Virus record (IMG/VR): IMGVR_UViG_3300023175_000005 | Location: 186,001 to 250,000 of that record | Length of the DNA stretch: 64,000 nucleotides | Strand: one strand, 5' to 3' | Shown: piece by piece, positions 1 to 64,000 of the stretch | Layout of the letters: the number at the start of each line of letters is the position of its first letter | How positions within the stretch are numbered: the stretch's first letter is position 1 | Made by a program: the position numbers and the translations under genes | The notes under the pieces: generated by a model | The model's database searches: none | Seen by the model: the letters and a program-made list of their open reading frames with translations, nothing else | What the model was told of the DNA's origin: nothing

Positions 1-2
1 TA

Positions 3-716
3 CACGGAACCAAAAGAATTGGTATGAAATTGTCAGGTGGACCTGACAGTGCAATGATTCTTTATATGATTTGTAAAAAAATAACTGATGAGAATATAGA
101 TATTGAATATATTCAACCAATTACTGCTACAGCAGATGTTAAACCATACAATATAAAATTTGCCAGAAGAGTAATTGAATGGATGCGAAATAGATATCCT
201 AATATTGAAATCAAAGATACACATTGTGCTGTATGCAGATATGAAGAATATAATTCTCGACAAGAAGAATTAGTAAGGGATTTAATTTTAAACAGAGATA
301 TTGATATTACATTTGCAGGAATTACAGCAAATCCTCCCGATGAAAAAGGCAGGAATTTTTGGCCTTGCAATCCTAAATACACTAGAGCAATTGAATTAGA
401 CTTTGACGAGCATCCTGAAGACATTTCAAATGCAGATTGGAATACAAGAGCAGTTGAAAGAGACGAACCTGATGTCGAAGTTTATTGGTCTACTTGGAGA
501 GGCAAGGACGAAAAAGTTCCAATGGTAAGACCTTTTATTAATCATGATAAAAGGAAAGTAGCAGAATTATATCATCACTACGATATTATGGAATTGTTTG
601 ATATAACAAGATCTTGTGAAAACAGAGATGGTCCTGCGCTAAACGATTTCGAAGATCATTGCGAAACAGAATGTTGGTGGTGCTATGAACGTAGATGGGC
701 CTTTGGGCGAGTTTAA
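3..716 (+). CDS. QueC-like PP-loop ATP pyrophosphatase (5'-truncated; frame is open to the window edge)
   Basis: LSGGPDS PP-loop; RPFINHDK; C-terminal TRSCE...HCETECWWCYERRWAF resembles the QueC Zn site; no in-frame stop upstream of ATG 24 (HGTKRIG-MKLSGG). Confidence 0.65.
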   Translation, partial: HGTKRIGMKLSGGPDSAMILYMICKKITDENIDIEYIQPITATADVKPYNIKFARRVIEWMRNRYPNIEIKDTHCAVCRYEEYNSRQEELVRDLILNRDIDITFAGITANPPDEKGRNFWPCNPKYTRAIELDFDEHPEDISNADWNTRAVERDEPDVEVYWSTWRGKDEKVPMVRPFINHDKRKVAELYHHYDIMELFDITRSCENRDGPALNDFEDHCETECWWCYERRWAFGRV

Positions 717-1620
717 GTATACAGGCTGGCACATTGAACTAACAAACAGATGTCCACTAGCATGTCCTGCATGTATTAGAACTATGCACGGGCCTGGTTC
801 TAAGTCAGACATTGATACTAAATTACTTCTCAACTTTTTGCCTAATCCTGAAAAATATGATTACATATTTTTTCAAGGTAATTTGGGAGATCCTATATAT
901 CATCCTGATTTCCACAAAATTTCAGAACATTTTTTCCCAGCAAATGAATTACAAGTTACAACAAATGGAATGCAAACAAAAGAGTTTTGGCAAAGAGTGC
1001 TAGAAACATGGCCCGAGTCTAGTATTGTTGAACTTAGTATAGACGGCCTACAAGACACTAATAGCATATACAGAGTTAACAGTAATTGGAACAAAATACA
1101 AGAACTTTTTGAACTTATAGCAACTACTAAACGCAAATGTCAGATTATATGGAAGTATATTGTTTTTGAACACAATCATCATCAAGTTGAAGAAGCAATA
1201 GCCTTAAGTAAAAAAATAGGCATGAATGAATTTAAAATTAAAAAAAGTTGGACTATACATGATGACATGTCCAATAATGGCCAAGTTAAAGACTATTATA
1301 ATCCAGAATGGTTTGATTATGTAAAAAGAGAAACACTTGACGAATTAGCACCTTTCTGTTATACTGGAGACATGCATTATATAAATTCGCAAGGTAACTA
1401 TTATCCTTGTTGTTGGATAGATAACGACATAAGTTCTGTAGGACACATATCAGAAGGTTTAGATAGTATTAAAGATAAATTTTTAAACTTTAGTAACTTA
1501 TTAATTTGGAGTAAATGTCCTAAAGTATGCAGAAAAATGTGTTGTAAAATTAGTGATAACGATAAAGAAATGATTACACCTAACAACGTTGTTGATAGAA
1601 AAATAATAGTAAATGATTGA
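685..1620 (+). CDS. Radical SAM protein with C-terminal twitch/SPASM-like Cys cluster
   Basis: CPLACPAC (CxxxCxxC), GNLGDP, TNG, SIDG; C-terminal PFC...YYPCC...CPKVCRKMC. Confidence 0.85.
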   Translation: MNVDGPLGEFKYTGWHIELTNRCPLACPACIRTMHGPGSKSDIDTKLLLNFLPNPEKYDYIFFQGNLGDPIYHPDFHKISEHFFPANELQVTTNGMQTKEFWQRVLETWPESSIVELSIDGLQDTNSIYRVNSNWNKIQELFELIATTKRKCQIIWKYIVFEHNHHQVEEAIALSKKIGMNEFKIKKSWTIHDDMSNNGQVKDYYNPEWFDYVKRETLDELAPFCYTGDMHYINSQGNYYPCCWIDNDISSVGHISEGLDSIKDKFLNFSNLLIWSKCPKVCRKMCCKISDNDKEMITPNNVVDRKIIVND

Positions 1621-2902
1621 ATTAGGAATTTGGAGTGGTATCGGTTTACTAACTGGTCTTTTAGCCGGGTTAGTGCCAGGTGCTGGTCCATTTGTTGCTA
1701 TTGGTGTCTTATACCCGTTTTTAGCGTCAACTAGTGCGGTTAATATTATGGCGTGTTATGTTGCTATACTCATTACCACTAACTATACTAATAGTGTTAC
1801 AGCAATCTTATACGGTATACCCGGAGATGCTACTGCAATTAGCACAGCAAGATACGGACATAAAATGTTTCAAAAAGGCGCAGGCGGCCTTGCTGTAACA
1901 AGTAACGCAATTAGTAGCACCGTTGGTGTAGCATTTGCAATGTGTTTGTTTTTAGTTGCCTTGCCTAGTATTATGCATGTATTCAAATTTTATAACAGTA
2001 TTATACAAACAATTGTAATACTAGTTGCAATATGTATGATTACATTTTTTACAAAACAGAATAAACTTTTGACATTATTACTGTTTTGTTTTGGAGGATT
2101 AATATCACATCAAGGAATTGATCCGATTACATTTGATCAGTTTCTTGTTTTTAACAATTTTTATCTTAGTTTAGGAATACCTTTTGCAAGTGTAATGATT
2201 GGATTGTATCTGTTTCCTGAGATACTAAAAATTCATAACATTTCTATTTCCCAACCTAGCAAGATAAGTAAGTATGCAATAGGAAAAGGCACATTTGGTC
2301 CAAGCCTGTTAGGTAGCTTTATTGGATTTTGGTGCGGTCTTATTCCTGGCATAACGAATATTCTTGGTAGTTATGCTAGTGCAGGCATTGTAAAACGCTT
2401 TTTTAAAAAGCCTGTACTTAAAAGCATTGCTGCCGCAGAGGCTGCTAACAATAGTGGAGCATTATCCAGTTTGTTGCCTTTGCTAATCCTTGCTATACCT
2501 ATTACGGGTAGTGAAGTAATTGTGTACTACTTGATGTTAGAAAGTGGTTATCAATTTAATATAGAAAACACAGTAGACAAACTGTCTTCTATACTTTACT
2601 TTATACCGGTAGTGACATTAATATGTTTACTTTTAAGTTGGTATGGTTTTAACCTGTTAGGTCAAATAGTGTATCTTTATAAACAATATAGAGTATATGC
2701 AAATACGTTGATCCTAACTACTATAAGTGTAATAAGTGTCGTTATCTTTCCTATACACGAATGGATGGTAGCATGTATACTGATTGCAATGGTACTAGGA
2801 TATTTTCTACGAAATTACGATACGAGCCCAGTCATTTATGGATATTTCCTTAGTGACTTGTTCTATGAAAGTTTTGTAAGGACTGTTATAATATTATCTT
2901 AG
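1613..2902 (+). CDS. tctA: Tripartite tricarboxylate transporter large membrane subunit, TctA family
   Basis: Polytopic hydrophobic protein with GLVPG, YGIPGDATA, GLIPG and AAAEAANNSGA motifs typical of TctA. Confidence 0.8.
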   Translation: MIELGIWSGIGLLTGLLAGLVPGAGPFVAIGVLYPFLASTSAVNIMACYVAILITTNYTNSVTAILYGIPGDATAISTARYGHKMFQKGAGGLAVTSNAISSTVGVAFAMCLFLVALPSIMHVFKFYNSIIQTIVILVAICMITFFTKQNKLLTLLLFCFGGLISHQGIDPITFDQFLVFNNFYLSLGIPFASVMIGLYLFPEILKIHNISISQPSKISKYAIGKGTFGPSLLGSFIGFWCGLIPGITNILGSYASAGIVKRFFKKPVLKSIAAAEAANNSGALSSLLPLLILAIPITGSEVIVYYLMLESGYQFNIENTVDKLSSILYFIPVVTLICLLLSWYGFNLLGQIVYLYKQYRVYANTLILTTISVISVVIFPIHEWMVACILIAMVLGYFLRNYDTSPVIYGYFLSDLFYESFVRTVIILS

Positions 2903-2910
2903 GAGAAAAA

Positions 2911-3678
2911 ATGAAAAAATTTATCACAGCACTAACAGCAATGTTTATTGCAACATCTGCAAACGCAGAAATTTTAATTGTAAATCCAGGTTCAGAAGAG
3001 GGTGCTTTTAGACAAGTATTGACTGAAATTGGAAACAAAATTGATCATCAATTTGTACAGGCAAATAATCCTGTAACAGCATCAACCTATTTAGCAAAAG
3101 GCAATGCACTTACTATTTGGAGTAGTGAATGGCCTGGAGATCCTAAAATGCCATCAGTAGAAGTAAGTGAAGACACACTTGTTGCTCTAATGACATATGA
3201 AACTATGATGTGTAGTAGAGAATTTACAACACTAGAAGATCTTAACGGACAGGAAGTAAAGATTGCAACATGGGGTAGCGCACCAGTAGCGAAATTCTTA
3301 GGAAACTTAGAACAAGCAACAGGAGCAACATTTACAGTTGTACCATTTGGTGGTAGTGGTAGTACAACAAAAGGTTATCTTGCAGGTGATGCAGATACAG
3401 TGTTTACTATTACAACTAGACAAACTGCTATCGAAGAAGATGCAAACACAACATGTTTTGCATTTAGTGAAACAGGCGATCTAGGTTTCCGTTTTGTTGA
3501 TGCAATCAACACAGTTTGGCTAGACAACAACACTACAACAGAACTTCGTGCAATTGTTGGTAATTTGTCTATGACACCAGAATGGCAAGATAAGTTTTCA
3601 GGCACAAAAACTTATATTGGCGGAACACCAACAAATGTTGCTATGTTTGAAGAAGCGGTAGAAAACTTCTCACAATGA
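2911..3678 (+). CDS. TctC/Bug-like periplasmic substrate-binding protein
   Basis: Sec signal ending ANA; VPFGGSGSTTKGYLAGDAD resembles the TctC VPYxGGxxA...GxxD motif; follows tctA with SD AGGAG. Confidence 0.7.
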   Translation: MKKFITALTAMFIATSANAEILIVNPGSEEGAFRQVLTEIGNKIDHQFVQANNPVTASTYLAKGNALTIWSSEWPGDPKMPSVEVSEDTLVALMTYETMMCSREFTTLEDLNGQEVKIATWGSAPVAKFLGNLEQATGATFTVVPFGGSGSTTKGYLAGDADTVFTITTRQTAIEEDANTTCFAFSETGDLGFRFVDAINTVWLDNNTTTELRAIVGNLSMTPEWQDKFSGTKTYIGGTPTNVAMFEEAVENFSQ

Positions 3679-4196
3679 ACTTCGAAATTAGACGCCTTTA
3701 TGTAGATAATCTACCTAGTCAGATATATGACTTTATGCAGTCGTGTGCTGAACAAGGATTAGAAAACAATGTTTCAAAGGTGTCTATGAAGTTTGGTAAA
3801 TGGAAAGATGAAGCGTGGTGGTGTACTTGGGTTGACAATAAAATTGTTAGCATAAGCGGCTGCCACGCTTTTGACGATTATATACCAGATAGTTACAGAG
3901 TTTGTTTGCGCACTGCAACACTTAAAGAATACAGAGGAAAAGCACCAGGAAGTATAAAAAAGATGCATAATGATTTTAATTGGGGTCATATACTTCCTTA
4001 TCAAATTGAGTATGCTAAAAGCAAAGGTGCTAAAAGAATAGTTTTTACAACAAATAGTGAAGTTGACAAAAGTCCAAACAGTTTTAGGACCAACAGGGTT
4101 GTTGAAAAAGTTTTCATTCCGCAAGGATTGTGTAGACTTGTTGAAAAAGATGCAGAAGTCTTCTATACGAAGCAAAATATTTGGGAAGTGATATGA
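3675..4196 (+). CDS. GNAT-fold acetyltransferase-like protein
   Basis: RTATLKEYRG motif A-like segment; ATGA coupling on both sides. Confidence 0.5.
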   Translation: MNFEIRRLYVDNLPSQIYDFMQSCAEQGLENNVSKVSMKFGKWKDEAWWCTWVDNKIVSISGCHAFDDYIPDSYRVCLRTATLKEYRGKAPGSIKKMHNDFNWGHILPYQIEYAKSKGAKRIVFTTNSEVDKSPNSFRTNRVVEKVFIPQGLCRLVEKDAEVFYTKQNIWEVI

Positions 4197-4834
4197 ACGA
4201 ACAATTGATTGCAATGCAAAGATTAGCCATGATGGGAGATTGGTTAGAATTAGATGTTTTTCATCATGATAATCTTATGAAAGAAATTGAACCATTCAAA
4301 GATGATTGGAAACCATACAATACTAGAAAACCTAACAATAGATGGGGATTAAGTGTTACTAGTTTAGATGGTGGTTTGAGCGGCATTCCTGACTTAGACA
4401 GTCTTTCAGAATACAATAAAAAATATAATACTAATATTACCAATCATGACATAGACAAGCCTACACCTGTATATGAGGCTAGTCCTACATTGCAAAGCAT
4501 TTTAGAACCTTTTAAACCATGGCTAGGACGCTGTCATTTTTTAAAATTAGATGAAGGTGGCTTTTTTCCTGAACACTATGATATTAATAAAACAACATAT
4601 GATTACGATGAAATAAGATTGATTGGTTTTGTTCATAACTGTAATAAACATTTTTTAAAATTTGTTTATGAAGATACAATACCACAGTATGATGATAGTA
4701 ATTTATTCTACTTCAATGCTAATAAAAGACACACTGTTTTTAGCACAGTTGATGATTGTATTATGCTTGTTGTTTGTTTAAAATTTGATACAGGATGTTA
4801 TAAAGCTTTACTTGACCAATATATTTGCTCGTAG
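4193..4834 (+). CDS. 2OG-Fe(II) oxygenase, aspartyl/asparaginyl beta-hydroxylase-like
   Basis: FLKLDEGGFFPEHYD (HxD) and distal His in NKRHTVFS; start moved to ATG 4193 (ATGA overlap). Confidence 0.7.
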   Translation: MNEQLIAMQRLAMMGDWLELDVFHHDNLMKEIEPFKDDWKPYNTRKPNNRWGLSVTSLDGGLSGIPDLDSLSEYNKKYNTNITNHDIDKPTPVYEASPTLQSILEPFKPWLGRCHFLKLDEGGFFPEHYDINKTTYDYDEIRLIGFVHNCNKHFLKFVYEDTIPQYDDSNLFYFNANKRHTVFSTVDDCIMLVVCLKFDTGCYKALLDQYICS

Positions 4835-6127
4835 TTTATTGTTTACTGAATTATAATTATCAAATAATTCTTTTTCATTTGTTCCTGTAATATCTAAATT
4901 TACATTAAAATTTTTATCTTGTAAATTTTGAAATGCAGGAATGCGTATGCCTGTCTTTATTTCAGTGTTTTGTTTATTTAGATATGGTGTAATATTTTCT
5001 AAATTTTTTACTTCTTTAATTTTTCCAGGTTGTAATACAGCACATCCCCATAATAGTCTTTTTTGTAAATTTATTTCTTTTCCTTGCAACATATTACTAA
5101 TAATTTTGCCATCGTTCATTCTGTCTAAAATGTTAACAAATTGTCCTGGTCTTGGATTAAAGTCAATAGCAACCTTTCTACCATTGTTAAAATGAAAGTC
5201 AGGACCTGCAAAAAACATATCTTTGATTGCAAGTTTATCTACAATAGTTTGCAAGAAGAATTGACATAATCCTGGAAAATCTGTAGGAACTTCATCTGCG
5301 GTTACAATCCATACTGCACGTTCTCTAACAATATCACTTTTTTTACTTTTACTATGACTTTCTATTGGATTGCTATTATGATCTAATTCGTCGCCATATT
5401 TTATCTTACTATTTTTTACATAGAATGCAATGTTTACTTTTCCATCTTTTACATATCCGTAAGGACTAATACTAGGTTCTTCGCTCCAAATATATTCTTG
5501 AAACATAATTTTACACGGTTTAAAATTAAAACGTTGTGTATGTATACCTTGTCTGTTAAGATCAAAAAATTCATTGTGTATATTCTTAGATTTAATATGA
5601 TCTAAGAAATGATGCATGTTATTCCATCTTCTATATTCTATTACAGGATTGCTTGCATCGTCACCTGGATAAAAGACGTTACTTCCTGTACCAATGTCTG
5701 GTTTACTAAACATTTCTTTGTTTTTAAATGCTTTTAGTTGGTTGTAAAATGTAGGAGTAATACTTTTTGGTACTAGTACATCCATACCAACTTGTCTACA
5801 AAAGTCATCAAACTTCTGTTTGTTGCTCAATATTTCTGCTGCAAATGCACTTATATTTTTAATGCCGTAAAATGATTCTAGTTGTGCTTGAATAGGAAGT
5901 AAGTTTTCGCTAATAGTATAAATTCTGTCTACACAACTGAAACGTTTTGTAATTTCAAGAATGTCAAACCCTTTACAAATAAACACTTCTTGTGGTAGAT
6001 CTATAAAATGTTCATGATCTGGTGCAGGTTCAAAATCAGTTACAATACTACAATTTTTTCTTAATGCTGTAACAAGGCCTTCGCATTTGTTTAAACTTCG
6101 TTCATGTGCTATTATTAGTGTTTTCAT
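4808..6127 (-). CDS. ATP-grasp fold ligase
   Basis: NKQKFDDFC, KPDIGTGS, FQEYI, IDFNPRPG motifs. Confidence 0.7.
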   Translation of the reverse strand: MKTLIIAHERSLNKCEGLVTALRKNCSIVTDFEPAPDHEHFIDLPQEVFICKGFDILEITKRFSCVDRIYTISENLLPIQAQLESFYGIKNISAFAAEILSNKQKFDDFCRQVGMDVLVPKSITPTFYNQLKAFKNKEMFSKPDIGTGSNVFYPGDDASNPVIEYRRWNNMHHFLDHIKSKNIHNEFFDLNRQGIHTQRFNFKPCKIMFQEYIWSEEPSISPYGYVKDGKVNIAFYVKNSKIKYGDELDHNSNPIESHSKSKKSDIVRERAVWIVTADEVPTDFPGLCQFFLQTIVDKLAIKDMFFAGPDFHFNNGRKVAIDFNPRPGQFVNILDRMNDGKIISNMLQGKEINLQKRLLWGCAVLQPGKIKEVKNLENITPYLNKQNTEIKTGIRIPAFQNLQDKNFNVNLDITGTNEKELFDNYNSVNNKLRANILVK

Positions 6128-6761
6128 TTATATCATGCTTTATCATATTCATACACATTATATACGCATTTTCAGAATATTGCAACCTAATTTTTTCTTC
6201 TTTGTACGGATATTTTTGTATAGTTTTTGACATGTTAAATGTATTTTGTCTAGTATCTTCTTCTAATGGAATTATTGGCTTGATAACTTCAAATGAATTA
6301 TTTTTGTTCATAAAGCCGTGATAGCAATTTGCAAGCCTAATATGGCTGATGTTTTTTGCTTGATCGCAAAATTCAGTTATGTTATCACACCAATTGTCTA
6401 GTTCTGCACTGTAGACTGTAGTGTTTGAATAATCTTTTGATAAAGTTTCTTTTGTAAAACCTAGCATACCTGGATAAAATATATGATTACTAACAAACTT
6501 TTCTGAATGAACTAACCCTAAATATCCACCTAAACTTAATCCAATGTGTATGCATTCGTCCGGAAAAGGAATATCATAGATCATTTCTTGTAGTGTAACA
6601 TCATGTTCATCTTCTAATGTCCAGTACAAGCAATCTATACCGTGCGGGCTAAAGTAATCATTTAAGATTACTTCATGCCCTAATTCTTCAAATTCTTTTT
6701 TAAGTTTTAACTCACAATTACCAATGCCCCCACTTCCGTGAGATATTACAATTGGTAACAA
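6102..6761 (-). CDS. Dienelactone-hydrolase-like alpha/beta hydrolase
   Basis: HGSGG, GLSLGG nucleophile elbow, LD and HGF catalytic motifs. Confidence 0.7.
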   Translation of the reverse strand: MLPIVISHGSGGIGNCELKLKKEFEELGHEVILNDYFSPHGIDCLYWTLEDEHDVTLQEMIYDIPFPDECIHIGLSLGGYLGLVHSEKFVSNHIFYPGMLGFTKETLSKDYSNTTVYSAELDNWCDNITEFCDQAKNISHIRLANCYHGFMNKNNSFEVIKPIIPLEEDTRQNTFNMSKTIQKYPYKEEKIRLQYSENAYIMCMNMIKHDINENTNNST

Positions 6762-8738
6762 TTATGCAGCCGTACCATCGTCTAAATTAATCCAAGCACC
6801 GTTTTGATAACCTTGGAATCTGTCTACTGATTCGTTGTAAATAACCATGCCGTTGACAGCAGTTAATGCATTTCTATTTGCTGTTGTGTATTGACCAAAC
6901 TGTATGTAGCCACCTGATGTGATAGTATTTTCTACAGCATCTACTATAATTGTAGAATCGTCAGCAACTAAACTACCTTTAAACGCCGACGCTGTAACAT
7001 CACCCTCAAAAATACCTGAACCATTAACATCTAATTCTGCACTAACAGTTGCTTTACCAATACCTACTTTGATTTGATCTGAATCGTTTGTTGTAAACAT
7101 AACAAACTTTTCGTCAATTGTCAAATCGTTGTTTTTAGCAACACCTATGAATAATGCATCGTGTCCAGCTGTAATTTTGGAACTATTGATATCCCCGTCA
7201 ATATCTGATATTGCGCCAAATTTTATTTCGCCTCTGATATCATAAACTCCGTCATCTAGTGCTGCATCTGCTTTATTCTTTTTGAGATCTAATTGCATTC
7301 TTCCTTCAAAAGAATTAAATTGAATAACTTGATCACCTGTTGTTTGCGATCTGTTTTCAAATAAAACTGTTAAATCATTTGGCAACCATCTAGTAAAGTG
7401 CATTTCTGATAGTTCTACTGATGTTAAACTAACAGATGCTTCGTCGTATAAGTCACCGAATGTATTACCAAATAAATCACCTTGGAAAACTCCTGTCGGT
7501 GAACATTCAAAAGCACCTATAAATAAATTTCCTGTAAAAGTTTTATCCGCTGCATTTACTATTACTGCTGAATCATCTGCAATAACATTACCTTGCACGT
7601 TACCATTAAGTTGATTACTTACACCATCAACAAGTATTGTAGAATCTTCGCCGATTAGATTACCTTGTACATCAATGGTATATGTTTGTCCGTCAACAAT
7701 ACCAATAGTAGGAGGAAAATTAAACAATCCGCTTGCATCACCCGTTACTCTATCAAAGTTACCAGTTGTTGCGTTAACTTCTTCAAACTTTGTTCCTACT
7801 CTACCAATTTTACCTGTTCCGCTAACAACAGGGACAACATCTTTGTTGTTTAAAAAGTTTACACCGTTGACGTTAACAGAGCCACTTGGTGCAGTAATAT
7901 CTATGTTTTGATCTGGTGATGTAATAACACCACTGCCTGTGTATTCTGTATCTGCTCTTAATTTTCCTGCAACAGAATCTACCATTACAAAACTACTGTC
8001 TGAGAAAATACTACCTGTAACGTCACCATCTAACGGACCAAAAATTTGATCAGCTTCTATATTACCGTTGAAGAATGAATTTCCGGTAATTGTTAATCCT
8101 AAACCAGCAAACGTTTGATTTGTTGCATCTAACAATAATGTGCTATCATCAGCAACAATGTTGATATTATAGTTACCACCACCTACAACACCTTCACCGC
8201 CACCTCCGCCAGTACTTGGAAGATTTGTTAAAAGACTACCGTCACCTACAAAAAAGTTTGCTGTTACTGTTTTAGAGAACGTATCAACCATAATAGTTGA
8301 ATCATCTGCTACTACATCACCTGTAATACTAATATCATATGTTTGGCCTTCGAGGATGCCTGTGCCTCCTCCTCCTCCGCCTGTTACTGGTAAGTTTGTA
8401 AGTCCGCTACCGTCACCTACAAATGACCCTGCGGTAACAGAACCAGTTGCTGTCATTGTATTTGCGCTAACATTAGCAGCAGCAGCAACTGATGTAGGAC
8501 TAATAGTACCACCGATTGTGATATTACCTGTACCTACAATGTCAAAGTTATTAAGATCTAAATTTTGGCTTAGTACTGCTGGGGAACCACTTACACTACC
8601 TGTAACTCTGATACCGCCTAGTGTGCTGCCATCGCCCACGTAAATTTCTTGTGTATCAGTTGTGTAAACTAGTTCGCCTTCTGCAAACGTAACGCCCAAC
8701 CTTTCAAGGTTTGTTCCGCGGCGAAGTCTCAATGTCAT
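6762..8738 (-). CDS. Tail fibre/structural protein with internal repeats
   Basis: MTLRLRRGT N-terminus common in phage fibres; Gly/Thr/Asp-rich; six (V/I)ADDS-type repeats and three GD(G/A)SxLxNxP blocks. Confidence 0.65.
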   Translation of the reverse strand: MTLRLRRGTNLERLGVTFAEGELVYTTDTQEIYVGDGSTLGGIRVTGSVSGSPAVLSQNLDLNNFDIVGTGNITIGGTISPTSVAAAANVSANTMTATGSVTAGSFVGDGSGLTNLPVTGGGGGGTGILEGQTYDISITGDVVADDSTIMVDTFSKTVTANFFVGDGSLLTNLPSTGGGGGEGVVGGGNYNINIVADDSTLLLDATNQTFAGLGLTITGNSFFNGNIEADQIFGPLDGDVTGSIFSDSSFVMVDSVAGKLRADTEYTGSGVITSPDQNIDITAPSGSVNVNGVNFLNNKDVVPVVSGTGKIGRVGTKFEEVNATTGNFDRVTGDASGLFNFPPTIGIVDGQTYTIDVQGNLIGEDSTILVDGVSNQLNGNVQGNVIADDSAVIVNAADKTFTGNLFIGAFECSPTGVFQGDLFGNTFGDLYDEASVSLTSVELSEMHFTRWLPNDLTVLFENRSQTTGDQVIQFNSFEGRMQLDLKKNKADAALDDGVYDIRGEIKFGAISDIDGDINSSKITAGHDALFIGVAKNNDLTIDEKFVMFTTNDSDQIKVGIGKATVSAELDVNGSGIFEGDVTASAFKGSLVADDSTIIVDAVENTITSGGYIQFGQYTTANRNALTAVNGMVIYNESVDRFQGYQNGAWINLDDGTAA

Positions 8739-8746
8739 TTTATGTT

Positions 8747-8792
8747 CTCCTAAGGTGATAATAGTATTTGTATGTATTTATCACCTTAGGAG
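8747..8792 (-). promoter_or_regulatory. 15-bp perfect hairpin sequestering the SD of the fibre gene, with late promoter TAAATAC at the loop edge
   Basis: 8747-8761 CTCCTAAGGTGATAA is the reverse complement of 8778-8792; minus-strand SD AGGAG at 8747-8751; TAAATA at 8775-8780. Confidence 0.8.
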
Positions 8793-8799
8793 GTTTTGT

Positions 8800-9150
8800 T
8801 TATCGATTTAGTTTAAGGAATTTATGAACTCTTTTAGCAAGATCGCTTTTTAGTTGTTTAGTATCTAGCCTAAAATCTACGATATCAATTTGGTCTTCGT
8901 ATTGCATAAACAAATTATCAAGGGTCTCTTCGATTTGGTCAATAGTTTGTTTTTTCTTACTATCGTCAACATCGATGTCCCATTGTGTACCGTTATGAAA
9001 CTTAATTACAATTCTACTGAGGTATTCAATAGGCAGTACTTCCATTTCAATGGATTCGAATATGTCATCCCAGTGTGTTTCCGTATCTGCTTCGTAATCA
9101 ATAAGTTTCTTAGGCACTTGTTGTTGTTTTTTTCTTTTTGGTAGGAACAA
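8800..9150 (-). CDS. Hypothetical protein
   Basis: 116-aa ORF in tightly packed minus-strand run. Confidence 0.6.
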   Translation of the reverse strand: MFLPKRKKQQQVPKKLIDYEADTETHWDDIFESIEMEVLPIEYLSRIVIKFHNGTQWDIDVDDSKKKQTIDQIEETLDNLFMQYEDQIDIVDFRLDTKQLKSDLAKRVHKFLKLNR

Positions 9151-9718
9151 GTTCTTCTGCTTGTTCTCTTAAGGCTTTGGCTTCTTTAAAAAGCCTATCT
9201 GCTTGTGATCTATAACTTGCTGCTAGATCTTCATCAGATAATACACTATCTGCTGGCGCAGAGGTCTGTTGTGCAACAGGTTCTTGTACATAATCATCTG
9301 CTGGCGCTGCTTGTGTTTTTGCTTCTTTGAACTCGGGCTTAATAGCAATATCGTCTAATGCTACACCTTGTTGTTCAGCAATAATCCTATTAAGTTCATC
9401 TAACATAATCGATGTTGATCTGTCAGGAACCATCTCAATTTCATTTGTTGGAAATTTATTTAATCTTCCCGTTGAATGAAATGCTGCAAGCATATTTCTG
9501 CCATCTGGCAAAGTATCGCGAGCCATTGCTTCTGCAAGTTCGTTTGAGGTTTGACCTGCTGGTGATTCAACAAGTCTCATTAGTGCATCATGTTCGTCTG
9601 ATGGTAGTGATTCGGTCATAACAACTAAACAATTTTCAACGTCATTTGGAATTGTTCTATATGCTACTACCACAGACTTCTTATTTTTTGCAAGTCTTCC
9701 TACGTGTTTAAGTGGCAT
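9110..9718 (-). CDS. Hypothetical protein
   Basis: 202-aa ORF overlapping neighbours. Confidence 0.65.
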   Translation of the reverse strand: MPLKHVGRLAKNKKSVVVAYRTIPNDVENCLVVMTESLPSDEHDALMRLVESPAGQTSNELAEAMARDTLPDGRNMLAAFHSTGRLNKFPTNEIEMVPDRSTSIMLDELNRIIAEQQGVALDDIAIKPEFKEAKTQAAPADDYVQEPVAQQTSAPADSVLSDEDLAASYRSQADRLFKEAKALREQAEELVPTKKKKTTTSA

Positions 9719-9971
9719 CTTCTTCTACTTCCTTTTCTGGTTTTGGCGCATCTGGATCAGGTGCGTCTCCTTGTTCAGCCTGTGCTGCTTTTTGCTGTTC
9801 TTCAACATTTTTTAAGAACGCTTCTAATTTGTTGTATACTGTACCTACAGCAGCCATCTCTCCTGGTTTAAATGAACCACGCTCACTAGCGATGTCAATA
9901 ATACCTTTCATAACTGCTAGATCTTGAATGTTTAGATCCATAGGATTTGGTTGTTGTTCTTGTTCAGACAT
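9708..9971 (-). CDS. Small acidic hypothetical protein
   Basis: SD AAAGGAG upstream; 87 aa. Confidence 0.65.
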   Translation of the reverse strand: MSEQEQQPNPMDLNIQDLAVMKGIIDIASERGSFKPGEMAAVGTVYNKLEAFLKNVEEQQKAAQAEQGDAPDPDAPKPEKEVEEDAT

Positions 9972-10007
9972 ATTCGGAATCTCCTTTATAATGTAATTAT
10001 TTGATGT

Positions 10008-10289
10008 CTAGTTTCTATATTTTAAAAGTGGACAAGCAAGTGCAAAATAACTTAGTTCTTTTGATTCTTCAAACGCTATTTTAACTTTACTTGCTAACGG
10101 TTGTTCTGCTTCATAAACAACTTCTTTATCGATATAATATCTTCCTTTAAGATTTGTTTGCACCCATTCTTCTAGTGCCTTTTGAATATTATATTTTTGG
10201 GGAATAACCATACATTCCCAATAGGGTGGACAAAAATCCACCCGTCTAATATCAAAAACGTTTAAAGGGTTAATTTTGATTTTATCCAT
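10008..10289 (-). CDS. Hypothetical protein
   Basis: 93 aa, overlaps the VWA gene stop. Confidence 0.6.
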   Translation of the reverse strand: MDKIKINPLNVFDIRRVDFCPPYWECMVIPQKYNIQKALEEWVQTNLKGRYYIDKEVVYEAEQPLASKVKIAFEESKELSYFALACPLLKYRN

Positions 10290-11601
10290 TTAATTCTTCG
10301 TAATGTGCAGTAAGACCAAATGGTGCTTCTAGTCCTTTATCATGGTGTCCATGGATAATAAAAATAGTATCACAGTAATCTGGATCACCCCAGCTACCGA
10401 AAGGATAGCCATCTGTAAACATAATAAACTTCTTAGGCGTAATATCGTTTGCTTTCATGTAGGTCCAGTTAGCATCAAAGTCAGTGCCACCGCCTCCCAT
10501 AACTTCGTAGTCGGTGAGACTTTCGCCGCAATCGGCACTAAAATCTTGTTCATTGTATACTTTAGTATCAAAGCACCACAATTTAATATTGTAATCTTTG
10601 AATTGGTCCATAATGCCTTGTACTTCGCTTAGAAAAATGTTTGCTTGTTCGTTTCCAATGGAGCCTGACATGTCAACACCAATACAAACATCAATAGTTT
10701 CTTGAAAGTTCATGCCTGGCAAAATAACACCAGTATGCCAGCCTTTGCGTGAAGGACGCATAAATGTAAAATCATTTTTTACGGTGCTTTGGATTTGCTG
10801 ACGGATGATTTCACCCCAGTTCATTTTAGGCTCAGTAAGGTCTTTAATAATTCTTGCAATTTCGCCCGGAGTGTTACCAGCGCCTGCGGCATTTGCTGCT
10901 GAAATCATGCTCTCTTTGATTTCGTCACGAATTTGTTTCATTTCTTCTTTTGAATATTTAGGTGCTTTACCCTTACCTTCGCCTTCTTCGTCTCCGTCAT
11001 CTCCTTCTAAATCAAGGTGTTCGTCTAGCATCTCTCCTAATTGTTTTAGGAATTCTTGGCCTTGTTTTTCAAACTCTGGAAACAGATCATCGTATACTTC
11101 TTCCGAAGTCCACCCTTCGTATTTAAAGTCTTGAAAACAATCAACGATGCTGGGTTTAACACCAATACGATCGCGAACAAGTAAATTGTTAACAATATAA
11201 TCTGCTGAAATATTATAAAGCATAGGATGACGATCATCTCTACGACCTAAGTGATCAAATACACAGTGTAGAATTTCGTGTGCAATTACAAACTCAATTT
11301 CTTTATTATCCATTGCATTAAAGAATTGAGTGTTAAAATACAAATTACGACCATCTACAGCGGCAGTCGGAATCCAGTCGTCAGCAGCAACAATTTTAAG
11401 ACGTGTTGCCATATTACCAAAAAATGGATGACGGAGTAGCAAACCTACTCGTGCAACAATGATACGATCTAATACTTCTTCACGCATCACAGAAAGAGCA
11501 TCTTCTGTAATATCTAGATCAGGTTGCCAATTTTTAAGTTTACTTGCAGTCTTGTCTGTAGACATTTGCATTGCAACGTATTGCGGTAAAAAATCTAACA
11601 T
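10282..11601 (-). CDS. DUF2201-type metallopeptidase plus VWA domain protein
   Basis: AHEILH zincin motif; DMSGS MIDAS, GGGGTDF, TDG. Confidence 0.85.
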   Translation of the reverse strand: MLDFLPQYVAMQMSTDKTASKLKNWQPDLDITEDALSVMREEVLDRIIVARVGLLLRHPFFGNMATRLKIVAADDWIPTAAVDGRNLYFNTQFFNAMDNKEIEFVIAHEILHCVFDHLGRRDDRHPMLYNISADYIVNNLLVRDRIGVKPSIVDCFQDFKYEGWTSEEVYDDLFPEFEKQGQEFLKQLGEMLDEHLDLEGDDGDEEGEGKGKAPKYSKEEMKQIRDEIKESMISAANAAGAGNTPGEIARIIKDLTEPKMNWGEIIRQQIQSTVKNDFTFMRPSRKGWHTGVILPGMNFQETIDVCIGVDMSGSIGNEQANIFLSEVQGIMDQFKDYNIKLWCFDTKVYNEQDFSADCGESLTDYEVMGGGGTDFDANWTYMKANDITPKKFIMFTDGYPFGSWGDPDYCDTIFIIHGHHDKGLEAPFGLTAHYEELNG

Positions 11602-11631
11602 GTCATTCCTCTTATATCAGTGCCTATATTT

Positions 11632-11659
11632 AATATAACATATTTAAGTTTTTTGTCAA
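11632..11659 (-). promoter_or_regulatory. Sigma70-type promoter with embedded late element
   Basis: TTGACA-N16-TATATT (TG-extended); TAAATA at 11641-11646. Confidence 0.65.
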
Positions 11660-11665
11660 CCATTA

Positions 11666-11702
11666 AAAAGAAAAAATGGGCAGAGTATATACCCTGCCCA
11701 TT
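11666..11702 (-). terminator. Rho-independent terminator after the MoxR gene
   Basis: AATGGGCAG/CTGCCCATT stem followed by a T-rich tract on the minus strand. Confidence 0.8.
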
Positions 11703-11714
11703 CCTGTGGCACAC

Positions 11715-12803
11715 TTACTGTTGTGCTGCCTTAATATACTTTCCATAACGATCATGGAACTCATCAAAACACTCAACAGCATCTGGATCGATTGGAAGAC
11801 TGTATTGAGTAAGAGCAAGTTTGATACCCATAACAACCAATTCCGTATCGAAATTATCCATTGCAAAACGCAAAAAGTTATTCACCTTAGCATCAAACTT
11901 TTTATCATTTTTTGCATCTGCATCTTGAAGTTCGTAACAAAGTGAAACAGTCAAGGAATACATGGCACTGATTTCTTTTGTGTTCAACTCTTTTACTTTA
12001 CCATCTAAGATGTCTGATGGATTTGGCATACTCGATGCAACTTTACGGTGTGCCATAAACTTAACAGCAAGTCCTTCGCCAACCGAACCCGCTACAAGAT
12101 CTGTAATAACTTCTTGATCATCTTCATCGTCAAGCAATTCGCTCACAAACGTCCATGTTCGTGGTGTTGCAAACGAACGACTTGGACTACGAGGATCAAA
12201 GTCAAACAAATCTTTTTTTGCAAACTGAAGATAACCAACTACATCTTTGTGTATCTTGTTAGCAACAGCCCACTCAAACCAGTCATTGAAATCAACAGCC
12301 AGTTCCAAGTGTACAAAACGGTTAGCAAGCGGAGCAGGCATGCGGTAAGTAACACCTTTGTCTGCTTCGCGGTTACCAGCCGCAATGATTACTACATTGT
12401 CAGGTAGTACATATGTACCAACCTTACGGTTAAGAATAAGTTGATATGCAGCCGCTTGTACAGCAGGTGCCGCTGAGTTCAACTCATCTAAAAACAAATA
12501 AATTGTCGAGAATTTTTTAGCAAATTCTTCGCTTGGAAGTTCTACAGGAGGAGCCCATTTCATTGTGTTATCATTTGCACTGTAGTAGGGCATACCTTTG
12601 ATATCTGTAGGTTCCCAAAGTGACAAACGAACGTCAATGAGATATGAATTAGGTGTTGAAGTTTGAATCTGTTCAACAATTTCGGATTTACCAATACCTG
12701 GAGGCCCCCACAGGAAGATTGGACGTTTTTTAGCAATTGCTCGCTGAATTCGTGATTTAGCCTTGTTAGGGCTTACAGTACGTGTAATTTCTGCAACACT
12801 CAT
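11715..12803 (-). CDS. MoxR-like AAA+ ATPase
   Basis: Walker A GPPGIGKS, Walker B LFLDE, AAGN sensor, LANRF arginine finger. Confidence 0.85.
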   Translation of the reverse strand: MSVAEITRTVSPNKAKSRIQRAIAKKRPIFLWGPPGIGKSEIVEQIQTSTPNSYLIDVRLSLWEPTDIKGMPYYSANDNTMKWAPPVELPSEEFAKKFSTIYLFLDELNSAAPAVQAAAYQLILNRKVGTYVLPDNVVIIAAGNREADKGVTYRMPAPLANRFVHLELAVDFNDWFEWAVANKIHKDVVGYLQFAKKDLFDFDPRSPSRSFATPRTWTFVSELLDDEDDQEVITDLVAGSVGEGLAVKFMAHRKVASSMPNPSDILDGKVKELNTKEISAMYSLTVSLCYELQDADAKNDKKFDAKVNNFLRFAMDNFDTELVVMGIKLALTQYSLPIDPDAVECFDEFHDRYGKYIKAAQQ

Positions 12804-12843
12804 CTGTGTATTCCTTTCAATGTTAATCAGTGCCTATACAACT

Positions 12844-12871
12844 AATATAGCACCAAACAAGAAAGTGTCAA
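12844..12871 (-). promoter_or_regulatory. Sigma70-type promoter for the MoxR gene
   Basis: TTGACA-N16-TATATT with TG extension. Confidence 0.7.
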
Positions 12872-13263
12872 CCACTATTTTCTATTTTTTTTGATCTTTT
12901 TAAAGCTTTTGCTAAACCGTATTTTCTTATATCTCCTGAGAAAAGAGTAAGTTCGACTGCTTTCTTTTCATTTGTTACGTACACTGCTCTTGATGTAAGG
13001 TAATATGGACAATCTATAAAATGATCCAGCCAAATTATAATTTGTGTTGTGATAGGCATGTCTAACGGAAAAGGTATCTCATAGTTTGCTAGTTCAATAC
13101 TTTGTACTACATTCCATCCTTCATCAGTTAAACGTAGTCCGCCTTCGTCTTTTTCTCTAGTATTTTTCCACCATATAGGCAAATGTATTTTTACATTACT
13201 AGAAGAATCTGCTTCTCCTATTTGTTTTAAAAATATCTTTGTATATGCTTCTTTCCATTTCAT
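12868..13263 (-). CDS. Hypothetical protein (probable leaderless start MKWKEAY)
   Basis: TAAATAC-CAT-ATG at 13261-13273. Confidence 0.6.
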   Translation of the reverse strand: MKWKEAYTKIFLKQIGEADSSSNVKIHLPIWWKNTREKDEGGLRLTDEGWNVVQSIELANYEIPFPLDMPITTQIIIWLDHFIDCPYYLTSRAVYVTNEKKAVELTLFSGDIRKYGLAKALKRSKKIENSG

Positions 13264-13270
13264 ATGGTAT

Positions 13271-14182
13271 TTAATCGTAATCTGCAAATCTATTGTGCAA
13301 TAAGAATGCTTGATTGTATTCTATTATTTTGCTTATATCAGGCCAAATAGTTTGCCAATCTAATTTACAGATATAATCTATAGTTTCTACAATCTTTTGT
13401 AGTCTTTTTTCTTGATCTATTTCTTTATCATAATCTTCTGACCAGAAATTATTAAATGTTTTAAATCCTAATTTATGTAAACTTTTTAAACTATTATTTT
13501 TGCCTACAATGACAAAAGGATGTGCAGCAAGAATAGTTTTAAATATTTTTTCTGAATGAAACATTGCATCTTCATTAAAGAAAGTTTCATTTACAACACT
13601 AAACCATGTGTTAAGAAAAATATCTCTATTGAAATTGTTAGCCCAGTTTACATCAAAATCTTTTCTATCAACCACAAGGGGACTGTTTTCTAATTCTTCG
13701 TGCTCTGGATAACTAACAAGGTTGTTTTTTATAAGGCCTAGTTTTTTTAGTTTAATAATTATACTTAATCTGTGCTGTCTATTTTGCCTGTTTAAACAAT
13801 TAAACAAATGTTTTCTTGTATTGTTGTATTCTTTAATTGGAATAGGAACATGATCAGTTTTTACACGCTCTGCCCAAACAGGTTGTGCAATTATATTAAT
13901 AGGTGTTGTAAATTGACTTTGTGCCTTGAACCATCTTTTGTATCTTTTTTGTTCGTACAAATTGCTAGTAATTATATAAAGAGGTTTACCTCTAGGTATT
14001 TTATTGTGAATATATTTGTAGTGGTTATGTAGAGGAAATGCTTCTGACATTTGATCAATTACAAGGCGAGATCTATTCCAATGATCAATTAATTTATCTA
14101 TCCATTCGTAAGGTCCTTCACTAAGCGTATATCCACCTAATGGTTGTGCAGAAAGAACGGTACTATTCTGATACAACTTCAC
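13271..14182 (-). CDS. GT10/GT-B glycosyltransferase-like protein
   Basis: NCLNR..R.HR; FSVVNET...SEKIFK resembles the fucosyltransferase FEN..TEK motif; paralog at 36375-37241. Confidence 0.45.
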   Translation of the reverse strand: MKLYQNSTVLSAQPLGGYTLSEGPYEWIDKLIDHWNRSRLVIDQMSEAFPLHNHYKYIHNKIPRGKPLYIITSNLYEQKRYKRWFKAQSQFTTPINIIAQPVWAERVKTDHVPIPIKEYNNTRKHLFNCLNRQNRQHRLSIIIKLKKLGLIKNNLVSYPEHEELENSPLVVDRKDFDVNWANNFNRDIFLNTWFSVVNETFFNEDAMFHSEKIFKTILAAHPFVIVGKNNSLKSLHKLGFKTFNNFWSEDYDKEIDQEKRLQKIVETIDYICKLDWQTIWPDISKIIEYNQAFLLHNRFADYD

Positions 14183-14450
14183 CTTGTGTCAACTTTATTA
14201 CTACAAATTTATCTGTTTTAAATTGTTGATTTAATCTTTTTGCAAGATTATGTGCATGTCCTGGATTAGAAAAACTTGTTTTCTTATACTTAGGACCTGG
14301 ATAGTTTGTAATTGAATTACTACTTTTTAAATTAAAAGGCTTGCCGTCGTAGAATACTGCCCAGATTGCATCTGCATCTAAAATTTGCTCACATTTGTAC
14401 GTTGCACTATTTGTAAATTCTAACAGTATTGTAGGCTTTGGTCTTGACAT
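14163..14450 (-). CDS. Hypothetical protein
   Basis: SD AAGGA; late promoter TAAATA at 14479-14484. Confidence 0.7.
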   Translation of the reverse strand: MSRPKPTILLEFTNSATYKCEQILDADAIWAVFYDGKPFNLKSSNSITNYPGPKYKKTSFSNPGHAHNLAKRLNQQFKTDKFVVIKLTQGEVVSE

Positions 14451-14489
14451 ATACGTATCCTTTTAAAAACTACGTATATATTTATCTTT

Positions 14490-14732
14490 TTACCAACCAG
14501 TTCCGGCGTCTATATCAACTTTTATTACCTGATCTCCGAGTCCGCCGCTGTTTTCTTTTACATATTTTTCCATGTCGCCTTGTAATCTAGACATTACAAT
14601 GCCCATAGTAAAAGCCAAGTTTTTTGCAGTAGTAATATCTAAACGCAAATCCTTGGCTCTACTATTCTCAGCAGCCTGTACTTGTTTAATAAATTGCTGT
14701 ATAGGTTGTGTATTAAGAGGTTCTGTTGACAT
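14490..14732 (-). CDS. Hypothetical protein
   Basis: 80-aa ORF overlapping upstream gene. Confidence 0.6.
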   Translation of the reverse strand: MSTEPLNTQPIQQFIKQVQAAENSRAKDLRLDITTAKNLAFTMGIVMSRLQGDMEKYVKENSGGLGDQVIKVDIDAGTGW

Positions 14733-15186
14733 TGCTTAACATTAATTTCATTTCTAATTCAGTTTTGTATGGACCCATATACTTATTTCGCTCAAGTGTA
14801 ATTAACTTAGGGCAAAAACTTTTTAACCAGTTTTTGTTAAATTTAATTAGATAGTATCCTGCACAATATACACTTTTAGATTTTTCACTTTTTGTAAAAA
14901 GCGGCAAGTTTCTGCTTATATCAAACATACTGTTATAAGGTTTGTTTTTTGTAGGAAAGCCGTGTATTTCTCTTGTGTCTTCATCTACATCGGGTGTTGT
15001 AATTTTTGCTGTTAAGAAACTTTTGCCAAATTCTTGTTTAATTTGTGTTTCACTATGAAATGTAACTACGCCTTTTTTTGTATAGATAAATTTATCTTCG
15101 TCTTTAGTAAGTGTACCTATACGGATGCCTTCATCCTCAACAATCCAAAATTTATCTTTTAATACTGGTTTTACATTCATTGTCAT
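14713..15186 (-). CDS. Hypothetical protein
   Basis: 157 aa, coupled to rnh. Confidence 0.65.
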   Translation of the reverse strand: MTMNVKPVLKDKFWIVEDEGIRIGTLTKDEDKFIYTKKGVVTFHSETQIKQEFGKSFLTAKITTPDVDEDTREIHGFPTKNKPYNSMFDISRNLPLFTKSEKSKSVYCAGYYLIKFNKNWLKSFCPKLITLERNKYMGPYKTELEMKLMLSNVNRTS

Positions 15187-16166
15187 TTAATATACCTCGC
15201 TTGTAAAGGTTCTGCAAATGTTGCTGCTTGATCTGCTACACGTTGCATATCCCACTTTGCACAGAATTTCATAAGGCGCATGCCTACTTGTGAAATATTT
15301 TTAGATTCTACAGTTTGAATAGTCGTATCAATTTGTTCTCTAATATCATCTGGTTGTGCTGTAAGATCACACAATGTAACATTGCGGTTGTAATCATCTA
15401 GCACACGATGTTCTGCACCTTCATGATCTACCCAACGTTGTAACATCATGTTGTTCCAGTTGAAGCCTTTTGTGTCTTTGTCAGCAAACGCTTCTAACAA
15501 ACCTACTTTGTTCTTTGTGCCTTTTTTGCGTACACCTGGATATGCACTAAACACGTTGTCACTAGTGTCACCACGCATACATTTTTCAAACAACATAAAT
15601 TCAGGGTCAGGAGCAGCCTTTGCTTCACCCGTTTTCTTATCAACTACCGCATGACCTTTATCGTCAAAGTAGCCTTTGTATGTAATAGTTGTGTTGCTCA
15701 CACCGTTGTACTGTTGTACATTATGAGCAATAAGTTGTGCAAAGTCACCGTCTGTTGAAATAATAATATGTTTGTCGTTGGGATGATTTTGTATCCAGCC
15801 TGCAATTAAGTCGTCTGCTTCTAGTACAGAATTGTGTAACACAGTGCAGTTTGTTTTTGTATCTACAAACTGTTTAAAGTCGTCAAACACTTCAAAAAAG
15901 ATTTTATCTTCTTCTGCTTCACGTGGACTCATTGCATCTCGGTGTTCTTTGCGATTACGTTTGTAAGGCTCATAATAGTCCTTACGCCAACTGCGTCCTT
16001 CTAAACAAAACACAACATGATCTGCGTCAAAGTCACGCCATGCTTTCTTTACACTGTTAAGTGTAATGTGTAGTGCCATACCGACTTTAGTATCGATGTC
16101 GCCACGCACAACATGACGAGCACGAAAGAATGTGTTAAGTGTGTCTACTAGTACATAGGTTGCCAT
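15183..16166 (-). CDS. rnh: T4-type RNase H / 5'-3' exonuclease
   Basis: LVDTLN, EADDLIA, STDGDFAQL, GDTSDNV helix-hairpin motifs. Confidence 0.85.
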   Translation of the reverse strand: MATYVLVDTLNTFFRARHVVRGDIDTKVGMALHITLNSVKKAWRDFDADHVVFCLEGRSWRKDYYEPYKRNRKEHRDAMSPREAEEDKIFFEVFDDFKQFVDTKTNCTVLHNSVLEADDLIAGWIQNHPNDKHIIISTDGDFAQLIAHNVQQYNGVSNTTITYKGYFDDKGHAVVDKKTGEAKAAPDPEFMLFEKCMRGDTSDNVFSAYPGVRKKGTKNKVGLLEAFADKDTKGFNWNNMMLQRWVDHEGAEHRVLDDYNRNVTLCDLTAQPDDIREQIDTTIQTVESKNISQVGMRLMKFCAKWDMQRVADQAATFAEPLQARYIK

Positions 16167-16369
16167 TAAAAAGCCTCTTCATATCCTTCATTACTAATAG
16201 CATTATAATACAATTCTGTGCCTTTGTCAAGATCTGTTTCAATCGTTTGATCAAATTTATAATCTTTATAACAATCAATAGTTACACGGTTATGTTTACG
16301 ACTTACAGCAAATGCCATCGAATCTTTGTTTTTTGTTATAATCATATTCTTTGCAACTAGTTTAGCCAT
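16166..16369 (-). CDS. Small hypothetical protein
   Basis: MAKLVAK start overlaps the methylase stop; TAATG coupling to rnh. Confidence 0.45.
   Translation of the reverse strand: MAKLVAKNMIITKNKDSMAFAVSRKHNRVTIDCYKDYKFDQTIETDLDKGTELYYNAISNEGYEEAF
16202..16230 (-). promoter_or_regulatory. Consensus sigma70 promoter upstream of rnh
   Basis: TTGACA-N17-TATAAT. Confidence 0.8.
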
Positions 16370-17234
16370 TGTCAACCTCAAATAAATCATTGTCTAGTTC
16401 TGCTTTACGTTGTGCTCTTTTGTTTGCCCAGCCTTCACGCATTTTGTTACGCTTTGCAAGTTCTTCTGGACTAGGATCGATTGGAATAGGATCATCTTTT
16501 GGAGTAATTTGATCTAGTGTGGGTAAAAATGCATCATATGCATTTTTGTTTAATTCAAAGCCGATAAAGTTTCTACCATAACGTAATGCAGTACGTGCAG
16601 TTGTAAAGCCGCCACAGAACGGATCCATTACAGTTTCTTCTCTGTTACTACTGTATAAAACAAATTTTTCAATAAAGTCTTCACTCAATTGATTTTTGTT
16701 TTTTATTTGACCTGGCTTGTAATCACGTGGCATATCTTGTACAGTTAATCTATCATGATAACTGTCTTTTTGATCTGAGTAATATACGTTTGTATTAAAT
16801 GTACGTTTTTGTTTACCTCTATTTGGCTTTTGCCAAAACAACACATGATAGTGACTGCTTACCCATTTCTTTTTAGTGCTTACACCAAATGAATACTTTG
16901 CAATTATATGATTAATTTCTTGTAAGTCTGTTGCGTGTAGTGCGTTCAATACATGGTGTAGGTTAGTATATCCGCTTACAATATAAATGCTACCACCTGG
17001 TCGTAAACATCTAGCACACTCTGAAATCCACTCTTTGCTGAATGTATCGTATGTTTCTAATGGAACTTCTACATAACCTGGAACTACATTGCTTTCATCT
17101 CTGTGATAAACAACATCAAGTTTATCTCCTTCGATGCCATAAGGAGGATCAGTGAATATCAAATCCACTGATCCATCTGCTATATGTTCACGCATACCAG
17201 AAATACAATCCTGGTTGTAAACTTTATAAGTCAT
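16362..17234 (-). CDS. DNA N6-adenine/N4-cytosine methyltransferase, beta class
   Basis: Motif IV DPPY near the N-terminus; motif I DPFCGGFTT near the C-terminus. Confidence 0.88.
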   Translation of the reverse strand: MTYKVYNQDCISGMREHIADGSVDLIFTDPPYGIEGDKLDVVYHRDESNVVPGYVEVPLETYDTFSKEWISECARCLRPGGSIYIVSGYTNLHHVLNALHATDLQEINHIIAKYSFGVSTKKKWVSSHYHVLFWQKPNRGKQKRTFNTNVYYSDQKDSYHDRLTVQDMPRDYKPGQIKNKNQLSEDFIEKFVLYSSNREETVMDPFCGGFTTARTALRYGRNFIGFELNKNAYDAFLPTLDQITPKDDPIPIDPSPEELAKRNKMREGWANKRAQRKAELDNDLFEVDNG

Positions 17235-18286
17235 TAATAGTCCTTTGTGTCTACTAATTTGTCACCTTCTAGTGCATGTCTATCTTTAATCTGCGGAACT
17301 GCACCTAGTATTTTCCACGGACGTTCGTCGCCTACTTTGCTTAGTGTCATTCCAATCTTTTCAAAAATTGACGTAGTTATCATATTATACGACAACTTGT
17401 ATAAAGATTCAAGTGTTTTTTCGAAGTTTCTTACACCATCTCTTGCTTTTTTAGGATTGTATGAATTTGTAAACAATATAATTTCAACTGGGTCAAACTT
17501 TTTATTACATGCATCTAAAATATGAGAAAATGTTCGTAACGGGTATGTATCGTTATCTACACTTACAAGAATTCTGCTTTTATTGTTTATATCAAATCCA
17601 CTACTTTTACACCAGTCTTCCCAGCCTTTGCGATTTTGTGTTCTAACAAGTCCTAAATCTTGTCCTGCTTCATATCCTGAAATAATATTATTGATGATTT
17701 TTGTAATGTTTCCGCTCTTGTTATTAAAAAACTTTTCAATATCTACATCGTTATATAACCACCATTCGATTTCTTCTGAGATAGGTTTTAATTCTCCCAA
17801 TCTACAAAGCTCAATTCCTGCTGTCTCAAAGTCTTTTCTAAGTGTAGGAACTGCCGGAGGGTGCTCGTTAGCAATAAGTCCGTTAGTAACATAGTTACGT
17901 TCACTATCGTCTTCGTAATCATATACTGCTACTGGGAGCCATTTTTCTTCGTTGCGTTTTGCTGCAATTACACGACCTCTACCGTCTCTAAACTTGCCAT
18001 CTGTGCCATAACATGGCGGTGCATACTTTGTTGAAAAGCCGTGGTAGAAAAAACTAGCCTGAATACTTTCGATACGCTCCTCTGTATTCTGCTCTTGTCT
18101 AATCGACATATTCCAAAGATCTGGATTGGTTTCGTCGACTGTATCTAAATCTAAAAATGTAAAATGTTGGAACTCAGCATTTTTTTGCTGACGGATATGT
18201 TCAAATCCGTATTCTCTTAAATTAATTGTTCCGTGATTGTTGAATCCTGTCACCGTTGAGGTGCCTGCGATTTCTGGTGTCGCCAT
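17234..18286 (-). CDS. Hypothetical protein with ParB-like N-terminal domain
   Basis: PP..G.DGKFRDGRGRVIAA resembles the ParB DGxxR motif; late promoter at 18358-18363. Confidence 0.4.
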   Translation of the reverse strand: MATPEIAGTSTVTGFNNHGTINLREYGFEHIRQQKNAEFQHFTFLDLDTVDETNPDLWNMSIRQEQNTEERIESIQASFFYHGFSTKYAPPCYGTDGKFRDGRGRVIAAKRNEEKWLPVAVYDYEDDSERNYVTNGLIANEHPPAVPTLRKDFETAGIELCRLGELKPISEEIEWWLYNDVDIEKFFNNKSGNITKIINNIISGYEAGQDLGLVRTQNRKGWEDWCKSSGFDINNKSRILVSVDNDTYPLRTFSHILDACNKKFDPVEIILFTNSYNPKKARDGVRNFEKTLESLYKLSYNMITTSIFEKIGMTLSKVGDERPWKILGAVPQIKDRHALEGDKLVDTKDY

Positions 18287-18381
18287 AGTATATCTCCTTC
18301 ATTGCTCTATGCGTTTGGGTAAACAGAATTTGCCTAAGCGTTTACTGTCTACATAACTATTTATCATTTTGCAATTAACTA

Positions 18382-18939
18382 TCAAATACTTTCGATTAAT
18401 GCTCTTTGCATTGCACGTTTTTGATCTTTATAAGAAACTTCTACTAGATTATTAGGTTTAATCTTAGAAAAAACAAATTCTACTGCACTAAATGGAATAT
18501 GTGCTTCAATGCCATCTGGCACTGCAACTAGATATTGTTTTATGTCTTTACCGCTAATAATTGCAATACTATCTTGTTGCCCTAGTAGGTAAAAATCTGC
18601 AGGATTTTCAATCTCTACACCTTTGTTCTTACCTAAACTGTTTTTAAGTTTTACTTTGATAAATGCTTTTTCTTTGCCTGTTTTTGTAAACAGACCATTT
18701 GCCATATATTTAAATTCTAAATCTAAACCTGTTTTAACATCATGATGATCTCTACCAATATCGTCTACCCATTGTAGACGTCCTTGTGTATAAACTTCTA
18801 GAGATTGTTCAATAATGTCTGCTTTATCAAATCGATCCTTACGATCATTAAGTTGATCGCCTACACTTGCTATTAGTTTAGCATATCGATTAGATTGTAT
18901 TACTTCGCTAAGTACTTTCGCATAAGTTTGTGTGTTCAT
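18382..18939 (-). CDS. Putative PD-(D/E)xK endonuclease-like protein
   Basis: E...GRD-x9-EFK arrangement; own sigma70 promoter. Confidence 0.35.
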   Translation of the reverse strand: MNTQTYAKVLSEVIQSNRYAKLIASVGDQLNDRKDRFDKADIIEQSLEVYTQGRLQWVDDIGRDHHDVKTGLDLEFKYMANGLFTKTGKEKAFIKVKLKNSLGKNKGVEIENPADFYLLGQQDSIAIISGKDIKQYLVAVPDGIEAHIPFSAVEFVFSKIKPNNLVEVSYKDQKRAMQRALIESI

Positions 18940-18972
18940 TGTTGTGCCTCTATTGCATTATTAACTATTAAT

Positions 18973-19001
18973 AATATAACACACAAACACCCAAATGTCA
19001 A
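18973..19001 (-). promoter_or_regulatory. Sigma70-type promoter
   Basis: TTGACA-N17-TATATT. Confidence 0.75.
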
Positions 19002-20233
19002 TCTTTTAAAAAACCAAATTCAGGATAAAGATCTAAGAATTTTGTTGCTCTTGTACTGTCAAAATAATCCAACATGTATCTAAAATAATCACGTTGTTTA
19101 TCTGATAAAGTTTTTTGTGGCTCCGTTTTAATCCAATCTAACCAGTTGTAGTCGTCTATTAGGTTTAAAGTTTTTAACTCTGGTAAGAAAGTTTCAATTT
19201 TTTTTACAATTTCAATTCTGTAATCAATGGGTGAGTTGGCAAAATGTAATGGCTCTGGCCAATCTAAAAATGTTGTATTAAAAGGAAACTTATTTTGTTT
19301 AATAAAGTCAAGCAAATTTGGCAAATCTTTTAGATTTAGCAATTGTATTGTAGGCTCTAAGGTAATTTGAAAATTCTCATATTGGTCGCATATTTTTTTA
19401 GATCTTAAAATCTTGCTTTCCAATGCAGACCAAGAACTAGGGTATCGAACATATTCTAAAACTTTTCCAGTAGCATCCAAACTTATTGATAAGTTTACAT
19501 GCTTAAACTTTGTAAGGTATTTTTCTATCCATGATTCTTTGATAATTGTGCCATTTGAAATTATGTGTACCTTTATATGACCGCTTTCTTTTCTATTCAC
19601 TAATTCTTCTATCAAAGATGTAAATCCCTTCATCACAAACGGCTCGCCGCCGACTGCCATAATCTCTTGAGTTCTTTTTGCATTTTCAAGTATATGGTCA
19701 ACAAATCGCTGGTTGAAATTATTAGATGATGTAGAAAGAACTTCTAGGTCTTTACTATTGGTATAAGGATTGCTTTTGCCGAATTTATTATATTCTAGCA
19801 TGTTCTTTGCAATTTGATTGCTCAATGTAGGGTTACACATCACGCACTGCAAGTTACATTCGTTGCTCATTCTCAAATCAAAACTCAGAGGACTAGGAAC
19901 AACTGTATGGGCATTTTTATAATAATAATCGGCTAATGATTTCCATTTATGATTTTCATACTGTCGGTTTGAAATGATTCCCTGTTCTTCACTTTCAATA
20001 CAACTTTTACAGATATTTTTAGGGATGATTCTTTGATTGAATTTGTGTCTTAATTTTTGTAAAGTCTTGCTGTTCCATACTTCATCGACATCCTTGCCTA
20101 GAATATTAATATCGTCTGAATCTAATTGTTTTGCATAACAACAGGCTTTCATATGCCCTGTTGTTGTCACAAACATTTTAACAAAAGGATGGACACAAAA
20201 ATTTTTGTATAAATCTTCTATTTCATTCGTCAT
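18998..20233 (-). CDS. Radical SAM protein with N-terminal twitch/SPASM domain
   Basis: CVHPF...KACC...CKSC; CNLQCVMC; GGEP; SNGT; SLDA. Confidence 0.85.
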   Translation of the reverse strand: MTNEIEDLYKNFCVHPFVKMFVTTTGHMKACCYAKQLDSDDINILGKDVDEVWNSKTLQKLRHKFNQRIIPKNICKSCIESEEQGIISNRQYENHKWKSLADYYYKNAHTVVPSPLSFDLRMSNECNLQCVMCNPTLSNQIAKNMLEYNKFGKSNPYTNSKDLEVLSTSSNNFNQRFVDHILENAKRTQEIMAVGGEPFVMKGFTSLIEELVNRKESGHIKVHIISNGTIIKESWIEKYLTKFKHVNLSISLDATGKVLEYVRYPSSWSALESKILRSKKICDQYENFQITLEPTIQLLNLKDLPNLLDFIKQNKFPFNTTFLDWPEPLHFANSPIDYRIEIVKKIETFLPELKTLNLIDDYNWLDWIKTEPQKTLSDKQRDYFRYMLDYFDSTRATKFLDLYPEFGFLKD

Positions 20234-20239
20234 GCACTA

Positions 20240-20629
20240 TTATGATACTTCACTTCTTCCTTTATCTATAGGTACAACATTAATATAGCCTGCACCTCTG
20301 TCTGTATCTAAACCTTCATCTACAAGCATATTGTAAACAATATCTTTAAACCATCTATCAACAATTTCTTCTTCAGGATCAACATCTGTTCCATAACCTG
20401 CTTCTAAAAGTTGTTTAATAAAATATTCATTCCAATCTAGTTCAAAGAATCCGTTACGAATATTTTCTTCATTCACTTGCACATCTAAAACACTTACCCA
20501 TGGCTCTTTTCTTTTTGTTGCATATTCTTTTGGATCTTTCTTTTTTAGAAACTCGAGTTTTTCTTTTTCAAACTTTGCCTTTTCTTCTTCGGCTTTTTTG
20601 TCTCTAACAATTTTATTCCACCATCCCAT
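20240..20629 (-). CDS. Hypothetical protein
   Basis: 129 aa ORF. Confidence 0.65.
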   Translation of the reverse strand: MGWWNKIVRDKKAEEEKAKFEKEKLEFLKKKDPKEYATKRKEPWVSVLDVQVNEENIRNGFFELDWNEYFIKQLLEAGYGTDVDPEEEIVDRWFKDIVYNMLVDEGLDTDRGAGYINVVPIDKGRSEVS

Positions 20630-20698
20630 TATAAGTGTTTCCTTAGTTTTTTGTATTGTTCTTCAGTGACTATCCCACTAGCGTACTTACTAATTTCC

Positions 20699-21592
20699 TT
20701 ATGTTCCCCAGGCATTTCCGAATAGGCTAATGTGGAGTCTTGGAGTGAACCTCCAGCCTCGTTCCATACAGAGCTTCGCCACCTCTTGTACCGTGATGTT
20801 GTACCCTTCCGAGCGACCGCCAAGCGGCATAAGATAGACAGGGCATTCCACACCCGCTGAACGATATTCACTAACTGCTCTACTAACTTCATCAACATCA
20901 TCCATATCAGCAACAACAAATTTAAGATACACAGAACTGCTGTCACAACGAGCGTAATCACGCAAGACGTCAGGTTTGATAGCTGAATCCCAAGTTTCTC
21001 CGCTGACGGATAACTTAGGAGAACAACTAAATGTCCATTCAATTCTGTCATTGTTGTTGATGTAATTGAACAAATCATCATGTAAAAATTGTGTAGTGTT
21101 TGTTTCAAACGTGACATTTTTTAAATCTTTCATTTTCGGATGTTCAAACAACTCTACGTAGAGTCGTTGCCATGCAAGTAATGGTTCACCGCCTGTCATA
21201 ATCAAATGAATATCTTGTCCATTATCTTGTGTCCATTTGCCTTCCGGCAATAAACTAATCAAATGATCTACAACTTCGTCTACTTCTGCAAGTTTGTTAA
21301 AGTGTTTAAACTCTGGATAGATACTAGCATATGTATCACAACCTGTGTGAATAATAGGTAAATCTTCAAATTTTTCTGTAGTTTCGTGTACGCCTGCGTC
21401 AAGTAGTGCCTTTACTTCTGGATTGTAACGATTGCCTTCTGCGTGTTGTTCCCAACGATTCTTGTCTTTTGGTAAGCCAAAATTCATACAACGAAAGTTG
21501 CAACCAAATGTACGTAAAAATACGCTAGGTACTCCTACGTATTTACCCTCACCTTGTACACTATAAAATGCTTCACTGTAACGTAATTTCAT
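20699..21592 (-). CDS. queE: 7-carboxy-7-deazaguanine synthase (radical SAM)
   Basis: EAFYSVQGEG, VFLRTFGCNFRC...GCDT, TGGEP, FETN, SPK, RLH motifs. Confidence 0.88.
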   Translation of the reverse strand: MKLRYSEAFYSVQGEGKYVGVPSVFLRTFGCNFRCMNFGLPKDKNRWEQHAEGNRYNPEVKALLDAGVHETTEKFEDLPIIHTGCDTYASIYPEFKHFNKLAEVDEVVDHLISLLPEGKWTQDNGQDIHLIMTGGEPLLAWQRLYVELFEHPKMKDLKNVTFETNTTQFLHDDLFNYINNNDRIEWTFSCSPKLSVSGETWDSAIKPDVLRDYARCDSSSVYLKFVVADMDDVDEVSRAVSEYRSAGVECPVYLMPLGGRSEGYNITVQEVAKLCMERGWRFTPRLHISLFGNAWGT

Positions 21593-22211
21593 GTGTCTGT
21601 TCCTTTATATAATTTGCAATATTTGTACCAAACTCTTTATGCACTCCGTAACCTGGATGACGTTTGTCTTTTGCCAAATCACTATCTTTTCTTCTTCTCA
21701 TAGTATCAATGTCTTCTACTGCAATAAAATCTATGTTATTCCATTTTTCGTGTTGAAAGTGCCAAGGTTTTGCATTAGCATGGTAATTGATTATGTTATG
21801 CTCGTCTAAGTAAGATTTTGCTACTCTCATGTATAAGTTAGTTGTCCAATTAGAATCATAATCTGTATAAAGATTTTTAAAATATGATTTAATTGCTTTA
21901 TCGCCTTTCATACCCCACATCTTTACTTGTACTGAATTCATTGATATTTCGTCAGTTAGTATTGCATGTCTGTTATGAAATGTCCATAAACAAATAACTG
22001 TGTCACCTTCTTGGTATTCAAATGTCAACAAGTCGTTAAGTATTTCTTTATTTGAATAACCACTCATTCCTTTGTTAATGCATTCTAAATTTAACAATTT
22101 AGAAACAACAGAAGGCCAAGCAAGTTTGCTCGGCTCTTCATTGTGCGGCCATATATCTTTTAAATTATCACCGTATGTCAAACTACAACCAAATGCAATT
22201 AACCTTGCCAT
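21573..22211 (-). CDS. SGNH/GDSL-like hydrolase
   Basis: FGCSLTYG block I; DKRHPG block V. Confidence 0.55.
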   Translation of the reverse strand: MARLIAFGCSLTYGDNLKDIWPHNEEPSKLAWPSVVSKLLNLECINKGMSGYSNKEILNDLLTFEYQEGDTVICLWTFHNRHAILTDEISMNSVQVKMWGMKGDKAIKSYFKNLYTDYDSNWTTNLYMRVAKSYLDEHNIINYHANAKPWHFQHEKWNNIDFIAVEDIDTMRRRKDSDLAKDKRHPGYGVHKEFGTNIANYIKEQTHEITLQ

Positions 22212-22318
22212 TCTGCTTTTGCCTTGATAAATCTTTCTGCTAGATCGTATTTAAGTTGCAGATTAAAAATGGTTGTAGTGTTATAAGGTTGTGTAAAAGA
22301 ATAATTAATTTCAAACAT
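22199..22318 (-). CDS. Unannotated 39-aa bridging ORF (MFEINYSFTQPY...AEWQG)
   Basis: ATG overlaps the folE stop (TAATG); end overlaps the next gene start. Confidence 0.45.
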   Translation of the reverse strand: MFEINYSFTQPYNTTTIFNLQLKYDLAERFIKAKAEWQG

Positions 22319-23001
22319 TAGCAAGCAAATTCCTGTTGTAGTTTGATGTTGTCAAAGAACTCTTTCTTAGTTGTAGGATCATCTTTAAAACTACCTCTTA
22401 GCACAGTTGTTTGTGTAAGTGAACTATGTGCCATAATTCCGCGATTCTCGCAGCAGCCGTGTGTTGCTTGAATGTATACACCTAAGTGCTCGGCACCTGT
22501 CGCTTTTTGAATCTCACGTGCAATATCATTTGCAAGTTCTTCTTGCAGTGTGCCGCGTCTTGCACACCACTGTGCAATTCGTGTATATTTAGAAAGACCA
22601 ATTAATTTTTCAGCAGCAATAATACCAATGTATGCAGTGCCAACAACAGGCTGGTGATGATGTGAACACATTGATTTAAGTTCACTGCGTACTACTAGCA
22701 TACCTTCATAACGGTCTTCCGAATCATTTGGAAATGCTGTTGCATCAGGCTTAGGATCATAACGTCCTGCCATAATTTCATTTATATACATTTTTGCTAG
22801 ACGTCTGCCTGTATCCTTTGAATTAGGATCATTTACAATGTCAATACAAAGACTTTCAAGAACGCTTTCGAACTTAGGTGTAAGTTCTTCTATAAGGGCT
22901 TCTTTGTCACCTTTTTGCATAACATATGATATGTTATCGCCAGCCCAGTAACGTTTACCAGCATCTTCTAATCGTTGTTTTAGTTCTAAACTTTTTGTCA
23001 T
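22318..23001 (-). CDS. folE: GTP cyclohydrolase I
   Basis: SMCSHHHQP, GLSKYTR, LQEELA, HGCCENRG. Confidence 0.92.
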   Translation of the reverse strand: MTKSLELKQRLEDAGKRYWAGDNISYVMQKGDKEALIEELTPKFESVLESLCIDIVNDPNSKDTGRRLAKMYINEIMAGRYDPKPDATAFPNDSEDRYEGMLVVRSELKSMCSHHHQPVVGTAYIGIIAAEKLIGLSKYTRIAQWCARRGTLQEELANDIAREIQKATGAEHLGVYIQATHGCCENRGIMAHSSLTQTTVLRGSFKDDPTTKKEFFDNIKLQQEFAC

Positions 23002-23040
23002 TTATTTCTCCGAGTTATAGACGAGGATGTCTATTAATTT

Positions 23041-23069
23041 AATATACCATGTATTTAGGTTTTTGTCAA
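23041..23069 (-). promoter_or_regulatory. Composite sigma70 and late promoter for folE
   Basis: TTGACA-N17-TATATT with TAAATAC in the spacer (23051-23057). Confidence 0.75.
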
Positions 23070-23317
23070 GATATTTCTTCAATATCTGTTACATCACTAA
23101 AAGGAACTACACGTTTGATAAATTGTTTCTCAGCATCTTTAATTTCGTACAGTTCTCTTTTGCTATCTTGAGATAATAGAACACCTTCTCTTTCTAGTTC
23201 GACATATGCATTAACCGGAAGATCTGCCATGCTATACATTCCACCAAGTCTGCCAAATTTGTCTACAGGCCATTCTGCTTTATACTTGCATTTATATTCT
23301 TTATATTCAGTACTCAC
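23066..23317 (-). CDS. Hypothetical protein
   Basis: 83 aa ORF. Confidence 0.55.
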   Translation of the reverse strand: MSTEYKEYKCKYKAEWPVDKFGRLGGMYSMADLPVNAYVELEREGVLLSQDSKRELYEIKDAEKQFIKRVVPFSDVTDIEEIS

Positions 23318-23906
23318 TTACATTCTCCCAAGGATAAACTAACCAAACATCTTCTTCTGCTTTATTGATTTCGTGTGCGTAATAACGAACTAATCCGCAG
23401 TCACTTGCTAAATTTTCAGTTAAAGTTGCGAAACGAACGTTTTGGTCCCAAACTCTGTTCCATCGATCATGATCGGGTAAACAACCACTAGTCCAGTCTT
23501 TTACAATCCAGTTAAATGTTGTACCAGTGTCGTTAATATCGTCTACAATAAGAATATTACTTTTGTTTTCAATAGTAATAATATCAACACCTGCACTTGC
23601 TTGAATGTCTTGATTATGAGTTTGAATTTTCATATCTTCATATCCAAATGCATCTTCTGCCATCCAACAGTTGCTTTCGTTTCCGTAACCTTCATTGTCA
23701 TCACGCAAACTAACCTTTAGTGCTTCGCAACGAATACCAGTCATGTTAGAAATAATAGTTGCAGGAATGTTACCACCTCGTGTAATACCTACAATGTAAT
23801 CAGGACGCCAATTATCTTTATACATCTGCATGACAATACTTGCACACATCTTTTCTACGTCTTGCCACGAATAATAATGTTTCTTAATCATTCTTTTTCC
23901 ACTCAT
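23307..23906 (-). CDS. Type I purine phosphoribosyltransferase (Gpt-like)
   Basis: VGITRGG; PRPP loop LIVDDINDTGTT; WLVYPWE. Confidence 0.85.
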   Translation of the reverse strand: MSGKRMIKKHYYSWQDVEKMCASIVMQMYKDNWRPDYIVGITRGGNIPATIISNMTGIRCEALKVSLRDDNEGYGNESNCWMAEDAFGYEDMKIQTHNQDIQASAGVDIITIENKSNILIVDDINDTGTTFNWIVKDWTSGCLPDHDRWNRVWDQNVRFATLTENLASDCGLVRYYAHEINKAEEDVWLVYPWENVSEY

Positions 23907-24111
23907 CCATTTCAGTTTTTATATCAGTAATTTGTTCGTTTGCAATACCAGCAGCCATTGATTGAACTTGTTCTAGTAAGTGCCTACAAGTAGATTCGTC
24001 ATATTGTTTATAACTAATTTCAGCAAATTCATTACGAATACGATGTGCTTGTATACACAAATCTTTCATTGCATTTATACGTCTAATCCATTCTTCAATT
24101 GGATGTTGCAT
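23884..24111 (-). CDS. Hypothetical protein
   Basis: 75 aa, coupled. Confidence 0.55.
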   Translation of the reverse strand: MQHPIEEWIRRINAMKDLCIQAHRIRNEFAEISYKQYDESTCRHLLEQVQSMAAGIANEQITDIKTEMDEWKKND

Positions 24112-24527
24112 TAAAATGGTACCTCTGCTTCTGGTTCGTGATTACCTTTATAGTCTTGATGAACCATTTTGTAAATTGATTCAAAGTTTTTAAAAGCTTT
24201 TTCTAAACCGGGATAATGTTGACACATATCTTTAATTTTATTTAATGAAGGCATTGTATCTACAAATTCAGTTTGTTCCCAAGTAATATTGTCACTCCAG
24301 TGTGTATCATCAATTGTGATGGTTAAATTACCATCACTAATAGTACTGGCATTATTAATATTAATGTCTGATATATTAAATGTTAAATCTTCGTCAGAAA
24401 TAATGTCTATAGTTGCTGTTGTGATATCACTTATACTAGTTGAATATGTGTGGTCTGTACTTGTACCAAAAATAATATCATCATCATTACCCATCTGCAA
24501 TATTCCTGTATAGTTCGGTTCCGTCAA
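24111..24527 (-). CDS. Hypothetical protein (Thr/Asp/Ile-rich)
   Basis: 138 aa, coupled. Confidence 0.55.
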   Translation of the reverse strand: MTEPNYTGILQMGNDDDIIFGTSTDHTYSTSISDITTATIDIISDEDLTFNISDININNASTISDGNLTITIDDTHWSDNITWEQTEFVDTMPSLNKIKDMCQHYPGLEKAFKNFESIYKMVHQDYKGNHEPEAEVPF

Positions 24528-25545
24528 AAAATTCTTTGTTAAGTTTAGTGCGCTGTTTTTCTAAACTTATAAGATAGTCATCGTAGTTTTCCATATAGTC
24601 AACAATCTTGGCAGCAATGTCTCCTCTATGTTTTCTATATGCACTATAATCTTCAGTCCATTGACTAGGATATTTAAATTCGGGCAATGCCATTTCTGAA
24701 TAACTTAATCTATCAGGTACCATAGGAATAGCATCTACTAGAGCGCCTTCGTACCAACTGATACCTAGTGTTTCTTGTAAGTTAGCACTAAACACAAGTT
24801 TTGCTTCTCCTAACAAGTTGTGATATTCATTTTTAGTAAGCGTTTGCTCTTGACATACAACAAATTCATATTCGGGTAGTTGTTGTTTTAAATCATGGAA
24901 TATATCAACTTGTTTTTCTGGAGCAATACGATGCGGGAAAAGAATTAGATCACGCTTCTCCATACCTTTGTATTGATCTAAACTGCTACGTAAATATTCC
25001 ATAGGCCAACCTACACGATGTGTTTTATCTATATCAACTTGATAATCTTCACCTAATGTATCTGCAAACATTTCAATATGAAAGTCAGTTGCAAAAAAGT
25101 TATCATCATAACATTCAAACATTGACATTTCAGCATGTCTTACCCAGGGCTTATCTCCAATCAACCTGCCAAGAAAGTCATGAGGGTCATAACTACCAGC
25201 ATGCCAAAGCCCGCCGATGCTAACATCAACGTCCAAGAGTTCTGCCATATAACGTAACTGAATAACAGTAGGGTTCCAAGCATCGGTATATAAGAAATAA
25301 TCTCCATTTTGAATTTGCCCTTTACAAAACATTTCGCCTATGATTTCTAGTTGTTTTGATTTGTAAACATTGGTTCCGCCAAAATTGAGAAATGCCCCAG
25401 GCGTTGTTGCCTGAGGCGTCTCGCCACCACTGATGACTTTTACATTTTCGTTTGTAGATCGTGATAGTTGCTTTGGAAGGTAATCTTTCCATTGCTTAGT
25501 GTAGCGTGTATCAACTGCTTCAATATCTACAATATAAATTGTCAT
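24487..25545 (-). CDS. GT-B glycosyltransferase
   Basis: FPHRIAPEKQ and ETLGISWYEG match the GT-B R/K and ExFGxxxxE donor-binding motifs. Confidence 0.8.
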   Translation of the reverse strand: MTIYIVDIEAVDTRYTKQWKDYLPKQLSRSTNENVKVISGGETPQATTPGAFLNFGGTNVYKSKQLEIIGEMFCKGQIQNGDYFLYTDAWNPTVIQLRYMAELLDVDVSIGGLWHAGSYDPHDFLGRLIGDKPWVRHAEMSMFECYDDNFFATDFHIEMFADTLGEDYQVDIDKTHRVGWPMEYLRSSLDQYKGMEKRDLILFPHRIAPEKQVDIFHDLKQQLPEYEFVVCQEQTLTKNEYHNLLGEAKLVFSANLQETLGISWYEGALVDAIPMVPDRLSYSEMALPEFKYPSQWTEDYSAYRKHRGDIAAKIVDYMENYDDYLISLEKQRTKLNKEFFDGTELYRNIADG

Positions 25546-25757
25546 TAATGTCTCCGATTGTTAAAACTTCGACTTGCGTTACGTGACTTAGCACGTAAAT
25601 AATTTTGATATTTAATATAAGATTGCCAAATAGGCGCATCTTTTTTATACAAATCAGCCTCGTTAAAGACTTTACCTTCAAAGCGACAATAGTCGCGGAA
25701 CTTATCCAAATCATTAAACACTTTTGTATAAGCGTCACGATTGAACTTAATAGTCAT
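25545..25757 (-). CDS. Hypothetical protein
   Basis: 70 aa, TAATG coupling. Confidence 0.6.
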   Translation of the reverse strand: MTIKFNRDAYTKVFNDLDKFRDYCRFEGKVFNEADLYKKDAPIWQSYIKYQNYLRAKSRNASRSFNNRRH

Positions 25758-25775
25758 TTACCTAATTCCTTTTTA

Positions 25776-26243
25776 CTATGGGTAAACAATTTGACAGCCA
25801 TTTTCGCCATCTTCGGCGACATCAATAACAACAAAGCGGCCGGGATACTTTGCGTTAATCTGTGTGTACAAGTCATCTGCGATCATTTCGCACGACTTGT
25901 GATTTAGTTCAATAACCTTGTCGTCATAAAGACTTTCTAGCCAACGCTTGAACTGAATAAATTCAATGTCACGATCATTATGTGTAACTTGAATTTGTAC
26001 CTTAAAATGAAAGATGTGTCTATGAGCCACACCTAAAAAACTTACGTCATCCCAGCCACCTGTTGCTAGTGCTGGATCGTCTTTTGCCGCAGGATAAAGA
26101 TGGATACCTTCTTTACGGAATGTTACCCAAATACTACGTTTTGCATTTTCTAATCTGTGTGAAATACTCAATTTTTTATCTTCCTGTCGCATTTTCCAAA
26201 GCATCCAATCATAATAACGCTTAGGTTCTTTGTCTCTACTCAT
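25776..26243 (-). CDS. queD: 6-carboxy-tetrahydropterin synthase-like (T-fold)
   Basis: EGIHLYP, HRHIFHFKV Zn His motif, SCEMIAD, VAEDGENG. Confidence 0.75.
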   Translation of the reverse strand: MSRDKEPKRYYDWMLWKMRQEDKKLSISHRLENAKRSIWVTFRKEGIHLYPAAKDDPALATGGWDDVSFLGVAHRHIFHFKVQIQVTHNDRDIEFIQFKRWLESLYDDKVIELNHKSCEMIADDLYTQINAKYPGRFVVIDVAEDGENGCQIVYP

Positions 26244-26790
26244 TTACTATAGTACCATTTTCAATACTTGTCAACTCGATAATTTCATCAGATCCATAAT
26301 TAGACCAGTCAGTAAATTTTTTCCTATCCATTAAGTCGTGTAAACTATGACACCAAACACCTGGATTAGTTGCCTTAAAATCTTTATCATCAATTTTCAA
26401 CATAGTGTTATAATTCCATAGTTTGATATATGGAATAGGAACTCTTAGTTGCGGAATAAAATTTTCGTATTCTGTTAAACCACTTTCTAGAAATGCTTCT
26501 GCAAGTGCAATAGGAATATCTAAACTGCAATAATAGTCTTCATTTAGACAATCCTTGATCATTGATTCCCACCATTCCCAGTCTTCATCTGTATCAGGAT
26601 TAAAACTATGATTAGCACCAAAAAACAAATGCTTAATTTTATTCAAATTAGCAATGCCCTTGATTTCTTCTAAAGGCTGTTTGCCTGTAATAAACAAAGT
26701 TTTTAAACCAAATGCAGGTGTACGTTCTACTTCGTTACCAATGAAGTAAACAGCATCATCTGCTGAACCTGTAGCATAATCTCTATTCAT
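26236..26790 (-). CDS. Hypothetical protein in the deazaguanine cluster
   Basis: TAATG coupling; FIGNEVERTPA, HLFFGANHSF. Confidence 0.65.
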   Translation of the reverse strand: MNRDYATGSADDAVYFIGNEVERTPAFGLKTLFITGKQPLEEIKGIANLNKIKHLFFGANHSFNPDTDEDWEWWESMIKDCLNEDYYCSLDIPIALAEAFLESGLTEYENFIPQLRVPIPYIKLWNYNTMLKIDDKDFKATNPGVWCHSLHDLMDRKKFTDWSNYGSDEIIELTSIENGTIVNE

Positions 26791-27104
26791 TAATATTGAG
26801 CCTCCCATTCGTTGCCGCCGTTACCATATTGAAGAACTTCTACTTTTTTAACACGATCATATCTAAAACTTCTAAAACCGTTTGATTCAATAGCCCATAC
26901 AACAACATTTTTTTCATGTTTTTGTGTTGTATCTTTCTTTGGGTCTGGAAAGAAAGACGGCATAAGAGTACAAGGCATCACTCTTTCAGTGCCGTCTAAT
27001 TTGTTAAAAGTTACTTCAACTACTTCTTTTTCTAATAGCGCAACTAATTCATCTTTTGTAGGAATACCCTTTAGGGCTGCTACTGTTTCTTCAACTTTTG
27101 CCAT
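26790..27104 (-). CDS. WYL-like/SH3-fold protein (DUF2693-like)
   Basis: VTFNKLDGTERVM...W...FRSFRYD. Confidence 0.55.
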   Translation of the reverse strand: MAKVEETVAALKGIPTKDELVALLEKEVVEVTFNKLDGTERVMPCTLMPSFFPDPKKDTTQKHEKNVVVWAIESNGFRSFRYDRVKKVEVLQYGNGGNEWEAQY

Positions 27105-27267
27105 TTTTAACCTTATACATCTCGTTCCAAATGTCCCAACGTTTTTTATTGTACTCATTTATTTGTTCATTAGTATAATTGTTTTTATGCATACTGTCAA
27201 TGATTTTTTCAATTTCTTCTAAAGCCATTTCTAATGCTTCTAATCTAAGTTCTTTTTCCGAGCGCAA
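27091..27267 (-). CDS. Unannotated 58-aa ORF (TTG start, MRSEKELRLEALE...)
   Basis: SD GGAG upstream; fills the gap and overlaps both neighbours. Confidence 0.5.
   Translation of the reverse strand: MRSEKELRLEALEMALEEIEKIIDSMHKNNYTNEQINEYNKKRWDIWNEMYKVKNGKS
27172..27200 (-). promoter_or_regulatory. Sigma70-type promoter
   Basis: TTGACA-N17-TATACT. Confidence 0.7.
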
Positions 27268-27433
27268 TGATATTCTCCAGTCTGTGTATTTCGTCTTTAT
27301 ACCAAAGTTTTTTTGTTTTTAATTTCCTAATTGCGTCATCTACAATGTATGATTTTTCAAGTTCAATAATTTCTTCATCTAGTTTTCTGTGCTTTCTTTT
27401 CAGTTCGACTAAATGTTCTTCATGTCCCATCAT
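27245..27433 (-). CDS. DUF465/YdcH-like coiled-coil protein
   Basis: HLVELKRKHRKLDEEI..LK.KKL..KDEI. Confidence 0.7.
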   Translation of the reverse strand: MMGHEEHLVELKRKHRKLDEEIIELEKSYIVDDAIRKLKTKKLWYKDEIHRLENIIALGKRT

Positions 27434-28890
27434 TACAATTCCTCGAATAGATTGTTAAATTGCGTTTGAGCATTTACAATACGCTTGCCTGTATTGCCTC
27501 TAGTACCTATAATACTATCCCAGTATCTAGAAAATTCTAAAATGACAGCCTCGGCTTTTTGTCTGTCATCAGTTTCAAAAATTGCATCAACAACATCTCT
27601 AAACGCAATTCTATCAAATTTTTCTTGTATCAACATATTAGGAATAATACCTGCGTCATATTGACGGTTTGCTTCTTGTACAGCATTAATGTGCATCCAT
27701 ACATTGTGACCCATCATAATTGCATACGAGAAACTATCCCATGAAGTTTTTCCTTCTTTACCGATCTTATTTAGATCGCCCGGACCGTATATACAAATTT
27801 CTTTTGCTTGTAGTCCTGTTGTTATAGGCGAATCTAAGAAACTAGGATGTTTTCCTTCTCTAACAAAAGCTTGTCCAAAAGCAGTTGTATCATTTGCAAG
27901 TGCTTTGTCGTCGATACTAGGTACCATTCTATATACCCACTTGCTTCTATCTTCTGTTTCTAGTTCACAGTAAATCTGTCCATTAGCAGTTGCAAGGAAA
28001 GGCGAAGCACAATCAAATGTAATAGTAAAGTTTTCGTTATGATATTTGCGCACTGCTCTTTGAATGTCAGTGAGCAGTGTAGCCCACTCTAGTTTTGAAG
28101 TTCCTAAGAAGTGCATGAAATCATGTTTGCCTTTTTCAAGCAATCCGTCAAAACGTAACGCAACAACACGTTTAAGTGCTAGGTGTACATCGCACATATT
28201 TTGTCCACCCATTGACCATCCGTTGAAATGATCTTCATATTTTTTAGGATCACAGTAGTCTTTCATTTGATCGTACCAGTCATCTGCGTCTGCATGATTC
28301 TCGCCTTGTAGTACGTTCAAAAACTTACAAGCACCTGTACGATGCTTCATCCAGTAGTCATTATTAATACGTGTTGCTTTAACTGCTTCTTGGTAAGTTG
28401 AAATGCCAGTTGCTTTTGCACCTGCAGGCGAACGTGCAACCCATGCCGGAATATCAAGGATCATACCGTAGTCCATATAAGCATCCATCCAACGCAGTAC
28501 GCCATCACGTTTCTTTTGTGCCTTTGGACAGTTTGGATCTTTCCAGTCACCTTCCCAAACACCCTTACCAATCTGGAAGCCACCTGAGTCGCCAAGTAGC
28601 CAAGTGTTTGCTCTGTCTCTGTTACGCACCATATCTTCCTTAGGTGCATGTTTTGTAGTATCTAAGTCAGCATGTCCTGCTGAGTATAATGTCCACTTAT
28701 ATTGAAACTGTCCTTGATCTTTATTTAGATAGTTAAGACTTTCAACACCATTATTTAAATTACTAGGTATTCTAGCAGGGTCGACATAGTTTTCAAAACG
28801 CTGTTTGCCTACGTAAGTAGCATAAAAGCCACTCAACGCGGGCAGAAAAACAGCATAGTCATTTTGTGTTGCAGTTAAATTTGTATTCAT
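27433..28890 (-). CDS. dpdA: TGT-family deazaguanine DNA transglycosylase (DpdA-like)
   Basis: LGDSGGFQ catalytic Asp motif, MILD, VLQG, HFLG, DCAS; clustered with folE/queD/queE. Confidence 0.75.
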   Translation of the reverse strand: MNTNLTATQNDYAVFLPALSGFYATYVGKQRFENYVDPARIPSNLNNGVESLNYLNKDQGQFQYKWTLYSAGHADLDTTKHAPKEDMVRNRDRANTWLLGDSGGFQIGKGVWEGDWKDPNCPKAQKKRDGVLRWMDAYMDYGMILDIPAWVARSPAGAKATGISTYQEAVKATRINNDYWMKHRTGACKFLNVLQGENHADADDWYDQMKDYCDPKKYEDHFNGWSMGGQNMCDVHLALKRVVALRFDGLLEKGKHDFMHFLGTSKLEWATLLTDIQRAVRKYHNENFTITFDCASPFLATANGQIYCELETEDRSKWVYRMVPSIDDKALANDTTAFGQAFVREGKHPSFLDSPITTGLQAKEICIYGPGDLNKIGKEGKTSWDSFSYAIMMGHNVWMHINAVQEANRQYDAGIIPNMLIQEKFDRIAFRDVVDAIFETDDRQKAEAVILEFSRYWDSIIGTRGNTGKRIVNAQTQFNNLFEEL

Positions 28891-29618
28891 TATTTACTTT
28901 GTGCTGGCAGGATATAGTCATACTTGGCCATACCACTGTCTACTGTAATCATCATAGCACCTTGATCTGTGATGCTAATTTTCTTATCGCCATCTAGCCC
29001 TAAAATAGAAATAGTTTGCGCAACTGGCCATGCCCAAGTATGTTGTAAGTTTCCGCCAACATCATGTTGGAATGTAAACTTACCCGCATGTGTATTCAAG
29101 TCACCAAAGTAAAAATTAAGATTTCCATCTTCTGTCTTAACTTGGAATACAGGTTCTTCTGAATGAGCACCGGCCATTAGTTTCATACGTGCAATTGCTG
29201 CAACACTTGGTTGAAATTCTACATCCCATGTGCTACCTTTAAATTTTACACTTTTTAGTTTTTCTTCAATAATCGCTTTGTTCATAAAGCGATAATCATT
29301 TTGGAAGTCTCCACCTTCATTTTCAAAATGAATGTGTGTTGGAATAGTTTCACCATTCCGATCTTCTTGCACTACGTCAATTTTTGCTTTATCTTGATAT
29401 TCTGGGTTCTTCAAATGATATGCAAGTTTGTTAAGATCTGGCATACCAAATGTACCTACAAATTCTGACACTGGCGAATGTGTTGTAGCACTAAGTACAA
29501 CACTTCTATCTTCCGCCATACTTTCAATACTTGTCTCTTGTTCTGCTACAACTTTTAATGTTGTAATAAAGCCGAGACTATGTGTGTGCGACACAACATC
29601 TTGTAAGATATCTTTCAT
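28890..29618 (-). CDS. DNA polymerase sliding clamp (gp45-like)
   Basis: 242 aa, beta/alpha repeat pattern, terminal YxLPA; polB and clamp loader in the same genome segment. Confidence 0.6.
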   Translation of the reverse strand: MKDILQDVVSHTHSLGFITTLKVVAEQETSIESMAEDRSVVLSATTHSPVSEFVGTFGMPDLNKLAYHLKNPEYQDKAKIDVVQEDRNGETIPTHIHFENEGGDFQNDYRFMNKAIIEEKLKSVKFKGSTWDVEFQPSVAAIARMKLMAGAHSEEPVFQVKTEDGNLNFYFGDLNTHAGKFTFQHDVGGNLQHTWAWPVAQTISILGLDGDKKISITDQGAMMITVDSGMAKYDYILPAQSK

Positions 29619-30391
29619 ACTGTTTCTCCATTGTTAAGTTCTATTATATTGCCTAGTGTGTTGTTTGTCAATAGTTTTTCTATCGAGTATTTAGGTTTAA
29701 AGCCTAATGTTTTAATTTTTTCCATATTTGCACAAGTCCATTGTCTTTCATTTGGGGTATTTAGACGGATGGGCAAATCTTCTGCAAAGTCACGGACACG
29801 AAAAGGATGTCCTGTACCTATATCAATTTCTCCTTTATACTTGCTATTCATGCACAATTCTATTGCATCACATACATCTTCAATATGTATAAAATCTCTA
29901 TAATGATTTGTAACATATTCAAGTTCTCCGTCTAGATACTTTTGCATAAACATTCCTTTGCGTGGAATATCTGAATACACTGTATGAAATCTCATGCATA
30001 GTGTATTTGAATAACATGATGCTGCTTCTTCTACAATATATTTGCTGGCTGCATATGGATTTAGATGTGGTTCATATGCTGAACTAGAACTTGCAATCAA
30101 CATACGTGTATCTGGATAGCGTTCTAAAAGTCTTTTGGTAACTTCTACATTATTTTGCCAATAGCCTGCAGGATCATTCATTGATTCACGAACACCACTT
30201 TTTCCTGCTAGGTGTATAATTAAATCAAATTCTTCTTTCAATTCACAAGTTGTCAGATCTTGACTGTTGTTAAGTTTGTCTCTATCCCAACCGTCCTTAA
30301 GATCAAACCCTACAACACTATGTTTTTTTGTAAGTCTTTTTAGTAAATGACTTCCAATAAAGCCTCTATGGCCTGTTAACATAACTTTCAT
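29615..30391 (-). CDS. NAD-dependent NDP-sugar epimerase/dehydratase
   Basis: TGHRGFIGS Rossmann motif, HLAG, ASSSS, YAASK (YxxxK), RDFIH. Confidence 0.9.
   Translation of the reverse strand: MKVMLTGHRGFIGSHLLKRLTKKHSVVGFDLKDGWDRDKLNNSQDLTTCELKEEFDLIIHLAGKSGVRESMNDPAGYWQNNVEVTKRLLERYPDTRMLIASSSSAYEPHLNPYAASKYIVEEAASCYSNTLCMRFHTVYSDIPRKGMFMQKYLDGELEYVTNHYRDFIHIEDVCDAIELCMNSKYKGEIDIGTGHPFRVRDFAEDLPIRLNTPNERQWTCANMEKIKTLGFKPKYSIEKLLTNNTLGNIIELNNGETV
29643..29671 (-). promoter_or_regulatory. Consensus sigma70 promoter for the clamp gene
   Basis: TTGACA-N17-TATAAT. Confidence 0.8.
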
Positions 30392-31082
30392 TTAAGATCT
30401 CCATTGTATCCTTCCAGTCTTTGACATGATAGGATTTACCATTGCCTCTTTTGGCAATTGCAGTTGATAATGGTTCGTCATTACCACCAGGTTCTTGTTT
30501 ATCGCCAAAAAAGATTAGTTTGTCATGGTCGTTAAAATCATTAATAATTTGTGATTTGTCACAACCTGTAGGATAGATATCAATACCTGTTTCTCCTCCT
30601 ACTTTTGCTGTAATGTTTTCAAATTCTGTGTTAATTTGATAAGCAATACTTTCACGTTCTCTACTTTCGAGATCGTGTTTAATATATAATTTACGTTCGC
30701 CTAGTGTGCAATTACGCCCTACAATTGAAAAGTTTACACAACCTGGACGTACTTCGATATGGTTTCCTGTGCGTAAAGGAAAATTACTTGCTTGTAGCCA
30801 TCCATTCATTAAATCCATAAGTTCTTTTGGTGCCGTCCAGTCGTTAGTTTTTACATTTACACCGTGACTCCAAACATCATTACCAGAACAATTATAAACA
30901 ACTTTTGCTGTGTTAAACAAAACATTTCCAATTTGTTCAACTGTTTTATCTTTGTCACTACCGGTAATCAGATAAACATCGTTAGTTGTTACAAAATCAA
31001 AAAAGAATTTGTTAAACTCAGGATCAATAGTTTGTCTACTAGGAGTTAGTGTTCCGTCGACATCAAAAATAAACTTATTCAT
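30366..31082 (-). CDS. Eukaryote-type HAD phosphomannomutase
   Basis: FDVDGTLTPSRQ, NFSIVGR, GGETGIDIYP.G.DK, FFGDK..GGND. Confidence 0.85.
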   Translation of the reverse strand: MNKFIFDVDGTLTPSRQTIDPEFNKFFFDFVTTNDVYLITGSDKDKTVEQIGNVLFNTAKVVYNCSGNDVWSHGVNVKTNDWTAPKELMDLMNGWLQASNFPLRTGNHIEVRPGCVNFSIVGRNCTLGERKLYIKHDLESRERESIAYQINTEFENITAKVGGETGIDIYPTGCDKSQIINDFNDHDKLIFFGDKQEPGGNDEPLSTAIAKRGNGKSYHVKDWKDTMEILNESYVNRP

Positions 31083-31236
31083 TTATGCATACCGCCTTTT
31101 CTCCTTCTGTAAACAATGCTTCAAGAACTGCTGCATTTATACTGCATTGCTGCTGTGTATTATACTCGTTAAATTTTGTAACTTTATATTCATCAATATC
31201 TACAAGTGAACTAATTATCAATAGTGTCCACATCAT
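31075..31236 (-). CDS. Unannotated 53-aa ORF with hydrophobic N-terminus (MMWTLLIISS...)
   Basis: Overlaps PMM start; upstream GAGG SD. Confidence 0.5.
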   Translation of the reverse strand: MMWTLLIISSLVDIDEYKVTKFNEYNTQQQCSINAAVLEALFTEGEKAVCINE

Positions 31237-31366
31237 CTTTTTCCTCTCTTATTATAAAGTGTACTTTTACAATACCTTTCTTTTCTTTTTTGATATAAAA
31301 TTCTAACCCATTCTCTATAAAAATTTTTCTAAGTTCATTAAGTGTTGGATCGGTATCTCGTATCAT
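31211..31366 (-). CDS. Unannotated 51-aa ORF (MIRDTDPTLNELRK...)
   Basis: SD-like AAGG; fills the gap. Confidence 0.5.
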   Translation of the reverse strand: MIRDTDPTLNELRKIFIENGLEFYIKKEKKGIVKVHFIIREEKDDVDTIDN

Positions 31367-31378
31367 CCTTGTTGCGCC

Positions 31379-31807
31379 TTATGCATTTGATTCCCTTTCG
31401 CATACTCGTTTTCTTAAATCGCTGCTTGAGAAGCGGTGATCTCTTTTGTTGAAATGTAGCTGGATACCCCGCTTCTTGCAAATATCCTTGCCAGTAAAAT
31501 CCTTTTCACGATACTCTTCACCTAGTATTCTAACATCAATATGATACATTGTCAAGATATCTTCTAGGTCCTGTTCAGTTGCATAAGGAATTATTTCATC
31601 TACATAACTCACTCCTTTGAGTTGTGTATAACGTTCCACTATAGTTTGTACAGGTGGATTCTTCTCTGGCCTATCTACACTGGGATCCATTTGCAATCCG
31701 CATATAAGATAGTCACATTGTTCTTTTGCTTCACGTAGCATTTGTACATGTCCTGCATGTAACAAATCAAATGTTGAACAAGTAAATCCTACTTTCATTC
31801 GTACCAA
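31379..31807 (-). CDS. Glycerol-3-phosphate cytidylyltransferase-like (TagD family)
   Basis: STFDLLHAGH (HxGH), ER...L, RDHRFSSS. Confidence 0.85.
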   Translation of the reverse strand: MVRMKVGFTCSTFDLLHAGHVQMLREAKEQCDYLICGLQMDPSVDRPEKNPPVQTIVERYTQLKGVSYVDEIIPYATEQDLEDILTMYHIDVRILGEEYREKDFTGKDICKKRGIQLHFNKRDHRFSSSDLRKRVCERESNA

Positions 31808-32064
31808 TGCCTCCTTTTTCTATTAAAACCCATTTCTTCATCATACTTTTTTATTGCATGATTTATTATTGTCCATTTTACCCAACTTTCCCAACAGTGA
31901 TCATTATTTCTAAATATTATATTAATAATATACACTAGATTTATTTTATTGTCACGTTTTCTTTGCCAGTTCCTTGCACTAAATGTTTGGTTAATTCTGC
32001 CTCCAAGTATAACATTTATAAAAATACTAAATGCTATAGAAAGTCTTTTAAGATACTTCTTCAT
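31795..32064 (-). CDS. Hypothetical protein
   Basis: NVILGG..NQTFSAR..DHC. Confidence 0.55.
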   Translation of the reverse strand: MKKYLKRLSIAFSIFINVILGGRINQTFSARNWQRKRDNKINLVYIINIIFRNNDHCWESWVKWTIINHAIKKYDEEMGFNRKRRHWYE

Positions 32065-32299
32065 TGCTCCCTAAAAGTTTATCGTCATTATTTGCTAACA
32101 TGTTATCTTTAATATCATAAATCTGTTCATGTTTAATCATAGTTATTATAGTATTAGTTAGGTCGACTTCTCTACGCAAGTATCCAATCTTAGTTTGTAA
32201 TTTTTGTAGTTCTTCCAAATAATACTCTAATTCTTTTTCTTTGCGTAACTTTTGTTCTATAAAGTCTGTGATAAGAATAAGTTTTTGTTCTTCACTCAT
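32048..32299 (-). CDS. Hypothetical coiled-coil protein
   Basis: 83 aa. Confidence 0.55.
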   Translation of the reverse strand: MSEEQKLILITDFIEQKLRKEKELEYYLEELQKLQTKIGYLRREVDLTNTIITMIKHEQIYDIKDNMLANNDDKLLGSNEEVS

Positions 32300-32588
32300 T
32301 TAATAAAGTACTCCATTTTTTTAATTTTTCACGTTTTTTGTTGGAACGTTCAGCAACTTCAACATGAGTAACAATTCCATGATCAATCATAAGTTCGATC
32401 ATACACTGCACATCGCCAATTTCTTCCATCAATTTAACACGCTGATCTTCTTCAATTAATTTAGTTGTAGCGTATTTCCGCATAATCTTACTACAACGTT
32501 GTGTAAGTTCTCCACATTCTTCCATAGTAATTGTCATTAGTTGTTGTAATTTGTTAATAGGACTTTCCATATTATACTCCAAATTCAA
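32292..32588 (-). CDS. MazG-like NTP pyrophosphohydrolase
   Basis: EECGEL...EEIGDV. Confidence 0.65.
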   Translation of the reverse strand: MNLEYNMESPINKLQQLMTITMEECGELTQRCSKIMRKYATTKLIEEDQRVKLMEEIGDVQCMIELMIDHGIVTHVEVAERSNKKREKLKKWSTLLNE

Positions 32589-35268
32589 ATAGACTGTTAA
32601 ATGTAGTGTGCTGTTTTGTATCTTCTAGTGGATAGTTTAGCACACCGATTAAATTGTCTAGTTTGTTGTCAATAATAGTTTCTGCCATTGCTGCATCATC
32701 AAATGGCAAGTCTTTAAACCATTCTGGGATACGCAATTCGTCTGTTGGATACGCAACACTTGTATAACCTAGCGGATTCTGTTTTAATTTGCATACGATA
32801 ACCTTCATACCATCTACAATTTCCTGCGAATACTTGTCGCCATTCATACGTTTAAGTGTATTCCAATTAATACTTGCTCTCACATGTCCGGGCATGTTTG
32901 CTTTGCCTTGCTTTTCTTCAAGACGCTGATAGTGTCCGATCTTGTTTGCACGTTTAGGAGCACCCTTTTCCCATCCTGGACGTTCTGAAAATTCTTTTCT
33001 AAATTCAGTAATACGATCAAGAATTTCTTTTTGAGTTTTTTCTTGAAGTACCATCATAAGAATTTCTTTCAAAAAATCTTGCATGTATACCGGAGTATCT
33101 GATCTACGCAAATCTAAGCCCATTGCTTTTACTTTGCCCGGCTTGCCATCTGTGTCGCTTCTAAAGCCTTCTACGTCATACACAAGTGCTGCGTAACGCT
33201 TCTTAGTAATATATAAGCCAGACTCTGCAACAATTTCTCTACCTGCTGCAATAACGTCTGAGCGGCTCTTAGGGCAATGGAATGCTTGCATCATAAAATC
33301 TGGAAACGTTGCATTTGCTGCTTCGCACACTTGATCATACAGTGTAATTACATTGTCTTTGCTCCAAGGAATATTACCCGCATCAATTTCTTTACGTAGT
33401 GTTGGATATGCACTAAAGTAACAAGAGTCAGTATCACCATATATCATTGCTTCGCCGACATGATCATATTCACCTGTAATTACTTTGTTTACTTCTGCAC
33501 TCATGTGCTTAACAATAGTACGACCAGTAAGGGTAGTTGATTGGCCAATACGTTTATCAAAGAATCTACAACCTGGATTCAAAATAGCACCGTACAAACT
33601 ATTCAAGTTAATTTTTTTAACAAGTTGTCGTTTATCCCAGTATTCAATTTCTGCTTCGTTTTCTGCTTCTTTTGCTTTCTTAAGCATCTTTTGCATATCT
33701 TTGCGTTCTGCATACCAACGCTTTAGGATACCAGGAATAACGCCTTCAAACTCTGTAGTAAAAATAGTACCGTTTGAACTTAGCATCCAAGGCATGTTTG
33801 AATCAAAAACAAGTTTATGTATTTCAGCAGCACTTAATACATCTGAACGACCATCTTCCCAATCAACTGTTAGTGCAACATCTTTACGTTGATCCATGAC
33901 TGCTTCATATTCTTCTGTACTAAAGCGACCTTCCCAACTACCTGCAAATGACTTTTTCTTTAGCCCCATATCTTCAGTAACACGAGCTTCACTTATTTCT
34001 GGACGTATTTGCCCTATGATAGTTTCTGGAGCCATGTTCAATGCACGAATCACACTTGGATACAGACTGTTTAAGTCCATTGAGCCAATCCATTTGTGTA
34101 CACCTTTTTTAGGAAACGCAACATACGCACCTGCTGCCTGTGTGTTTTCGTCATCACGTTTTGGACGATTAGGAACACGTAGATCTCTGTTGTGTGCTTC
34201 GTTAATAATGCCTTGTTCTGTAACAGCAACCGCACCCATAGTTGTTTGCAGTAGCACAGTGTTTTCGTGTGCAACTGTGTTGCTTAGATCGATAAAACGT
34301 AATTTCTTATCTAGTTTGTCAAGTAGTGCAACGTCTTGTCTATTATATTCGATAAATGTTTCAAAGTCTTGATTATACAATTGATCAAGTGTACCTTCAT
34401 AAACAGTTTTGTTTTCGCCTACTTCAATTTCACCAATTGCATCTAGTCGATAAGTGTGTCTTTCTTCATATGTGTACTTGCGATACAGTTCAAGACTGTC
34501 TAAATGCACACGACCTACAAAGTCATATGTTTCTGACGTTTTACCAAATTTTTCATATTCACGCTTCTTGGGCATTTGCCCCCAAAGACAAAAGCGTCTG
34601 CAATCGTCATTACTTAATACACGTTTGATTCTATTTACAGTATAAGGAACATCATAGCCTTCTGAGTTCCAACCACTTTGTACATCTGCATCTTCAAGTA
34701 AATCCAAAAAAGTTAGCAACATCTGACGTTCGCCGTCACCGTCTTTGTCGTTAGTGAAAAGTATTACTTCGTCTCCCCAACGTTCTTTACACATAGCAAC
34801 AGCATCTTCATGCTTCATACCTTTAGGCGGAACAGCAAGTGTAATTAGCGCACTGTCTAGCCACTGTAAACATACAGTGATAGCAGTGATCGGCATAAAC
34901 GGATCTTCTACCGGAGCAAAGCCTCGCTCTGGATCAAAGTCAGTCTCAATATCCCAAAATGCAATGTTTAGTTTAGGTGCGTCTTGGTTAAGATAGTTTT
35001 CACTGAGACATTGGAAGATTGGATTAATGTCGCTTTCAAACAAGTTCTTGCCTTTGTTAATAGCAACTTCTTTTCGAAAGTCTTTTGTGTTTTTACACAC
35101 AATACGTGTAAGAGGATCTCCATAAACACTTTTGTATTTGCCTCTTTGATCTTCATAATAAAATGTATATTTTGCTTGATATTCGTGGAAATGTCGCTTT
35201 CCATCTTTGCGTTCTACAACACGAATGATATCTTGATCACGGTCAAAGAATGCATCTACATAACTCAT
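32572..35268 (-). CDS. polB: Family B DNA polymerase (gp43-like)
   Basis: ExoI DIET, GWNSEGYDVPY, DLNSLYPS, KINLNSLYG, YGDTDS, KKRY. Confidence 0.97.
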   Translation of the reverse strand: MSYVDAFFDRDQDIIRVVERKDGKRHFHEYQAKYTFYYEDQRGKYKSVYGDPLTRIVCKNTKDFRKEVAINKGKNLFESDINPIFQCLSENYLNQDAPKLNIAFWDIETDFDPERGFAPVEDPFMPITAITVCLQWLDSALITLAVPPKGMKHEDAVAMCKERWGDEVILFTNDKDGDGERQMLLTFLDLLEDADVQSGWNSEGYDVPYTVNRIKRVLSNDDCRRFCLWGQMPKKREYEKFGKTSETYDFVGRVHLDSLELYRKYTYEERHTYRLDAIGEIEVGENKTVYEGTLDQLYNQDFETFIEYNRQDVALLDKLDKKLRFIDLSNTVAHENTVLLQTTMGAVAVTEQGIINEAHNRDLRVPNRPKRDDENTQAAGAYVAFPKKGVHKWIGSMDLNSLYPSVIRALNMAPETIIGQIRPEISEARVTEDMGLKKKSFAGSWEGRFSTEEYEAVMDQRKDVALTVDWEDGRSDVLSAAEIHKLVFDSNMPWMLSSNGTIFTTEFEGVIPGILKRWYAERKDMQKMLKKAKEAENEAEIEYWDKRQLVKKINLNSLYGAILNPGCRFFDKRIGQSTTLTGRTIVKHMSAEVNKVITGEYDHVGEAMIYGDTDSCYFSAYPTLRKEIDAGNIPWSKDNVITLYDQVCEAANATFPDFMMQAFHCPKSRSDVIAAGREIVAESGLYITKKRYAALVYDVEGFRSDTDGKPGKVKAMGLDLRRSDTPVYMQDFLKEILMMVLQEKTQKEILDRITEFRKEFSERPGWEKGAPKRANKIGHYQRLEEKQGKANMPGHVRASINWNTLKRMNGDKYSQEIVDGMKVIVCKLKQNPLGYTSVAYPTDELRIPEWFKDLPFDDAAMAETIIDNKLDNLIGVLNYPLEDTKQHTTFNSLFEFGV

Positions 35269-35273
35269 TTATT

Positions 35274-35297
35274 CTCCTTCGTTGTTTCTGGCCAACG
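35274..35297 (-). promoter_or_regulatory. Hairpin abutting the polB SD (candidate autogenous translational operator)
   Basis: CGUUG/CAACG 5-bp stem, 8-nt loop GCCAGAAA, directly followed by AAGGAG. Confidence 0.45.
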
Positions 35298-35340
35298 GAC
35301 CTTCTACATGCTCGTAATGTGAGCGACTCATTATTATATA

Positions 35341-35622
35341 TTACAGCAAGAATAATTGCACCATTGCTATTGAGTTCATTACAACGAACCATGCACATAA
35401 TACTATTGCAAATGCTGCTTTACGAATTACAGTGCTAATAACTCCAAGTATACTTCCGATTAAATACATCGGAATAAAAATCTCTGTTGCTGGATCTAAC
35501 ACTGTAAATGTAAGTACAGCACTTGCAGAAATTAAAATTAATGTTTCTGCCATTTCGCAATAAAATGCTAGTGGAGAAAGTCTATAACTTTCTTTACAGA
35601 AATCAATTATAGATTTAATCAT
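35341..35622 (-). CDS. Small membrane protein
   Basis: Three hydrophobic segments. Confidence 0.65.
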   Translation of the reverse strand: MIKSIIDFCKESYRLSPLAFYCEMAETLILISASAVLTFTVLDPATEIFIPMYLIGSILGVISTVIRKAAFAIVLCAWFVVMNSIAMVQLFLL

Positions 35623-35879
35623 TTATCTTTACCAACAGTAACAACAAGTGTTTCGAGATCTTCAAACTCGTCTTGGTGTTTATCCCAATCTCCTTTTTGT
35701 GCAACTTTAATTGCCTTGTTGATTAAACTTGGCTTAATGTTAAGTTCTTCTGCTACTGCTTTTACTGTGTCTTTTAAACCTGCTTGTAAGTCTTCAATTT
35801 CTTGAAGCACAGTCACACCTTCATTAACTAGGCGTTCTAGTTTTTGCTTTTCTTCAGAACCATATACTCGATCACTCAT
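35619..35879 (-). CDS. GapR/T4 DsbA-like dsDNA-binding protein
   Basis: Helical pattern L..L..E...EIEDL...LKD...A.EE..IKP..INKAIK; own promoter at 35900-35927. Confidence 0.5.
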   Translation of the reverse strand: MSDRVYGSEEKQKLERLVNEGVTVLQEIEDLQAGLKDTVKAVAEELNIKPSLINKAIKVAQKGDWDKHQDEFEDLETLVVTVGKDK

Positions 35880-35899
35880 AAGACTTCTCCTTTATTTGT

Positions 35900-35927
35900 A
35901 TTATACAGTTTATAAGGAAAAAGTCAA
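35900..35927 (-). promoter_or_regulatory. Sigma70-type promoter
   Basis: TTGACT-N16-TATAAT. Confidence 0.6.
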
Positions 35928-35934
35928 GAGGTAA

Positions 35935-36153
35935 TTACCACTTTAATGATGTTCTTTTTTTGTAATCTTGTTGAGCACGGATGGCATTTATACATCGAAG
36001 GATTCTATTTTTCTTTTCACCAGGACGATGATAGTTATTTTTTTGTTCCCAAGTTTTGTCTCTTTCGAGTTCTTTGGCAAATTGCTCGCCTAATAGTTTT
36101 TCTAAATACGTCAAGTCGTCGTTACTAAGTTCTTGTATCTTCTTTGAAACCAT
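35935..36153 (-). CDS. Hypothetical protein (MVSKKIQEL...)
   Basis: C-terminal part of track ORF 35935-36333; start overlaps upstream gene. Confidence 0.55.
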   Translation of the reverse strand: MVSKKIQELSNDDLTYLEKLLGEQFAKELERDKTWEQKNNYHRPGEKKNRILRCINAIRAQQDYKKRTSLKW

Positions 36154-36343
36154 TTTGTCTGTCTTTCCATGCTTGTTCAAACTGTTCACTGTAGTCATAC
36201 AAAGGAGCGCCATCGGCACCATCATACCAAAGGCGTTTGAAATAACCTTCAGCACTTTGTACAACTGTTTCAGGGGATGCGTCAAGATGACCCTTGACCA
36301 TGTAAAATAATCTGTATTCTTCTTTGAGATCATTTCTTAACAT
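36125..36343 (-). CDS. Hypothetical protein, probable leaderless late gene
   Basis: TAAATAC-AGT-ATG. Confidence 0.55.
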   Translation of the reverse strand: MLRNDLKEEYRLFYMVKGHLDASPETVVQSAEGYFKRLWYDGADGAPLYDYSEQFEQAWKDRQNGFKEDTRT

Positions 36344-36374
36344 ACTGTATTTACATATTTGTTACAATAGAGCG

Positions 36375-37241
36375 CTAACATAGTATTTTATTCAATCTGT
36401 TTTGTTGTATATGTTTAATTTCATTTTCCGGCATTCTAGCAATGACATCCAAATAAAATTGCGGAACAAGTGATTTATTTTTAATAATGTTATATACTAA
36501 ATTTTTATTGTAGTCAATCTCTTTTTGATCAATTTCTTTAGGAAAATTTTCAATACTTTCTATAAAAAGATCAACCCTGTTGTCAACATCTTCGTCATAT
36601 CTATAATCTACTCCAGTGTATGGTTTGAATCCTAGAGATTGTAAAAATTTATTGAATCCTGGTGCAGCAAATGTAATGAAAGGTTTGCTACAAAGTAAAG
36701 GTCTAACGGTCTTTTCTGTAATAAAAATTCTCTCTACAGATGTTTCTAATACAACATCAAATCTTGATCTTAAATATTGCATAGGTAAACTATATTGCTT
36801 ATCGATATCTGTCCATCCTTTATGAAAAGTTAGAAATGCATTATTATGCAAATTTTTACTTTTTATTTTGTCTATAATTTCGATTCTATGTGGCCTTGCT
36901 ATATTATTCATGCAAGCAAAATTATATTTTATTGGTTGTTTAGAAATTCTATCTACCAATCGATAGGCTGTGTAATTAAACCAATATGTTGGCCAATAGT
37001 ATATATTCATATTTTTTATAGGATATAATTTTGTATAATCGTACCCAGGTGCAGATCCTAATACAATATATACTTCTATGTTATTATCATTAATTATTTG
37101 GCAACAGTTTTTATATTCTAACCAACATTGATCCTCATGTTGGGCAAATATTACAATATGCTTTGGCAACTTTTTATTGTTAAGTAGGTATACAATCCTA
37201 TCAATATCAAAGTCGTGCCAAACATCAAAAAACCATGTCAA
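36375..37241 (-). CDS. GT10/GT-B glycosyltransferase-like protein
   Basis: FDVVLETS...FITEKT; paralog of 13271-14182. Confidence 0.45.
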   Translation of the reverse strand: MTWFFDVWHDFDIDRIVYLLNNKKLPKHIVIFAQHEDQCWLEYKNCCQIINDNNIEVYIVLGSAPGYDYTKLYPIKNMNIYYWPTYWFNYTAYRLVDRISKQPIKYNFACMNNIARPHRIEIIDKIKSKNLHNNAFLTFHKGWTDIDKQYSLPMQYLRSRFDVVLETSVERIFITEKTVRPLLCSKPFITFAAPGFNKFLQSLGFKPYTGVDYRYDEDVDNRVDLFIESIENFPKEIDQKEIDYNKNLVYNIIKNKSLVPQFYLDVIARMPENEIKHIQQNRLNKILC

Positions 37242-38307
37242 TACAAGTACCTCTGAATTTATCTAAATGTTTTTGGTAACTCATGCCTTGTTCAAAGTGT
37301 TTTATATTACGTTCTCGAGTAACTGCCGGTAAGCTTCTTTTAAGATCTTTATACACATCGCATAAGTCTATATAAATTTGTTTATGATCATCAGGTGCAT
37401 GACACGGTGCAAATTCTTTAGGACTGTTCACAGGATAAACTTCCCATCTTTCAAAATTATTTGACATAATCCATTCACCTAGTGATTCCATATGTTTTAC
37501 GTTAATCCAACTTACAGTTGTACAGACATCACTTGTACCAATTTGTTGTGCTTTTGCAATGTTTTTTATAATTTTATCCCAATTGCTAGGATACCTAATA
37601 TATTCATTTATTTCTTTATAACCGTCAATGCTAAAATGCCACTCCACATCAAATTTTTCTAAAATTGAAAGTAGTTTAGTGGGTAAATTGTTTCCGTTTG
37701 TAGTTATACGTAAACTAGGTTTGCTATCATATACTAAAAGATATTCGCAAAACTTTTGAAGGTAATTGTTTACAGTTGGTTCTCCACCTGTGAAACGTAT
37801 TTCATCTCTATCGTGTAAAAATTCAGCAAGTTTTTGTAAATTGTTTTCGTCTTCATACCATACATCAAACGAATACTTGTGTCTTTGTATTAGTTTATGT
37901 TGTATACCTTGGCTATCTAGTTTTGTAAGTTCTGCATCTATAAGACTGCTGTTCACAGGACCGCACATTGAACACGAAAGATTACATTTGTTTCCAAATT
38001 TTATTTCAGCGTCTTTACGATTGTTTCTATACTTTCTTTCGCTTTGCAATCGTAAACTTTCAAAGCCGTAAGATTCTTCTTCTTTACAATCTCTACATCC
38101 TTCGGGAAATATTCCATTATCAAGATCTTTCTTAACACTTGCTAAAAAGTCACTGTCTTTGTATTTTTCAATATCTGAAACTTTTACAAGATCTTTTCTG
38201 TCGCGGTCGTCCCAATTACAGCAAGGGCGTAAATTACCCAAAGTATCCATGCTGATGTGATTATCTAGCCATTTACACTTCTTCGGAGAGTTCGAAGAGT
38301 TTGTCAA
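37225..38307 (-). CDS. Radical SAM/twitch protein (TTG start inferred)
   Basis: CKW...RPCC...CRDC; CNLSCSMC; TGGEP; TTNG; SIDG. Confidence 0.85.
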   Translation of the reverse strand: MTNSSNSPKKCKWLDNHISMDTLGNLRPCCNWDDRDRKDLVKVSDIEKYKDSDFLASVKKDLDNGIFPEGCRDCKEEESYGFESLRLQSERKYRNNRKDAEIKFGNKCNLSCSMCGPVNSSLIDAELTKLDSQGIQHKLIQRHKYSFDVWYEDENNLQKLAEFLHDRDEIRFTGGEPTVNNYLQKFCEYLLVYDSKPSLRITTNGNNLPTKLLSILEKFDVEWHFSIDGYKEINEYIRYPSNWDKIIKNIAKAQQIGTSDVCTTVSWINVKHMESLGEWIMSNNFERWEVYPVNSPKEFAPCHAPDDHKQIYIDLCDVYKDLKRSLPAVTRERNIKHFEQGMSYQKHLDKFRGTCIDMVF

Positions 38308-39394
38308 TTTCTCTGACTTTTCCACAGGATTTTCCGCACTGGACCCAGCATTGACTGATTGATTTTGATTGCCAACTGTCTGAATAAACTGCAAGTACGC
38401 CTCCGTCTATAATTTGATCAAGTCTATGATGATGTAAATTGTTAGCATCACCTAGTGCTTTTTGTAGTGTTTGCATTTCTCTTGCTTCAGGAACATATCT
38501 AGGACCTTGCATTTTATTTCCTATAAAGCAACAAGGATGAACTCTTCCCAATGCATCTATATATAGTTCAACCATTGGTTCTTCATGGTATGGATATGGC
38601 AAAGTTCTAAAACTATTACAGGCAATAACGCCTTCTTCTTTAACAGGTTCTGGCAAATCTGCTTCCCAACCTAATGGAGCAGGTGTATAATGGTCATGTC
38701 CGTAATCAGTAGCATGTTCTAACACATATTCTAAGTTATAGTCTTTGTCGTATGCAGGCATACCTGTTCCATCTACACCAAATGGATTTTTTAACACAAA
38801 ATTGATACCATTTTCTTCTGCAATTTTTCTACTGAGTTCAACTTGATGTTTGTTGTGTTTAAATTGTAAAAAGTCCCAATCAGTATGCGCACCTGTATAT
38901 GCATAGGCAATCATGTTATTCCATGCTTTATCCCAAATAACATTTCTTCTGTATATATGGTTAGTATCTTCTAAGCCGTCTATACTAAATGTAATTTTAC
39001 GCATTGGTTTTGGATCTAAACCATTTGTTGTTTCTATAAACAGTTCTCCTATTGCACGGAAATGATCCGGAGTACGCAAACCACCATTTGTGTTAATTTG
39101 TATAGTTGCTATACTGTTAGAGCATATATAATCTAATATATCATATATGTCATTACAGGCCAATGGATCTCCATGTGTTCCGCAAAATATCCAACTTTTA
39201 GATTTTTGTACAAGATCTAGTGGAAACCATCTTTTAAACAAATCAATTGTAATATCAGTCTGCACAACTTCCGGATCGACATTAGTGCTATTACGTAAGA
39301 ATCTTGGACAGCCTGGACACGCTGCGTTACAACGTGTACTTAATTCTACGTGGAAAGCATTTAAATCGTTATAATTCCATGCATTATACTTCAT
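38273..39394 (-). CDS. Radical SAM/SPASM protein
   Basis: CNAACPGC; CGTHGDP; TNG; SIDG; HPCC...CWVQC; TAAATAC-TAT-ATG start. Confidence 0.85.
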   Translation of the reverse strand: MKYNAWNYNDLNAFHVELSTRCNAACPGCPRFLRNSTNVDPEVVQTDITIDLFKRWFPLDLVQKSKSWIFCGTHGDPLACNDIYDILDYICSNSIATIQINTNGGLRTPDHFRAIGELFIETTNGLDPKPMRKITFSIDGLEDTNHIYRRNVIWDKAWNNMIAYAYTGAHTDWDFLQFKHNKHQVELSRKIAEENGINFVLKNPFGVDGTGMPAYDKDYNLEYVLEHATDYGHDHYTPAPLGWEADLPEPVKEEGVIACNSFRTLPYPYHEEPMVELYIDALGRVHPCCFIGNKMQGPRYVPEAREMQTLQKALGDANNLHHHRLDQIIDGGVLAVYSDSWQSKSISQCWVQCGKSCGKVREIDKLFELSEEV

Positions 39395-39420
39395 ATAGTA
39401 TTTATCATAAAGTGCGTATA

Positions 39421-39855
39421 TTATGAAAACGCTAAATGACTATCTAAAGTAATGTGTTCAAAGCCTTGTAGTTCTTGTTTATAGGAATACAAATCTCCCA
39501 GTATCAAATAATTTAATCCTTGATCTCGAAAATAAGCACATTCGCTACGCAAGGATCTGTATCCTAATTTTAATTTTGGTGTTTTATAATTCCATGCAAA
39601 TTGATCGGCATGTGCTGTGCTCTTACTAGGATAAACCATATAGCAACTCCATGCTGCTAGTTCATCATTATCGTAATAACCAAAAACTGTACTCCTATCC
39701 CAGTCTTCTTTGAATATAGGATAAATTGTATCAAATTTTTTATATATTATATATTGTTTGTAAATTTGTTCACATTCTGCAAAGTGTGAACTGTCTAGTA
39801 GTTTAAAATCAATTGTTTTGTATTTTGTATTTTGTAAATCTATTCTACTTGTCAT
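39421..39855 (-). CDS. GNAT-fold protein resembling the ATE/Bpt aminoacyl-tRNA-protein transferase C-domain
   Basis: GYYD.DEL.A...FAWNY...KLG..SL..E...R..GLNYLILG..Y pattern. Confidence 0.4.
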   Translation of the reverse strand: MTSRIDLQNTKYKTIDFKLLDSSHFAECEQIYKQYIIYKKFDTIYPIFKEDWDRSTVFGYYDNDELAAWSCYMVYPSKSTAHADQFAWNYKTPKLKLGYRSLRSECAYFRDQGLNYLILGDLYSYKQELQGFEHITLDSHLAFS

Positions 39856-40367
39856 TCACCCACAACTTCGTTATAATAACCTTGGTCCCAATTCACGTAA
39901 TAGTTTTGTTTACGTAAAGACTTTCGTGCAAGTTCAAGTTTATCTTTTTGCTGCAAGAAACTTACAGCGTATTTACCGTTATTAAGAACTGTATTTTGTA
40001 CCTGTTCTTTTTCATTTGGATGATCTTCTAAAGCAATAAATCCTCTATTGTGTAGGAATTGGTCGTTTGCATGACCAACTGCACGTGATAGTTCTTCTGA
40101 TGAAATTAAAGTAGGGTCACAACCTAATATAACAACTTCTGTATTTTTAGGCCAATGATAAGAAAAATTTTCAAGTTCTGCTATAAAATAAGAACTCATA
40201 CTTATATTATAAATATCTTTTAATTCTACACACTTAATCTTGTCTTCTAGCATTGCTTGTTTAGCAAACGGACAAGGAGGAAGGTTATTAAATGTTTTAG
40301 AAGGTATGCTGAGAAAAGTTTCTATCCAGTTTTGTATATGTTGTTCAAACATAACATTACTTTGCAC
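39852..40367 (-). CDS. DUF1415-like protein
   Basis: WIETF...PCPFAK; EDHP; FLQ. Confidence 0.45.
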   Translation of the reverse strand: MQSNVMFEQHIQNWIETFLSIPSKTFNNLPPCPFAKQAMLEDKIKCVELKDIYNISMSSYFIAELENFSYHWPKNTEVVILGCDPTLISSEELSRAVGHANDQFLHNRGFIALEDHPNEKEQVQNTVLNNGKYAVSFLQQKDKLELARKSLRKQNYYVNWDQGYYNEVVGE

Positions 40368-40542
40368 CTTTAGTCATTGACTTTTTGCGGATAGTGGCAT
40401 AGTAAACATTTTCCCAATCTTTACCATACTGTTTTTTCATATTCTTTTTCATATCACCGTCGTCATACTTTTTCTTAAGTTTTGTTTCCTTAGACTTTTC
40501 AGCCCCGGTCATTTTACGTTCAGTGAATTCGTGAATACGCAT
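40357..40542 (-). CDS. Small basic probable internal head protein
   Basis: MRIHEFTE CTS-like N-terminus; Lys-rich. Confidence 0.5.
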   Translation of the reverse strand: MRIHEFTERKMTGAEKSKETKLKKKYDDGDMKKNMKKQYGKDWENVYYATIRKKSMTKGAK

Positions 40543-40544
40543 TA

Positions 40545-41441
40545 TTAATCACATTTACATGAGCCTGGTTCACCGCGTGGTACGCCTGCTACTTTACGAC
40601 AACCTTTCCAGCATTTATCATAAATTTTACTGTTGCCGTGACGCTTACCTTCTGGCAGATTTGCTAGTTCTTTTTTCTCTTGAGCAGTAAGCATTGTCTT
40701 GCCACATTCGTTACAAGTTTGTTCTTTCATTTTTTCAGCAAGCGTTGTTTTATAATCAGCTTTTGCTGCTTCGTCCATATTGCCTTTGAATGTTTTCTTT
40801 GACTCTCCCATCATATCATAATCTAGTGTATGATATACTGAGCCCATATAGTCTGCTGCTTTTGTGATTTTGCTTTGCATCCAACCTTCGATGCCCTCTG
40901 CCTCTGAAACACCTTTTAGCATTTCGTGTAGTTTAATTGCATACTTTGCAATTTTATAAAGTTCTGCACGAGCCATTTGTACTTCGTGATCACGTTCTGC
41001 AACACCTGCCATATCAGCCAAACCTTCTGTAACTGCATTGCAATTACAGTGTTTGCATGTTGGAGGACATGTGCAGTCTTCTGCTTTTACGTCTGAACCG
41101 CAGCATTTATCTGAACAATGTGTATCTTTTGCTTCAATCATGCCTTCGCTAGTACCACCTTTAGCAAGAGCAACTAATTCTTTAAAACGATCTACAGTAA
41201 ACTCACCTTGATCACGCATTGTTGTATATTCACTCATCGCATCTAGCAACTCTCTTGCGGTTGATACTTGCTGATTAGCAATTAGTGATCCCATATGATC
41301 TAATTGATTAAAATCAACATCATTCATAGGTGCGTTCTTGACGTTTTGAATACGTCTGCGAATCATTGGAAGCAGTGTCTTTGTCATTTGAGCGAACTGC
41401 ATCTGTGCTTTGTTTTTTGCTGCTTTATTCATTGTAGGCAT
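40545..41441 (-). CDS. Probable internal head polyprotein with Cys-rich modules
   Basis: Late promoter 41469-41474; repeated xxE/(A,G,S) junctions; HCSDKCC..CTCPPTCKHCNC. Confidence 0.5.
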   Translation of the reverse strand: MPTMNKAAKNKAQMQFAQMTKTLLPMIRRRIQNVKNAPMNDVDFNQLDHMGSLIANQQVSTARELLDAMSEYTTMRDQGEFTVDRFKELVALAKGGTSEGMIEAKDTHCSDKCCGSDVKAEDCTCPPTCKHCNCNAVTEGLADMAGVAERDHEVQMARAELYKIAKYAIKLHEMLKGVSEAEGIEGWMQSKITKAADYMGSVYHTLDYDMMGESKKTFKGNMDEAAKADYKTTLAEKMKEQTCNECGKTMLTAQEKKELANLPEGKRHGNSKIYDKCWKGCRKVAGVPRGEPGSCKCD

Positions 41442-41471
41442 CGGTGGCTCCGTTTTCTCTTGTTGTAGTAT

Positions 41472-41654
41472 TTATCGTTTCAGCAGTGATCCGCCAAATA
41501 ATGATACACCTTTCATATCCAATGCATTATCAGTTGGCTTTTGTTTTTTAGGTTTTCTTTTAGATTTTGCAACAGTTGGATTTACCACTGTTGATACACT
41601 TGATGTTCCCATTCCTGTTGCAACTTCATTTACTATAACATCTTTTATCTTCAT
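41472..41654 (-). CDS. Small basic probable internal head protein
   Basis: MKIKDVIVNE. Confidence 0.5.
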   Translation of the reverse strand: MKIKDVIVNEVATGMGTSSVSTVVNPTVAKSKRKPKKQKPTDNALDMKGVSLFGGSLLKR

Positions 41655-41656
41655 TG

Positions 41657-41926
41657 TCAAGTCCCTCCTACTAACTTTCCTCTTAAAGGATGTTTTGTTG
41701 TAGGACCTTTACCCGGCTTTGATTTCTTAGGCATTGGATCTTTGCCTTTAGCATGATCAGCATGTTTATATTCTTCATATGCCTTGCCTTTATGCTTTTC
41801 TTTCCGAGGTAGTACTTTCTTTTTATCTTTGTGAGCACCTGCTGCACCACTTTTGCGAATATCCTGCATAGTTTTACTGCTAGGATCTCTCTGTTTCACT
41901 GCTTCTAAAATATCTTGCATCTTCAT
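41657..41926 (-). CDS. Small basic probable internal head protein
   Basis: MKMQDILEA; KQ...GAGAHKDKK. Confidence 0.5.
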   Translation of the reverse strand: MKMQDILEAVKQRDPSSKTMQDIRKSGAAGAHKDKKKVLPRKEKHKGKAYEEYKHADHAKGKDPMPKKSKPGKGPTTKHPLRGKLVGGT

Positions 41927-42111
41927 TTGGCTCTCCTGAGGTCTGTAATGCCTGCGTTTTTACCGTATTGAGCATAAATGATGTTACGTGCTTCTCTGTT
42001 ATTTCTTGCGCTAACTTGGACAGGTATCCATTGTGTGTATGTACGCTGGCGCACTCGGACATTTGCTATCCAAACAGAAAATTGACTCTTTTTGACTTCT
42101 CTTATTAGCAT
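41923..42111 (-). CDS. Small basic protein, probable leaderless late gene
   Basis: MLIREV; TAAATAC-ATT-ATG. Confidence 0.55.
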   Translation of the reverse strand: MLIREVKKSQFSVWIANVRVRQRTYTQWIPVQVSARNNREARNIIYAQYGKNAGITDLRRAK

Positions 42112-42118
42112 AATGTAT

Positions 42119-42952
42119 TTATCTTAAACCTTTTAAGTTCTTCACAGTTCTTTCAAACTTGTGATCTTTGTGTTTAAAGCCGATGCCGCCTGCTTCAGAC
42201 CATTTGTTAATGTTAACACCATAATCGTCGATTAGAATATTTGCAGAACCGTCTGAGTTCGTAGCATACTGTGCTTTGTCGTGTGTTAAAAATATTCTTC
42301 TAGGTGGAAAAAATGACAAATTTTTCTTGATCCATTCCTTTTTATGTGGAATACTTTTAGGATCATCAGCAAGCGGACTGCTTAATATATTATAACTGCC
42401 TTTGACACGCTTGATTAACATTAACAAAGGCTTTGCATTTTTTGTAAGAGGTAAATTTAACCAAAAATCATCTACTGTTTTAATTTTATTAATTGCATTA
42501 GCAGGATCTTCGATATCAGTCCAGTGTTTTTTGTTCATTAATTTAGCCCAATCGCCAAAAAAGTCAGCAAGTACACCGTCCATGTCTACGTAAATTTCAG
42601 TATTAGGACCTATATTTTCTAGTTCTTCTACTAGTTCATTGTTATATGCAAGCCATGCGATTTCACTTCCGTGTCCTTTTGGCCATGAATGTTCTTCCGG
42701 TAGGCTATGCCCGCCCTCCATCAGTGCAAGTTCATATGCACTATAGGTTTTTTCTGCTAGTCCTAAATTAAAAAGTACGTTAGTAGATTTACCTTTTACT
42801 TTAGTTGATAGTGTAGGTGGACGTCCGTTTTTATCTACAGTATTACCAAATTTTGCTGCTTGCTTTGGTATTTCGTCTACGTCTACATCAGGAGTAGTGT
42901 TAACTCCTTTTACAATACGTCCATCTTCTTTTAAAAATTCAAATAGTTTCAT
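42119..42952 (-). CDS. HAD 5'(3')-deoxyribonucleotidase (NT5C-like) fused to a CTS-like leader
   Basis: MKLFEFLKE; YVDMDGVLADF; K..WI; LIDD. Confidence 0.75.
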   Translation of the reverse strand: MKLFEFLKEDGRIVKGVNTTPDVDVDEIPKQAAKFGNTVDKNGRPPTLSTKVKGKSTNVLFNLGLAEKTYSAYELALMEGGHSLPEEHSWPKGHGSEIAWLAYNNELVEELENIGPNTEIYVDMDGVLADFFGDWAKLMNKKHWTDIEDPANAINKIKTVDDFWLNLPLTKNAKPLLMLIKRVKGSYNILSSPLADDPKSIPHKKEWIKKNLSFFPPRRIFLTHDKAQYATNSDGSANILIDDYGVNINKWSEAGGIGFKHKDHKFERTVKNLKGLR

Positions 42953-43059
42953 TCACAATTACACTTCGTACATACATCGTTTACACAGTCTTTACAATCG
43001 GGTTGATAGCAATGGCATTTATGCCCACAACTTTTGCAAGTTCTTCTTTCGCCCTTCAT
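42949..43059 (-). CDS. Unannotated 36-aa Cys-rich peptide (9 Cys, 2 His)
   Basis: MKGERRTCKSCGHKCHCYQPDCKDCVNDVCTKCNCE; ATGA overlaps at both ends. Confidence 0.7.
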   Translation of the reverse strand: MKGERRTCKSCGHKCHCYQPDCKDCVNDVCTKCNCE

Positions 43060-43268
43060 TTCTTTCTCCCTCTAAATTGCACGGGACCTGTCATATAAGG
43101 TTTTGAAAACCATAGTTTAAACCAATCTTCGTCTCCTGGCTTAAGACCCATTTCGCGTTCTTTCTTTTTTAGAGCAGCCGCAGTTTTATCTGGACTTTCT
43201 ATTTTATATTCTGTATAGCCTTGGAATTCATTAATTCCTGCCAGCTTCTTTAGATCTTCTATGTTCAT
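43056..43268 (-). CDS. Small probable internal head protein
   Basis: MNIEDLKKLAGINE. Confidence 0.55.
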   Translation of the reverse strand: MNIEDLKKLAGINEFQGYTEYKIESPDKTAAALKKKEREMGLKPGDEDWFKLWFSKPYMTGPVQFRGRKK

Positions 43269-43461
43269 CCCAGTATTTGTTTCTTTCGTTTGTGCTTGTT
43301 CTGTTTTCTTCGTGTTGTTTATATTTGGCTATATAGTGTGCCCATTCTATGTCATCGATACTCATATCTTCGTGTTCTCTCCACGTTTTGCTATACCCAT
43401 CTGGGTATTCTTCTGCCCAGTCTATTTTTTCTTTTTGCCCGACTTCATGTTTGCGCACCAA
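43231..43461 (-). CDS. Hypothetical protein
   Basis: 76 aa, overlaps neighbours. Confidence 0.45.
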   Translation of the reverse strand: MVRKHEVGQKEKIDWAEEYPDGYSKTWREHEDMSIDDIEWAHYIAKYKQHEENRTSTNERNKYWDEHRRSKEAGRN

Positions 43462-45506
43462 TGATACATCCTCGCTTTTTCACCACTACTATTTTTAGCC
43501 CTCTTGCGTAGTGCTGTAACACTACCATTACAACTAGCACCTGAACGCTTTACACGCCCTGGTCTGCTTTTGCCTTTTACTTTACCATCAGCAAAGTTTT
43601 CATTCATTCCAAGTTGATCAACCATTATTTCTAACGCTGAATCTACATCATTTAAACCATTTTCTTCTTTTGTTTTCTCATACCAACTTCTTACAAAGTT
43701 TGATGCTGCGTGTCCATAAGTATCTGGCGCCATCATCATTTGATAAAGAACTTGATCAGGTGCTTCTCGTTGAGACCTAACAAATTTTCTAAGACTATCT
43801 AAGTCTGTACTTTCATTATATGCTATATTTGTTGCTGCTTTTGCTTTTGCACCGTGTGGATGTTTAGGATTTATACCCACAGGTTCGCCATTTATAAGTT
43901 GTGAAATATCTACACTCTTGCCTAGTCTATCTAGCAGTTGATGTAATTTGTCAGTGGGATCGTAATTACCGCTTTCATAACCACTTTTACCACGCACTTC
44001 GGTACGTTTACCTGTAGCAGTATCTACAATGTGTAGTATCATTAGATCGCCGTCACGTTCTAATGTTAGTTTGTAACCTTCAGTAATTTTTTTTTTGGGT
44101 TTTGTCTTTTTTGGCTTTTCGTCTGAACTATGACCAAAATACTTGTGAACTAATTTGTCTAGTTTTCTATGGAATTCATCTTCTTCATCCGGAGAAGCAT
44201 CTTCAGATATGTCAATTGATTCGTCGGCCATCTTTTTAACAAGTTCGTCACCTTTTTTCGTAAAGAATTTTTGTAGGGCAACACCTCCTAAGATCAATAT
44301 TACTGCCATCATAATACTAAACTTGTTTGCAACAAGGAATTTAACCATTTCAGCACCAAGTATACTTTCAACCCAGTCCCATCCTTTTTTAGCATAATAT
44401 GCCGCTGTGCCGCCTATTGCTATTTTGCCGCCATGCCGTCTAATTGCCCATTTGACTACAGGAACTGCGCCTCTCCTTGCAGCCCATCCTAAAACCCAAC
44501 CTGCTGCTTTTGCACCTGCCCATAATACTGCTGGTGCAATTTCATTAACTTGTTGTTCATTGACATTATCTGCCATTCTGATACTGTGTTTTATGCCAAT
44601 ATTGTTAAAAAGTTTACTTGCATTTTGCACACTTGTTAGTGCTCTTTTCATTCTATCTTGATATTTAGGATTGTTATCAAACTTTGAAATAAATTTCTTT
44701 GCTTCATCAGGTTTAACATATATAAGTTTGCCACTCCATGCAGCACCTTTCCTATAAAAACTTAAAAAATGTTCTTTACCGTCTGCGCGATCTGCAATCC
44801 AACTTAGTACTTTAATTTTATTAGGATCTTGGCTTTTTATACTTGTATTATCGTTACCTAAACCAAATAATTCTTTAACACTTTCTTCTGCTGGTGCTTC
44901 AGTATCTCCTAATGCTTGATTAAGTAGTTTTACAGCAACAGGAGCACCATTACCGTACATAAGTTTTGCGGCTTTTAATTTATCTTCGTCTGACATTTCA
45001 GGCCATGTTGCTCTAAGTTCACTAGCACTCTTAATTTGTATACCTGAAAAACCAAAATCTATAGTAGGACCATAGGCCATATAGCCCATTTCATCACTAG
45101 TTCTAAGATTTTTTCCTTTGTATGACCTTAAATAACCAGGCTCACCATTCTTCTTTGTTTGATCTGGCAACGGTTGTTCGCCTTTGTCTTTTAGACTTCG
45201 TACAAATACTATTGCTGCATCGTCTCCTAACATGTCTTTATAACTGTTTAAGTTAAAAGGTGACTTGACTTGTATAAAACGCTCTGCAGGAACTCCTGCC
45301 ATACTAGCAAGTTTCTTTTTTACATCGAAAGGAAATGGTCTAGTTTTAGTGTCTGCTGTTGCAGCAACATATACATTTTCACTGCCAAATGTTTTTGTTG
45401 CCCAATCATATAAACTTTTGTGACCAGGATGAAAAGGATGAAATCCTCCAGGCATAATTGCAACAATTCGTCTTGCCTGTGCTTCAAATAGGTCACGGAC
45501 GAACAT
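43422..45506 (-). CDS. Modular probable internal head polyprotein with N-terminal HIGH-type nucleotidyltransferase domain
   Basis: MFVRDLFEA start (TAATG); PGGFHPFHPGH and SASELR; several xNE/xTE junctions. Confidence 0.6.
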   Translation of the reverse strand: MFVRDLFEAQARRIVAIMPGGFHPFHPGHKSLYDWATKTFGSENVYVAATADTKTRPFPFDVKKKLASMAGVPAERFIQVKSPFNLNSYKDMLGDDAAIVFVRSLKDKGEQPLPDQTKKNGEPGYLRSYKGKNLRTSDEMGYMAYGPTIDFGFSGIQIKSASELRATWPEMSDEDKLKAAKLMYGNGAPVAVKLLNQALGDTEAPAEESVKELFGLGNDNTSIKSQDPNKIKVLSWIADRADGKEHFLSFYRKGAAWSGKLIYVKPDEAKKFISKFDNNPKYQDRMKRALTSVQNASKLFNNIGIKHSIRMADNVNEQQVNEIAPAVLWAGAKAAGWVLGWAARRGAVPVVKWAIRRHGGKIAIGGTAAYYAKKGWDWVESILGAEMVKFLVANKFSIMMAVILILGGVALQKFFTKKGDELVKKMADESIDISEDASPDEEDEFHRKLDKLVHKYFGHSSDEKPKKTKPKKKITEGYKLTLERDGDLMILHIVDTATGKRTEVRGKSGYESGNYDPTDKLHQLLDRLGKSVDISQLINGEPVGINPKHPHGAKAKAATNIAYNESTDLDSLRKFVRSQREAPDQVLYQMMMAPDTYGHAASNFVRSWYEKTKEENGLNDVDSALEIMVDQLGMNENFADGKVKGKSRPGRVKRSGASCNGSVTALRKRAKNSSGEKARMYHWCANMKSGKKKK

Positions 45507-45859
45507 TAGTACTCTCCGTTGCGGAAGTTTTCTATTTCGCCTCTTAGTATTTGATCGATTACCATCATCTTTTCTTCTCTTGTACACATCTCTTCGGGCA
45601 TTTTTTTGATTTTAAATTTATTAACATATTCTTTTATAGCACATTCGACAGTAGGAAGTAAAGACTTTTTATCGTATCTTTTGCCTTTTTTTACAACTTC
45701 TTGTACATCACACATTTTTGGATATAACTGGCGTCTATAAAATTCAGGATCATTCTTCATATACACCACTAAATCGTCAACAACGTTAAACGGAAGTTTA
45801 TCTCCCGTTTTTGTATCCATGTCTTGGCTAAGATCGTGAAACTCGTTGATTTTTACCAT
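45506..45859 (-). CDS. Hypothetical protein
   Basis: MVKINEFH; coupled at both ends. Confidence 0.6.
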   Translation of the reverse strand: MVKINEFHDLSQDMDTKTGDKLPFNVVDDLVVYMKNDPEFYRRQLYPKMCDVQEVVKKGKRYDKKSLLPTVECAIKEYVNKFKIKKMPEEMCTREEKMMVIDQILRGEIENFRNGEY

Positions 45860-46611
45860 TTGCGGCAACTCCAGTAACGTGCTTTTGTTCTTGGTCCTGG
45901 ATTATCACAGTTATGTCTAGCACGGAATGAACGTCTACGTGCTGGGTTAGACTTTTTGATCTTCATGTTTGGATCACCAAAGTTAACTTTCTTAATATTT
46001 TTAGTCTTTGGATCTCTTACATATACTTTGAACTTTTTAACATCGCCGCGCATAGGTTTGCCAAGTTTAACTTTGCGTCCTTGATATTCAGCTTCGTCCA
46101 TTGATTTTCTATCACGTCTTAATTCTAAATATTTTGTTCCACTAGTTGCTACCATACCCATTGCTTTTGCATCGTTTTGTGCTTGCATTTTATTTGTTAT
46201 TGGATAGCTTTTTTTAACTTCTAGTGTTCCTGGATCATAGACAATATACATATTTCTATATTTTTCAAACTCTGATCTTTCTTCTAAACCTTCATCTTCA
46301 TCTTCGTTGAACCACATGACACCGTAGTTTTCAAAAAACTCGTCGCCGTCATATGTTTCTTCAATATCTGAAATTTCTTCGTTAGCAGATATTTCAATAT
46401 CAAAGTCGTCATAACCTTGTTCAAACATATAATTTGCTAGGTGCTCTGCATATCCATCTGCTTCTTCTTCTGATAATTCCCTAGATAGAGGAATTTCAAA
46501 AACTGTTGCACCCTGTTCTGATTCAAAAATGTCGTTGCCTGGAAAAATTGACTCATCTAACTTTTCAGCAATATCAGTTTTTTCCATGACTACTCGGATA
46601 AAATGTTCCAT
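45853..46611 (-). CDS. Probable late/head protein, acidic N-half and basic C-terminal module
   Basis: Late promoter 46640-46645; MDEAEYQGRKV...RYWSCRKW. Confidence 0.55.
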   Translation of the reverse strand: MEHFIRVVMEKTDIAEKLDESIFPGNDIFESEQGATVFEIPLSRELSEEEADGYAEHLANYMFEQGYDDFDIEISANEEISDIEETYDGDEFFENYGVMWFNEDEDEGLEERSEFEKYRNMYIVYDPGTLEVKKSYPITNKMQAQNDAKAMGMVATSGTKYLELRRDRKSMDEAEYQGRKVKLGKPMRGDVKKFKVYVRDPKTKNIKKVNFGDPNMKIKKSNPARRRSFRARHNCDNPGPRTKARYWSCRKW

Positions 46612-46638
46612 GATCGATCCTTTGTAAATTTACTAATA

Positions 46639-47337
46639 CTATTTATCTAGATCGTGTTTGTAAATTAGTTTATCGATCCTTGAAATATTACCACCTGCAA
46701 GTAGTTCAAACAATGTAAGTGCTTTGTCGTTCTTAATATAAACGTATTGCCCTTTTATCCAGTTTTTGTTTTTTATTTTTTGTAACAGTTTAGTGCCGCA
46801 TTTGCATAAATTAGGATTTTTTACAATCCAATTAGCCATTTCAGGATTAACATTCTTGCCACCAAATGTAACTTTATAATCAAACTCTGTTTCTTTGTTA
46901 ACAATAATTACATTTTTATTATTTTGCAAATATTCTATCATATCAGGACTCGGCTTCCAAACTTTAATGTAGTCTGCTGATAAAGTATTGGCTAATTTGT
47001 CTATCAAACTCTCGTTGTTTGAATAAATGTTTAAGAAACTTTGCTCTATTCTAACAGTATAGTCTGTTTCATGCATTAGATTGGTAATGATTCTTTCGAC
47101 ATCTAATATCTCATTAGTATCAATAGAAATATGTGAGTGACCAAATCTTGCGTTTACTTGAAATGTTTTACTTCCAGGAAAAATTCTTGCTTTAAATGAA
47201 TTAAGTTCTCGTCTTGCGTACTGAAAGTTTTTCCCGTGCTGTATTTCAGTACGCAATATATGTGCTATATAAAGTCTTGTTTCTAATTTATATAGATATT
47301 TGTTATAATGTAGTTTTGTAGTCTCAGCTTGTTGCAA
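46639..47337 (-). CDS. Hypothetical protein
   Basis: 232 aa, coupled to clpA. Confidence 0.6.
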   Translation of the reverse strand: MQQAETTKLHYNKYLYKLETRLYIAHILRTEIQHGKNFQYARRELNSFKARIFPGSKTFQVNARFGHSHISIDTNEILDVERIITNLMHETDYTVRIEQSFLNIYSNNESLIDKLANTLSADYIKVWKPSPDMIEYLQNNKNVIIVNKETEFDYKVTFGGKNVNPEMANWIVKNPNLCKCGTKLLQKIKNKNWIKGQYVYIKNDKALTLFELLAGGNISRIDKLIYKHDLDK

Positions 47338-49573
47338 TTACAGTACTCTCAACATTTAAGACGATGTCTTTGCCTTTTGCGTTGATTGATAGTTTACCAC
47401 CGTCTTTCAAATCACCAAACAATAGCATTCTTGACAAAGGACGTTTAATATCTTTGTCAATAACACGCTGTAATGGTCTTGCACCCATTTTACGATCAAA
47501 GCCTTTGTCTACTAACAAATCTAATGCTTCGTCTGTAACAGAAACTTCTACGTTTTTATCCGCAACTTGATCTTTAAGTTCTTTTAAGAACTTGCCAACA
47601 ATTTTTAACATCACAGGCTTACCAAGTTTAGCAAACGTAATAACGCCATCTAGCCTATTTCTAAACTCTGGTGCAAAGAATTTTTTCAATTCGCCATCTT
47701 CGTAGTCAGAACCGTCTGATTCTTCACCAAATCCGATAGCATTTTTCTCTGCTTCTCTTGCACCAAGATTTGTTGTTAGGATTAGGATACTGTTACGTGC
47801 ATCTGCTTCCTTACCGTTGCTGCCAGTGATCATACCGTTGTCCATAAGTTGCAATAAAACATTACTTACATCTGGGTGTGCTTTTTCAATTTCATCTAGC
47901 AACAACACACAGTTGGGATTTTCTTGCAGTTTGATAATCAACTGTCCTGCATCGTCTTCAAATCCTACATAACCTGGAGGTGCACCGATAAACTTTGCAA
48001 CACTATGCTTCTCTTGATATTCACTCATATCAAATCGTACAAGTTGTACACCTAAATGATGTGCAAGTTGTTTTGCTGTTTCTGTTTTACCTGTACCTGT
48101 CGGACCCATAAACACAAATGATCCAATCGGTTTATCTTCTGGTTTAAGTCCTGCTTGCGAAACAAGTATTTTATCAACAATACCTTCGATTGCTTCGTCT
48201 TGACCGTAAACACTACCTTTCATATTAGTTTCTAAATTAGCAAGATTTTCTGTCTCACGTTCTGCAACTTGCTCTTTTGGTATTTTAACCATTTTTGCAA
48301 GTTCAAATTGAATACTTTCTTCTGTGACAATTTTATTTTCTGTCTGATTATTGACCTTGAACCTACTACATGCAACATCAATAACATCAATTGCTTTGTC
48401 AGGTAGTTTTTTATCTGCTTGATATTTGATTGTAAGTTTTACTGCTGCTTCAATTGCTTCATCTGTAATTTCTACAGTATGAAATTCTTCATAATATTTC
48501 TTAATACCATGTAAAATATCTTTTGTAATTTCTGCACTCGGCTCGTCAACAGTTACACGCTGGAATCTTCTCATAAGCGCACGATCTGATTCGAAGTACT
48601 TGCGGTACTCTTCCCAAGTAGTTGAAGCAACAACTTTGATATTACCTTTAGACAATGCAGGTTTTAACATATTTGCTAAATCATTTGCACTATTACTTCC
48701 ACCTGCGCCAGCGCCACTAATCATGTGTGCTTCGTCAATAAACATAATAGTTTTGCCTTTTTTCTGTAGTGCAGATAACACAAGTTTAAAGCGTTCTTCA
48801 AAGTCGCCGCGGTATTTTGAACCTGCAAGCATACTGCCGATATCAAGTGCATAAACATTGTATTCTTTTAAAAACTCTGGAACATCGTTGTTTACAATTT
48901 TCCATGCTAAACCTTCAGCAATAGCAGTTTTACCCACACCTGGATCGCCGACCATAAGCACATTTGATTTTGTGCGGCGTCCTAGTGCAAGTGCTAGTGA
49001 TTCTATTTCGTCTTCCCGTCCGATAACAGGATCTATACGACCTTTTTTAACATCGGCATTGAGATCGTCAGTAAATGCTTTTAATGCTTTGTTAGCAATA
49101 CCAGCATTTTCCATGTCTTCGTCTGCTACTATATCTAATTCAAGTTCTGCACTCATATATTGGATAAACTTATCTTTCTGAATGCCTGCTTGTTGACATG
49201 CAAAGAACGCATAACTTCTTTTTTCGCTTAATGTACTAATAAAAACATCAGTAATTTCGATTTGATTGCGTCCTTGAAATAATACTTGTGCAAAAGCTCG
49301 ATTTAAAACCCGCTCAACAGTGCCTGTCTTAACAGGTTTATATTTTTTTGCTTCTGTTTTAATTTCGTTTAATTTTGTTTTGAGATAATTTTCTACATTC
49401 TTTTTCAATAGGTCTACATCTGTATCAAACCCTTTTAATGCTGTAGAAAATTGTTCTTCACACAGCATTGCAAACAGAAGATGTTCAAGAGTAACATATT
49501 CATGCTGTAATTTCTTTGCGTCTTTAACTGCCTTATCAAATACTACTTGTAATGCTTGGCTAGGTTCTACCAT
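47324..49573 (-). CDS. clpA: ATP-dependent Clp protease ATP-binding subunit
   Basis: N-domain EHLL; GDPGVGKT; FIDEAH; GPTGTGKT; LLLDEIEKAH; IGF ClpP-docking loop; GARPL. Confidence 0.93.
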   Translation of the reverse strand: MVEPSQALQVVFDKAVKDAKKLQHEYVTLEHLLFAMLCEEQFSTALKGFDTDVDLLKKNVENYLKTKLNEIKTEAKKYKPVKTGTVERVLNRAFAQVLFQGRNQIEITDVFISTLSEKRSYAFFACQQAGIQKDKFIQYMSAELELDIVADEDMENAGIANKALKAFTDDLNADVKKGRIDPVIGREDEIESLALALGRRTKSNVLMVGDPGVGKTAIAEGLAWKIVNNDVPEFLKEYNVYALDIGSMLAGSKYRGDFEERFKLVLSALQKKGKTIMFIDEAHMISGAGAGGSNSANDLANMLKPALSKGNIKVVASTTWEEYRKYFESDRALMRRFQRVTVDEPSAEITKDILHGIKKYYEEFHTVEITDEAIEAAVKLTIKYQADKKLPDKAIDVIDVACSRFKVNNQTENKIVTEESIQFELAKMVKIPKEQVAERETENLANLETNMKGSVYGQDEAIEGIVDKILVSQAGLKPEDKPIGSFVFMGPTGTGKTETAKQLAHHLGVQLVRFDMSEYQEKHSVAKFIGAPPGYVGFEDDAGQLIIKLQENPNCVLLLDEIEKAHPDVSNVLLQLMDNGMITGSNGKEADARNSILILTTNLGAREAEKNAIGFGEESDGSDYEDGELKKFFAPEFRNRLDGVITFAKLGKPVMLKIVGKFLKELKDQVADKNVEVSVTDEALDLLVDKGFDRKMGARPLQRVIDKDIKRPLSRMLLFGDLKDGGKLSINAKGKDIVLNVESTVIATS

Positions 49574-50084
49574 TTTTGTTCCTTTTTGCTTGCTTTTTTA
49601 AACCCATGTTAAGTTTTAGTCTGCTAACTCTATTAATGAATTGTATTCCTTGTAAGTGATCATATTCGTGTAAAAATATTCTACTGTCAATATCATTAAA
49701 TTTTGTCTCTACATGTATAACATCTTTATAGTCATTTGTCAACGTATCAAATTCAACAACACAACTAATTGGACGTCTTACTTTAAGTGTCAACCCCGGA
49801 TGGCTTAAACACCCTTCAATTCCTTCTTCTAATTCTTTACTAATACCTTTAATGTGCGGATTTATTACAACGATTGTATCGCCGTATTTTTTATTTAACA
49901 AACATTTCATAACAAATATCTGCCCATTTATTCCCACTTGATTTGCTGATAATCCTAACCCTCCTTCCTTTTGCATTAATTCAATCATTTCAAATGCAAG
50001 AGGTCTTGGATTGTCTGTAGCCAAATCAAACTTTGGAACAGGATTTTCTAGTCTTGTATCAGGCGCTACGATTAATTGCATCAT
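49560..50084 (-). CDS. def: Peptide deformylase
   Basis: [21 protein letters not shown]. Confidence 0.93.
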
Positions 50085-50889
50085 TTATTAATTTTACCTT
50101 TTCTAGCATATTAGGATCTTTTATTTTTGGTGTAATACCTTTCAACTTTACATATAAATTTCCTGTACGTCCTGTATTAAGTTCTGGCAAACCTTTTCCA
50201 GATATACTTAATATAGTACCTGGGTTTGTTCCTGCAGGGATATTCAATCTAACCATGCCTCCTTCTAGAGTTGGAATGTTTTTAGTTGTACCTGCTATAA
50301 ATTCCAATAAATTGACCTTTTCTTCAATATGTAAGTGTGCATTATCCCTTCTAAACCTAGGATGTTTAACAATGGCTATTTGCATAATCAAGTCACCTCT
50401 AGGTAAACTATGTGCAGAGTGATCTCCTAATCCTCTGTATCTCATTAATTGACCATCCATTACACCAGGAGCAATTCTAATACTTGCACTTGTTTCTACA
50501 CCATTCAACATATTATAAGTTGCAAGAAAATCTTTACCTCGTAAAACATCTTCTAGTGTGAGACTTACCCGCAACCTAATATCTTTGTTTCTGACTGCAC
50601 GATGTTGTTGTGCAAAACCTTGTCCAAACATACTGCCAAAAATATCATTAAAATTACCGAAGTTATCAGTAAACGCATTACCTTGAAAATTATTATTAGT
50701 TGCAGGATTGTCATACAACGATCTTTTTTCAGGATCTTTTAACGTATCATATGCTTCGTTAATTTGAGCGAACTTTTTGCCATCACCACCCTTGTCAGGA
50801 TGGTGTTGCATTGCAAGTTTTCTATATGCTTTCTTTAATTCGTCTGACGTGGCGTCTTTGTTTACACCCAGTACGCTGTAATAGTCCAT
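50059..50889 (-). CDS. DnaJ-class II/CbpA-like chaperone (no Zn finger)
   Basis: J-domain with HPD, G/F-rich linker, DnaJ C-terminal domains. Confidence 0.9.
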
Positions 50890-50912
50890 ACTATTACTTA
50901 TTTACTACTTTG

Positions 50913-51308
50913 TTATTTTTTGCTAGTTCCGGTGTATAGTCCAAACCATGCTGCGCCAGCACCTACAATTACGGAAATTAGTGCAGACTGATTCATGCTA
51001 GGATCAGGTAGTTCCATATACCATAAAACTGTTTTGTAAAGCAAAAAGATATAAACTGTTAGGAATGCTCTTGGAAAAATCCTCCATGCATCTACTGCTT
51101 TTGCTAAATGTATAAGTTTAGCATAAGGATTTGGTCCTAGATCTTTTACAGTTGTATCAACTTCCAAATCAAGTTTTACTTTCTTTGTTGCTCCTTCAGA
51201 ACTTGCTGGAACTGCTACTGTAGAATCATATGTAGGCATTTCAGTCATTTGTTCTGCTTTTGCTTTAGGTGCTGCTGGTTTTAAATCTTCTGGTTTTTTA
51301 CGCGGCAT
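50913..51308 (-). CDS. Two-TM membrane protein
   Basis: DAWRIFPR...; two hydrophobic helices. Confidence 0.6.
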   Translation of the reverse strand: MPRKKPEDLKPAAPKAKAEQMTEMPTYDSTVAVPASSEGATKKVKLDLEVDTTVKDLGPNPYAKLIHLAKAVDAWRIFPRAFLTVYIFLLYKTVLWYMELPDPSMNQSALISVIVGAGAAWFGLYTGTSKK

Positions 51309-52041
51309 TCTTAAGCCCTCCTTTTAAGTAATCAAACATTTGTTCCGCTATACGTTTATGTCCTTGAGGACTAGGGTGCGGATCTTGTTTTCCTATTATA
51401 TCATAACTCATCGTTGGCATGATGTCTATGTCTTTATATAATTCTCGGTATTCTGGTGGATATTGTTTTGGTACAGATCCGAACTGCATCCACCAATAAG
51501 TTTTAACATTAAAACTTTTAAATATCCTATCTAATGATAAAACATGGCTGATACTTTCGTACATTCCTTGCACTTCGGTAAATGATCTTGTTCTGGCTTC
51601 GTGTATTGTTTTATTTGATGGAGGTAACGACTTATGAAAATCGTTACCCCATACGTTTACCCTAACCCATTTTTTATCATCGTGTGTATAAGTATAATCT
51701 TTTCTTTTCCAAAAACGTCCATCTTCAAACGGTACTTTAGTTTCTACATATTCATCCTTGCCTGTGTAATATTCCATCCTGAATGCTTCTGTAGTCTGTA
51801 AAACTGCAATTGTATTATCTAAGATTACTTGAGGTGTATTGACTAACCAGTCTATACTTGTCCTTACCATCCTTTGATTACTACCACAACCTTTAGCATG
51901 TTGAATCGGAGTTCTGTCTAACAATTGTGCTAGATAGTAAGGCCAAACTAGTTTTTCTCTATCGGCTTCTTTGTATCCGTGGTCTTCGTTAATACCGCCT
52001 CCCCATGTAAAACTACATCCGTTAGTGTAAAGATATTTCAA
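51298..52041 (-). CDS. SGNH/GDSL-like hydrolase
   Basis: NGCSFTWG; DPHPSPQGH. Confidence 0.55.
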   Translation of the reverse strand: MKYLYTNGCSFTWGGGINEDHGYKEADREKLVWPYYLAQLLDRTPIQHAKGCGSNQRMVRTSIDWLVNTPQVILDNTIAVLQTTEAFRMEYYTGKDEYVETKVPFEDGRFWKRKDYTYTHDDKKWVRVNVWGNDFHKSLPPSNKTIHEARTRSFTEVQGMYESISHVLSLDRIFKSFNVKTYWWMQFGSVPKQYPPEYRELYKDIDIMPTMSYDIIGKQDPHPSPQGHKRIAEQMFDYLKGGLKNAA

Positions 52042-52787
52042 TCCATGTTTCCTATGTGTTTAATATATTCAGTCATTGAATGATCGCCAAAGTTGTCAAT
52101 TTTGCCCTGTTTGAGTCCCATCCACATACCGCGCCAACGATCTTTAGTACGTTGCCAAGGTGTTAATGGACGAAACTTGCCATATGCGTTTATGTAATGT
52201 TCTGTACCGTGATGTTTGTAAGCCATAACTGCTAATGGAACTCTTGTTACAATATCGTTATTATTAACAAATCTATGATGCTCTACACATAAACTTTTAC
52301 AATAACCTTTCCAACCCACACGTGGAGAACCGAATGTGTAAAGTTCTTCTACTGGATTAATGCCTTCGTACAAATGGCATCTGCTTGCCATAATAGTTGC
52401 CATTGCTGCACCTAAACTATGTCCACAGAACCATAATTTTTTCTTTTCATTTGCTTTGCGATCAATATCTTCTAGTACCATTGGCCAAAGTTCGTCAACT
52501 TCTGCTTTAAAGCCTCTGTGTACTCTTGATACTGTTTCTGCCATTACAGGCATTGCTTTTAAATCTGCCTTAATATCATTAAATTCGCTCGGCTGTGTTC
52601 CCCGGCAAGCAATAACTAAATCTTCTTTATTCATGAAGCGCCAAGCTTGTGCGCCATCTTTATTATAAAACTCTGTTGTTGTAAAGCCTAGTTTTTTGGC
52701 TTCTTTCGTTGCATCATCTAAATATGCTATACTTGCTAAACGTGCAAAAAGGAGACTGCGCTCCTTAAAATTCATTTCACTTATCAT
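52038..52787 (-). CDS. Lipase class 3
   Basis: ACRGT, CGHSLGAA (GxSxG), NNNDIVTRVP, DH. Confidence 0.85.
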   Translation of the reverse strand: MISEMNFKERSLLFARLASIAYLDDATKEAKKLGFTTTEFYNKDGAQAWRFMNKEDLVIACRGTQPSEFNDIKADLKAMPVMAETVSRVHRGFKAEVDELWPMVLEDIDRKANEKKKLWFCGHSLGAAMATIMASRCHLYEGINPVEELYTFGSPRVGWKGYCKSLCVEHHRFVNNNDIVTRVPLAVMAYKHHGTEHYINAYGKFRPLTPWQRTKDRWRGMWMGLKQGKIDNFGDHSMTEYIKHIGNMD

Positions 52788-53073
52788 TTTTGCCCTCCAA
52801 ATCTGCTAAACGTTTTTCAATGCTATCAATTTTTGCAGTTATTTTTGGATATTTTTTACGCCAAGCATCTTCCGGTTGTTCTAACCAAGTAAGGCCCCAC
52901 CGTTCTACCAGATAATCTATTGCTCTATCTACTTGAGCATATCCCCATAACCCTATACGAGTTGTGCTTATGTATGCAACAAAAATTGCACCAAAAACTG
53001 ACCCTGCTAGTGCTGTGTATATCCACAGCCTATCACTGGCCATCCTTTCTATCATTTCCCACATCGTTAACAC
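52777..53073 (-). CDS. Small membrane protein, holin candidate
   Basis: TM segment plus charged C-terminus within lysis cassette. Confidence 0.4.
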   Translation of the reverse strand: MLTMWEMIERMASDRLWIYTALAGSVFGAIFVAYISTTRIGLWGYAQVDRAIDYLVERWGLTWLEQPEDAWRKKYPKITAKIDSIEKRLADLEGKNDK

Positions 53074-53608
53074 CCTCTATTAACTGTGTGTATTTATACC
53101 TACGTATACCTAAAGCATGTTTAGGATTGTATAAATCATATCTAACTTCGTTTTTTTGATTTCCGCCTAGTATTACCCAATACGTTTGTCCGTTTACTGT
53201 CTGTGTTTCAGTGTAAAAACCTACATGTCCTTGCCAACCTCTATCGCCTCTAGGAAATATTACAACGTCACCACGTTGAATATTTTCAGGTTCTACTGGA
53301 TCGCCCCAAGTTAAAAAACTTCGTGCCATTAGAGGAACATCACTTACGCTTTCGCTGCCAGGTATACCGTCTAGTTCAAGTACAGCATTTACAAATGCCG
53401 CACACCATTCTGTACGAACAGGATCAACACCTACAAATTCTTTGATTTGTTTCCTATCTTGACGTTCTTCTAAACCTATGAAAGGCTGTGCTGATACTAC
53501 TGGATCCGGTTGAGATGCATTACATCCTGCTAAGACGCTCGTAAAACTAATCGTCCACAATAACTGCTTTATCAAGTGCCTGTTCTGCCTCTTTATAATA
53601 ACCTTCAT
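53033..53608 (-). CDS. NlpC/P60-CHAP (TIGR02594-like) peptidase with lipobox
   Basis: LAGC lipobox; WCAAFVN; GHVGF; LGGNQ. Confidence 0.75.
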   Translation of the reverse strand: MKVIIKRQNRHLIKQLLWTISFTSVLAGCNASQPDPVVSAQPFIGLEERQDRKQIKEFVGVDPVRTEWCAAFVNAVLELDGIPGSESVSDVPLMARSFLTWGDPVEPENIQRGDVVIFPRGDRGWQGHVGFYTETQTVNGQTYWVILGGNQKNEVRYDLYNPKHALGIRRYKYTQLIEGVNDVGNDRKDGQ

Positions 53609-53963
53609 AGGCTGCTATAATTGCTTGTTGTTGTTGAACCAACGCCCGTATATCTGAGAAGTTCAATCCTAGGTTACCGTAGCCTTCGCCCGTAAGTGCA
53701 TACAGAGCAAATGCTTTGCCTTCGCTGTTTAGTTTGGCAATTACTGCGTCTACATTATTTTCATTGAGGACAATCCATTCAACATTCCGCATATTGAGTT
53801 CGTCAACAGGAGGAAGTTCCAGTGTTGGTTTTTCAACTGGTGATGTGGTTATTTCAATCTGCTGTGGTTTCGTTGAGCAGGCCGCGAGACTTATAAGTAT
53901 CGTAAAGCCAAGGACACTCTTTGTTAAAAGCGATGCCATTTTCAGCGTTCCTTTCTTTGTCAT
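53547..53963 (-). CDS. o-spanin (Rz1-like) lipoprotein
   Basis: LAAC lipobox, Pro-rich, overlaps 3' end of i-spanin. Confidence 0.65.
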   Translation of the reverse strand: MTKKGTLKMASLLTKSVLGFTILISLAACSTKPQQIEITTSPVEKPTLELPPVDELNMRNVEWIVLNENNVDAVIAKLNSEGKAFALYALTGEGYGNLGLNFSDIRALVQQQQAIIAAYEGYYKEAEQALDKAVIVDD

Positions 53964-54342
53964 TCAATTCTGCCCCCGAAAGCAATTCAAAACATCTGCC
54001 AGCATTTACAGTTCCTCTATTTACAGCACGTTCAATACTTTCAGCATTTGCTATTGCTGCTGCTGTTAAATCAATTTCCTGTAATTTGTCTGCTAGTCTT
54101 TGGTTTTGTCTACGTATAGCAGTGTATGCTTCGTTTAAACTAGCAAGTTCACTAGATGCTTTTTCATAGTCTTGTTCTAGTGAACTTATAGTTTGTTCAT
54201 TTAATTCAACTGCGGTGTTAAGTTTAGCATTGTTTTCTTGTAGGATAGCCATACGTTCTTGTGTATCGTTATAATACCAATAACCTATACCGCCTGCTCC
54301 TAAGAGCAACATGAACATAACAATAGCTAATTTAGCACCCAT
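53854..54342 (-). CDS. i-spanin (Rz-like)
   Basis: N-terminal TM then long coiled coil, directly after endolysin. Confidence 0.65.
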   Translation of the reverse strand: MGAKLAIVMFMLLLGAGGIGYWYYNDTQERMAILQENNAKLNTAVELNEQTISSLEQDYEKASSELASLNEAYTAIRRQNQRLADKLQEIDLTAAAIANAESIERAVNRGTVNAGRCFELLSGAELNDKERNAENGIAFNKECPWLYDTYKSRGLLNETTAD

Positions 54343-54347
54343 ACCAC

Positions 54348-55205
54348 CTACCCTAGTAATTTTCCCAATGTTTTGGGTCCTACTATGCCATCAGCAACAA
54401 GTCCATTTGCACTTTGCCATTTTTTTATAATGCGCTCTGTACCAGGACCAAAAATACCGTCTGCTGGAGAAATATCAAGTTTTTCTTGTACTTCTGCAAC
54501 TAGTGGTCCTCTGCTGCCTTTACGTATAGTTTGATTTAGATTTAATTCTTTTTCTTCAGGCTCTTCAAAATCACCACCTAACACATCCATTGCATGTAGA
54601 TAATGTTTTTTACGATCGTCTAAACCAATTGTACCACCGTTGATACGTTTTGTAGCGCCTACTACATCCATATCGTCACAATATTTGTTAATGTTGTTTG
54701 TATCCCAAAACCAGCAAGCACTATCTAATGCACCTTTTTTAGTGCGTACATAGTCGACTGCTTCTTCTGGTGACATGTCTACTTCTTTACCAAATTTTGT
54801 GTAGTTGTAACGTCCAGTAAGCTGAAGTATGCCGCCTCCGCGAAAACGCCAACCATCACCGCTTTCTGGACTTCCGTTATCCATACGATTTGCATAAATG
54901 ACGTTAGCAATCTTTTCAGGCTGTCTATGATAATCATTTGCATCTCTTCCTGCTCTTTTAAAATACTTTGGGAAAATTGTGTTTAATGCTTTTGCACTAT
55001 AATTTAAGTTTTCGCTTAACACTCTAAAGCCGCCACTTTCGTGTCCACATTGAGCAACAAACATTGCTACACGTTCAATAGTGTCTACTTCCCATAAAGG
55101 AAGAATTTCACACATTGCTTCGTACCATTCTTCCCAGTCATCTCGGTGGATCAGTTCTTCTGCCATCCACGGTTCAAAATCAAATTTAAAATTTTCAGCG
55201 CCCAT
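54348..55205 (-). CDS. GH19 endolysin with C-terminal PG_binding_1 domain
   Basis: AQCGHESG, FRGGGILQLTGRYNY, INGG..GL.DR; DGIFGPGT..DGIVGPKT. Confidence 0.92.
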   Translation of the reverse strand: MGAENFKFDFEPWMAEELIHRDDWEEWYEAMCEILPLWEVDTIERVAMFVAQCGHESGGFRVLSENLNYSAKALNTIFPKYFKRAGRDANDYHRQPEKIANVIYANRMDNGSPESGDGWRFRGGGILQLTGRYNYTKFGKEVDMSPEEAVDYVRTKKGALDSACWFWDTNNINKYCDDMDVVGATKRINGGTIGLDDRKKHYLHAMDVLGGDFEEPEEKELNLNQTIRKGSRGPLVAEVQEKLDISPADGIFGPGTERIIKKWQSANGLVADGIVGPKTLGKLLG

Positions 55206-55351
55206 TACTTTTCCTTATTTGGCTGGCAATCATTGCAGCGACAACAATCACAGACTTTTATAGCGTAAATTCTATTATCGTAATCTTTTTCATCACGATA
55301 GAGGGGAGTGTTACAATGTGCAGTATGTCCACAATTTTGACAATAGGTCAT
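55205..55351 (-). CDS. Unannotated 48-aa Cys-rich peptide
   Basis: MTYCQNCGHTAHC...VCDCCRCNDC; TAATG coupling at both ends. Confidence 0.65.
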   Translation of the reverse strand: MTYCQNCGHTAHCNTPLYRDEKDYDNRIYAIKVCDCCRCNDCQPNKEK

Positions 55352-56067
55352 TATAATCTTTCTACTACTAGTGTATGTCCCTCGTTTTCAAAAGTTAAAG
55401 TTTTAGATCCATATTTCATAATATTATAATCACCGATATATTTTGTTAAAAACAAAATTTCTGCATAATCATTCATATTTACTTTTTCGTTAATACTTTC
55501 TTGTATTTGCTGACTTGGACCAAAGTCTTTGATAGCAAAACCTATTGGATCTGCATATGCTTTTTTGAGAATTAGATCTTCGTATTCATCTAAGTCACAT
55601 TCTTCTAAATAACTTTTGTTAAAAAAGTTTTTAAAATTATTCATATTTGCTTCATTAACAGTTGCTTCGTATGCTTCATTATCTGCTGGAATAGTTGCTG
55701 CCAAACTTTCTAGTGTTGCAGGCTCGCTTTGAAATCCTTTGTAGTATCTATATCTAAAATTTGTTCCTGTAAGTTTGCCTACACCATCTAGCATCTCAAC
55801 AATCTGTTCAGGTACATCTGAGTTTCTTTCCATCTCTACATATACTCTGTACATTCCGTCGCTTTGCTCGCCTGCTGTAACATCTGCATCTAATACAAAG
55901 CCGTAACCTTTTTCAATAAAATTAACTAAGTCTTCACCGATTGCTTTTTCATTTACTGAAAAACTTACTACAACGATCTCCGAATCACTGCCCATTTTAC
56001 TTTTGTAAGCATCTACTTCAAATACTGGATAAATCATATCTTTTAAATCATTTGCTTCTAATGTCAT
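55351..56067 (-). CDS. Hypothetical protein
   Basis: 238 aa, coupled. Confidence 0.65.
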   Translation of the reverse strand: MTLEANDLKDMIYPVFEVDAYKSKMGSDSEIVVVSFSVNEKAIGEDLVNFIEKGYGFVLDADVTAGEQSDGMYRVYVEMERNSDVPEQIVEMLDGVGKLTGTNFRYRYYKGFQSEPATLESLAATIPADNEAYEATVNEANMNNFKNFFNKSYLEECDLDEYEDLILKKAYADPIGFAIKDFGPSQQIQESINEKVNMNDYAEILFLTKYIGDYNIMKYGSKTLTFENEGHTLVVERL

Positions 56068-56597
56068 ACTTCTGTATCCAATGTCTCATCTGGCGCAGGT
56101 GCTGCGGCTTGTTGTACTTGTGCTTGTTGTTGCTGTAATTGTTCATCTGGTTGTGCTTCTGGTTCTAAATTTTCAGCACTTGCAGCATAAAAATCCATTA
56201 ACATTTTTTTAGGTACTGCAATCTCTACAACCCAAATAGGGTTTCTATCTAATTTACCAAATTTTGTGCCAGGACGTAAATCTTCTTTCTTTGTAACTTT
56301 GCGTGGTTTTAGCAAAGACATTTTTTGATAGTTAACTTTGCAATCATAATCAAGAAGTCTCTTTGCACCCATTGGATCTGGCATTGTTTCTCTTGGCCAC
56401 ATAAACTTTGCAGTCACCCAATGCCTGTCAATATTAGGTCCTTCAGCAAGTTCACCGTCGCTCCAATTTTTGTAAACATATAGATCTAGTTCGTCTATAA
56501 TACGCTCAAAGTCTTTTAGCACATTGAATGCTGTGTTACTTTCGTACATGTTTTCAATGTTCTTAATTACATCAATTTCATCTAGGATATTGGCCAT
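56064..56597 (-). CDS. Hypothetical protein
   Basis: 177 aa; composite promoter 56619-56646. Confidence 0.65.
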   Translation of the reverse strand: MANILDEIDVIKNIENMYESNTAFNVLKDFERIIDELDLYVYKNWSDGELAEGPNIDRHWVTAKFMWPRETMPDPMGAKRLLDYDCKVNYQKMSLLKPRKVTKKEDLRPGTKFGKLDRNPIWVVEIAVPKKMLMDFYAASAENLEPEAQPDEQLQQQQAQVQQAAAPAPDETLDTEV

Positions 56598-56618
56598 TAA
56601 AAAAATCCTTTTTTGTTA

Positions 56619-56658
56619 ATAGTATTTAGTCGATTTCGATTGTCAAAAGGTTAAATAC
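56619..56658. promoter_or_regulatory. Divergent promoter pair
   Basis: Minus: TTGACA-N16-TACTAT overlapping TAAATAC; plus: TAAATAC at 56652-56658. Confidence 0.65.
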
Positions 56659-56717
56659 TGTTGCAGGGAATGCTTCCTGCGTTGGAACATTCCCATTATC
56701 CATACAAGGAGGACTAC

Positions 56718-57440
56718 ATGGGTGCTAAAAGGGCCAAACGGCACAACATTTCAAACGGCAATAATATTGTAAAACTTAATTCATTCCTTCCAAAAAAACA
56801 AAAAACAGTAAATATTCTACCTAGAAATTACAATCAAGAAAATTACGTTATCAAACTACTTGACTCTGATAAGAGTATTGTATTTGGTATTGGACCTGCA
56901 GGTACAGGTAAAACTCTACTTGCTTGTCAAGTAGCAGTTAAGAAATTTCTTGAAGGAGAAGTAGAAAAAATTATTGTTACTCGTCCAGCAGTAAGTGCAG
57001 ATGAAGATATTGGATTCTTACCAGGTACACTAGAACAAAAAATGGCACCTTGGACAAGACCTATTTTTGATGTATTTAGAGACTATTTTTATGCTAACGA
57101 GATCGAAGGCATGATTGCAGAAGGTGTGATTGAAATTTCTCCATTAGCATATATGCGTGGTAGAACTTTCAAGGACAGTTTCATCATTGCTGATGAAATG
57201 CAAAACGCAACCCCAAACCAGATGAAAATGCTACTAACAAGAATTGGTACTGGTAGCAAAATGGTGGTAACTGGAGATCTTAATCAAGCAGATAGGTTAA
57301 AAGAAAATGGATTAATTGAATTTACTAAATTACTATCCAAGCATAACAGTCATAGGATAGACATTGTAAATTTTGTCAGCAAGGACATCGAACGGCATCA
57401 AGCGGTAAAAGAAGTTTTACAAGTATACGGCGAAGTCTAA
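56718..57440 (+). CDS. phoH: PhoH-like ATPase
   Basis: GPAGTGKT, GFLPG, YMRGRTF, DEMQN, GDLNQAD; SD AAGGAGG before ATG 56718. Confidence 0.92.
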   Translation: MGAKRAKRHNISNGNNIVKLNSFLPKKQKTVNILPRNYNQENYVIKLLDSDKSIVFGIGPAGTGKTLLACQVAVKKFLEGEVEKIIVTRPAVSADEDIGFLPGTLEQKMAPWTRPIFDVFRDYFYANEIEGMIAEGVIEISPLAYMRGRTFKDSFIIADEMQNATPNQMKMLLTRIGTGSKMVVTGDLNQADRLKENGLIEFTKLLSKHNSHRIDIVNFVSKDIERHQAVKEVLQVYGEV

Positions 57441-57447
57441 ACATTCA

Positions 57448-57476
57448 GTAAGGGCTATTGAGCCCTTACACTTTTA
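57448..57476 (+). terminator. Terminator-like hairpin after phoH
   Basis: GTAAGGGCT-ATTG-AGCCCTTAC 9-bp stem then ACTTTT. Confidence 0.6.
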
Positions 57477-57727
57477 AATACAGGTGCTCCTAAGGGGTGC
57501 TGGTACTTATTTTCGTCTTGTTTTAACAAGTACATTAGATACTCATTTTCAGTATAAATGAGTTTCCAACTTTTCTCTTTGATTGGCGGTCGACCCATTG
57601 CGTCATAATAAATTTCACCAACGTGATACTTTTTAAACCATATACGTTTTTTACTCCAACTACTGCGTACAGGCCACCATGCGTAGTATTCATTCCACTC
57701 TATGTCTACTTCAATTGTTGCTGGCAT
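57455..57727 (-). CDS. Hypothetical protein
   Basis: AWWPVR...IWFKKY. Confidence 0.55.
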   Translation of the reverse strand: MPATIEVDIEWNEYYAWWPVRSSWSKKRIWFKKYHVGEIYYDAMGRPPIKEKSWKLIYTENEYLMYLLKQDENKYQHPLGAPVFKSVRAQ

Positions 57728-58590
57728 TATATTATTTCACCCGCCCTTTGTCCTTTCGGCCCAATTATTTCATTTTGATGCCAATGTAAATTTTGATTTA
57801 TTTTTCCTGGATCTATATCCATATACTTTTTTACCAGTCCTATGGTTTTATCATGCACGCCTTTTACATATTCTTTTGTGGTTTCTTTCATTTGGTAGTC
57901 AAAAGTTTCTGTTAAAAATTTATAATGCTCACCAGGCAAAGGGTGAGTATCCCAAAATAAATCATGAATATGTTTTTTATTCCAATTCACTTTCCAAGTA
58001 AGATTATCTCTCCACAATGTATCGTAAAAACTTTTTCTCATCTCTTGTAATGCTGGTTTATAAAATCTAAGAAATTTATTATCGACTTTAAGTCTTTGGT
58101 CCATTCCAAGATGTGCTGTTTCATGCTGTTGATCAAACCATCTAGACAAATCTAACATTTGCAAAAAATGTACATTTGTTTTTAACTTTAACATTTCATG
58201 AACAGGTTGAATATATGCCATGTCACGTAGTAATAAATCTGTTTGATCAATTTTCTTCAAATATTTGCGACTGTAATTTTCGTTGTTAAAAATATTACCA
58301 TTTAAATGCCACCTATCTTCTGTTGAATCATATCTATCTATTCTTGCAACATTAGTCCAACACACTATTACTAAATCATTTTTTGTAAATTTATGTTTTA
58401 CATCGGCCATACCAACTCTAGTGGCAATAAATCTATTGCCAGCTCCGGATGCAGCATAATTATAAAAAGGAACTTGTAGGTCTAGGGCAAGAATATTTGC
58501 CCAAGTCATCCAGCAGTATTCTGTGAAACTACAACCAAATACAAAAAGTCTTTCTGGTTTATTTTTGTATAACTTAATTCTCTTCGCCAT
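57727..58590 (-). CDS. SGNH/GDSL-like hydrolase
   Basis: FGCSFTEY; ASGAGN; DTHPLP. Confidence 0.55.
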   Translation of the reverse strand: MAKRIKLYKNKPERLFVFGCSFTEYCWMTWANILALDLQVPFYNYAASGAGNRFIATRVGMADVKHKFTKNDLVIVCWTNVARIDRYDSTEDRWHLNGNIFNNENYSRKYLKKIDQTDLLLRDMAYIQPVHEMLKLKTNVHFLQMLDLSRWFDQQHETAHLGMDQRLKVDNKFLRFYKPALQEMRKSFYDTLWRDNLTWKVNWNKKHIHDLFWDTHPLPGEHYKFLTETFDYQMKETTKEYVKGVHDKTIGLVKKYMDIDPGKINQNLHWHQNEIIGPKGQRAGEII

Positions 58591-59269
58591 ATGTTACTGC
58601 TAGTGGAAAAATTTCTGCTATAACTTTTGCACATTCATGTGCAATATCCATGTGTTCTTTTTGTGTACCATTTGCACCACGTAATTCAATGTAGTGTACC
58701 CAACTACGTAAAGTACCGTTCATATATAAACGTGTTTTGGTAAGTCCTTCTGGCAACACTTTGCGAGCAACTTCTTTAGCAATACCTTGTTTAATTGCCC
58801 AGTCATATGCTTTACCTGCTGTAAAACAAACATCTTGCTGTAGTTCTTCCCATTTTGTAACAAGTTCAGCAGCACCTTCTTGCCCTAGATCGATTTCAAT
58901 AGAGTTTTGCCTATTTTTATGATCCTGTAAACGGGCTTCACTTGTAATAAAAATCTCGCCCATTTCACCCGGCTCGGCATAACGTTGTGAGAACTCTTGG
59001 AATGCAAAACTACGATGACGCACAATTTGATGTGCAATATCACGTGTAGTATCAATCTCCATACACACGTTTACCATTTCGAGCGGGCTCCAGTGTGCAT
59101 GTTTAATAAGATATTTTACAAGTTTTTCACTTGTTTCTGAATTCATTTGATTAGCAGGATTTGAAACCCTTGCACAAAATGCTACAAGATCTAATAAATC
59201 ATTGTCAGCAATGCCTTCGTTTACAAATTCTTCTGTTGGTTTAGTGTAACTTACTAAGCGAACGGCCAT
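58574..59269 (-). CDS. thyX: Flavin-dependent thymidylate synthase
   Basis: HWSPLE, RHRSFAFQEFSQRY ThyX motif, TQKEH. Confidence 0.93.
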   Translation of the reverse strand: MAVRLVSYTKPTEEFVNEGIADNDLLDLVAFCARVSNPANQMNSETSEKLVKYLIKHAHWSPLEMVNVCMEIDTTRDIAHQIVRHRSFAFQEFSQRYAEPGEMGEIFITSEARLQDHKNRQNSIEIDLGQEGAAELVTKWEELQQDVCFTAGKAYDWAIKQGIAKEVARKVLPEGLTKTRLYMNGTLRSWVHYIELRGANGTQKEHMDIAHECAKVIAEIFPLAVTYGEEN

Positions 59270-59439
59270 CCCGTTATTTCTCCTTTTAAATTAGAAAGTC
59301 TTTGACTCAAGAAACTTATTGTTGTGTTAATGTGTCCTGTGTCATGGGGTTGTAGTAATGTTTTGTAATATTCTATTTCTTCTTCTAGTACGTTTATACG
59401 TACAATATCATTTATCAGTTTTTTATTTTTAGTCACCAC
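59254..59439 (-). CDS. Hypothetical protein
   Basis: 61 aa, HDTGHI.T.I..L. Confidence 0.5.
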
Positions 59440-59770
59440 GGCCGGGCTCCTCTGAAAAATATTGCATTTTATTTTCTACGCCTTCCCATTCCTTTGCATC
59501 TGATGGAACATCTTCTGGACGCATTTCTGTAATATTTGGCCACACTTCACTCCATTTTCTATTGAAGTCTACCCACTGTTCTGTGCCCTCTACTGTGTCT
59601 GGTAAAATTGCATCAGCAGGACACTCTGGTTCGCATACACCACAGTCAATGCATTCATCAGGGTGAATAACCAACATGTTCTCACCTTCATAAAAACAAT
59701 CCACAGGACACACTTCTACACAATCCATGTGTTTACACCTAATACAGGCGTCATTTACAATATAAGTCAT
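59429..59770 (-). CDS. fdxA: 7Fe ferredoxin (FdxA-like)
   Basis: [21 protein letters not shown]...[14 protein letters not shown]. Confidence 0.92.
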
Positions 59771-60681
59771 AATGATCCTAATCTGATTAATGTTGCTGCA
59801 AGGTTAATTTCTGGATCAACAACTAGCGTATGATCTACTAAACCTTGCTTAATAATTAGCACTGCTTTGTCTTGTTGTTCCTCATCTCCGAACAATTCTA
59901 TATTGTCATAAAGCCAACGATAGATTTCTTCCATTTCTTCTGCTCGCACAGTACCACATAATAATTTACGTGCATCTTGAATCTTACCTGCTTTGAACAG
60001 TTCTACCATATCCAGTTTCCAGTCTGCTTCACCTGAGTCACCTTCTGTTGGTGAAACAAGTTTACCGTCTACACTATTCATTTGCACCATGTTGATACAT
60101 TTGCGCAAGTCTGGATATGTTGCTTTTACATATGTATCAAGTGTATCCAAGTCTGGAGTTACGCCTTCAGTAATTAGAATTTGGGCAACTCTTGCTGTAA
60201 ACTCAGTTTGATCAATTTTTGCAATATGAAAACCTTGACATCTACTATGTATTGCTGGAATGATCCTATTTGGATAATTACAAGTAAGAATAAAACGTGC
60301 AGTTGTATGATATTCTTCCATAACGCCACGTAATGCTGCTTGTGCGTTTGGCGACAAGTAATCAGCCTCATCTAGTAACACAACCTTGAAGTCACCAAAT
60401 GGAATCATTTGCACAAACGCAACAATCTTGTCTCGCACATCATCTACTGAGTTTGTGCGACTTGCGTTGATTTCTAATATGTCTAATGGATTTACATCAA
60501 GTTCATTAAAAAGTAATTTAGCAAGAGTAGTTTTACCAATGCCAGCATTGCCACTAAAAAGCAAATGCGGAATAGTTTTATCTTTGATCCATGTTTTAAC
60601 TTGGTTTCTTTGTGCGTCATCTCTAAATACATAACCGTCCACTGTGTTTGGACGATACTTCTCTACCCATAGTTCTTTCAT
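59767..60681 (-). CDS. Clamp loader AAA+ subunit (gp44/RFC-like)
   Basis: [23 protein letters not shown]. Confidence 0.9.
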
Positions 60682-60872
60682 TCTTCTTCCTGTTCCCAAT
60701 AGCGACTATACTTACTTGCTACATCTAACATACTATCTGGATATCCATTTTCTGTCAAGTATTTTCTAAATTCCATATCATTGCCTATACACTTTTTCGG
60801 AATAGGTTTAGGAAAGCCGTAGCGCCAACCGCTAGGTGGATCAAACATTATAACTTTCATTTTGTTAACCAT
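60678..60872 (-). CDS. Small hypothetical protein
   Basis: DPPSGWRYGFPK; ATGA coupling to clamp loader. Confidence 0.55.
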   Translation of the reverse strand: MVNKMKVIMFDPPSGWRYGFPKPIPKKCIGNDMEFRKYLTENGYPDSMLDVASKYSRYWEQEEE

Positions 60873-61651
60873 CCTGCGTCTTCCAATCCAGGTATCAACC
60901 ATTCTTTTACAAGATGTTCGTAACATTCATCAGACAAATGGTCGCCATCACTTAAAGCTTTATTACCATATTCTCTTATGTAATATTCTTGTGCTCCTTG
61001 TGGAATATCTAAATAATGTGCAGATTCCATTCCTCCTAAACTTTCTTTAAGAGATGTATCTTTCAGCCTTCTGTACTCCCAAAGCAAAACATTAATATCT
61101 AACTGCTCTGCTAGTTCTAATGTCCAATATATTTTTTCTAGTGTCCAAAAGTTCCAACTATGCATGTCTTCCATAACTTTGAATTTAACATAAGGCATTA
61201 GCCAATCTTTTTTAATACCAGGTATAGTTATATCCCAAACAGGATCTGTTTCTGATGGATCTCTATAACATGCAATGCTTTTTGTAATTTTCCTTAGTTC
61301 ATGAGGATCGGTTGCAATCTTGTATAGATCTTCTGTATCTAAACAATCATATTTCAACAAGTCATCATAAACGTCTTCATTATCTGGCATTCTTGATATA
61401 ATTTGACTACGGTCACTACACATTTCAAGCACAACTGTATCAATACCAAGTTTGGCTGCTCGTATAATCGATTTGTGATATTCTTCGCTGCCTCTTCCTG
61501 GTATAGCAAAGTTATGCACTTCTACATCTGCATGTTTTTCAAACCATTTATCGATAGGCTGACAATGCTCTCCAACATTGTCTAGTAACGGATTTGTAAT
61601 TTTATGACTTCCGCTACTATAACTGCTACCAATGATTCCTAATCTTAACAT
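60857..61651 (-). CDS. SGNH-like hydrolase
   Basis: IGSSYSSG; AIPGRG; DGDHLS. Confidence 0.45.
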   Translation of the reverse strand: MLRLGIIGSSYSSGSHKITNPLLDNVGEHCQPIDKWFEKHADVEVHNFAIPGRGSEEYHKSIIRAAKLGIDTVVLEMCSDRSQIISRMPDNEDVYDDLLKYDCLDTEDLYKIATDPHELRKITKSIACYRDPSETDPVWDITIPGIKKDWLMPYVKFKVMEDMHSWNFWTLEKIYWTLELAEQLDINVLLWEYRRLKDTSLKESLGGMESAHYLDIPQGAQEYYIREYGNKALSDGDHLSDECYEHLVKEWLIPGLEDAGWLTK

Positions 61652-62166
61652 AGTCCAAGTTCCTTGTATGCCATTTGCACACCTTTTGCTTGAAAATATG
61701 CATCTGCAAGTGCATTGTGTAAATCACTTTGCATTGCTTTGCGTGGATCTACTTTACAACAAGCAAACAATGTTCTGCTGTCACGCACTTGCCAAAATTG
61801 CCATGGAATAGGCTTGCCACGCTGTCGTAACATATCTTCAATAATAGTAATGTCAAAGCCATAACCATGACCCCAAAGCACATCAACACCTACCATCCAT
61901 TTGGGCAAACTGTCTAAGAATACGTCAACATGTTCACGCCCTTCTGCACCGAACGCTTCTTCTTGTACTTTAGGATCTTGTTGTCCCCACCATGCGATTG
62001 TATCATCGCTTACTGCACGATCTTGCGTATCTAAATCTAGTTTATAGTAAAACTCTCCATAAGGTTCGCTATTGCTTTTTGGATCGAACTTTACACCCCC
62101 GACTGTAAGGACTGCTGCTTGAGGTGTAGTGTGCAGTGTTTCTAAGTCGATCATTGCATGGATCAT
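61645..62166 (-). CDS. DEDD 3'-5' exonuclease (DUF5051/Rv2179c-like)
   Basis: MIDLETL, GFDITI, RDSRT, HNALADA. Confidence 0.8.
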   Translation of the reverse strand: MIHAMIDLETLHTTPQAAVLTVGGVKFDPKSNSEPYGEFYYKLDLDTQDRAVSDDTIAWWGQQDPKVQEEAFGAEGREHVDVFLDSLPKWMVGVDVLWGHGYGFDITIIEDMLRQRGKPIPWQFWQVRDSRTLFACCKVDPRKAMQSDLHNALADAYFQAKGVQMAYKELGLC

Positions 62167-62167
62167 T

Positions 62168-62758
62168 TTATTCCTCGCTGTTAGTAATAAGATTATAAAT
62201 TTGCTGCCAGTTTTCAACCACAGTCACATCTGCTTCGACAAAGTCTAGATTATAGTCGTGTTGTATCAAAATAGGCTTGTGGCCTGCATAAAGTCCTGCC
62301 ATTGCATTTTCAGGCTTATCTTCAATCCACCAATGACTATGTTCATAGGCTTTTAAATACTCATCTTTGTCTGCACCAGTTGCTATACATTGCACTCTAC
62401 GCATTGCGCCTCTGCCAAACCAATGTTCTAAGTTCATTTCTCGTAATCGTGCAGCATAAGGATCATCTGACAAACTAGTGATACATTCAAAATGCCAACC
62501 TTCTGATACTAGTTTATGTACCCAATCTACAGCATCACGCAAAGGATTTAAATATCCAATCCATGCACTGTTATTAAAAATTCCTACTAGATGATCAGCA
62601 GTGTGTTGTTCAATACCATATTTGATTGACATTTTATATTGGGCTGGTGCTGCAATTTCATATCCTCGTGCAGACATCCAACGTTCAAATGCTTCTTCCC
62701 AATTAAGAAAAACACCATCAACATCTGCTAGGATCTTGCGATCCTTGTTATAATTCAT
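62168..62758 (-). CDS. HAD-family 5'-nucleotidase-like protein
   Basis: ADVDGVFLNW, CITS, WIEDK. Confidence 0.7.
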   Translation of the reverse strand: MNYNKDRKILADVDGVFLNWEEAFERWMSARGYEIAAPAQYKMSIKYGIEQHTADHLVGIFNNSAWIGYLNPLRDAVDWVHKLVSEGWHFECITSLSDDPYAARLREMNLEHWFGRGAMRRVQCIATGADKDEYLKAYEHSHWWIEDKPENAMAGLYAGHKPILIQHDYNLDFVEADVTVVENWQQIYNLITNSEE

Positions 62759-62786
62759 AGTTGAACCTCGTTGTTAATTATGCTTA

Positions 62787-62815
62787 AACATAACACAAAA
62801 CGTACACGATGTCAA
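62787..62815 (-). promoter_or_regulatory. Sigma70-type promoter
   Basis: TTGACA-N17-TATGTT. Confidence 0.65.
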
Positions 62816-62820
62816 GTAAA

Positions 62821-63504
62821 TTATTCTCTATTACCTAATAGTGCTAATAAGAATTGGAACAAGTTCACAAAGTCAAGATATAAACTCAATGCCATTTGGA
62901 CACCATATTTGTCTGCAACTTCCATATTAGGAGCAGAAAGAAATAAATTTTTTGCTGTTTGCGTATCCCATGCTGTCATACCGACAAAAATTAGTACACC
63001 GATAATACTAATTGCAAATGCAAATGCTGAACTTGCTAGAAAGATGTTTACAATACTAGCAATAATAATGCCAATTAATCCTACAATAAGAAAACTACCC
63101 ATTGCGGTTAGATCACGTTTAGTTGTATATCCATATAAACTTGCTGCTGCAAATGTTGCACTTGTAATAAAAAATACCTGTGCAATACTTGTCATTGTAT
63201 ATACAACAAATATTGTACTCATACTAATTCCCATTACTGCTGTAAATGCGTAATAGAATCTTGTGATGCCTTGTAGTGTCCAATTGCCGCCTGCAAAACT
63301 ATAATATAAAATCATACCTAGCGGCGCAAACATAACCACAAGACCTAATAATCCAGTTGGAATAAATCCTGTTGTGTAACATAGATATGCAACAAATCCA
63401 CTTACTGCTAATCCTAGAGCAGTGTGATTGTACATATTAATCATAAATTTACGCAAGCCTTCATCATAAGCTCGACTTGCAACATTAGCAGTTCTTGCTA
63501 CCAT
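62821..63504 (-). CDS. Bax inhibitor-1/YccA family membrane protein
   Basis: Seven TM segments; YGYTTKRDL, AWDTQ, ALSLYLDFVNLF. Confidence 0.9.
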   Translation of the reverse strand: MVARTANVASRAYDEGLRKFMINMYNHTALGLAVSGFVAYLCYTTGFIPTGLLGLVVMFAPLGMILYYSFAGGNWTLQGITRFYYAFTAVMGISMSTIFVVYTMTSIAQVFFITSATFAAASLYGYTTKRDLTAMGSFLIVGLIGIIIASIVNIFLASSAFAFAISIIGVLIFVGMTAWDTQTAKNLFLSAPNMEVADKYGVQMALSLYLDFVNLFQFLLALLGNRE

Positions 63505-63505
63505 A

Positions 63506-63865
63506 TTAGTCTCCTATAAACTGTGCAAGTTCTGGAGCCTTCCAACCTTCTGGCTTCAGTACCTTGCCATCTTCACGTTTACGAACTTTGCCAGTGTCTG
63601 GATCGATCTTAGCAAAGTTTGTATCCATTACTTCTTTCCAAGCACCTTCTCCGTCCCAACCTGCGGCACGGATAGCACCCATAGTAACAACTAGAATATC
63701 AACTAGTGCGTCAAGTTGTTCTACCTTATCGTTGTCTATAATGGCTTCTTCCAGTTCGTCTGTTTCTTCTCGAATTAGATCAAGATACATTTTGTAGTTT
63801 GCTTCATTAGGCTCTTGATCACACGCTGAGCCAAAGCGTTCAATATCTGCGAATGGGTTTGTCAT
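63506..63865 (-). CDS. MazG/PRA-PH-like nucleotide pyrophosphohydrolase
   Basis: LIREE.DEL, DALVDI, SN..K...DGKVLKP. Confidence 0.7.
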   Translation of the reverse strand: MTNPFADIERFGSACDQEPNEANYKMYLDLIREETDELEEAIIDNDKVEQLDALVDILVVTMGAIRAAGWDGEGAWKEVMDTNFAKIDPDTGKVRKREDGKVLKPEGWKAPELAQFIGD

Positions 63866-63999
63866 TATGCCCCCACAAAATTTGATGGGTCTATAGTTGT
63901 TGATTCGCCATTCGCATATTCGTCACCAATGTAAACATCATTTGGCTTTTCATTACTATACCCTATAATACATTCTTGATCAATCATTCTTAGTTCTAT
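63865..63999 (-). CDS. Partial ORF (C-terminus; possibly GroES-like)
   Basis: Open frame from window end, TAATG coupling; IELRMIDQECIIG..EKP. Confidence 0.35.
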   Translation of the reverse strand: MELRMIDQECIIGYSNEKPNDVYIGDEYANGESTTIDPSNFVGA

Positions 64000-64000
64000 T

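What the first reader, a model, noticed from the sequence alone, without database searches (positions are those of the whole stretch)
3..6761. Phage-borne biosynthesis-plus-transport island (PP-loop, radical SAM, TctA/TctC, GNAT, 2OG hydroxylase converging on ATP-grasp ligase and hydrolase)
Seen: six closely packed plus-strand genes in an otherwise minus-strand region, overlapping tail-to-tail (4808-4834) with an ATP-grasp ligase and an alpha/beta hydrolase. Established: ATP-grasp amino-acid ligases, GNATs, 2OG oxygenases and radical SAM enzymes are typical of small-peptide or RiPP gene clusters. Inference: a phage-encoded pathway that makes or modifies a small molecule or peptide (toxin, signal, or virion/host decoration), with its own carboxylate importer.
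Basis: partly seen in the sequence, partly recalled or inferred. Interest (0 to 1): 0.8.

Follow-up and report, generated by a model that had tools for sequence, protein, structure and literature searches.

The report
Phage solute-importer plus ligase gene cassette
A large marine/salt-marsh phage carries a conserved gene set that pairs a solute uptake system with an ATP-dependent ligase and a hydroxylase; the same enzymes sit in a bacterial biosynthetic cluster, so infected cells probably import a small acid and convert it into an unknown amide product.

Summary
The 27-nt tail-to-tail overlap (4808-4834) is exact.

The "six-gene island" is a window-edge artefact. On the 256-kb parent contig the plus-strand block runs at least 18.4 kb further upstream and is rich in radical SAM genes.

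Comparative genomics splits the set:
- **Core:** TctA, the TctC-like protein and the ATP-grasp ligase stay adjacent in 23-24 of 28 non-redundant viral lineages, usually with the oxygenase.
- **Accessory:** the GNAT and the hydrolase always travel together but occur in few lineages.
- **Loosely linked:** the PP-loop and radical SAM genes.

In two phage lineages an OpuAC-type ABC binding protein plus permease fills the TctA/TctC slot. In Bdellovibrionota chromosomes the slot holds PrpD, and the same cluster there also holds aconitase, a homocitrate-synthase-like enzyme and an aminotransferase. This pattern suggests that the phage imports a precursor which the bacteria synthesise.

Metatranscriptomes cover TctA and the TctC-like gene most deeply. 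No precursor peptide was found. Substrate and product are unknown.

The parts
1..716 (+). g1: PP-loop ATP pyrophosphatase, QueC-like. Cut by the window edge; the full gene is L002:8361-9104 (247 aa).
   Evidence: SGGPDS motif. Pfam QueC E 1e-4 over the C-terminal Cys cluster; weak TilS_N and NAD-synthase hits. phrog_1550. Found within 8 kb of the ligase in only 3 of 28 viral lineages.
685..1620 (+). g2: radical SAM enzyme (311 aa) with a Cys-rich C-terminal part of SPASM/twitch type.
   Evidence: CxxxCxxC motif at residues 23-30. Pfam Radical_SAM 1.4e-5; NCBIfam W_rSAM_matur 3.3e-15 and twitch rSAM 9e-9. phrog_21308 9.5e-26. Lies directly upstream of TctA in the window, L006, L010, L017 and L031.
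1613..2902 (+). g3: TctA-family permease (429 aa, about 10-11 hydrophobic segments). This is the large membrane subunit of a tripartite tricarboxylate-type transporter.
   Evidence: Pfam TctA 2e-57, covering profile positions 3-418 of 423. Hydropathy. Adjacent to the ligase in 23 of 28 viral lineages. Deepest coverage in four metatranscriptomes.
2911..3678 (+). g4: secreted TctC/Bug-like periplasmic substrate-binding protein (255 aa, divergent and short).
   Evidence: The N-terminus MKKFITALTAMFIATSANA-E reads as a Sec signal peptide. Atlas neighbours include TctC clusters. A profile search found distant relatives. The widened profile A10 hits PDB TTT binding proteins at 3.4e-14 and BugD at 7e-7. 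Within 0-101 bp of the ligase in nearly all lineages.
3675..4196 (+). g5: GNAT-fold acyltransferase (173 aa), an orphan family without a Pfam model.
   Evidence: AlphaFold2 pLDDT 90.8. Foldseek against PDB gives only GNAT acetyltransferases at the top, E 1.7e-6, TM 0.5-0.6. Always co-occurs with g8.
4181..4834 (+). g6: AspH-like cupin, probably an Fe(II)/2-oxoglutarate oxygenase (217 aa; the likely start is the ATG at 4193).
   Evidence: Invariant H132-x-D134 and H184. Nearest Atlas clusters carry PF05118 in 25-29% of members, and one model aligns to Asp_Arg_Hydrox models at TM 0.7. Homologues hit Cupin_2 at 1e-3 and Asp_Arg_Hydrox at 0.012. Translationally coupled to TctA in the compact cassettes.
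4808..6127 (-). g7: ATP-grasp carboxylate-amine ligase (439 aa), L-amino-acid-ligase-like. This is the anchor gene of the cassette.
   Evidence: AlphaFold2 pLDDT 93.4, pTM 0.91. Foldseek: 3vot 2.3e-17, RizA 3.2e-17, YwfE/BacD, PurD and PurK. Atlas TM 0.68-0.70 to ATP-grasp_4/LAL_C2 clusters. Invariant K142, G146, G148, Q210 and D322-x-N324-P-R326. 117 clusters of homologues, none with a Pfam hit or a name.
6102..6761 (-). g8: α/β-hydrolase, dienelactone-hydrolase/lipase-like (219 aa). Homologues have about 27 more N-terminal residues.
   Evidence: Invariant S76 in GxSxGG, D122 and H148, plus an HGSGG oxyanion-type loop. The profile hits PDB lipases and monoacylglycerol lipases weakly, E 0.009. 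One homologue is named dienelactone hydrolase by JGI, and an L030 homologue has a weak Pfam DLH hit.
4808..4834 (.). 27-nt tail-to-tail overlap of the 3' ends of g6 (+) and g7 (-).
   Evidence: ORF coordinates. In relatives the ligase overlaps the 3' end of g4 by 11 nt instead, or the ABC permease by 14 nt.

Best explanation
The finding is the right-hand end of a large accessory biosynthetic region of a jumbo myovirus of about 256 kb.

**What is shown.** Its conserved core is a portable cassette of four genes: an AspH-like Fe/2OG oxygenase (g6), a binding-protein-dependent importer (TctA g3 plus secreted TctC-like g4) and an ATP-grasp ligase (g7). A GNAT (g5) and an α/β-hydrolase (g8) form an optional paired sub-module.

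**Proposed mechanism (inferred).** During infection g4 is exported to the periplasm of a Gram-negative host and captures a small solute, most likely a di- or tricarboxylate or a zwitterionic acid. TctA brings it into the cell. In the cytoplasm the ATP-grasp enzyme activates a carboxylate as an acyl phosphate and joins it to an amine. The oxygenase hydroxylates or otherwise oxidises the acid or the product. Where present, the GNAT and hydrolase add and remove an acyl group. The radical SAM, B12-radical SAM and methyltransferase genes upstream would decorate the same scaffold.

**Comparative logic.** The phage version imports a building block that the homologous Bdellovibrionota cluster makes itself with PrpD, aconitase subunits, an HMGL-like synthase and an aminotransferase.

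The fold assignments, the gene linkage, the interchange of supply modules and the presence in RNA libraries are shown. The substrate, the product, the order of steps and the benefit to the phage are inferred.
For: 1. Linkage. In 28 non-redundant IMG/VR lineages carrying g7, TctA is present in 23 and g4 in 24, nearly always within about 100 bp of g7, across 29-58% g7 identity. In the window's own lineage g5 and g6 lie between g4 and g7, so g4 is 1,136 bp away. Misses are truncated loci or the two ABC-type lineages. Seven further metagenome contexts agree.

2. Translational coupling. In compact cassettes inside T4-like genomes, g6-TctA-g7 have overlapping stop and start codons, with g4 convergent.

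3. Slot replacement. L049 and L063 have full 8-kb flanks and lack TctA and g4. The same convergent position, overlapping g7 by 14 nt, holds an ABC permease (BPD_transp_1, 5.5e-28) and an OpuAC binding protein (3.6e-38).

4. Bacterial counterpart. A 709,926-bp Bdellovibrionia contig flanked by GreA, MgtE and DHH genes carries homologues of g5, g6, g7 and g8. It also carries peroxiredoxin, two cupin paralogues, a B12-rSAM, a methyltransferase and rSAMs, together with PrpD, aminotransferase, HMGL-like and aconitase large and small subunits, and no TctA or TctC within the cluster. Island GC is 0.42 against 0.44 for the flanks. The same architecture occurs in two other Bdellovibrionota MAGs.

5. 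Enzyme competence. g7 keeps the D-x-N-x-R and glycine-rich-loop invariants, g6 keeps HxD...H, and g8 keeps Ser/Asp/His.

6. Expression. In four salt-marsh metatranscriptomes contig depth is 10-21 over about 1336-4118 (TctA, g4) against 0-3 over g6-g8. This unevenness is not expected from DNA carry-over.

7. Precedent for the chemistry. E-64 is built by an Fe/2OG oxygenase acting on fumarate followed by an ATP-grasp ligase (PMC12568646). β-Lactone peptides use a malic-acid warhead, cryptic methylation and hydrolysis, and ATP-grasp ligation (PMC11427300).
Against: - No substrate or product is known, and none of the enzymes has a characterised close relative (about 10-14% identity to PDB hits).
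- No TctB gene is present, so transporter function may depend on a host subunit or may differ from canonical TTT systems.
- g4 does not keep the Bug-type carboxylate-binding loop.
- OpuAC proteins typically bind quaternary amines, which fits poorly with a single common 'tricarboxylate' substrate.
- Gene order is fluid. g6 sits kilobases away in several lineages.
- Metatranscriptome contigs carry no strand information and could include some DNA.
- The direction of transfer between phage and bacterium is unresolved.
- PrpD-type and importer-type loci were compared only within 8-10 kb flanks.
Confidence: 0.55

Rival explanations
1. Unconnected auxiliary metabolic genes. The region is a hypervariable dumping ground of host-derived genes. 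TctA and TctC simply boost nutrient (for example citrate) uptake for energy, and the ligase, oxygenase, GNAT and hydrolase act on unrelated targets.
For: Gene order is shuffled between relatives, and g1, g2, g5 and g8 are often absent. tctA has been listed before as a stand-alone viral AMG of unknown role (PMC4164917). RNA depth is much higher over TctA and g4 than over g6-g8.
Against: TctA, g4 and g7 stay adjacent over 29-58% identity in 23-24 of 28 lineages, with overlapping reading frames in the compact form. An unrelated importer takes the same slot next to g7. The enzyme set is kept together in a bacterial chromosome.
Confidence: 0.17
2. A peptide- or protein-modifying system (RiPP-like or virion/host protein decoration). 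The SPASM-type radical SAMs, AspH-like hydroxylases, ATP-grasp ligase, GNAT and methyltransferases all act on a ribosomal peptide or protein, and the importer is incidental.
For: AspH-family enzymes and SPASM radical SAMs classically act on peptides. At least 11 radical SAM genes lie on this phage. Atlas neighbours of g6 include AspH proteins associated with Nif11 leader domains. ATP-grasp enzymes also make graspetides and modify ribosomal protein S6 (established knowledge).
Against: No small ORF conserved between genes was found in 20 loci. The g7 fold is closest to free-amino-acid ligases and PurD/PurK; no graspetide ligase or RimK is among the 50 listed matches. The bacterial operon is translationally coupled to HMGL-like, aconitase and aminotransferase genes, which build small molecules. 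Compact cassettes have no radical SAM gene next to them.
Confidence: 0.15
3. Nucleic-acid hypermodification. The QueC-like PP-loop enzyme and QueE-like radical SAMs make a 7-deazaguanine-type or other modified base for phage DNA or tRNA, and the neighbouring genes elaborate it.
For: g1 hits QueC and phrog_1550 'QueC-like'. The upstream radical SAM L002:7133-8341 weakly hits phrog_2076 'QueE-like' at 1.6e-6.
Against: The QueC match is borderline and limited to the C-terminal Cys cluster, and the best radical SAM matches are SPASM/peptide-type families. No QueD, FolE or transglycosylase was seen among the roughly 50 genes annotated. g1 accompanies the core in only 3 of 28 lineages. This reading does not explain the importer, the ligase or the bacterial 2-oxoacid genes.
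Confidence: 0.05

Closest known systems
Tripartite tricarboxylate transporters (TctABC, Bug/TctC binding proteins) and viral tctA AMGs
   Same: g3 is a clear TctA (2e-57). g4 is a secreted TctC/Bug-fold binding protein (3.4e-14 to solved TTT binding proteins through a widened profile). tctA domains were already noted on SUP05 viral contigs with unknown role (PMC4164917).
   Different: There is no TctB. g4 is about 60 residues shorter and lacks the Bug carboxylate-binding loop. The pair is fixed next to an ATP-grasp ligase and an oxygenase, and can be exchanged for an OpuAC-type ABC module. Neither feature is part of known TTT operons.
L-amino-acid ligases (BL00235 3VOT, RizA 4WD3, YwfE/BacD) of dipeptide antimetabolite pathways
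   Same: Same three-domain ATP-grasp architecture, and the top Foldseek hits (2e-17). The Mg/ATP motif is conserved. These enzymes belong to NRPS-independent small-peptide pathways.
   Different: Only 10-14% identity, with no Pfam or PDB sequence match. The substrates are unknown. The family is almost wholly viral, comprising 117 unnamed clusters.
E-64 pathway (Fe/2OG oxygenase on fumarate, then ATP-grasp, then amide-bond synthetase; PMC12568646) and cystargolide/belactosin β-lactone pathways (PMC11427300)
   Same: An oxygenase plus an ATP-grasp ligase act on a small di- or tricarboxylic acid. A methyltransferase and a hydrolase serve as helper steps. In the bacterial counterpart, an isopropylmalate/homocitrate-synthase-type enzyme supplies the acid.
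   Different: The resemblance is at the level of enzyme classes only, and no homology was tested. The oxygenase here is AspH/cupin-type. Many radical SAM genes are present. The acid is apparently imported rather than made.
Phage-encoded binding proteins that plug into host uptake systems (cyanophage PstS)
   Same: A phage carries a periplasmic binding protein, and in L049/L063 a binding protein plus permease without an ATPase, apparently relying on host parts.
   Different: PstS is a single nutrient-stress AMG. Here the importer is wired to dedicated cytoplasmic enzymes.

Membership tests
Tripartite tricarboxylate transporter (TTT) system | TctA large permease subunit | tested here: met
   Pfam PF01970 E 2e-57, near full-length. 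About 10-11 hydrophobic segments.
Tripartite tricarboxylate transporter (TTT) system | TctC/Bug periplasmic binding protein with signal peptide | tested here: met
   No direct Pfam or PDB hit. The widened profile A10 hits solved TTT binding proteins at 3.4e-14 and 1.9e-13, and BugD at 7e-7. An N-terminal Sec-type signal is present.
Tripartite tricarboxylate transporter (TTT) system | TctB small 4-TM subunit in the operon | tested here: not met
   No other protein of the region has a hydrophobic segment. The compact cassettes hold only g6, TctA, g7 and g4.
Tripartite tricarboxylate transporter (TTT) system | Bug-type carboxylate-binding loop (P-F-x-A-G-G-x-x-D) in the binding protein | tested here: inconclusive
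   In the HMM alignment the solved protein's PFGAGGGTD loop aligns with the widened profile's consensus 'pgspgGsf'; the window protein has PGSEEGAF at that position. The Asp is not kept, and ligand specificity cannot be read from this.
ATP-grasp superfamily (L-amino-acid-ligase type) | Three-domain ATP-grasp fold | tested here: met
   Model pLDDT 93.4. Foldseek 2.3e-17 to 3vot, with 423 PDB hits at E<=0.001, all ATP-grasp among the 50 listed.
ATP-grasp superfamily (L-amino-acid-ligase type) | Nucleotide/Mg motifs (Lys in K-P strand, Gly-rich loop, acidic-x-N-x-R) | tested here: met
   Invariant K142, G146, G148, D322, N324 and R326 in 31 sequences.
ATP-grasp superfamily (L-amino-acid-ligase type) | Sequence membership in a curated ATP-grasp or LAL family | tested here: not met
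   No Pfam, NCBIfam or PHROG hit. The best profile hit against PDB sequences is CPSase at E 0.74.
Fe(II)/2-oxoglutarate oxygenase, Asp/Asn β-hydroxylase family (PF05118) | HxD/E...H iron triad on a cupin fold | tested here: met
   H132, D134 and H184 are invariant. Homologues hit Cupin_2 at 1e-3.
Fe(II)/2-oxoglutarate oxygenase, Asp/Asn β-hydroxylase family (PF05118) | Significant match to PF05118 | tested here: inconclusive
   The window protein has no hit. Two of 7 homologues reach E 0.012. The nearest Atlas clusters carry PF05118 in 25-29% of members. The PDB 'beta-hydroxylase' hit is at E 0.26.
GNAT acyltransferases | GNAT fold | tested here: met
   pLDDT 90.8. The top 41 Foldseek PDB hits are GNAT acetyltransferases, followed by the related AHL synthases (E 1.7e-6, TM 0.5-0.6).
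GNAT acyltransferases | Acyl-CoA pyrophosphate-binding loop (R/Q-x-x-G-x-G/A) | tested here: inconclusive
   The conserved R87-G-K-A90-P-G92 lies between β4 and α3, which is the right place but not the canonical spacing.
α/β-hydrolases (dienelactone hydrolase/lipase type) | Nucleophile elbow GxSxG plus Asp and His in canonical order | tested here: met
   S76 (G-L-S-L-G-G), D122 and H148 are invariant in 23 sequences.
α/β-hydrolases (dienelactone hydrolase/lipase type) | Significant profile or structure match | tested here: inconclusive
   PDB lipase at E 0.0088 only. A distant homologue has a weak Pfam DLH hit.
RiPP biosynthetic gene cluster | Precursor peptide gene next to the modifying enzymes | tested here: not met
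   All small ORF families shared by at least 4 of 20 loci lie inside larger genes in other frames; only one, a 93-aa gene at window 10008-10289 outside the cluster, looks real.
7-deazaguanine (queuosine/archaeosine-type) modification pathway | QueC together with QueD/FolE/QueE and a transglycosylase | tested here: inconclusive
   Only borderline QueC-like (22.3 bits against a 22-bit cut-off) and QueE-like (1.6e-6) hits. None of the roughly 50 genes annotated in the window and flanks matched the other enzymes. The whole genome was not scanned.

The most novel reading that the evidence does not exclude
Diverse marine myoviruses, both jumbo and T4-like, carry a portable 'import-and-ligate' pathway. 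It would reprogram the infected cell to take up a specific environmental solute through a phage-made binding-protein-dependent transporter (TTT or OpuAC-ABC, interchangeably). An orphan ATP-grasp ligase and AspH-like oxygenase would then turn that solute into a virocell-specific bioactive amide, for example a warhead-type enzyme inhibitor, an antimetabolite or a metal chelator. This would be the phage counterpart of a so far undescribed Bdellovibrionota natural-product cluster.
Probability: 0.3. Interest if true: 0.85.

Novelty: new variant of a known kind. Interest (0 to 1): 0.68.

Why it matters
Phage auxiliary genes are usually read one at a time. tctA in viral contigs has stood as 'role unknown' since 2014 (PMC4164917).

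Here the importer is shown to be one exchangeable part of a conserved multi-gene unit. Its other parts are an unannotated and almost purely viral ATP-grasp family (117 clusters) and an oxygenase. The whole enzyme set also has a chromosomal bacterial counterpart that makes its own precursor.

This yields a directly testable hypothesis for a widespread group of marine phage genes, namely uptake followed by ATP-dependent ligation. It also points to a new small-molecule pathway shared by phages and predatory bacteria. Finally, it offers a rare case in which lytic-type environmental phages appear to carry secondary-metabolite-like chemistry rather than central-metabolism boosters.

Tried and rejected
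- **DNA similarity to cultured phages.** Megablast of 8.8 kb against GenBank phages found nothing. No cultured phage has this TctA.
- **Direct family and PDB sequence searches.** Pfam, NCBIfam, PHROG and PDB sequence searches gave nothing for g4-g8. Structure prediction, Atlas and widened profiles were needed.
- **PrpD in viral contigs.** A search with a single protein and with an alignment found none. The PrpD-type architecture is so far cellular or metagenomic only.
- **Promoter and terminator scan.** Counts were not above shuffled expectation (47 against 42.4; 6 against 4.4). It gave no information on operon ends.
- **Conserved small ORFs (precursor or carrier protein).** Only out-of-frame shadows of large genes were found.
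- **Phosphonate/phosphinothricin-like pathway.** This came from memory: homocitrate-synthase-like, aconitase, aminotransferase, GNAT, deacetylase and B12-rSAM enzymes. It was set aside because no PEP mutase was seen in any annotated flank.
- **LysW/LysX amino-group-carrier pathway.** It was set aside because no small acidic carrier ORF was found, and LysX does not appear among the 50 listed fold matches.
- **Direction of phage-bacterium transfer.** The g7 tree has no outgroup, and the PrpD-linked clade has only 78/75 support.
- **Absence of TctA from the OpuAC-type contigs.** The first TctA scan was not exhaustive, so absence is shown only within ±8 kb.

Full report
**1. Observation**

The window holds eight tightly packed ORFs in 1-6761.
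- Six lie on the + strand: 24-716, 685-1620, 1613-2902, 2911-3678, 3675-4196 and 4181-4834.
- Two lie on the - strand: 4808-6127 and 6102-6761.

The first gene is cut by the window edge. Aligning the window to a 100%-identical IMG/VR contig (L002, contig length 256,558 bp) puts window base 1 at L002 base 8389 and the true start at L002:8361, giving 247 aa.

On that contig the + strand block does not start at the window edge. It continues at least 18.4 kb upstream with about 20 more + strand genes. 'Six plus-strand genes in an otherwise minus-strand region' therefore describes the window, not the genome.

The DNA is phage DNA. It carries a T4-type family B polymerase, 40-50% identical to those of the jumbo myoviruses Phosso, Atu_ph07 and GAP32. 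It also carries a clamp loader, an exonuclease, an endolysin and an Mtd_N-type fibre gene. Nothing similar exists among cultured phages at DNA level, and none has this TctA.

**2. What each gene is**

Direct library searches identified only three genes:
- g1 is a PP-loop ATPase. It has the SGGPDS motif, a borderline QueC hit and weak TilS/NAD-synthase hits.
- g2 is a radical SAM enzyme. It has a CxxxCxxC motif, and its best matches are SPASM/twitch-type families at 3e-15.
- g3 is TctA (2e-57).

The other five have no Pfam, NCBIfam, PHROG or PDB sequence match. They were resolved as follows.

*g7 (439 aa).*
- It belongs to a family of 117 clusters at 90% identity, all unnamed and all without Pfam hits.
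- An AlphaFold2 model built from a 31-sequence alignment has pLDDT 93.4.
- Foldseek places it in the ATP-grasp fold, with L-amino-acid ligases on top: 3vot at 2.3e-17, RizA at 3.2e-17 and YwfE/BacD, followed by PurD and PurK.
- Atlas structure neighbours agree.
- The nucleotide and Mg motifs are invariant: K142, G146, G148 and D322-x-N324-P-R326.

*g5 (173 aa).* The model has pLDDT 90.8, and the top Foldseek hits are all GNAT acetyltransferases, E about 2e-6.

*g6 (217 aa).*
- It has an invariant HxD...H.
- Its nearest Atlas clusters carry PF05118 (Asp/Asn β-hydroxylase), and the model of the nearest one aligns to PF05118 models at TM about 0.7.
- Its homologues give weak Cupin_2 and PF05118 hits.

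*g8 (219 aa).* It has an invariant Ser in GxSxGG, an Asp and a His in α/β-hydrolase order, and weak lipase hits.

*g4 (255 aa).*
- It has a Sec-type signal peptide.
- A profile search of 1.84 billion representatives found distant relatives of 270-300 aa. One of them hits Pfam TctC at 3.7e-5.
- The widened profile hits solved TTT binding proteins at 3.4e-14 and BugD at 7e-7.

**3. Is it a unit?**

Relatives were collected in four ways: through TctA, through the ligase in IMG/VR, in species-representative genomes, and by exact look-up of distant ligase homologues.

In 28 non-redundant viral lineages (g7 clustered at 90% nucleotide identity; 29-58% amino-acid identity to the window), one search gives these counts:

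| Gene | Lineages with it (of 28) | Note |
|---|---|---|
| TctA (g3) | 23 | next to the ligase |
| g4 | 24 | 0-101 bp from the ligase, except in the window's own lineage, where g5 and g6 lie between (1,136 bp) |
| g6 | 20 | within 8 kb |
| g5 and g8 | 6 | always together |
| g2 | 6 | |
| g1 | 3 | |

A compact four-gene form sits among UvsX, gp41-like helicase and ThyX genes of T4-like phages. It reads g6-TctA-g7 with overlapping stop and start codons, and g4 convergent.

The core is therefore oxygenase, importer and ligase. GNAT plus hydrolase is an accessory pair. The PP-loop and radical SAM genes are neighbours rather than obligate partners. Gene order and orientation vary, but co-occurrence of the core does not.

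**4. The informative exceptions**

*An unrelated importer in the same slot.* Two viral lineages (L049, L063) have full 8-kb flanks and lack TctA and g4. In exactly the same convergent slot, overlapping the ligase by 14 nt, they carry an ABC permease (BPD_transp_1, 5.5e-28) and an OpuAC-type binding protein (3.6e-38), with no ATPase gene.

*A bacterial counterpart with synthesis genes instead.* The ligase family also occurs in Bdellovibrionota MAGs. One copy lies on a 709,926-bp contig flanked by GreA, MgtE, a DHH phosphoesterase, an S49 peptidase and GDPD, so it is a bacterial chromosome. Island GC is 0.42 against 0.44 for the flanks.

In that bacterium, homologues of g5, g6, g7 and g8 sit together with homologues of the phage's upstream genes: peroxiredoxin, two cupin paralogues, a B12-radical SAM, a methyltransferase and a radical SAM. 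These lie in one cluster with MmgE/PrpD, a class I/II aminotransferase, an HMGL-like (homocitrate/isopropylmalate-synthase-type) enzyme and aconitase large and small subunits. There is no TctA or TctC-like gene within the cluster or the flanks examined.

Two other Bdellovibrionota MAGs show the same arrangement. In one the aconitase gene lies directly upstream of g6.

PrpD was not found in the window, in its 18 kb of upstream sequence, or in IMG/VR.

*Reading.* Three alternative modules occupy the position next to the ligase: a TTT importer, an ABC importer, or enzymes that make and isomerise tricarboxylic acids and transaminate 2-oxoacids. The simplest reading is that the ligase and oxygenase work on a small acid that phages import and the bacteria synthesise.

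**5. Expression**

The phage comes from salt-marsh metagenomes, and six metatranscriptomes hold 46-69% of the sampled words of window 1-6000.

Laying the assembled contigs of four RNA libraries on 762-6761 gives depth 10-21 over about 1336-4118 in all four. That stretch covers the 3' end of g2, TctA, g4 and the 5' part of g5. Depth is 0-3 over g6, g7 and g8. Single contigs span TctA, g4 and g5.

Contigs carry no strand, and RNA libraries may contain DNA. However, a 10-fold unevenness repeated in four libraries argues for transcription of the importer genes.

**6. Mechanism proposed**

*Shown:* the folds, catalytic motifs, linkage, module exchange and presence in RNA libraries.

*Inferred:*
- g4 is secreted to the periplasm of a Gram-negative host and binds a solute.
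- TctA imports it. No TctB is encoded, so either the pair suffices or a host subunit is used.
- The ATP-grasp enzyme forms an acyl phosphate on a carboxylate and couples it to an amine.
- The AspH-like enzyme oxidises the acid or the product.
- The GNAT and hydrolase add and remove an acyl group.
- The upstream radical SAM, B12-radical SAM and methyltransferase genes decorate the scaffold.

Two known NRPS-independent pathways have the same logic:
- E-64: an Fe/2OG oxygenase acts on fumarate, then an ATP-grasp ligase adds an amino acid (PMC12568646).
- The β-lactone peptides cystargolide and belactosin: a malic-acid-type warhead, cryptic methylation and hydrolysis, and ATP-grasp ligation (PMC11427300).

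These are analogies of enzyme classes. Membership was not tested.

**7. Caveats**

- The substrate is unknown. g4 lacks the Bug carboxylate-binding loop. OpuAC proteins usually bind quaternary amines, so 'tricarboxylate' is only one possibility; a zwitterionic acid would suit both kinds of binding protein.
- Flanks were limited to 8-10 kb.
- The g7 tree separates a compact clade (100/100) from a long-form group that holds both the window clade and the bacterial sequences. It has no root, so the direction of transfer is open.
- No conserved precursor or carrier ORF exists between genes. This weakens a RiPP reading but does not exclude a target encoded elsewhere.

**8. Novelty and verdict**

tctA has been listed as a viral AMG with unknown role (PMC4164917; reviewed in PMC6359870). 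Literature searches found no description of the cassette, of the viral ATP-grasp family, of the importer exchange or of the Bdellovibrionota counterpart.

It is a new variant of known kinds of thing, namely phage auxiliary gene clusters and phage-encoded transport components. It comes with a clear, testable hypothesis.

I rate interest at 0.68.

Noticed in passing
window 18998-20233(-), 37225-38394(-), 38273-39394(-); L002:1639-3345, 7133-8341; L022:1424-2644, 4746-5819, 5806-6969, 6966-8144, 8116-9969: This phage carries at least 11 radical SAM genes, two of them B12-binding. Most belong to one expanded family (phrog_14086). The Bdellovibrionales MAG locus L041 has a comparable pile-up. This is an unusually high number for one virus.
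   Followed up: partly
L022:1424-2644, L022:5806-6969, L002:7133-8341: In several of these radical SAM proteins the SPASM-type Cys domain is matched N-terminal to the radical SAM core (for example residues 7-69 against 113-269). This is the reverse of the usual order.
   Followed up: no
window 6762-8738 (-): A 658-aa protein with an N-terminal Mtd_N (major tropism determinant) domain (7.6e-9). It has repeated 'GDGS-LTNLP-TGGGGG' segments and lies immediately downstream of the hydrolase gene. It is probably a tail fibre. Whether a diversity-generating retroelement targets it was not checked.
   Followed up: no
L002:475-1152 and 1149-1688 (upstream of the window); paralogues in L007, L008, L010, L017, L026, L030, L033, L034: Two further unannotated gene families next to the peroxiredoxin share an invariant G..HxD...H...R pattern. 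They align to g6 by hhalign (E 6.7e-4, probability 27%), so the cluster probably holds three paralogous cupin oxygenases.
   Followed up: partly
L049:9310-11183 and L063:9324-11201: A phage-encoded OpuAC binding protein plus ABC permease without any ATPase gene within 8 kb. Function would presumably depend on a host ATPase.
   Followed up: partly
L036, L038 (FZLS01000099.1, FZLS01000023.1): Contigs filed under 'Rhodobacteraceae bacterium Water_Bin34' have 34% GC and carry the compact phage cassette. They are probably phage contigs binned into a bacterial MAG.
   Followed up: no
L030:7489-8819: In one metagenome contig the ligase gene is split into two overlapping ORFs of 191 and 272 aa. This is either a frameshift or an assembly error.
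   Followed up: no
window 4536: One metatranscriptome contig (run X14, depth 2.7) has an extra T after 4536, inside g6, which would shift the frame. It was seen in one contig only.
   Followed up: no
window 10282-12803 (-): A pair of genes, phrog_1314 (439 aa) and a MoxR/CobS-like AAA ATPase (362 aa), is conserved at 68-81% identity beside the module in L006, L010 and L011. Together with the 202-aa gene at 9110-9718, it forms the stable right-hand neighbourhood.
   Followed up: no
window 6102-6761 (-): The window's hydrolase starts about 27 residues later than most homologues. Its TTG start abuts the stop of the fibre gene, so the N-terminal strands may be missing or the start may be mis-set.
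   Followed up: no

What the first reader, a model, noticed from the sequence alone, without database searches (positions are those of the whole stretch)
1613..3678. Virus-encoded tripartite tricarboxylate transporter lacking TctB
Seen: TctA-like permease directly followed by a signal-peptide-bearing TctC-like binding protein, with no small 4-TM gene between or beside them. Established: cellular TTTs are normally TctABC. Inference: a minimal two-component importer of an organic acid (for example 2-oxoglutarate for the adjacent oxygenase), which is unusual as a phage auxiliary gene.
Basis: partly seen in the sequence, partly recalled or inferred. Interest (0 to 1): 0.65.

Follow-up and report, generated by a model that had tools for sequence, protein, structure and literature searches.

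The report
Phage two-part tricarboxylate-type transporter module
A large marine (salt-marsh) phage carries its own membrane permease of the TctA family plus a secreted binding protein with the TctC fold but no TctB subunit. The pair always travels with an ATP-grasp-like ligase and an oxygenase-like enzyme, so the phage probably imports a small acid to feed its own chemistry.

Summary
ORF 1613..2902 is a full TctA permease (Pfam PF01970, 195 bits) with both signature repeats. ORF 2911..3678 is a signal-peptide protein with no Pfam hit, but its confident model is closest to TctC/Bug binding proteins (Z 17.7, against 11.9 or less for other binding-protein classes).

No TctB was found by HMM (E up to 10) in the 256-kb virus record or in five related records, two of them complete. 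A hydrophobicity scan that finds TctB beside 14 of 16 cellular tctA genes finds none here.

The locus is not at a contig end and is not host DNA. It lies 187 kb into a jumbo-phage record, and 79 IMG/VR contigs carry the same compact TctA (420-431 aa, 29% or less identical to cellular TctA).

In every contig with enough flank, TctA co-occurs with the binding protein, an ATP-grasp-like protein (4808..6127, minus strand) and a cupin with an H-x-D...H motif (4193..4834). Both transporter genes are under strong purifying selection (dN/dS 0.03 and 0.07) and appear in salt-marsh metatranscriptome assemblies.

Most likely this is a virus-specific, TctB-less variant of the tripartite tricarboxylate transporter that imports a carboxylate-type precursor. 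The substrate is unknown. 2-oxoglutarate is possible but untested. Viral tctA hits have been mentioned twice before, without analysis.

The parts
1613..2902 (+). tctA-like permease, 429 aa (P0001). A compact viral type that contains only the Pfam core of TctA.
   Evidence: PF01970 at E 2e-57, 195 bits, profile 3-418/423. Motifs GLLTGLLAGLVPGAG (residues 11-25) and GSFIGFWCGLIPGIT (234-248). About 11 hydrophobic segments. AF2 pLDDT 79, all-helical. dN/dS 0.033 against L010. Only 26% identical to a canonical 519-aa TctA.
2911..3678 (+). Secreted solute-binding protein of TctC/Bug fold, 255 aa (P0002). Signal peptide is residues 1-19.
   Evidence: No Pfam or NCBIfam hit. AF2 pLDDT 91.7. The top 13 Foldseek hits are all TTT binding proteins. 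VIA Z 17.7 to TctC 4x9t (238 aa aligned, 3.2 A), against 11.9 or less for other classes. Weak profile hit to TphC over the second pincer loop, E 0.13. dN/dS 0.072. Two invariant Cys.
2900..2904 (+). Shine-Dalgarno AGGAG for the binding-protein gene, overlapping the tctA stop codon.
   Evidence: Sequence read directly...tcttAGGAGaaaaaATG.
4193..4834 (+). Cupin-type, 2OG/Fe(II) Asp/Asn-beta-hydroxylase-like protein (P0006). The ORF opens at TTG 4181; ATG 4193 is the likelier start.
   Evidence: Invariant H132-x-D134...H184 in 10 homologs. The homolog L021:3652-4302 gives weak Cupin_2 and Asp_Arg_Hydrox hits. An Atlas cluster has PF05118 in 25% of members, and the Atlas record starts at residue 5. 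Profile hits to PDB 'Beta-hydroxylase' at E 0.11-0.2. Co-occurs with tctA where the flank allows.
4808..6127 (-). ATP-grasp-like protein, 439 aa, convergent on the operon.
   Evidence: No Pfam hit. Atlas feature hits at 0.96 to several ATP-grasp_4 clusters, with 10 of 10 family-bearing hits in one clan. Weak alignment of its D-F-N-P-R block to the E-x-N-P-R block of carbamoyl-phosphate synthetase. Homologous (E 2e-57) to the gene that directly follows tctA in the second viral clade. Present in all 79 loci with enough flank.
3675..4196 (+). 173-aa soluble ORF (P0005). It has a weak acetyltransferase (GNAT) hit only and is an accessory part of the operon.
   Evidence: PF00583 at E 0.097, below cutoff. 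Homologs in 13 related loci. Covered by the same RNA-library contigs as the binding-protein gene.
685..1620 (+). Radical-SAM (SPASM-like) enzyme, 311 aa (P0003). Its stop overlaps the tctA start.
   Evidence: PF04055 at E 1.4e-5; TIGR04317 at E 3e-15, below cutoff. The overlap is visible.
1..716 (+). PP-loop ATPase (QueC-like, P0004). The gene starts 27 nt before the window.
   Evidence: PF06508 at 22.4 bits (cutoff 22), with weak NAD_synthase and PP-loop hits. Gene coordinates.

Best explanation

Proposed sequence of events during infection:
1. The plus-strand operon is expressed.
2. The 255-aa protein is exported by Sec and its signal peptide is cut after A-N-A.
3. It folds in the periplasm as a two-lobed, TctC-type binding protein, probably with one disulfide.
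4. It captures a small anionic, carboxylate-bearing metabolite.
5. It delivers that metabolite to the compact TctA permease, which moves it into the cell, presumably by cation symport as assumed for the family.
6. The imported compound feeds phage enzymes that always accompany the pair: an ATP-grasp-like ligase and a cupin/2OG-Fe(II)-type hydroxylase. In this phage there is also a large set of radical-SAM, B12-radical-SAM and SAM methyltransferases.

The small TctB subunit is not encoded and is probably dispensable for this compact TctA, as proposed for stand-alone archaeal TctA.

Shown: gene identities, fold, absence of TctB, co-conservation, purifying selection, and presence in RNA libraries.
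Inferred: direction of transport, docking, substrate class, and independence from TctB.
For: - TctA identity and both signature repeats.
- TctC fold of the partner, well separated from other binding-protein classes.
- Sec-type signal peptide and two conserved Cys in all 30 relatives.
- Tight operon with a Shine-Dalgarno site.
- tctA and the binding-protein gene are linked in all 79 IMG/VR loci with enough flank, in two different gene orders. That argues for function rather than shared ancestry of one arrangement.
- The ATP-grasp-like and cupin genes are co-conserved.
- dN/dS is 0.033 for tctA and 0.072 for the binding protein.
- Contigs 100% identical to the window span tctA's 3' half, the binding-protein gene and the next ORF in 4 salt-marsh metatranscriptome runs. 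The convergent gene is barely covered.
- Complex prediction gave ipSAE 0.42 against a best control of 0.01. The tool rates this 'weak support'. Its calibration: the mark was reached by 58 of 80 solved complexes and 2 of 110 mismatches, but at 0.60 or under by only 7 of those 80 solved complexes and by both mismatches that passed. The runs agree in at least 55% of contacts and the partner's pLDDT is at least 79.
- No TctB by HMM or TM scan, with positive controls.
- The literature reports archaea with TctA alone and a proposal that TctA is the core carrier (PMC5812351, PMC5898192).
Against: - The binding protein fails Pfam TctC. It replaces the TctC loop signature P-F-x-A-G-G-x-x-D with N-P-G-S-E-E-G, so carboxylate binding is not assured.
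- hhalign against two canonical TctC sequences is not significant.
- In the analogous TRAP systems the small subunit is essential (PMC5812351), so a TctB-less pair might not work alone.
- The complex score is only 'weak support'.
- RNA-library contigs cannot prove transcription.
- This record is about 72% complete.
- The substrate and the direction of transport are untested.
Confidence: 0.55

Rival explanations
1. Hybrid system. The phage supplies TctA and the binding protein but borrows the host's TctB (or a host TctAB scaffold). This would parallel cyanophage PstS, which is thought to work with host PstCAB (my own knowledge).
For: - Small subunits are essential in TRAP systems, and all characterised TTT systems have TctB (PMC5812351).
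- The likely hosts are Gram-negative Proteobacteria, judged from the DNA polymerase relatives.
- 54 of 401 sampled Pseudomonadota genomes have TctA.
- A low-GC MAG in which two such phage contigs were binned carries three canonical TctA genes; the two operons examined also have TctB and TctC, and the third is a long (675-688 aa) TctA frame that may be a TctB-TctA fusion.
Against: - The viral TctA is 29% or less identical to cellular TctA, and it lacks their roughly 28 N-terminal and their extra C-terminal residues. An interface with a host TctB is therefore not obviously kept.
- The module occurs in several divergent phage lineages that probably have different hosts.
- The host is unknown.
Confidence: 0.2
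2. Not an importer of a nutrient. TctA would export or flip a product of the phage's ATP-grasp/oxygenase/radical-SAM pathway (a modified peptide or small molecule). The periplasmic protein would then receive, chaperone or sense that product.
For: - The four-gene core always sits inside variable sets of tailoring enzymes that resemble biosynthetic clusters. These include B12-radical-SAM C-methyltransferases, SPASM radical-SAM enzymes, methyltransferases, and in the other clade an aminotransferase, a carbamoyltransferase and nitroreductase-like proteins.
- The TctC carboxylate signature is absent from the binding protein.
Against: - All characterised TTT systems, and binding-protein-dependent secondary carriers generally, are importers (PMC5812351).
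- No precursor peptide, protease or export ABC gene was seen in the operon.
- A conserved ligand-cleft-type pattern of invariant residues fits a capture protein.
Confidence: 0.12
3. Host-derived passenger DNA, an assembly chimera, or a decaying remnant with no function.
For: Viral 'auxiliary' genes are often mis-binned host DNA.
Against: - The locus is 187 kb into a 256.6-kb record and its GC content equals that of the flanks.
- Phage genes lie on both sides.
- The same module lies on 79 viral contigs.
- Only one cellular assembly out of 185,579 species genomes has it, on contigs that share other phage genes.
- Purifying selection is strong.
- Identical sequence occurs in 20 runs.
Confidence: 0.02

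Closest known systems
Bacterial tripartite tricarboxylate transporters TctCBA/BctCBA (TC 2.A.80)
   Same: A TctA-family permease with the duplicated G-x3-G-x3-G-x2-P-G motif and the A-E-A-N-N block. A secreted two-lobed binding protein of the same fold is encoded next to it.
   Different: No TctB. The TctA is 429 aa against about 500-550 aa, and is 29% or less identical. The binding protein is about 236 aa when mature, against about 300. It fails PF03401 and has N-P-G-S-E-E-G in place of P-F-x-A-G-G-x-x-D. It is encoded by phages and is linked to ATP-grasp-like and cupin genes rather than to a TctDE regulator.
Stand-alone archaeal TctA (arCOG04469 / COG1784)
   Same: TctA without TctB. It has been proposed to act as the core carrier on its own (PMC5898192, PMC5812351).
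   Different: Those mostly have no binding protein either, whereas here one is always present. I could not fetch archaeal sequences to test relatedness.
TRAP transporters (DctPQM)
   Same: A binding-protein-dependent secondary carrier. The TctA model shows weak fold similarity to TRAP M subunits and DASS carriers (Z 4.8-6.8, not significant for helical proteins).
   Different: There is no sequence relation. The Q subunit is essential in TRAP systems (PMC5812351).
Viral tctA hits reported in passing
   Same: tctA was listed as a putative auxiliary gene on SUP05-associated viral contigs ('protein domain hit only', role unknown; PMC4164917). A 'tricarboxylate transport' gene was noted on a marine myovirus scaffold (PMC8115048).
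   Different: Neither paper describes a paired binding protein, the lack of TctB, or the conserved four-gene module. I did not test whether those contigs belong to this family.
Cyanophage PstS (phage-encoded phosphate-binding protein)
   Same: A phage-encoded periplasmic binding protein used to boost uptake during infection (my own knowledge, not tested here).
   Different: PstS is an ABC-system binding protein and relies on the host permease. Here the phage also brings the permease.

Membership tests
Tripartite tricarboxylate transporter (TTT, TC 2.A.80) | Large permease of the TctA family (Pfam PF01970 above the gathering score) | tested here: met
   195.1 bits against a cutoff of 28.9, profile 3-418/423. 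Confirmed on the six-frame genome search.
Tripartite tricarboxylate transporter (TTT, TC 2.A.80) | Duplicated motif G-Hy3-G-Hy3-G-Hy2-P-G-Hy-G in TM1 and TM7 (Winnen 2003, as cited in PMC5812351) | tested here: met
   Residues 11-25 are GLLTGLLAGLVPGAG. Residues 234-248 are GSFIGFWCGLIPGIT, with T in place of the last G. The G and P positions are invariant in 30 viral homologs.
Tripartite tricarboxylate transporter (TTT, TC 2.A.80) | Small 4-5 TM subunit TctB encoded with TctA | tested here: not met
   PF07331 gave no hit at E<=10 in this record or in 5 related records, two of them complete. The HMM finds TctB in control operons. The TM scan finds an abutting 143-219 aa, 4-6 TM ORF in 14 of 16 cellular loci and in 0 of 79 viral loci. 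Caveats: TctB is poorly conserved, and this record is about 72% complete.
Tripartite tricarboxylate transporter (TTT, TC 2.A.80) | Periplasmic binding protein of the TctC/Bug family by sequence (Pfam PF03401) | tested here: not met
   No hit at E<=0.1 and none at E<=10 on the genome. hhalign to two canonical TctC sequences is not significant. The only weak sign is TphC at E 0.13. Second-tier relatives give sub-threshold TctC and Phosphonate-bd hits.
Tripartite tricarboxylate transporter (TTT, TC 2.A.80) | Binding protein with the TctC/Bug fold (two-lobed, cluster E-II) | tested here: met
   Model pLDDT 91.7. The top 13 Foldseek hits are all TTT binding proteins, best E 1.2e-10. Z values are 17.7, 16.3, 16.2 and 15.1 to TctC, TphC, TBP and Bug27, against 11.9 or less for the other classes.
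Tripartite tricarboxylate transporter (TTT, TC 2.A.80) | TctC loop signature P-F-x-A-G-G-x-x-D between beta1 and alpha1, which holds the ligand's carboxylate through two waters (PMC5812351) | tested here: not met
   The loop after beta1 (residues 25-31) is N-P-G-S-E-E-G. N25 and G31 are invariant in the family.
Tripartite tricarboxylate transporter (TTT, TC 2.A.80) | Binding protein docks on TctA | tested here: inconclusive
   ipSAE 0.42 (three runs: 0.37-0.43) against a best control of 0.01. The tool's verdict is 'weak support'.
Tripartite tricarboxylate transporter (TTT, TC 2.A.80) | Uptake of a carboxylate driven by an ion gradient | not testable with these tools
   This needs uptake assays and ligand binding.
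Phage auxiliary gene (virus-encoded, not host contamination) | Lies inside a bona fide virus genome, flanked by viral genes, and is conserved among related viruses | tested here: met
   The IMG/VR record and its internal position. DNA polymerase 41-50% identical to jumbo phages. A tail-fibre domain. 79 viral loci. Only mis-binned phage contigs among 185,579 species genomes.
ATP-grasp ligases (for ORF 4808..6127, minus strand) | ATP-grasp fold and nucleotide-binding motifs | tested here: inconclusive
   No Pfam hit. Atlas feature similarity of 0.96 to ATP-grasp_4 clusters. Only a weak motif-level alignment to carbamoyl-phosphate synthetase.
2OG/Fe(II) oxygenases of the Asp/Asn beta-hydroxylase type (for ORF 4193..4834) | H-x-D/E...H iron triad on a cupin fold; Pfam PF05118 | tested here: inconclusive
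   The triad-like H132-x-D134...H184 is invariant. The Pfam, PDB and Atlas signals are all below threshold.

The most novel reading that the evidence does not exclude
A self-sufficient, virus-specific minimal transporter. A compact TctA plus a shortened TctC-fold binding protein would work without any small subunit. It would be the dedicated intake of a conserved phage pathway (ATP-grasp ligase, 2OG-type hydroxylase and variable radical-SAM, B12 and methyltransferase tailoring) that builds a so-far unknown metabolite or modification during infection. If so, TctB is dispensable for the TTT mechanism, and large marine phages run import-fed biosynthesis.
Probability: 0.3. Interest if true: 0.8.

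Novelty: new variant of a known kind. Interest (0 to 1): 0.6.

Why it matters
Phage auxiliary uptake genes known so far are mostly single binding proteins that plug into host transporters. Here the phage brings both a membrane permease and its own binding protein.

The role of TctB, and whether TctA can act as a carrier without it, has been open since the family was described (PMC5812351). A naturally TctB-less pair that depends on a binding protein and is under strong selection gives a small, clonable system to test this.

The constant link to an ATP-grasp-like ligase and a hydroxylase-like enzyme, inside clusters rich in radical-SAM and B12 enzymes, suggests that large marine and salt-marsh phages carry out import-fed chemistry that has not been described.

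Tried and rejected
- GenBank phages hold no true homolog of either protein. The four TctA hits are bacterial-type fragments.
- PHROGs gave nothing for TctA, the binding protein, the cupin or the ATP-grasp-like protein.
- NCBIfam gave nothing for TctA or the binding protein.
- The TctA profile has no sequence match in the PDB. The TctA model has no Foldseek match at E<=1e-3. The wide structural search gave only middling scores: barley YS1 at Z 10.7, DASS, ArsB and TRAP-M at Z 4.8-6.8. These are below what is trustworthy for helical proteins.
- hhalign of the binding-protein family against two canonical TctC sequences was not significant.
- Complex prediction of TctA with the binding protein gave only 'weak support' (0.42 against 0.01). 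I do not count it as evidence of binding beyond that.
- The promoter and terminator scan was not above chance (41 found against 35 expected).
- There are no tRNAs in the window.
- I first thought that the 421-aa TctA clade lacked the binding protein. This was wrong. The gene lies convergent, just beyond the ATP-grasp-like gene, and was cut off on those short contigs.
- I considered the DUF6580 membrane protein, found next to tctA in 12 of 79 relatives, as a TctB substitute. It is not TctB by Pfam, is absent from this record and from most relatives, and has no PDB match.
- I considered cobalamin import for the B12-radical-SAM enzymes. Nothing supports it: the binding protein has a small TctC-type fold.
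- I checked whether the upstream H-x-D...H proteins (g166, g167) are paralogs of the cupin. hhalign does not support this.
- No code other than table 11 was used.
Full report
**Where the window lies.** The window is bases 186,001-250,000 of a 256,558-bp linear IMG/VR virus record that CheckV rates about 72% complete. The finding therefore sits about 187 kb into the contig, not at an end. GC content is 0.34-0.35 across the locus and the rest of the window. The same window encodes:
- a family-B DNA polymerase (phrog_262, E 8e-193) whose best relatives are jumbo myoviruses of Proteobacteria (Sinorhizobium phage Phosso 50%, Agrobacterium Atu_ph07 45%, Vibrio 2.275.O 44%, GAP32/121Q about 41%);
- an Mtd_N tail-fibre-like protein and a MoxR/VWA pair.

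The stretch occurs at full identity in at least 11 salt-marsh DNA runs and in six salt-marsh metatranscriptome runs. This is a real phage and not a host chimera.

**The two genes.**
- ORF 1613..2902 (429 aa) matches Pfam TctA over the whole profile (195 bits).
- It carries the family's duplicated motif at residues 11-25 and 234-248, plus the conserved G-I-P-G-D-A and A-A-E-A-A-N-N-S-G blocks. All of these are invariant in 30 viral homologs.
- It is a compact form. Cellular TctA in 400 sampled Pseudomonadota genomes are 497-708 aa and at most 29% identical. Against a canonical 519-aa TctA it lacks about 28 N-terminal residues and the extra C-terminal residues.
- ORF 2911..3678 (255 aa) follows after 8 nt, behind an AGGAG site.
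- It has a Sec-type signal peptide ending A-N-A. Like its 29 aligned relatives, it has two conserved Cys in the mature part, 80-81 residues apart. These are the only Cys apart from a third in the signal peptide of two members. This fits a periplasmic disulfide (inference).
- It has no Pfam, NCBIfam or PHROG hit.

**Is the second protein TctC-like?**
- By sequence, barely. The family profile finds one PDB chain, the TTT binding protein TphC, at E 0.13. The alignment covers V-V-P-Y-x-G-S-G-S against V-I-P-Y-K-G-T-A-P, which is the second 'pincer' loop.
- By fold, yes. The AlphaFold model built on 30 sequences has pLDDT 91.7.
- The first 13 Foldseek matches are all TTT binding proteins (Bug27, BugE, TphC, TctC 4x9t, AdpC, TBP, BugD, MatC).
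- VIA-align gives Z 17.7 (238 residues, 3.2 A) to TctC 4x9t, 16.3 to TphC, 16.2 to TBP and 15.1 to Bug27. Sulfonate, phosphite, amino-acid and other binding proteins reach 11.9 or less.
- The TctC loop signature P-F-x-A-G-G-x-x-D (PMC5812351) is replaced by N25-P-G-S-E-E-G31.
- The invariant residues N25, Q50, W70, S72, E73, W74, T98, C101, S102, R103, W121, G122, P145, G148-S149-G150, D160 and D197 fall at the C-terminal ends of the predicted strands. That is where ligands sit in this fold (the placement is my inference, as I had no coordinates).

I therefore call it a TctC-fold binding protein, not a member of Pfam TctC.

The exhaustive HMMER search found only 71 proteins at E<=1e-3 among 1.84 billion representatives. 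These are about five full-length clusters of the family itself, some fragments, and a second tier of unannotated 271-302 aa proteins. Members of that tier give sub-threshold TctC and Phosphonate-bd hits.

**TctB.**
- PF07331 finds nothing at E<=10 in this record.
- It also finds nothing in five related virus records, including two that CheckV rates 100% complete (170.8 and 165.7 kb).
- The HMM does find TctB in two canonical operons (E 3e-22 and 6e-10).
- Because TctB is poorly conserved (PMC5812351), I also ran a Kyte-Doolittle scan. In 14 of 16 cellular tctA loci it finds a 143-219 aa ORF with 4-6 hydrophobic segments abutting tctA. One further locus has a fused 675-aa gene, and one gave no call.
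- In 79 viral loci nothing abuts tctA, and 59 loci have no small ORF with three or more TM segments within 6 kb.
- On this record TctA is the only polytopic protein near the operon. The other multi-TM ORFs are under 100 aa or are a BI-1 homolog 60 kb away.
- In 12 of the 79 relatives a DUF6580 membrane protein lies upstream of tctA. This record has no homolog of it.

**The module.**
- The binding-protein family was found on 34 IMG/VR loci. Among 185,579 species genomes it was found on only one assembly. That assembly's two relevant contigs share further genes with these phages and are best read as mis-binned phage DNA.
- Searching with TctA gave 79 viral loci.
- In every one with enough flank there is also a binding-protein homolog and a homolog of ORF 4808..6127, and in those whose flank reaches far enough a homolog of ORF 4193..4834.
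- Two gene orders exist. In the window's clade the order is tctA > binding protein > ... < ORF 4808..6127. In a second clade (TctA 421 aa, about 52% identical) the order is cupin > tctA > ATP-grasp-like > < binding protein. Linkage that survives rearrangement argues for a functional unit.
- ORF 4808..6127 has no Pfam hit, but it resembles ATP-grasp_4 clusters in the Atlas feature search (0.96; all ten family-bearing hits in one clan). It aligns weakly to the E-x-N-P-R block of carbamoyl-phosphate synthetase.
- ORF 4193..4834 has an invariant H-x-D...H and weak Asp/Asn beta-hydroxylase signals from three sources.
- Around this core the enzymes vary. Here there are at least seven radical-SAM genes upstream, including two KedN5-like B12-dependent C-methyltransferases, two SAM methyltransferases and a PP-loop ATPase. 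In the other clade there are an aminotransferase, a carbamoyltransferase and nitroreductase-like proteins.

**Function and expression.**
- Against a 92-98% identical relative, dN/dS is 0.033 for tctA and 0.072 for the binding-protein gene.
- In four metatranscriptome runs the longest identical contigs all cover the 3' part of tctA, the binding-protein gene and the next ORF (for example 1988-4096, 2101-3817, 2256-3831). The stretch 4800-6000 is almost empty.
- This uneven pattern repeats across runs and looks like RNA rather than carried-over DNA. Contigs cannot prove it, however.
- The complex prediction passed its mark only weakly (0.42 against 0.01).

**Interpretation.** The best reading is a virus-specific, TctB-less variant of the TTT system that imports a small carboxylate-type metabolite for the co-conserved ligase and hydroxylase.

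That TctA can be the core carrier without TctB has been proposed from archaeal genomes (PMC5812351, PMC5898192). That the small subunit is essential in TRAP systems is the main counter-argument, and it keeps alive the rival in which a host TctB is borrowed.

The ATP-grasp-like partner suggests instead that the cargo is a building block.

An export or other role cannot be excluded.

**Prior knowledge.** tctA was listed as a putative auxiliary gene of unknown role on SUP05-associated viral contigs (PMC4164917; repeated in the review PMC6359870). A 'tricarboxylate transport' gene was noted beside norB/nirK on a marine myovirus scaffold (PMC8115048). I found no description of the paired binding protein, the missing TctB or the four-gene module. 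The library does not cover all journals.

**Limits.**
- No coordinates of the models were available, so the pocket residues are inferred from secondary structure.
- Archaeal TctA could not be fetched for a rooted tree.
- The host is unknown.

Noticed in passing
window 62821-63504 (-): A 227-aa Bax-inhibitor-1/YccA-family membrane protein encoded by the phage (Pfam PF01027, E 3e-51).
   Followed up: no
G000 genome 172381-185953 (L002:6381-19953) and window 685-1620, 18998-20233: An unusual pile-up of at least eight radical-SAM genes on one phage. Two are KedN5-like B12-dependent C-methyltransferases and several have SPASM domains. There are also two SAM methyltransferases and a PP-loop ATPase. 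It looks like a biosynthetic or modification island. The product is unknown.
   Followed up: partly
L021:7975-8490 (and 11 other related loci, e.g. L019:6587-6976): A DUF6580 membrane protein (129-172 aa, Pfam E 9e-42) sits upstream of tctA in 12 of 79 related phage loci. In L021 a 61-aa lipobox ORF follows it. It is absent from this record. It may be an accessory membrane partner or a separate small transporter.
   Followed up: partly
L044-L048, L063, L107-L150: A second viral TctA clade (about 421 aa) keeps the same four genes in another order. It sits in a different enzyme set: DegT-type aminotransferase, radical SAM, carbamoyltransferase, nitroreductase-like proteins and a methyltransferase.
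   Followed up: partly
L157:1-1443, L158:1-1467: More distant relatives of the binding protein (283-287 aa, E 2e-10 to 5e-9) lie on short marine contigs. Each sits behind a hydrophobic ORF whose C-terminus resembles that of TctA. In L158 the gene is followed by a PP-loop (S-G-G-K-D-S) ORF. This may be a further branch of the module.
   Followed up: partly
L002:12087-12761 and L002:12761-13297: Two conserved small proteins of the cassette (225 and 179 aa) each have an invariant H-x-D...H pattern like the cupin at 4193-4834. Profile comparison does not show homology and there are no PDB or Pfam hits.
   Followed up: partly
window 47324-49573 (-), 10282-12803 (-): A ClpB-like ATP-dependent protease (phrog_4871, E 2e-246), and a MoxR-type AAA protein paired with a DUF2201 metallopeptidase/VWA protein.
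   Followed up: no
G000 genome 113692-128112 (+), 65375-75478 (-), 75585-82571 (-): Three giant ORFs of 4806, 3367 and 2328 aa elsewhere on the record.
   Followed up: no
G006 (L063, L066, L064, L065): A MAG labelled Rhodobacteraceae has about 35% GC in all four stretches read. It holds two phage-like contigs with the module besides three canonical TctA genes (two confirmed tctCBA-type operons with TctB and TctC). The label or the binning looks doubtful. Alternatively this could hint at the host.
   Followed up: partly

What the first reader, a model, noticed from the sequence alone, without database searches (positions are those of the whole stretch)
39421..50889. Possible phage-encoded N-degron/proteostasis pathway: ClpA + peptide deformylase + DnaJ + ATE/Bpt-like transferase
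Seen: adjacent dnaJ-def-clpA (ClpA keeps the IGF ClpP-docking loop) and, about 7.5 kb away, a GNAT-fold protein resembling the ATE/Bpt C-domain. No clpS or clpP in the window. Established: PDF unmasks N-termini, Bpt/Aat add destabilising residues, and ClpS-ClpAP degrade. Inference: the phage redirects host ClpP to selected host (defence) or phage proteins.
Basis: partly seen in the sequence, partly recalled or inferred. Interest (0 to 1): 0.6.

Follow-up and report, generated by a model that had tools for sequence, protein, structure and literature searches.

The report
Phage Clp operon plus ATE-like module
A salt-marsh jumbo phage carries a conserved chaperone-deformylase-ClpA operon, and its relatives also carry ClpS and ClpP; the nearby arginyltransferase-like gene is real but sits in a separate two-gene cassette with a haem enzyme, so one pathway linking all four genes is not supported.

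Summary
The ClpA keeps the IGF ClpP-docking tripeptide, and the 144-aa protein is a true but minimal ATE_C homologue.

The region holds two separate units.

1. dnaJ-def-clpA-orf232 is an operon with overlapping reading frames. DnaJ lies directly upstream of clpA in 67/67 related viral loci. PDF sits between them in 50/67. The same trio occurs in Sinorhizobium phage Phosso. Near-complete relatives and Phosso also encode ClpS, and most encode ClpP. The window's own record is about 72% complete; a separate 79.6-kb contig probably holds its clpS and clpP. "Redirecting host ClpP" is therefore probably unnecessary.

2. The ATE_C-like gene lacks ATE_N, the domain that recognises acidic N-termini. It keeps the catalytic Lys and an Arg-type acidic pocket residue. 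In 73/74 evaluable loci it lies next to a 166-aa protein with the thiolate-haem "sandwich" fold (AglA / cytochrome P422 / DUF1415-like, invariant Cys-Pro). Both genes are missing together from complete genomes that have ClpS and ClpA.

The closest precedent is AglC/AglA of argolaphos biosynthesis: Arg-tRNA-dependent amide formation followed by N-hydroxylation. A link between the transferase and Clp degradation remains possible (about 10%).

The parts
50059..50889 (-). Class-B (CbpA/Sis1-like) J-protein: J-domain with HPD, G/F-rich linker, DnaJ C-terminal domains, no zinc finger. First gene of the operon.
   Evidence: Pfam DnaJ and DnaJ_C; NCBIfam CbpA-like full-length match; translation. Directly upstream of clpA in 67/67 related loci. 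Adjacent to clpA in Phosso, Atu_ph07 and PA5oct.
49560..50084 (-). Peptide deformylase with intact metal-binding and catalytic motifs. Overlaps dnaJ by 26 nt and clpA by 14 nt.
   Evidence: Pfam Pep_deformylase E 2e-34; motifs read. Present between dnaJ and clpA in 50/67 loci and in Phosso.
47324..49573 (-). ClpA-type double AAA+ unfoldase with Clp_N domain, IGF ClpP-docking loop and conserved ClpS-contact residues (E25, E30, T83, R88).
   Evidence: The E. coli contact residues are taken from PMC12493166.
46639..47337 (-). orf232, a conserved unknown. Overlaps the clpA stop by 14 nt and lies directly downstream of clpA in 80/80 related loci. Probably the fourth operon member.
   Evidence: No Pfam or PDB sequence match.
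39852..40367 (-). Partner of the ATE-like gene: 166-171-aa protein (GTG at 40367 or ATG at 40352) with the predicted thiolate-haem sandwich fold (AglA / cytochrome P422 / DUF1415-like). Invariant Cys27-Pro28, Asp110, Arg143.
   Evidence: Alignment A2. AF2 model pLDDT 95. The only standout PDB match is AglA 9ub3, Z 6.5 over 155 residues. Atlas TM 0.82-0.84 to DUF1415/DUF6875 clusters. Weak Pfam DUF6875/DUF1415 hits. Literature.
39421..39855 (-). Minimal ATE_C-only GNAT, a putative aminoacyl-tRNA-dependent transferase. Its start overlaps the partner's stop by 4 nt.
   Evidence: Residue mapping onto K. lactis Ate1.
37225..39394 (-). Two radical SAM genes (38273-39394, twitch/SPASM-like; 37225-38394) immediately downstream of the ATE-like gene. 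Present only in the closest relatives. Possibly an add-on to the cassette.
32572..35268 (-). Family-B DNA polymerase. This is context only: it anchors the synteny and places the phage next to Phosso and Atu_ph07.

Best explanation
The 11.5-kb span holds two functionally separate units of a salt-marsh jumbo myovirus related to Sinorhizobium phage Phosso and Agrobacterium phage Atu_ph07.

Unit 1 is the dnaJ-def-clpA-orf232 operon, whose reading frames overlap. It encodes a class-B J-protein (inferred to recruit host DnaK), an active-looking peptide deformylase (inferred to process the flood of phage nascent chains) and a true ClpA. The ClpA keeps its ClpP-docking loop and its ClpS-binding surface. 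Relatives encode their own ClpS and ClpP, and this genome's missing part probably does too. The lineage therefore most likely runs its own ClpS-ClpAP protease for quality control or selective removal of proteins during infection.

Unit 2 is a two-gene cassette. One gene encodes a thiolate-haem oxygenase-like protein of the AglA / cytochrome P422 / DUF1415 fold. The other encodes an ATE_C-only GNAT. The GNAT keeps the catalytic Lys and aromatic residues of aminoacyl-tRNA transferases and an Ate1-like acidic pocket residue, which suggests a basic donor such as Arg. It lacks the ATE_N acceptor pocket. By analogy with AglC/AglA, it most likely transfers an aminoacyl (arginyl?) group from a charged tRNA to an amine acceptor, and the haem partner then oxidises the product or its precursor. 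The acceptor is unknown.

Shown: gene identities, motifs, synteny and co-distribution. Inferred: all activities, the donor amino acid, and the order of the steps.
For: Unit 1:
- Gene identities and motifs.
- DnaJ upstream of clpA in 67/67 loci, PDF in 50/67, orf232 downstream in 80/80.
- The same trio in Phosso, and the dnaJ-clpA pair in Atu_ph07 and PA5oct.
- IGF conserved in 83/84 phage ClpAs.
- ClpS-contact residues conserved.
- ClpS in G006 (100% complete), G007 (93%), G009 and Phosso; ClpP in G006, G009 and Phosso.
- G016 comes from the same sample as a contig identical to the window locus. It carries hsp20-clpS and clpP, shares no gene content at its ends with G000, and has tetranucleotide r 0.988 to G000. 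Completeness is 27% for G016 and 72% for G000.

Unit 2:
- ATE_C homology at family level.
- The best structural neighbours are the C-terminal GNAT domains of aminoacyl-tRNA transferases: MprF/aaPGS Z 15.0, FemX 14.7, Sba18/Sbb17 13.2.
- W88, Y125 and K126 are invariant across the wider family; S101 and E105 are invariant in the viral family A1, and E105 is kept in 12 of 14 of the wider set. They align with K. lactis Ate1 W260, S273, E277, Y303 and K304.
- The partner gene is adjacent in 73/74 evaluable loci, including lineages where the gene order differs and nothing else is shared.
- Both genes are present together in 3 of 3 records searched with both profiles, and absent together in 5 of 5.
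- Partner fold and Cys-Pro motif.
- AglC/AglA and P422 precedents.
Against: - No biochemical data exist for any of these proteins.
- P0001 alone is below the Pfam ATE_C threshold.
- The Ate1 residue mapping rests on a profile alignment with E 0.016.
- The AglA structural match is modest (Z 6.5, 9% identity), and the partner profile finds no PDB relative by sequence.
- Plain acetyltransferases score only about 2-3 Z units below the tRNA-dependent enzymes.
- The complex prediction for the GNAT-partner pair gave no verdict.
- The assignment of G016 to this genome is circumstantial.
- GNAT-bearing genomes of this lineage do also carry clpA about 7.5-10 kb away (16 of 21 loci with full flanks), so a functional link cannot be excluded.
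Confidence: 0.6

Rival explanations
1. The ATE-like enzyme adds a destabilising or pre-destabilising residue to protein N-termini. The haem partner possibly oxidises the N-terminal residue first, as in the eukaryotic Cys/Arg branch. ClpS-ClpAP then degrades the marked proteins.
For: - The protein is a true ATE_C homologue with the catalytic Lys and an Arg-type pocket.
- The lineage has ClpA with a ClpS-binding surface, and relatives have ClpS and ClpP.
- The GNAT and clpA sit within 10 kb in the same direction in 16 of 21 loci with full flanks.
- The genome encodes tRNA-Arg and tRNA-Leu.
Against: - There is no ATE_N domain, so the R80-type pocket for acidic N-termini is missing.
- The complete genomes G006 and G007, plus Phosso and Atu_ph07, have the Clp genes but neither the GNAT nor its partner.
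- In distant lineages the pair sits beside baseplate genes with no clpA on the contig.
- N-terminal Arg is not read by bacterial ClpS without Aat (established knowledge), and no Aat was found.
Confidence: 0.12
2. Phage ClpA acts without any ClpP. In this view it is an unfoldase or assembly chaperone working with the J-protein on virion or replication complexes, as suggested for jumbo-phage ClpA/ClpX by Iyer et al. 2021.
For: - The dnaJ-clpA pairing is invariant.
- No clpP is present in the 256-kb record or in the 93%-complete G007.
- The literature suggestion is in PMC7824862.
Against: - The IGF ClpP-docking tripeptide is kept in 83/84 homologues across very distant phages.
- ClpP and ClpS are encoded by relatives.
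Confidence: 0.15
3. The 144-aa protein is an ordinary acyl-CoA N-acetyltransferase. Its ATE_C resemblance would then be only shared GNAT fold.
For: - It is a single GNAT domain of typical acetyltransferase size.
- Plain GNATs reach Z 11-12.6.
- Four family members weakly hit Acetyltransf_1.
Against: - ATE_C is the dominant family hit (22/27).
- The wider family passes the ATE_C threshold.
- The residues invariant in the family coincide with Ate1/FemX catalytic and donor-pocket residues.
- The sequence after beta-4 shows no R/Q-x-x-G-x-G/A pyrophosphate-binding motif (read; the motif is from general knowledge).
Confidence: 0.06
4. The GNAT-haem cassette acts on a cell-envelope or lipid amine, in the manner of FemX or MprF. 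It would aminoacylate peptidoglycan precursors or lipids to alter the host surface, for example for superinfection exclusion.
For: - The top structural neighbours are MprF/aaPGS and FemX.
- In one lineage the cassette sits beside baseplate genes.
Against: - There is no membrane domain and no second GNAT domain, both of which those enzymes have.
- The sequence family is ATE_C, not FemAB or DUF2156.
- This reading gives the haem partner no obvious role.
Confidence: 0.07

Closest known systems
Bacterial Leu/N-degron system: ClpS-ClpAP with Aat/Bpt (E. coli, Vibrio, Agrobacterium)
   Same: The ClpA architecture matches, with the ClpP loop and the ClpS-contact residues. It also keeps the ExxExK ClpA-binding helix. 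The best PDB match of the ClpS is A. tumefaciens ClpS2.
   Different: The system is encoded by a virus. No Aat and no canonical Bpt are present. ClpS and ClpP are not on the window's own record. ClpA is fused into an operon with a J-protein and PDF, an arrangement I do not know from bacteria.
dnaJ-(def)-clpA cassettes of cultured jumbo phages (Phosso PV764938, Atu_ph07, PA5oct); survey by Iyer et al. 2021 (PMC7824862)
   Same: Gene order and orientation are the same. Phosso has the identical trio plus two ClpP genes and ClpS. The DNA polymerase is closest to Phosso (50% identity) and Atu_ph07 (46%).
   Different: Those phages lack the ATE-like/haem cassette. No function has been tested in any of them. 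The survey lists ClpA, ClpP, ClpS and DnaJ separately, not as a conserved operon.
Ate1 / Bpt aminoacyl-tRNA-protein transferases
   Same: The ATE_C core is shared. W88, S101, E105, Y125 and K126 align with KlAte1 W260, S273, E277, Y303 and K304. The acidic pocket residue is like Arg-specific Ate1 rather than Leu-specific Bpt, which has Gln there.
   Different: Only 144 aa. No ATE_N domain, no metal-binding Cys motif and no R80 acceptor pocket. The gene is obligately paired with a haem-protein gene. The family is almost entirely viral, with one cluster of about 3,700 members.
AglC + AglA of argolaphos biosynthesis (Streptomyces monomycini)
   Same: The same pairing of enzyme types. AglC makes AMPn-Arg with ArgRS and tRNA, and the cluster's GNAT-family proteins are described as peptide aminoacyl-tRNA ligases. 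AglA, a Cys-ligated haem sandwich-fold enzyme, then N-hydroxylates the arginyl amide.
   Different: The cluster's GNAT-type ligase listed (AlpF) is 342 aa and of the FemAB-like family (PF13480); AglA's counterpart there (AlpD) is a 274-aa YqcI/YcgG protein. The phage proteins are much smaller. They are related to AglA only at fold level (Z 6.5) and lie in the ATE_C branch of the GNATs. There is no phosphonate pathway nearby.
Cytochrome P422 (DUF6875) and DUF1415 proteins
   Same: Predicted fold: TM 0.82-0.84 to Atlas clusters carrying these families. There are weak direct Pfam hits. The Cys-Pro of the haem-binding motif is conserved.
   Different: The full RxGxVCP motif and the Trp-binding motifs are not recognisable. 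No haem binding has been shown. The substrate is unknown.

Membership tests
ClpA (Clp/Hsp100 class I, ClpP-coupled) | Clp_N domain plus two AAA+ modules, with no ClpB-type middle domain | tested here: met
   Pfam domain order. Gap-poor full-length alignment to E. coli ClpA, residues 6-731 against 4-734. TIGR02639 covers 3-733 of 734 positions, but the score of 880 bits is below its equivalog cut-off of 993.
ClpA (Clp/Hsp100 class I, ClpP-coupled) | IGL/IGF ClpP-docking tripeptide in the D2 loop | tested here: met
   IGF aligns with E. coli IGL. It is conserved in 83/84 phage homologues.
ClpA (Clp/Hsp100 class I, ClpP-coupled) | Physical and functional coupling to a ClpP | not testable with these tools
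   Needs biochemistry. ClpP is encoded in relatives but not in the held record.
Peptide deformylase | Three catalytic and metal-binding motifs (GxGxAAxQ-like, EGCLS, HExxH) | tested here: met
   Read directly from the translation. Pfam E 2e-34.
Class-B J-domain protein (CbpA/Sis1 type) | J-domain with HPD, G/F-rich linker and C-terminal substrate-binding domains, without the CxxCxGxG zinc finger | tested here: met
Ate1/Bpt aminoacyl-tRNA-protein transferase | ATE_N domain with the positively charged acceptor pocket (KlAte1 R80) for acidic N-termini | tested here: not met
   The protein starts at the point corresponding to the end of ATE_N. No ATE_N match was found anywhere in the record. Pocket location is from PMC9351520.
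Ate1/Bpt aminoacyl-tRNA-protein transferase | ATE_C domain above the Pfam gathering score | tested here: inconclusive
   P0001 scores 17.4 bits against a cut-off of 25. 22 of 27 relatives hit ATE_C. Longer homologues reached by the family profile pass the cut-off.
Ate1/Bpt aminoacyl-tRNA-protein transferase | Catalytic Lys (the FemX K305 equivalent) and the donor amino-acid pocket | tested here: met
   K126, Y125 and W88 are invariant in the wider family. S101 and E105 are invariant in the viral family. They align with KlAte1 K304, Y303, W260, S273 and E277.
Ate1/Bpt aminoacyl-tRNA-protein transferase | tRNA-dependent aminoacyl transfer to a protein N-terminus | not testable with these tools
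   Needs an enzyme assay.
Thiolate-haem sandwich-fold oxygenases (YqcI/YcgG-AglA, cytochrome P422/DUF6875, DUF1415) | Central four-stranded sheet flanked by helices, in the AglA order | tested here: met
   The model's secondary-structure order a1-a2-b1-a3-b2-a4-b3-b4-a5 matches the description of AglA. AglA is the only PDB match that stands out (Z 6.5, 155 aligned residues). TM 0.82-0.84 to DUF1415/DUF6875 Atlas clusters.
Thiolate-haem sandwich-fold oxygenases (YqcI/YcgG-AglA, cytochrome P422/DUF6875, DUF1415) | Conserved axial Cys in a Cys-Pro haem-binding motif near the N-terminus | tested here: inconclusive
   Cys27-Pro28 are invariant in 29 sequences, at a position comparable to AglA Cys44 and P422 Cys58. 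No residue-level structural alignment was available, and the rest of the RxGxVCP motif is not kept.
Thiolate-haem sandwich-fold oxygenases (YqcI/YcgG-AglA, cytochrome P422/DUF6875, DUF1415) | Sequence-family membership (Pfam gathering score) | tested here: not met
   Only sub-threshold hits: DUF6875 in 7/29 members (best E 0.0045) and DUF1415 in 5/29. No PDB relative by sequence.
Complete phage-encoded Leu/N-degron pathway (ClpS + ClpA + ClpP + N-terminal transferase in one genome) | All components on one genome | tested here: not met
   G000 has ClpA and the ATE-like gene but no ClpS or ClpP in its 256 kb. G006 and Phosso have ClpS, ClpA and ClpP but no ATE-like gene. The link from G016 to G000 is circumstantial.

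The most novel reading that the evidence does not exclude
The ATE_C-only enzyme and its thiolate-haem partner form a virus-encoded, oxygen- or haem-dependent N-terminal tagging step. The haem enzyme would oxidise a residue and the transferase would arginylate it, analogous to the eukaryotic Cys/Arg branch. That step would feed the phage's own ClpS-ClpAP. It would be the first complete N-degron pathway encoded by a virus, and the first bacterial-world arginyl-transferase.
Probability: 0.08. Interest if true: 0.9.

Novelty: new variant of a known kind. Interest (0 to 1): 0.6.

Why it matters
First, a whole clade of environmental and cultured jumbo phages carries a conserved J-protein-(PDF)-ClpA operon, with ClpS, ClpP and a small heat-shock protein elsewhere in the genome. 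These phages appear to bring their own regulated proteolysis machine rather than only borrowing the host's. Phosso on Sinorhizobium is a culturable system in which this could be tested by deletion and substrate trapping.

Second, the short ATE_C-only proteins form a very large, almost purely viral family; one Atlas cluster has about 3,700 members. They are tied to a newly recognised class of Cys-ligated haem enzymes. If they are tRNA-dependent, they would be the smallest known members of the Ate1/Bpt/FemX group. They would also add a new way in which phages draw on charged tRNA for chemistry outside translation.

Tried and rejected
- Complex prediction of the GNAT with its partner gave "no answer" (score 0.00). 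This is not evidence for or against binding.
- The partner profile against PDB sequences returned only a chance-level row.
- tblastn of the GNAT against 50,697 cultured-phage records found no match.
- orf232 has no Pfam or PDB relative.
- The genes upstream of two longer ATE_C homologues (L088, L089) are not homologues of the haem partner. One of them belongs to a third family, orf218.
- I tried to show clpS on the 362.8-kb GNAT-bearing contig. The contig is not held for genome searches. The ClpS word search listed no row from it among the best 120. The exact look-up of the G016 ClpS found nothing.
- I looked for physical overlap between G016 and G000. There was no blastn hit and only one weak tblastx hit. 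The join is therefore unproven.
- I searched five distant GNAT-bearing records for ClpA and found none. They are only 11-21% complete, so the absence says little.
- I considered that nearly invariant Arg4 of the GNAT might stand in for KlAte1 R80. I rejected this because R80 lies well before the Cys95/96 motif, inside ATE_N proper.
- Ate1 chains did not reach the top 50 of either VIA list. Foldseek did rank them at E 2.5e-4 to 9e-4.

Full report
**What the window is.** The window is bases 186,001-250,000 of a 256,558-bp IMG/VR virus record. CheckV estimates it at 72% complete, and GC is 35.5%. Nearly identical DNA occurs in many salt-marsh metagenomes. Every gene between 28 and 64 kb lies on the minus strand. 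The family-B DNA polymerase at 32572-35268 is closest to Sinorhizobium phage Phosso (50%) and Agrobacterium phage Atu_ph07 (46%), followed by other 350-kb T4-like jumbo phages. This is a jumbo myovirus, and its host is probably an alphaproteobacterium. The host is an inference.

**Checking the observation.** The four genes are real and correctly placed.
- 50059-50889 is a class-B J-protein. It has a J-domain with HPD, a G/F-rich linker and DnaJ_C, and no zinc finger.
- 49560-50084 is a peptide deformylase with its three catalytic motifs intact.
- 47324-49573 is a full-length ClpA. It scores 880 bits to TIGR02639 and E 1e-197 to E. coli ClpA. Both Walker A/B pairs are present, and IGF aligns exactly with the E. 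coli IGL ClpP-docking tripeptide.
- 39421-39855 encodes a 144-aa protein whose only Pfam hit is ATE_C, below threshold (E 0.007).
- No ClpS, ClpP, Aat or ATE_N is detectable in the held 256 kb.

**The Clp unit is an operon, and an old one.** The reading frames overlap. dnaJ and def overlap by 26 nt, def and clpA by 14 nt, and clpA and the next gene (orf232, 46639-47337) by 14 nt.
- I fetched 80 viral contigs encoding ClpA at 69-100% identity. In the 67 with enough upstream sequence, a DnaJ homologue lies directly upstream in 67/67.
- PDF lies between dnaJ and clpA in 50/67. In the other 17, dnaJ abuts clpA.
- orf232 follows clpA in 80/80. It has no recognisable family.
- Phosso has the identical DnaJ-PDF-Clp order. 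Atu_ph07 and Pseudomonas phage PA5oct have DnaJ-ClpA. Xanthomonas phage XaC1 has ClpA alone.
- The IGF tripeptide is kept in 83 of 84 of these phage ClpAs; XaC1 has VGF.
- The four E. coli ClpA residues that contact ClpS are E23, E28, T81 and R86 (PMC12493166). They are E25, E30, T83 and R88 here.

**ClpS and ClpP are in the lineage after all.** I searched near-complete relatives.
- G006 (357,559 bp, 100% complete) has ClpS and ClpP.
- G007 (330 kb, 93%) has ClpS.
- G009 (180 kb) has both.
- Phosso has ClpS and two ClpP genes. One of them is annotated as an "ATPase domain-containing Clp family protein".
- The phage ClpS proteins keep the NDDxTPM and His pocket motifs and the ExxExK helix that binds ClpA. 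The pocket residues are recalled from memory; a paper search for them found nothing.
- The best solved relative of the ClpS is A. tumefaciens ClpS2.

For the window's own phage the evidence is indirect.
- The sample that yields a contig identical to the window locus also yields a 79.6-kb viral contig, G016 (27% complete). G016 carries hsp20-clpS and, 26 kb further on, clpP.
- The ends of G016 share no genes with G000.
- Its tetranucleotide profile correlates with G000 at r 0.988, against 0.93-0.94 for G006 and G007.
- Four independent contigs of this phage type all stop about 20 kb beyond clpA. That points to an assembly break there.

I conclude, with moderate confidence, that this phage has its own ClpS and ClpP. 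Phage-encoded ClpP, ClpS, ClpA/ClpX and DnaJ have been listed before, each separately (PMC7824862). ClpA is a core gene of another aquatic large-phage lineage (PMC12619734).

**The ATE-like gene is a real ATE_C homologue.**
- 26 relatives at 42-94% identity were found. 22 of the 27 family members hit ATE_C, best E 1.4e-7.
- A profile search of 1.8 billion representatives found 170 clusters. These include 225-275-aa proteins that pass the ATE_C gathering score but show no ATE_N.
- The Atlas places the protein in almost purely viral clusters, one with about 3,700 members.
- The AF2 model is confident (pLDDT 93) and is a single GNAT domain. Its best structural neighbours are the C-terminal GNAT domains of aminoacyl-tRNA transferases: MprF/aaPGS at Z 15.0, FemX at 14.7 and Sba18/Sbb17 at 13.2. 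Ordinary acetyltransferases follow only 2-3 Z units behind.

The conserved residues are more telling. I placed the profile alignment to K. lactis Ate1 on that paper's numbering. W88, S101, E105, Y125 and K126, all invariant in the viral family, then coincide with Ate1 W260, S273, E277, Y303 and K304. K304 is the counterpart of the catalytic FemX Lys305. E277 is the single charged residue of the Arg-binding pocket, and Leu-specific Bpt has Gln there. W88, Y125 and K126 stay invariant in the wider family, and E105 is kept in 12 of 14. A plain acetyltransferase is therefore unlikely, and a basic donor amino acid such as Arg is a reasonable guess.

The protein nevertheless lacks ATE_N. In Ate1 and Bpt that domain holds the positively charged pocket (R80) which recognises acidic N-termini. 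A defining feature of the N-degron transferases is thus tested and not met.

**What the ATE-like gene travels with.**
- Of 80 viral loci carrying it, 73 have a homologue of the upstream gene 39852-40367 next to it.
- Six of the other seven are cut off at a contig end. That leaves 73 of 74 evaluable loci.
- The link holds in distant lineages where nothing else of the neighbourhood is shared. There the order (GNAT-orf218-partner) or the orientation differs, and baseplate genes follow.
- Both profiles ring in all positive-control records. Neither rings in G006, G007, G009, Phosso or Atu_ph07. The two genes are gained and lost together, independently of clpS, clpA and clpP.
- clpA lies within 10 kb of the GNAT only in loci of the window's own lineage, where the whole region is syntenic.
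- A third family, orf218, joins the cassette in 26/80 loci. It also sits next to a 274-aa ATE_C homologue elsewhere. It is absent from this genome. Here two radical SAM genes follow instead, and only in the closest relatives.

**What the partner is.**
- Its model is confident (pLDDT 95). It shows a four-stranded sheet flanked by helices.
- The only PDB match that stands out is AglA (9ub3), at Z 6.5 over 155 of 166 residues; the next best is 4.7.
- AglA is a Cys-ligated haem enzyme of the YqcI/YcgG family with exactly this "sandwich" topology.
- Atlas models of DUF1415/DUF6875 clusters superpose at TM 0.82-0.84. Some family members weakly hit those Pfam families.
- DUF6875 has just been characterised as cytochrome P422. 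These are thiolate-haem amino-acid hydroxylases with a conserved Cys-Pro haem motif.
- The partner family has invariant Cys27-Pro28 at the matching place.
- In a 362.8-kb relative a PhyH dioxygenase precedes the partner. In Roseobacter phage CRP-810 a partner homologue overlaps a 2OG-Fe(II) oxygenase.

**Most likely mechanism of the cassette.** In argolaphos biosynthesis AglC makes an arginyl amide in a reaction that needs ArgRS and tRNA. The cluster's GNAT-family proteins are described as peptide aminoacyl-tRNA ligases. AglA then N-hydroxylates the guanidine of that amide. The phage cassette pairs the same two enzyme types, and its GNAT has an Arg-type pocket. I therefore propose a tRNA-dependent aminoacyl (arginyl?) transfer to an unknown amine, coupled to haem-dependent oxidation. 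This is inference. The acceptor could still be a protein N-terminus.

**Weak expression evidence.** Contigs from four salt-marsh metatranscriptome libraries match at 100% identity. They cover the radical SAM genes, the GNAT, the 3' end of the partner and genes further upstream. DNA carry-over cannot be excluded.

**Verdict.** The ATE-like gene, however, belongs to a different, novel cassette. Its link to degradation is unsupported but not excluded (about 10%). PDF is a facultative operon member. By established knowledge it does not create ClpS-type N-degrons. It may instead serve bulk maturation of phage proteins.

Noticed in passing
window 37225-39394 (-): Two radical SAM genes, one twitch/SPASM-like, lie immediately downstream of the ATE-like gene. 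They are present only in the closest relatives (L002-L006). Weak homologues lie a few kb from the cassette in two distant loci (L066, L073).
   Followed up: partly
window 46639-47337 (-): orf232 overlaps the clpA stop and follows clpA in 80/80 related loci, yet it is only 25-41% conserved and matches no family. It could be an adaptor, a regulator or a substrate of ClpA.
   Followed up: partly
window 51298-52787 (-): A DUF6071/GDSL-like protein and a class-3 lipase lie just upstream of dnaJ (one small ORF, 50913-51308, between).
   Followed up: no
window 54348-55205 (-): An endolysin-like protein with a glycoside hydrolase 19 core and a peptidoglycan-binding domain.
   Followed up: no
window 42119-45587 (-): An NT5C-type 5'-nucleotidase (42119-42952) and a 721-aa protein with only a cytidylyltransferase-like N-terminal segment (43422-45587).
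   Followed up: no
window 29615-31807 (-): A sugar-nucleotide gene set next to the DNA polymerase: an epimerase/dehydratase, a phosphomannomutase and a heptose adenylyltransferase-like protein. The 362.8-kb relative adds a UDP-glucose dehydrogenase and a PRPP synthetase (L180).
   Followed up: no
G000 6514-6690 (outside the window): The only two tRNA genes of the record are tRNA-Leu(TAA) and tRNA-Arg(TCT). These are the donor tRNA types of Bpt/Aat and Ate1. They are also the usual AT-rich-codon tRNAs of low-GC phages, so this is probably coincidence.
   Followed up: no
L201 (G016) 153-3267; also L177-L179: In relatives clpS is preceded by an Hsp20 small heat-shock gene and a nitroreductase. 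A haem oxygenase-like gene lies next to clpS or one gene away; it was judged from its sequence only, not scanned.
   Followed up: partly
L076 5358-6014; L045-L059; L089 809-1447: A third unknown family, orf218, is wedged into or beside the ATE-like cassette in 26/80 loci. It also sits next to a 274-aa ATE_C homologue (32% identity, E 1e-28). It is absent from this genome.
   Followed up: partly
L180 8819-9511; L087 2938-3504: A PhyH or 2OG-Fe(II) dioxygenase gene directly precedes the haem-partner homologue, both in a 362.8-kb relative and in Roseobacter phage CRP-810.
   Followed up: no
Contig ends of G000, G008, IMGVR_UViG_3300022934_002389 and 3300023108_001314: Four independent assemblies of this phage type all stop about 20 kb beyond clpA. 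This suggests a repeat, a hypervariable stretch or a genome terminus there.
   Followed up: no
L082 1480-2157 (Phosso PV764938 115020-115697): The Phosso gene annotated 'ATPase domain-containing Clp family protein' is actually a ClpP-type protease (PF00574, E 2.8e-26). Phosso has a second, better-scoring ClpP at 30245-30790.
   Followed up: yes
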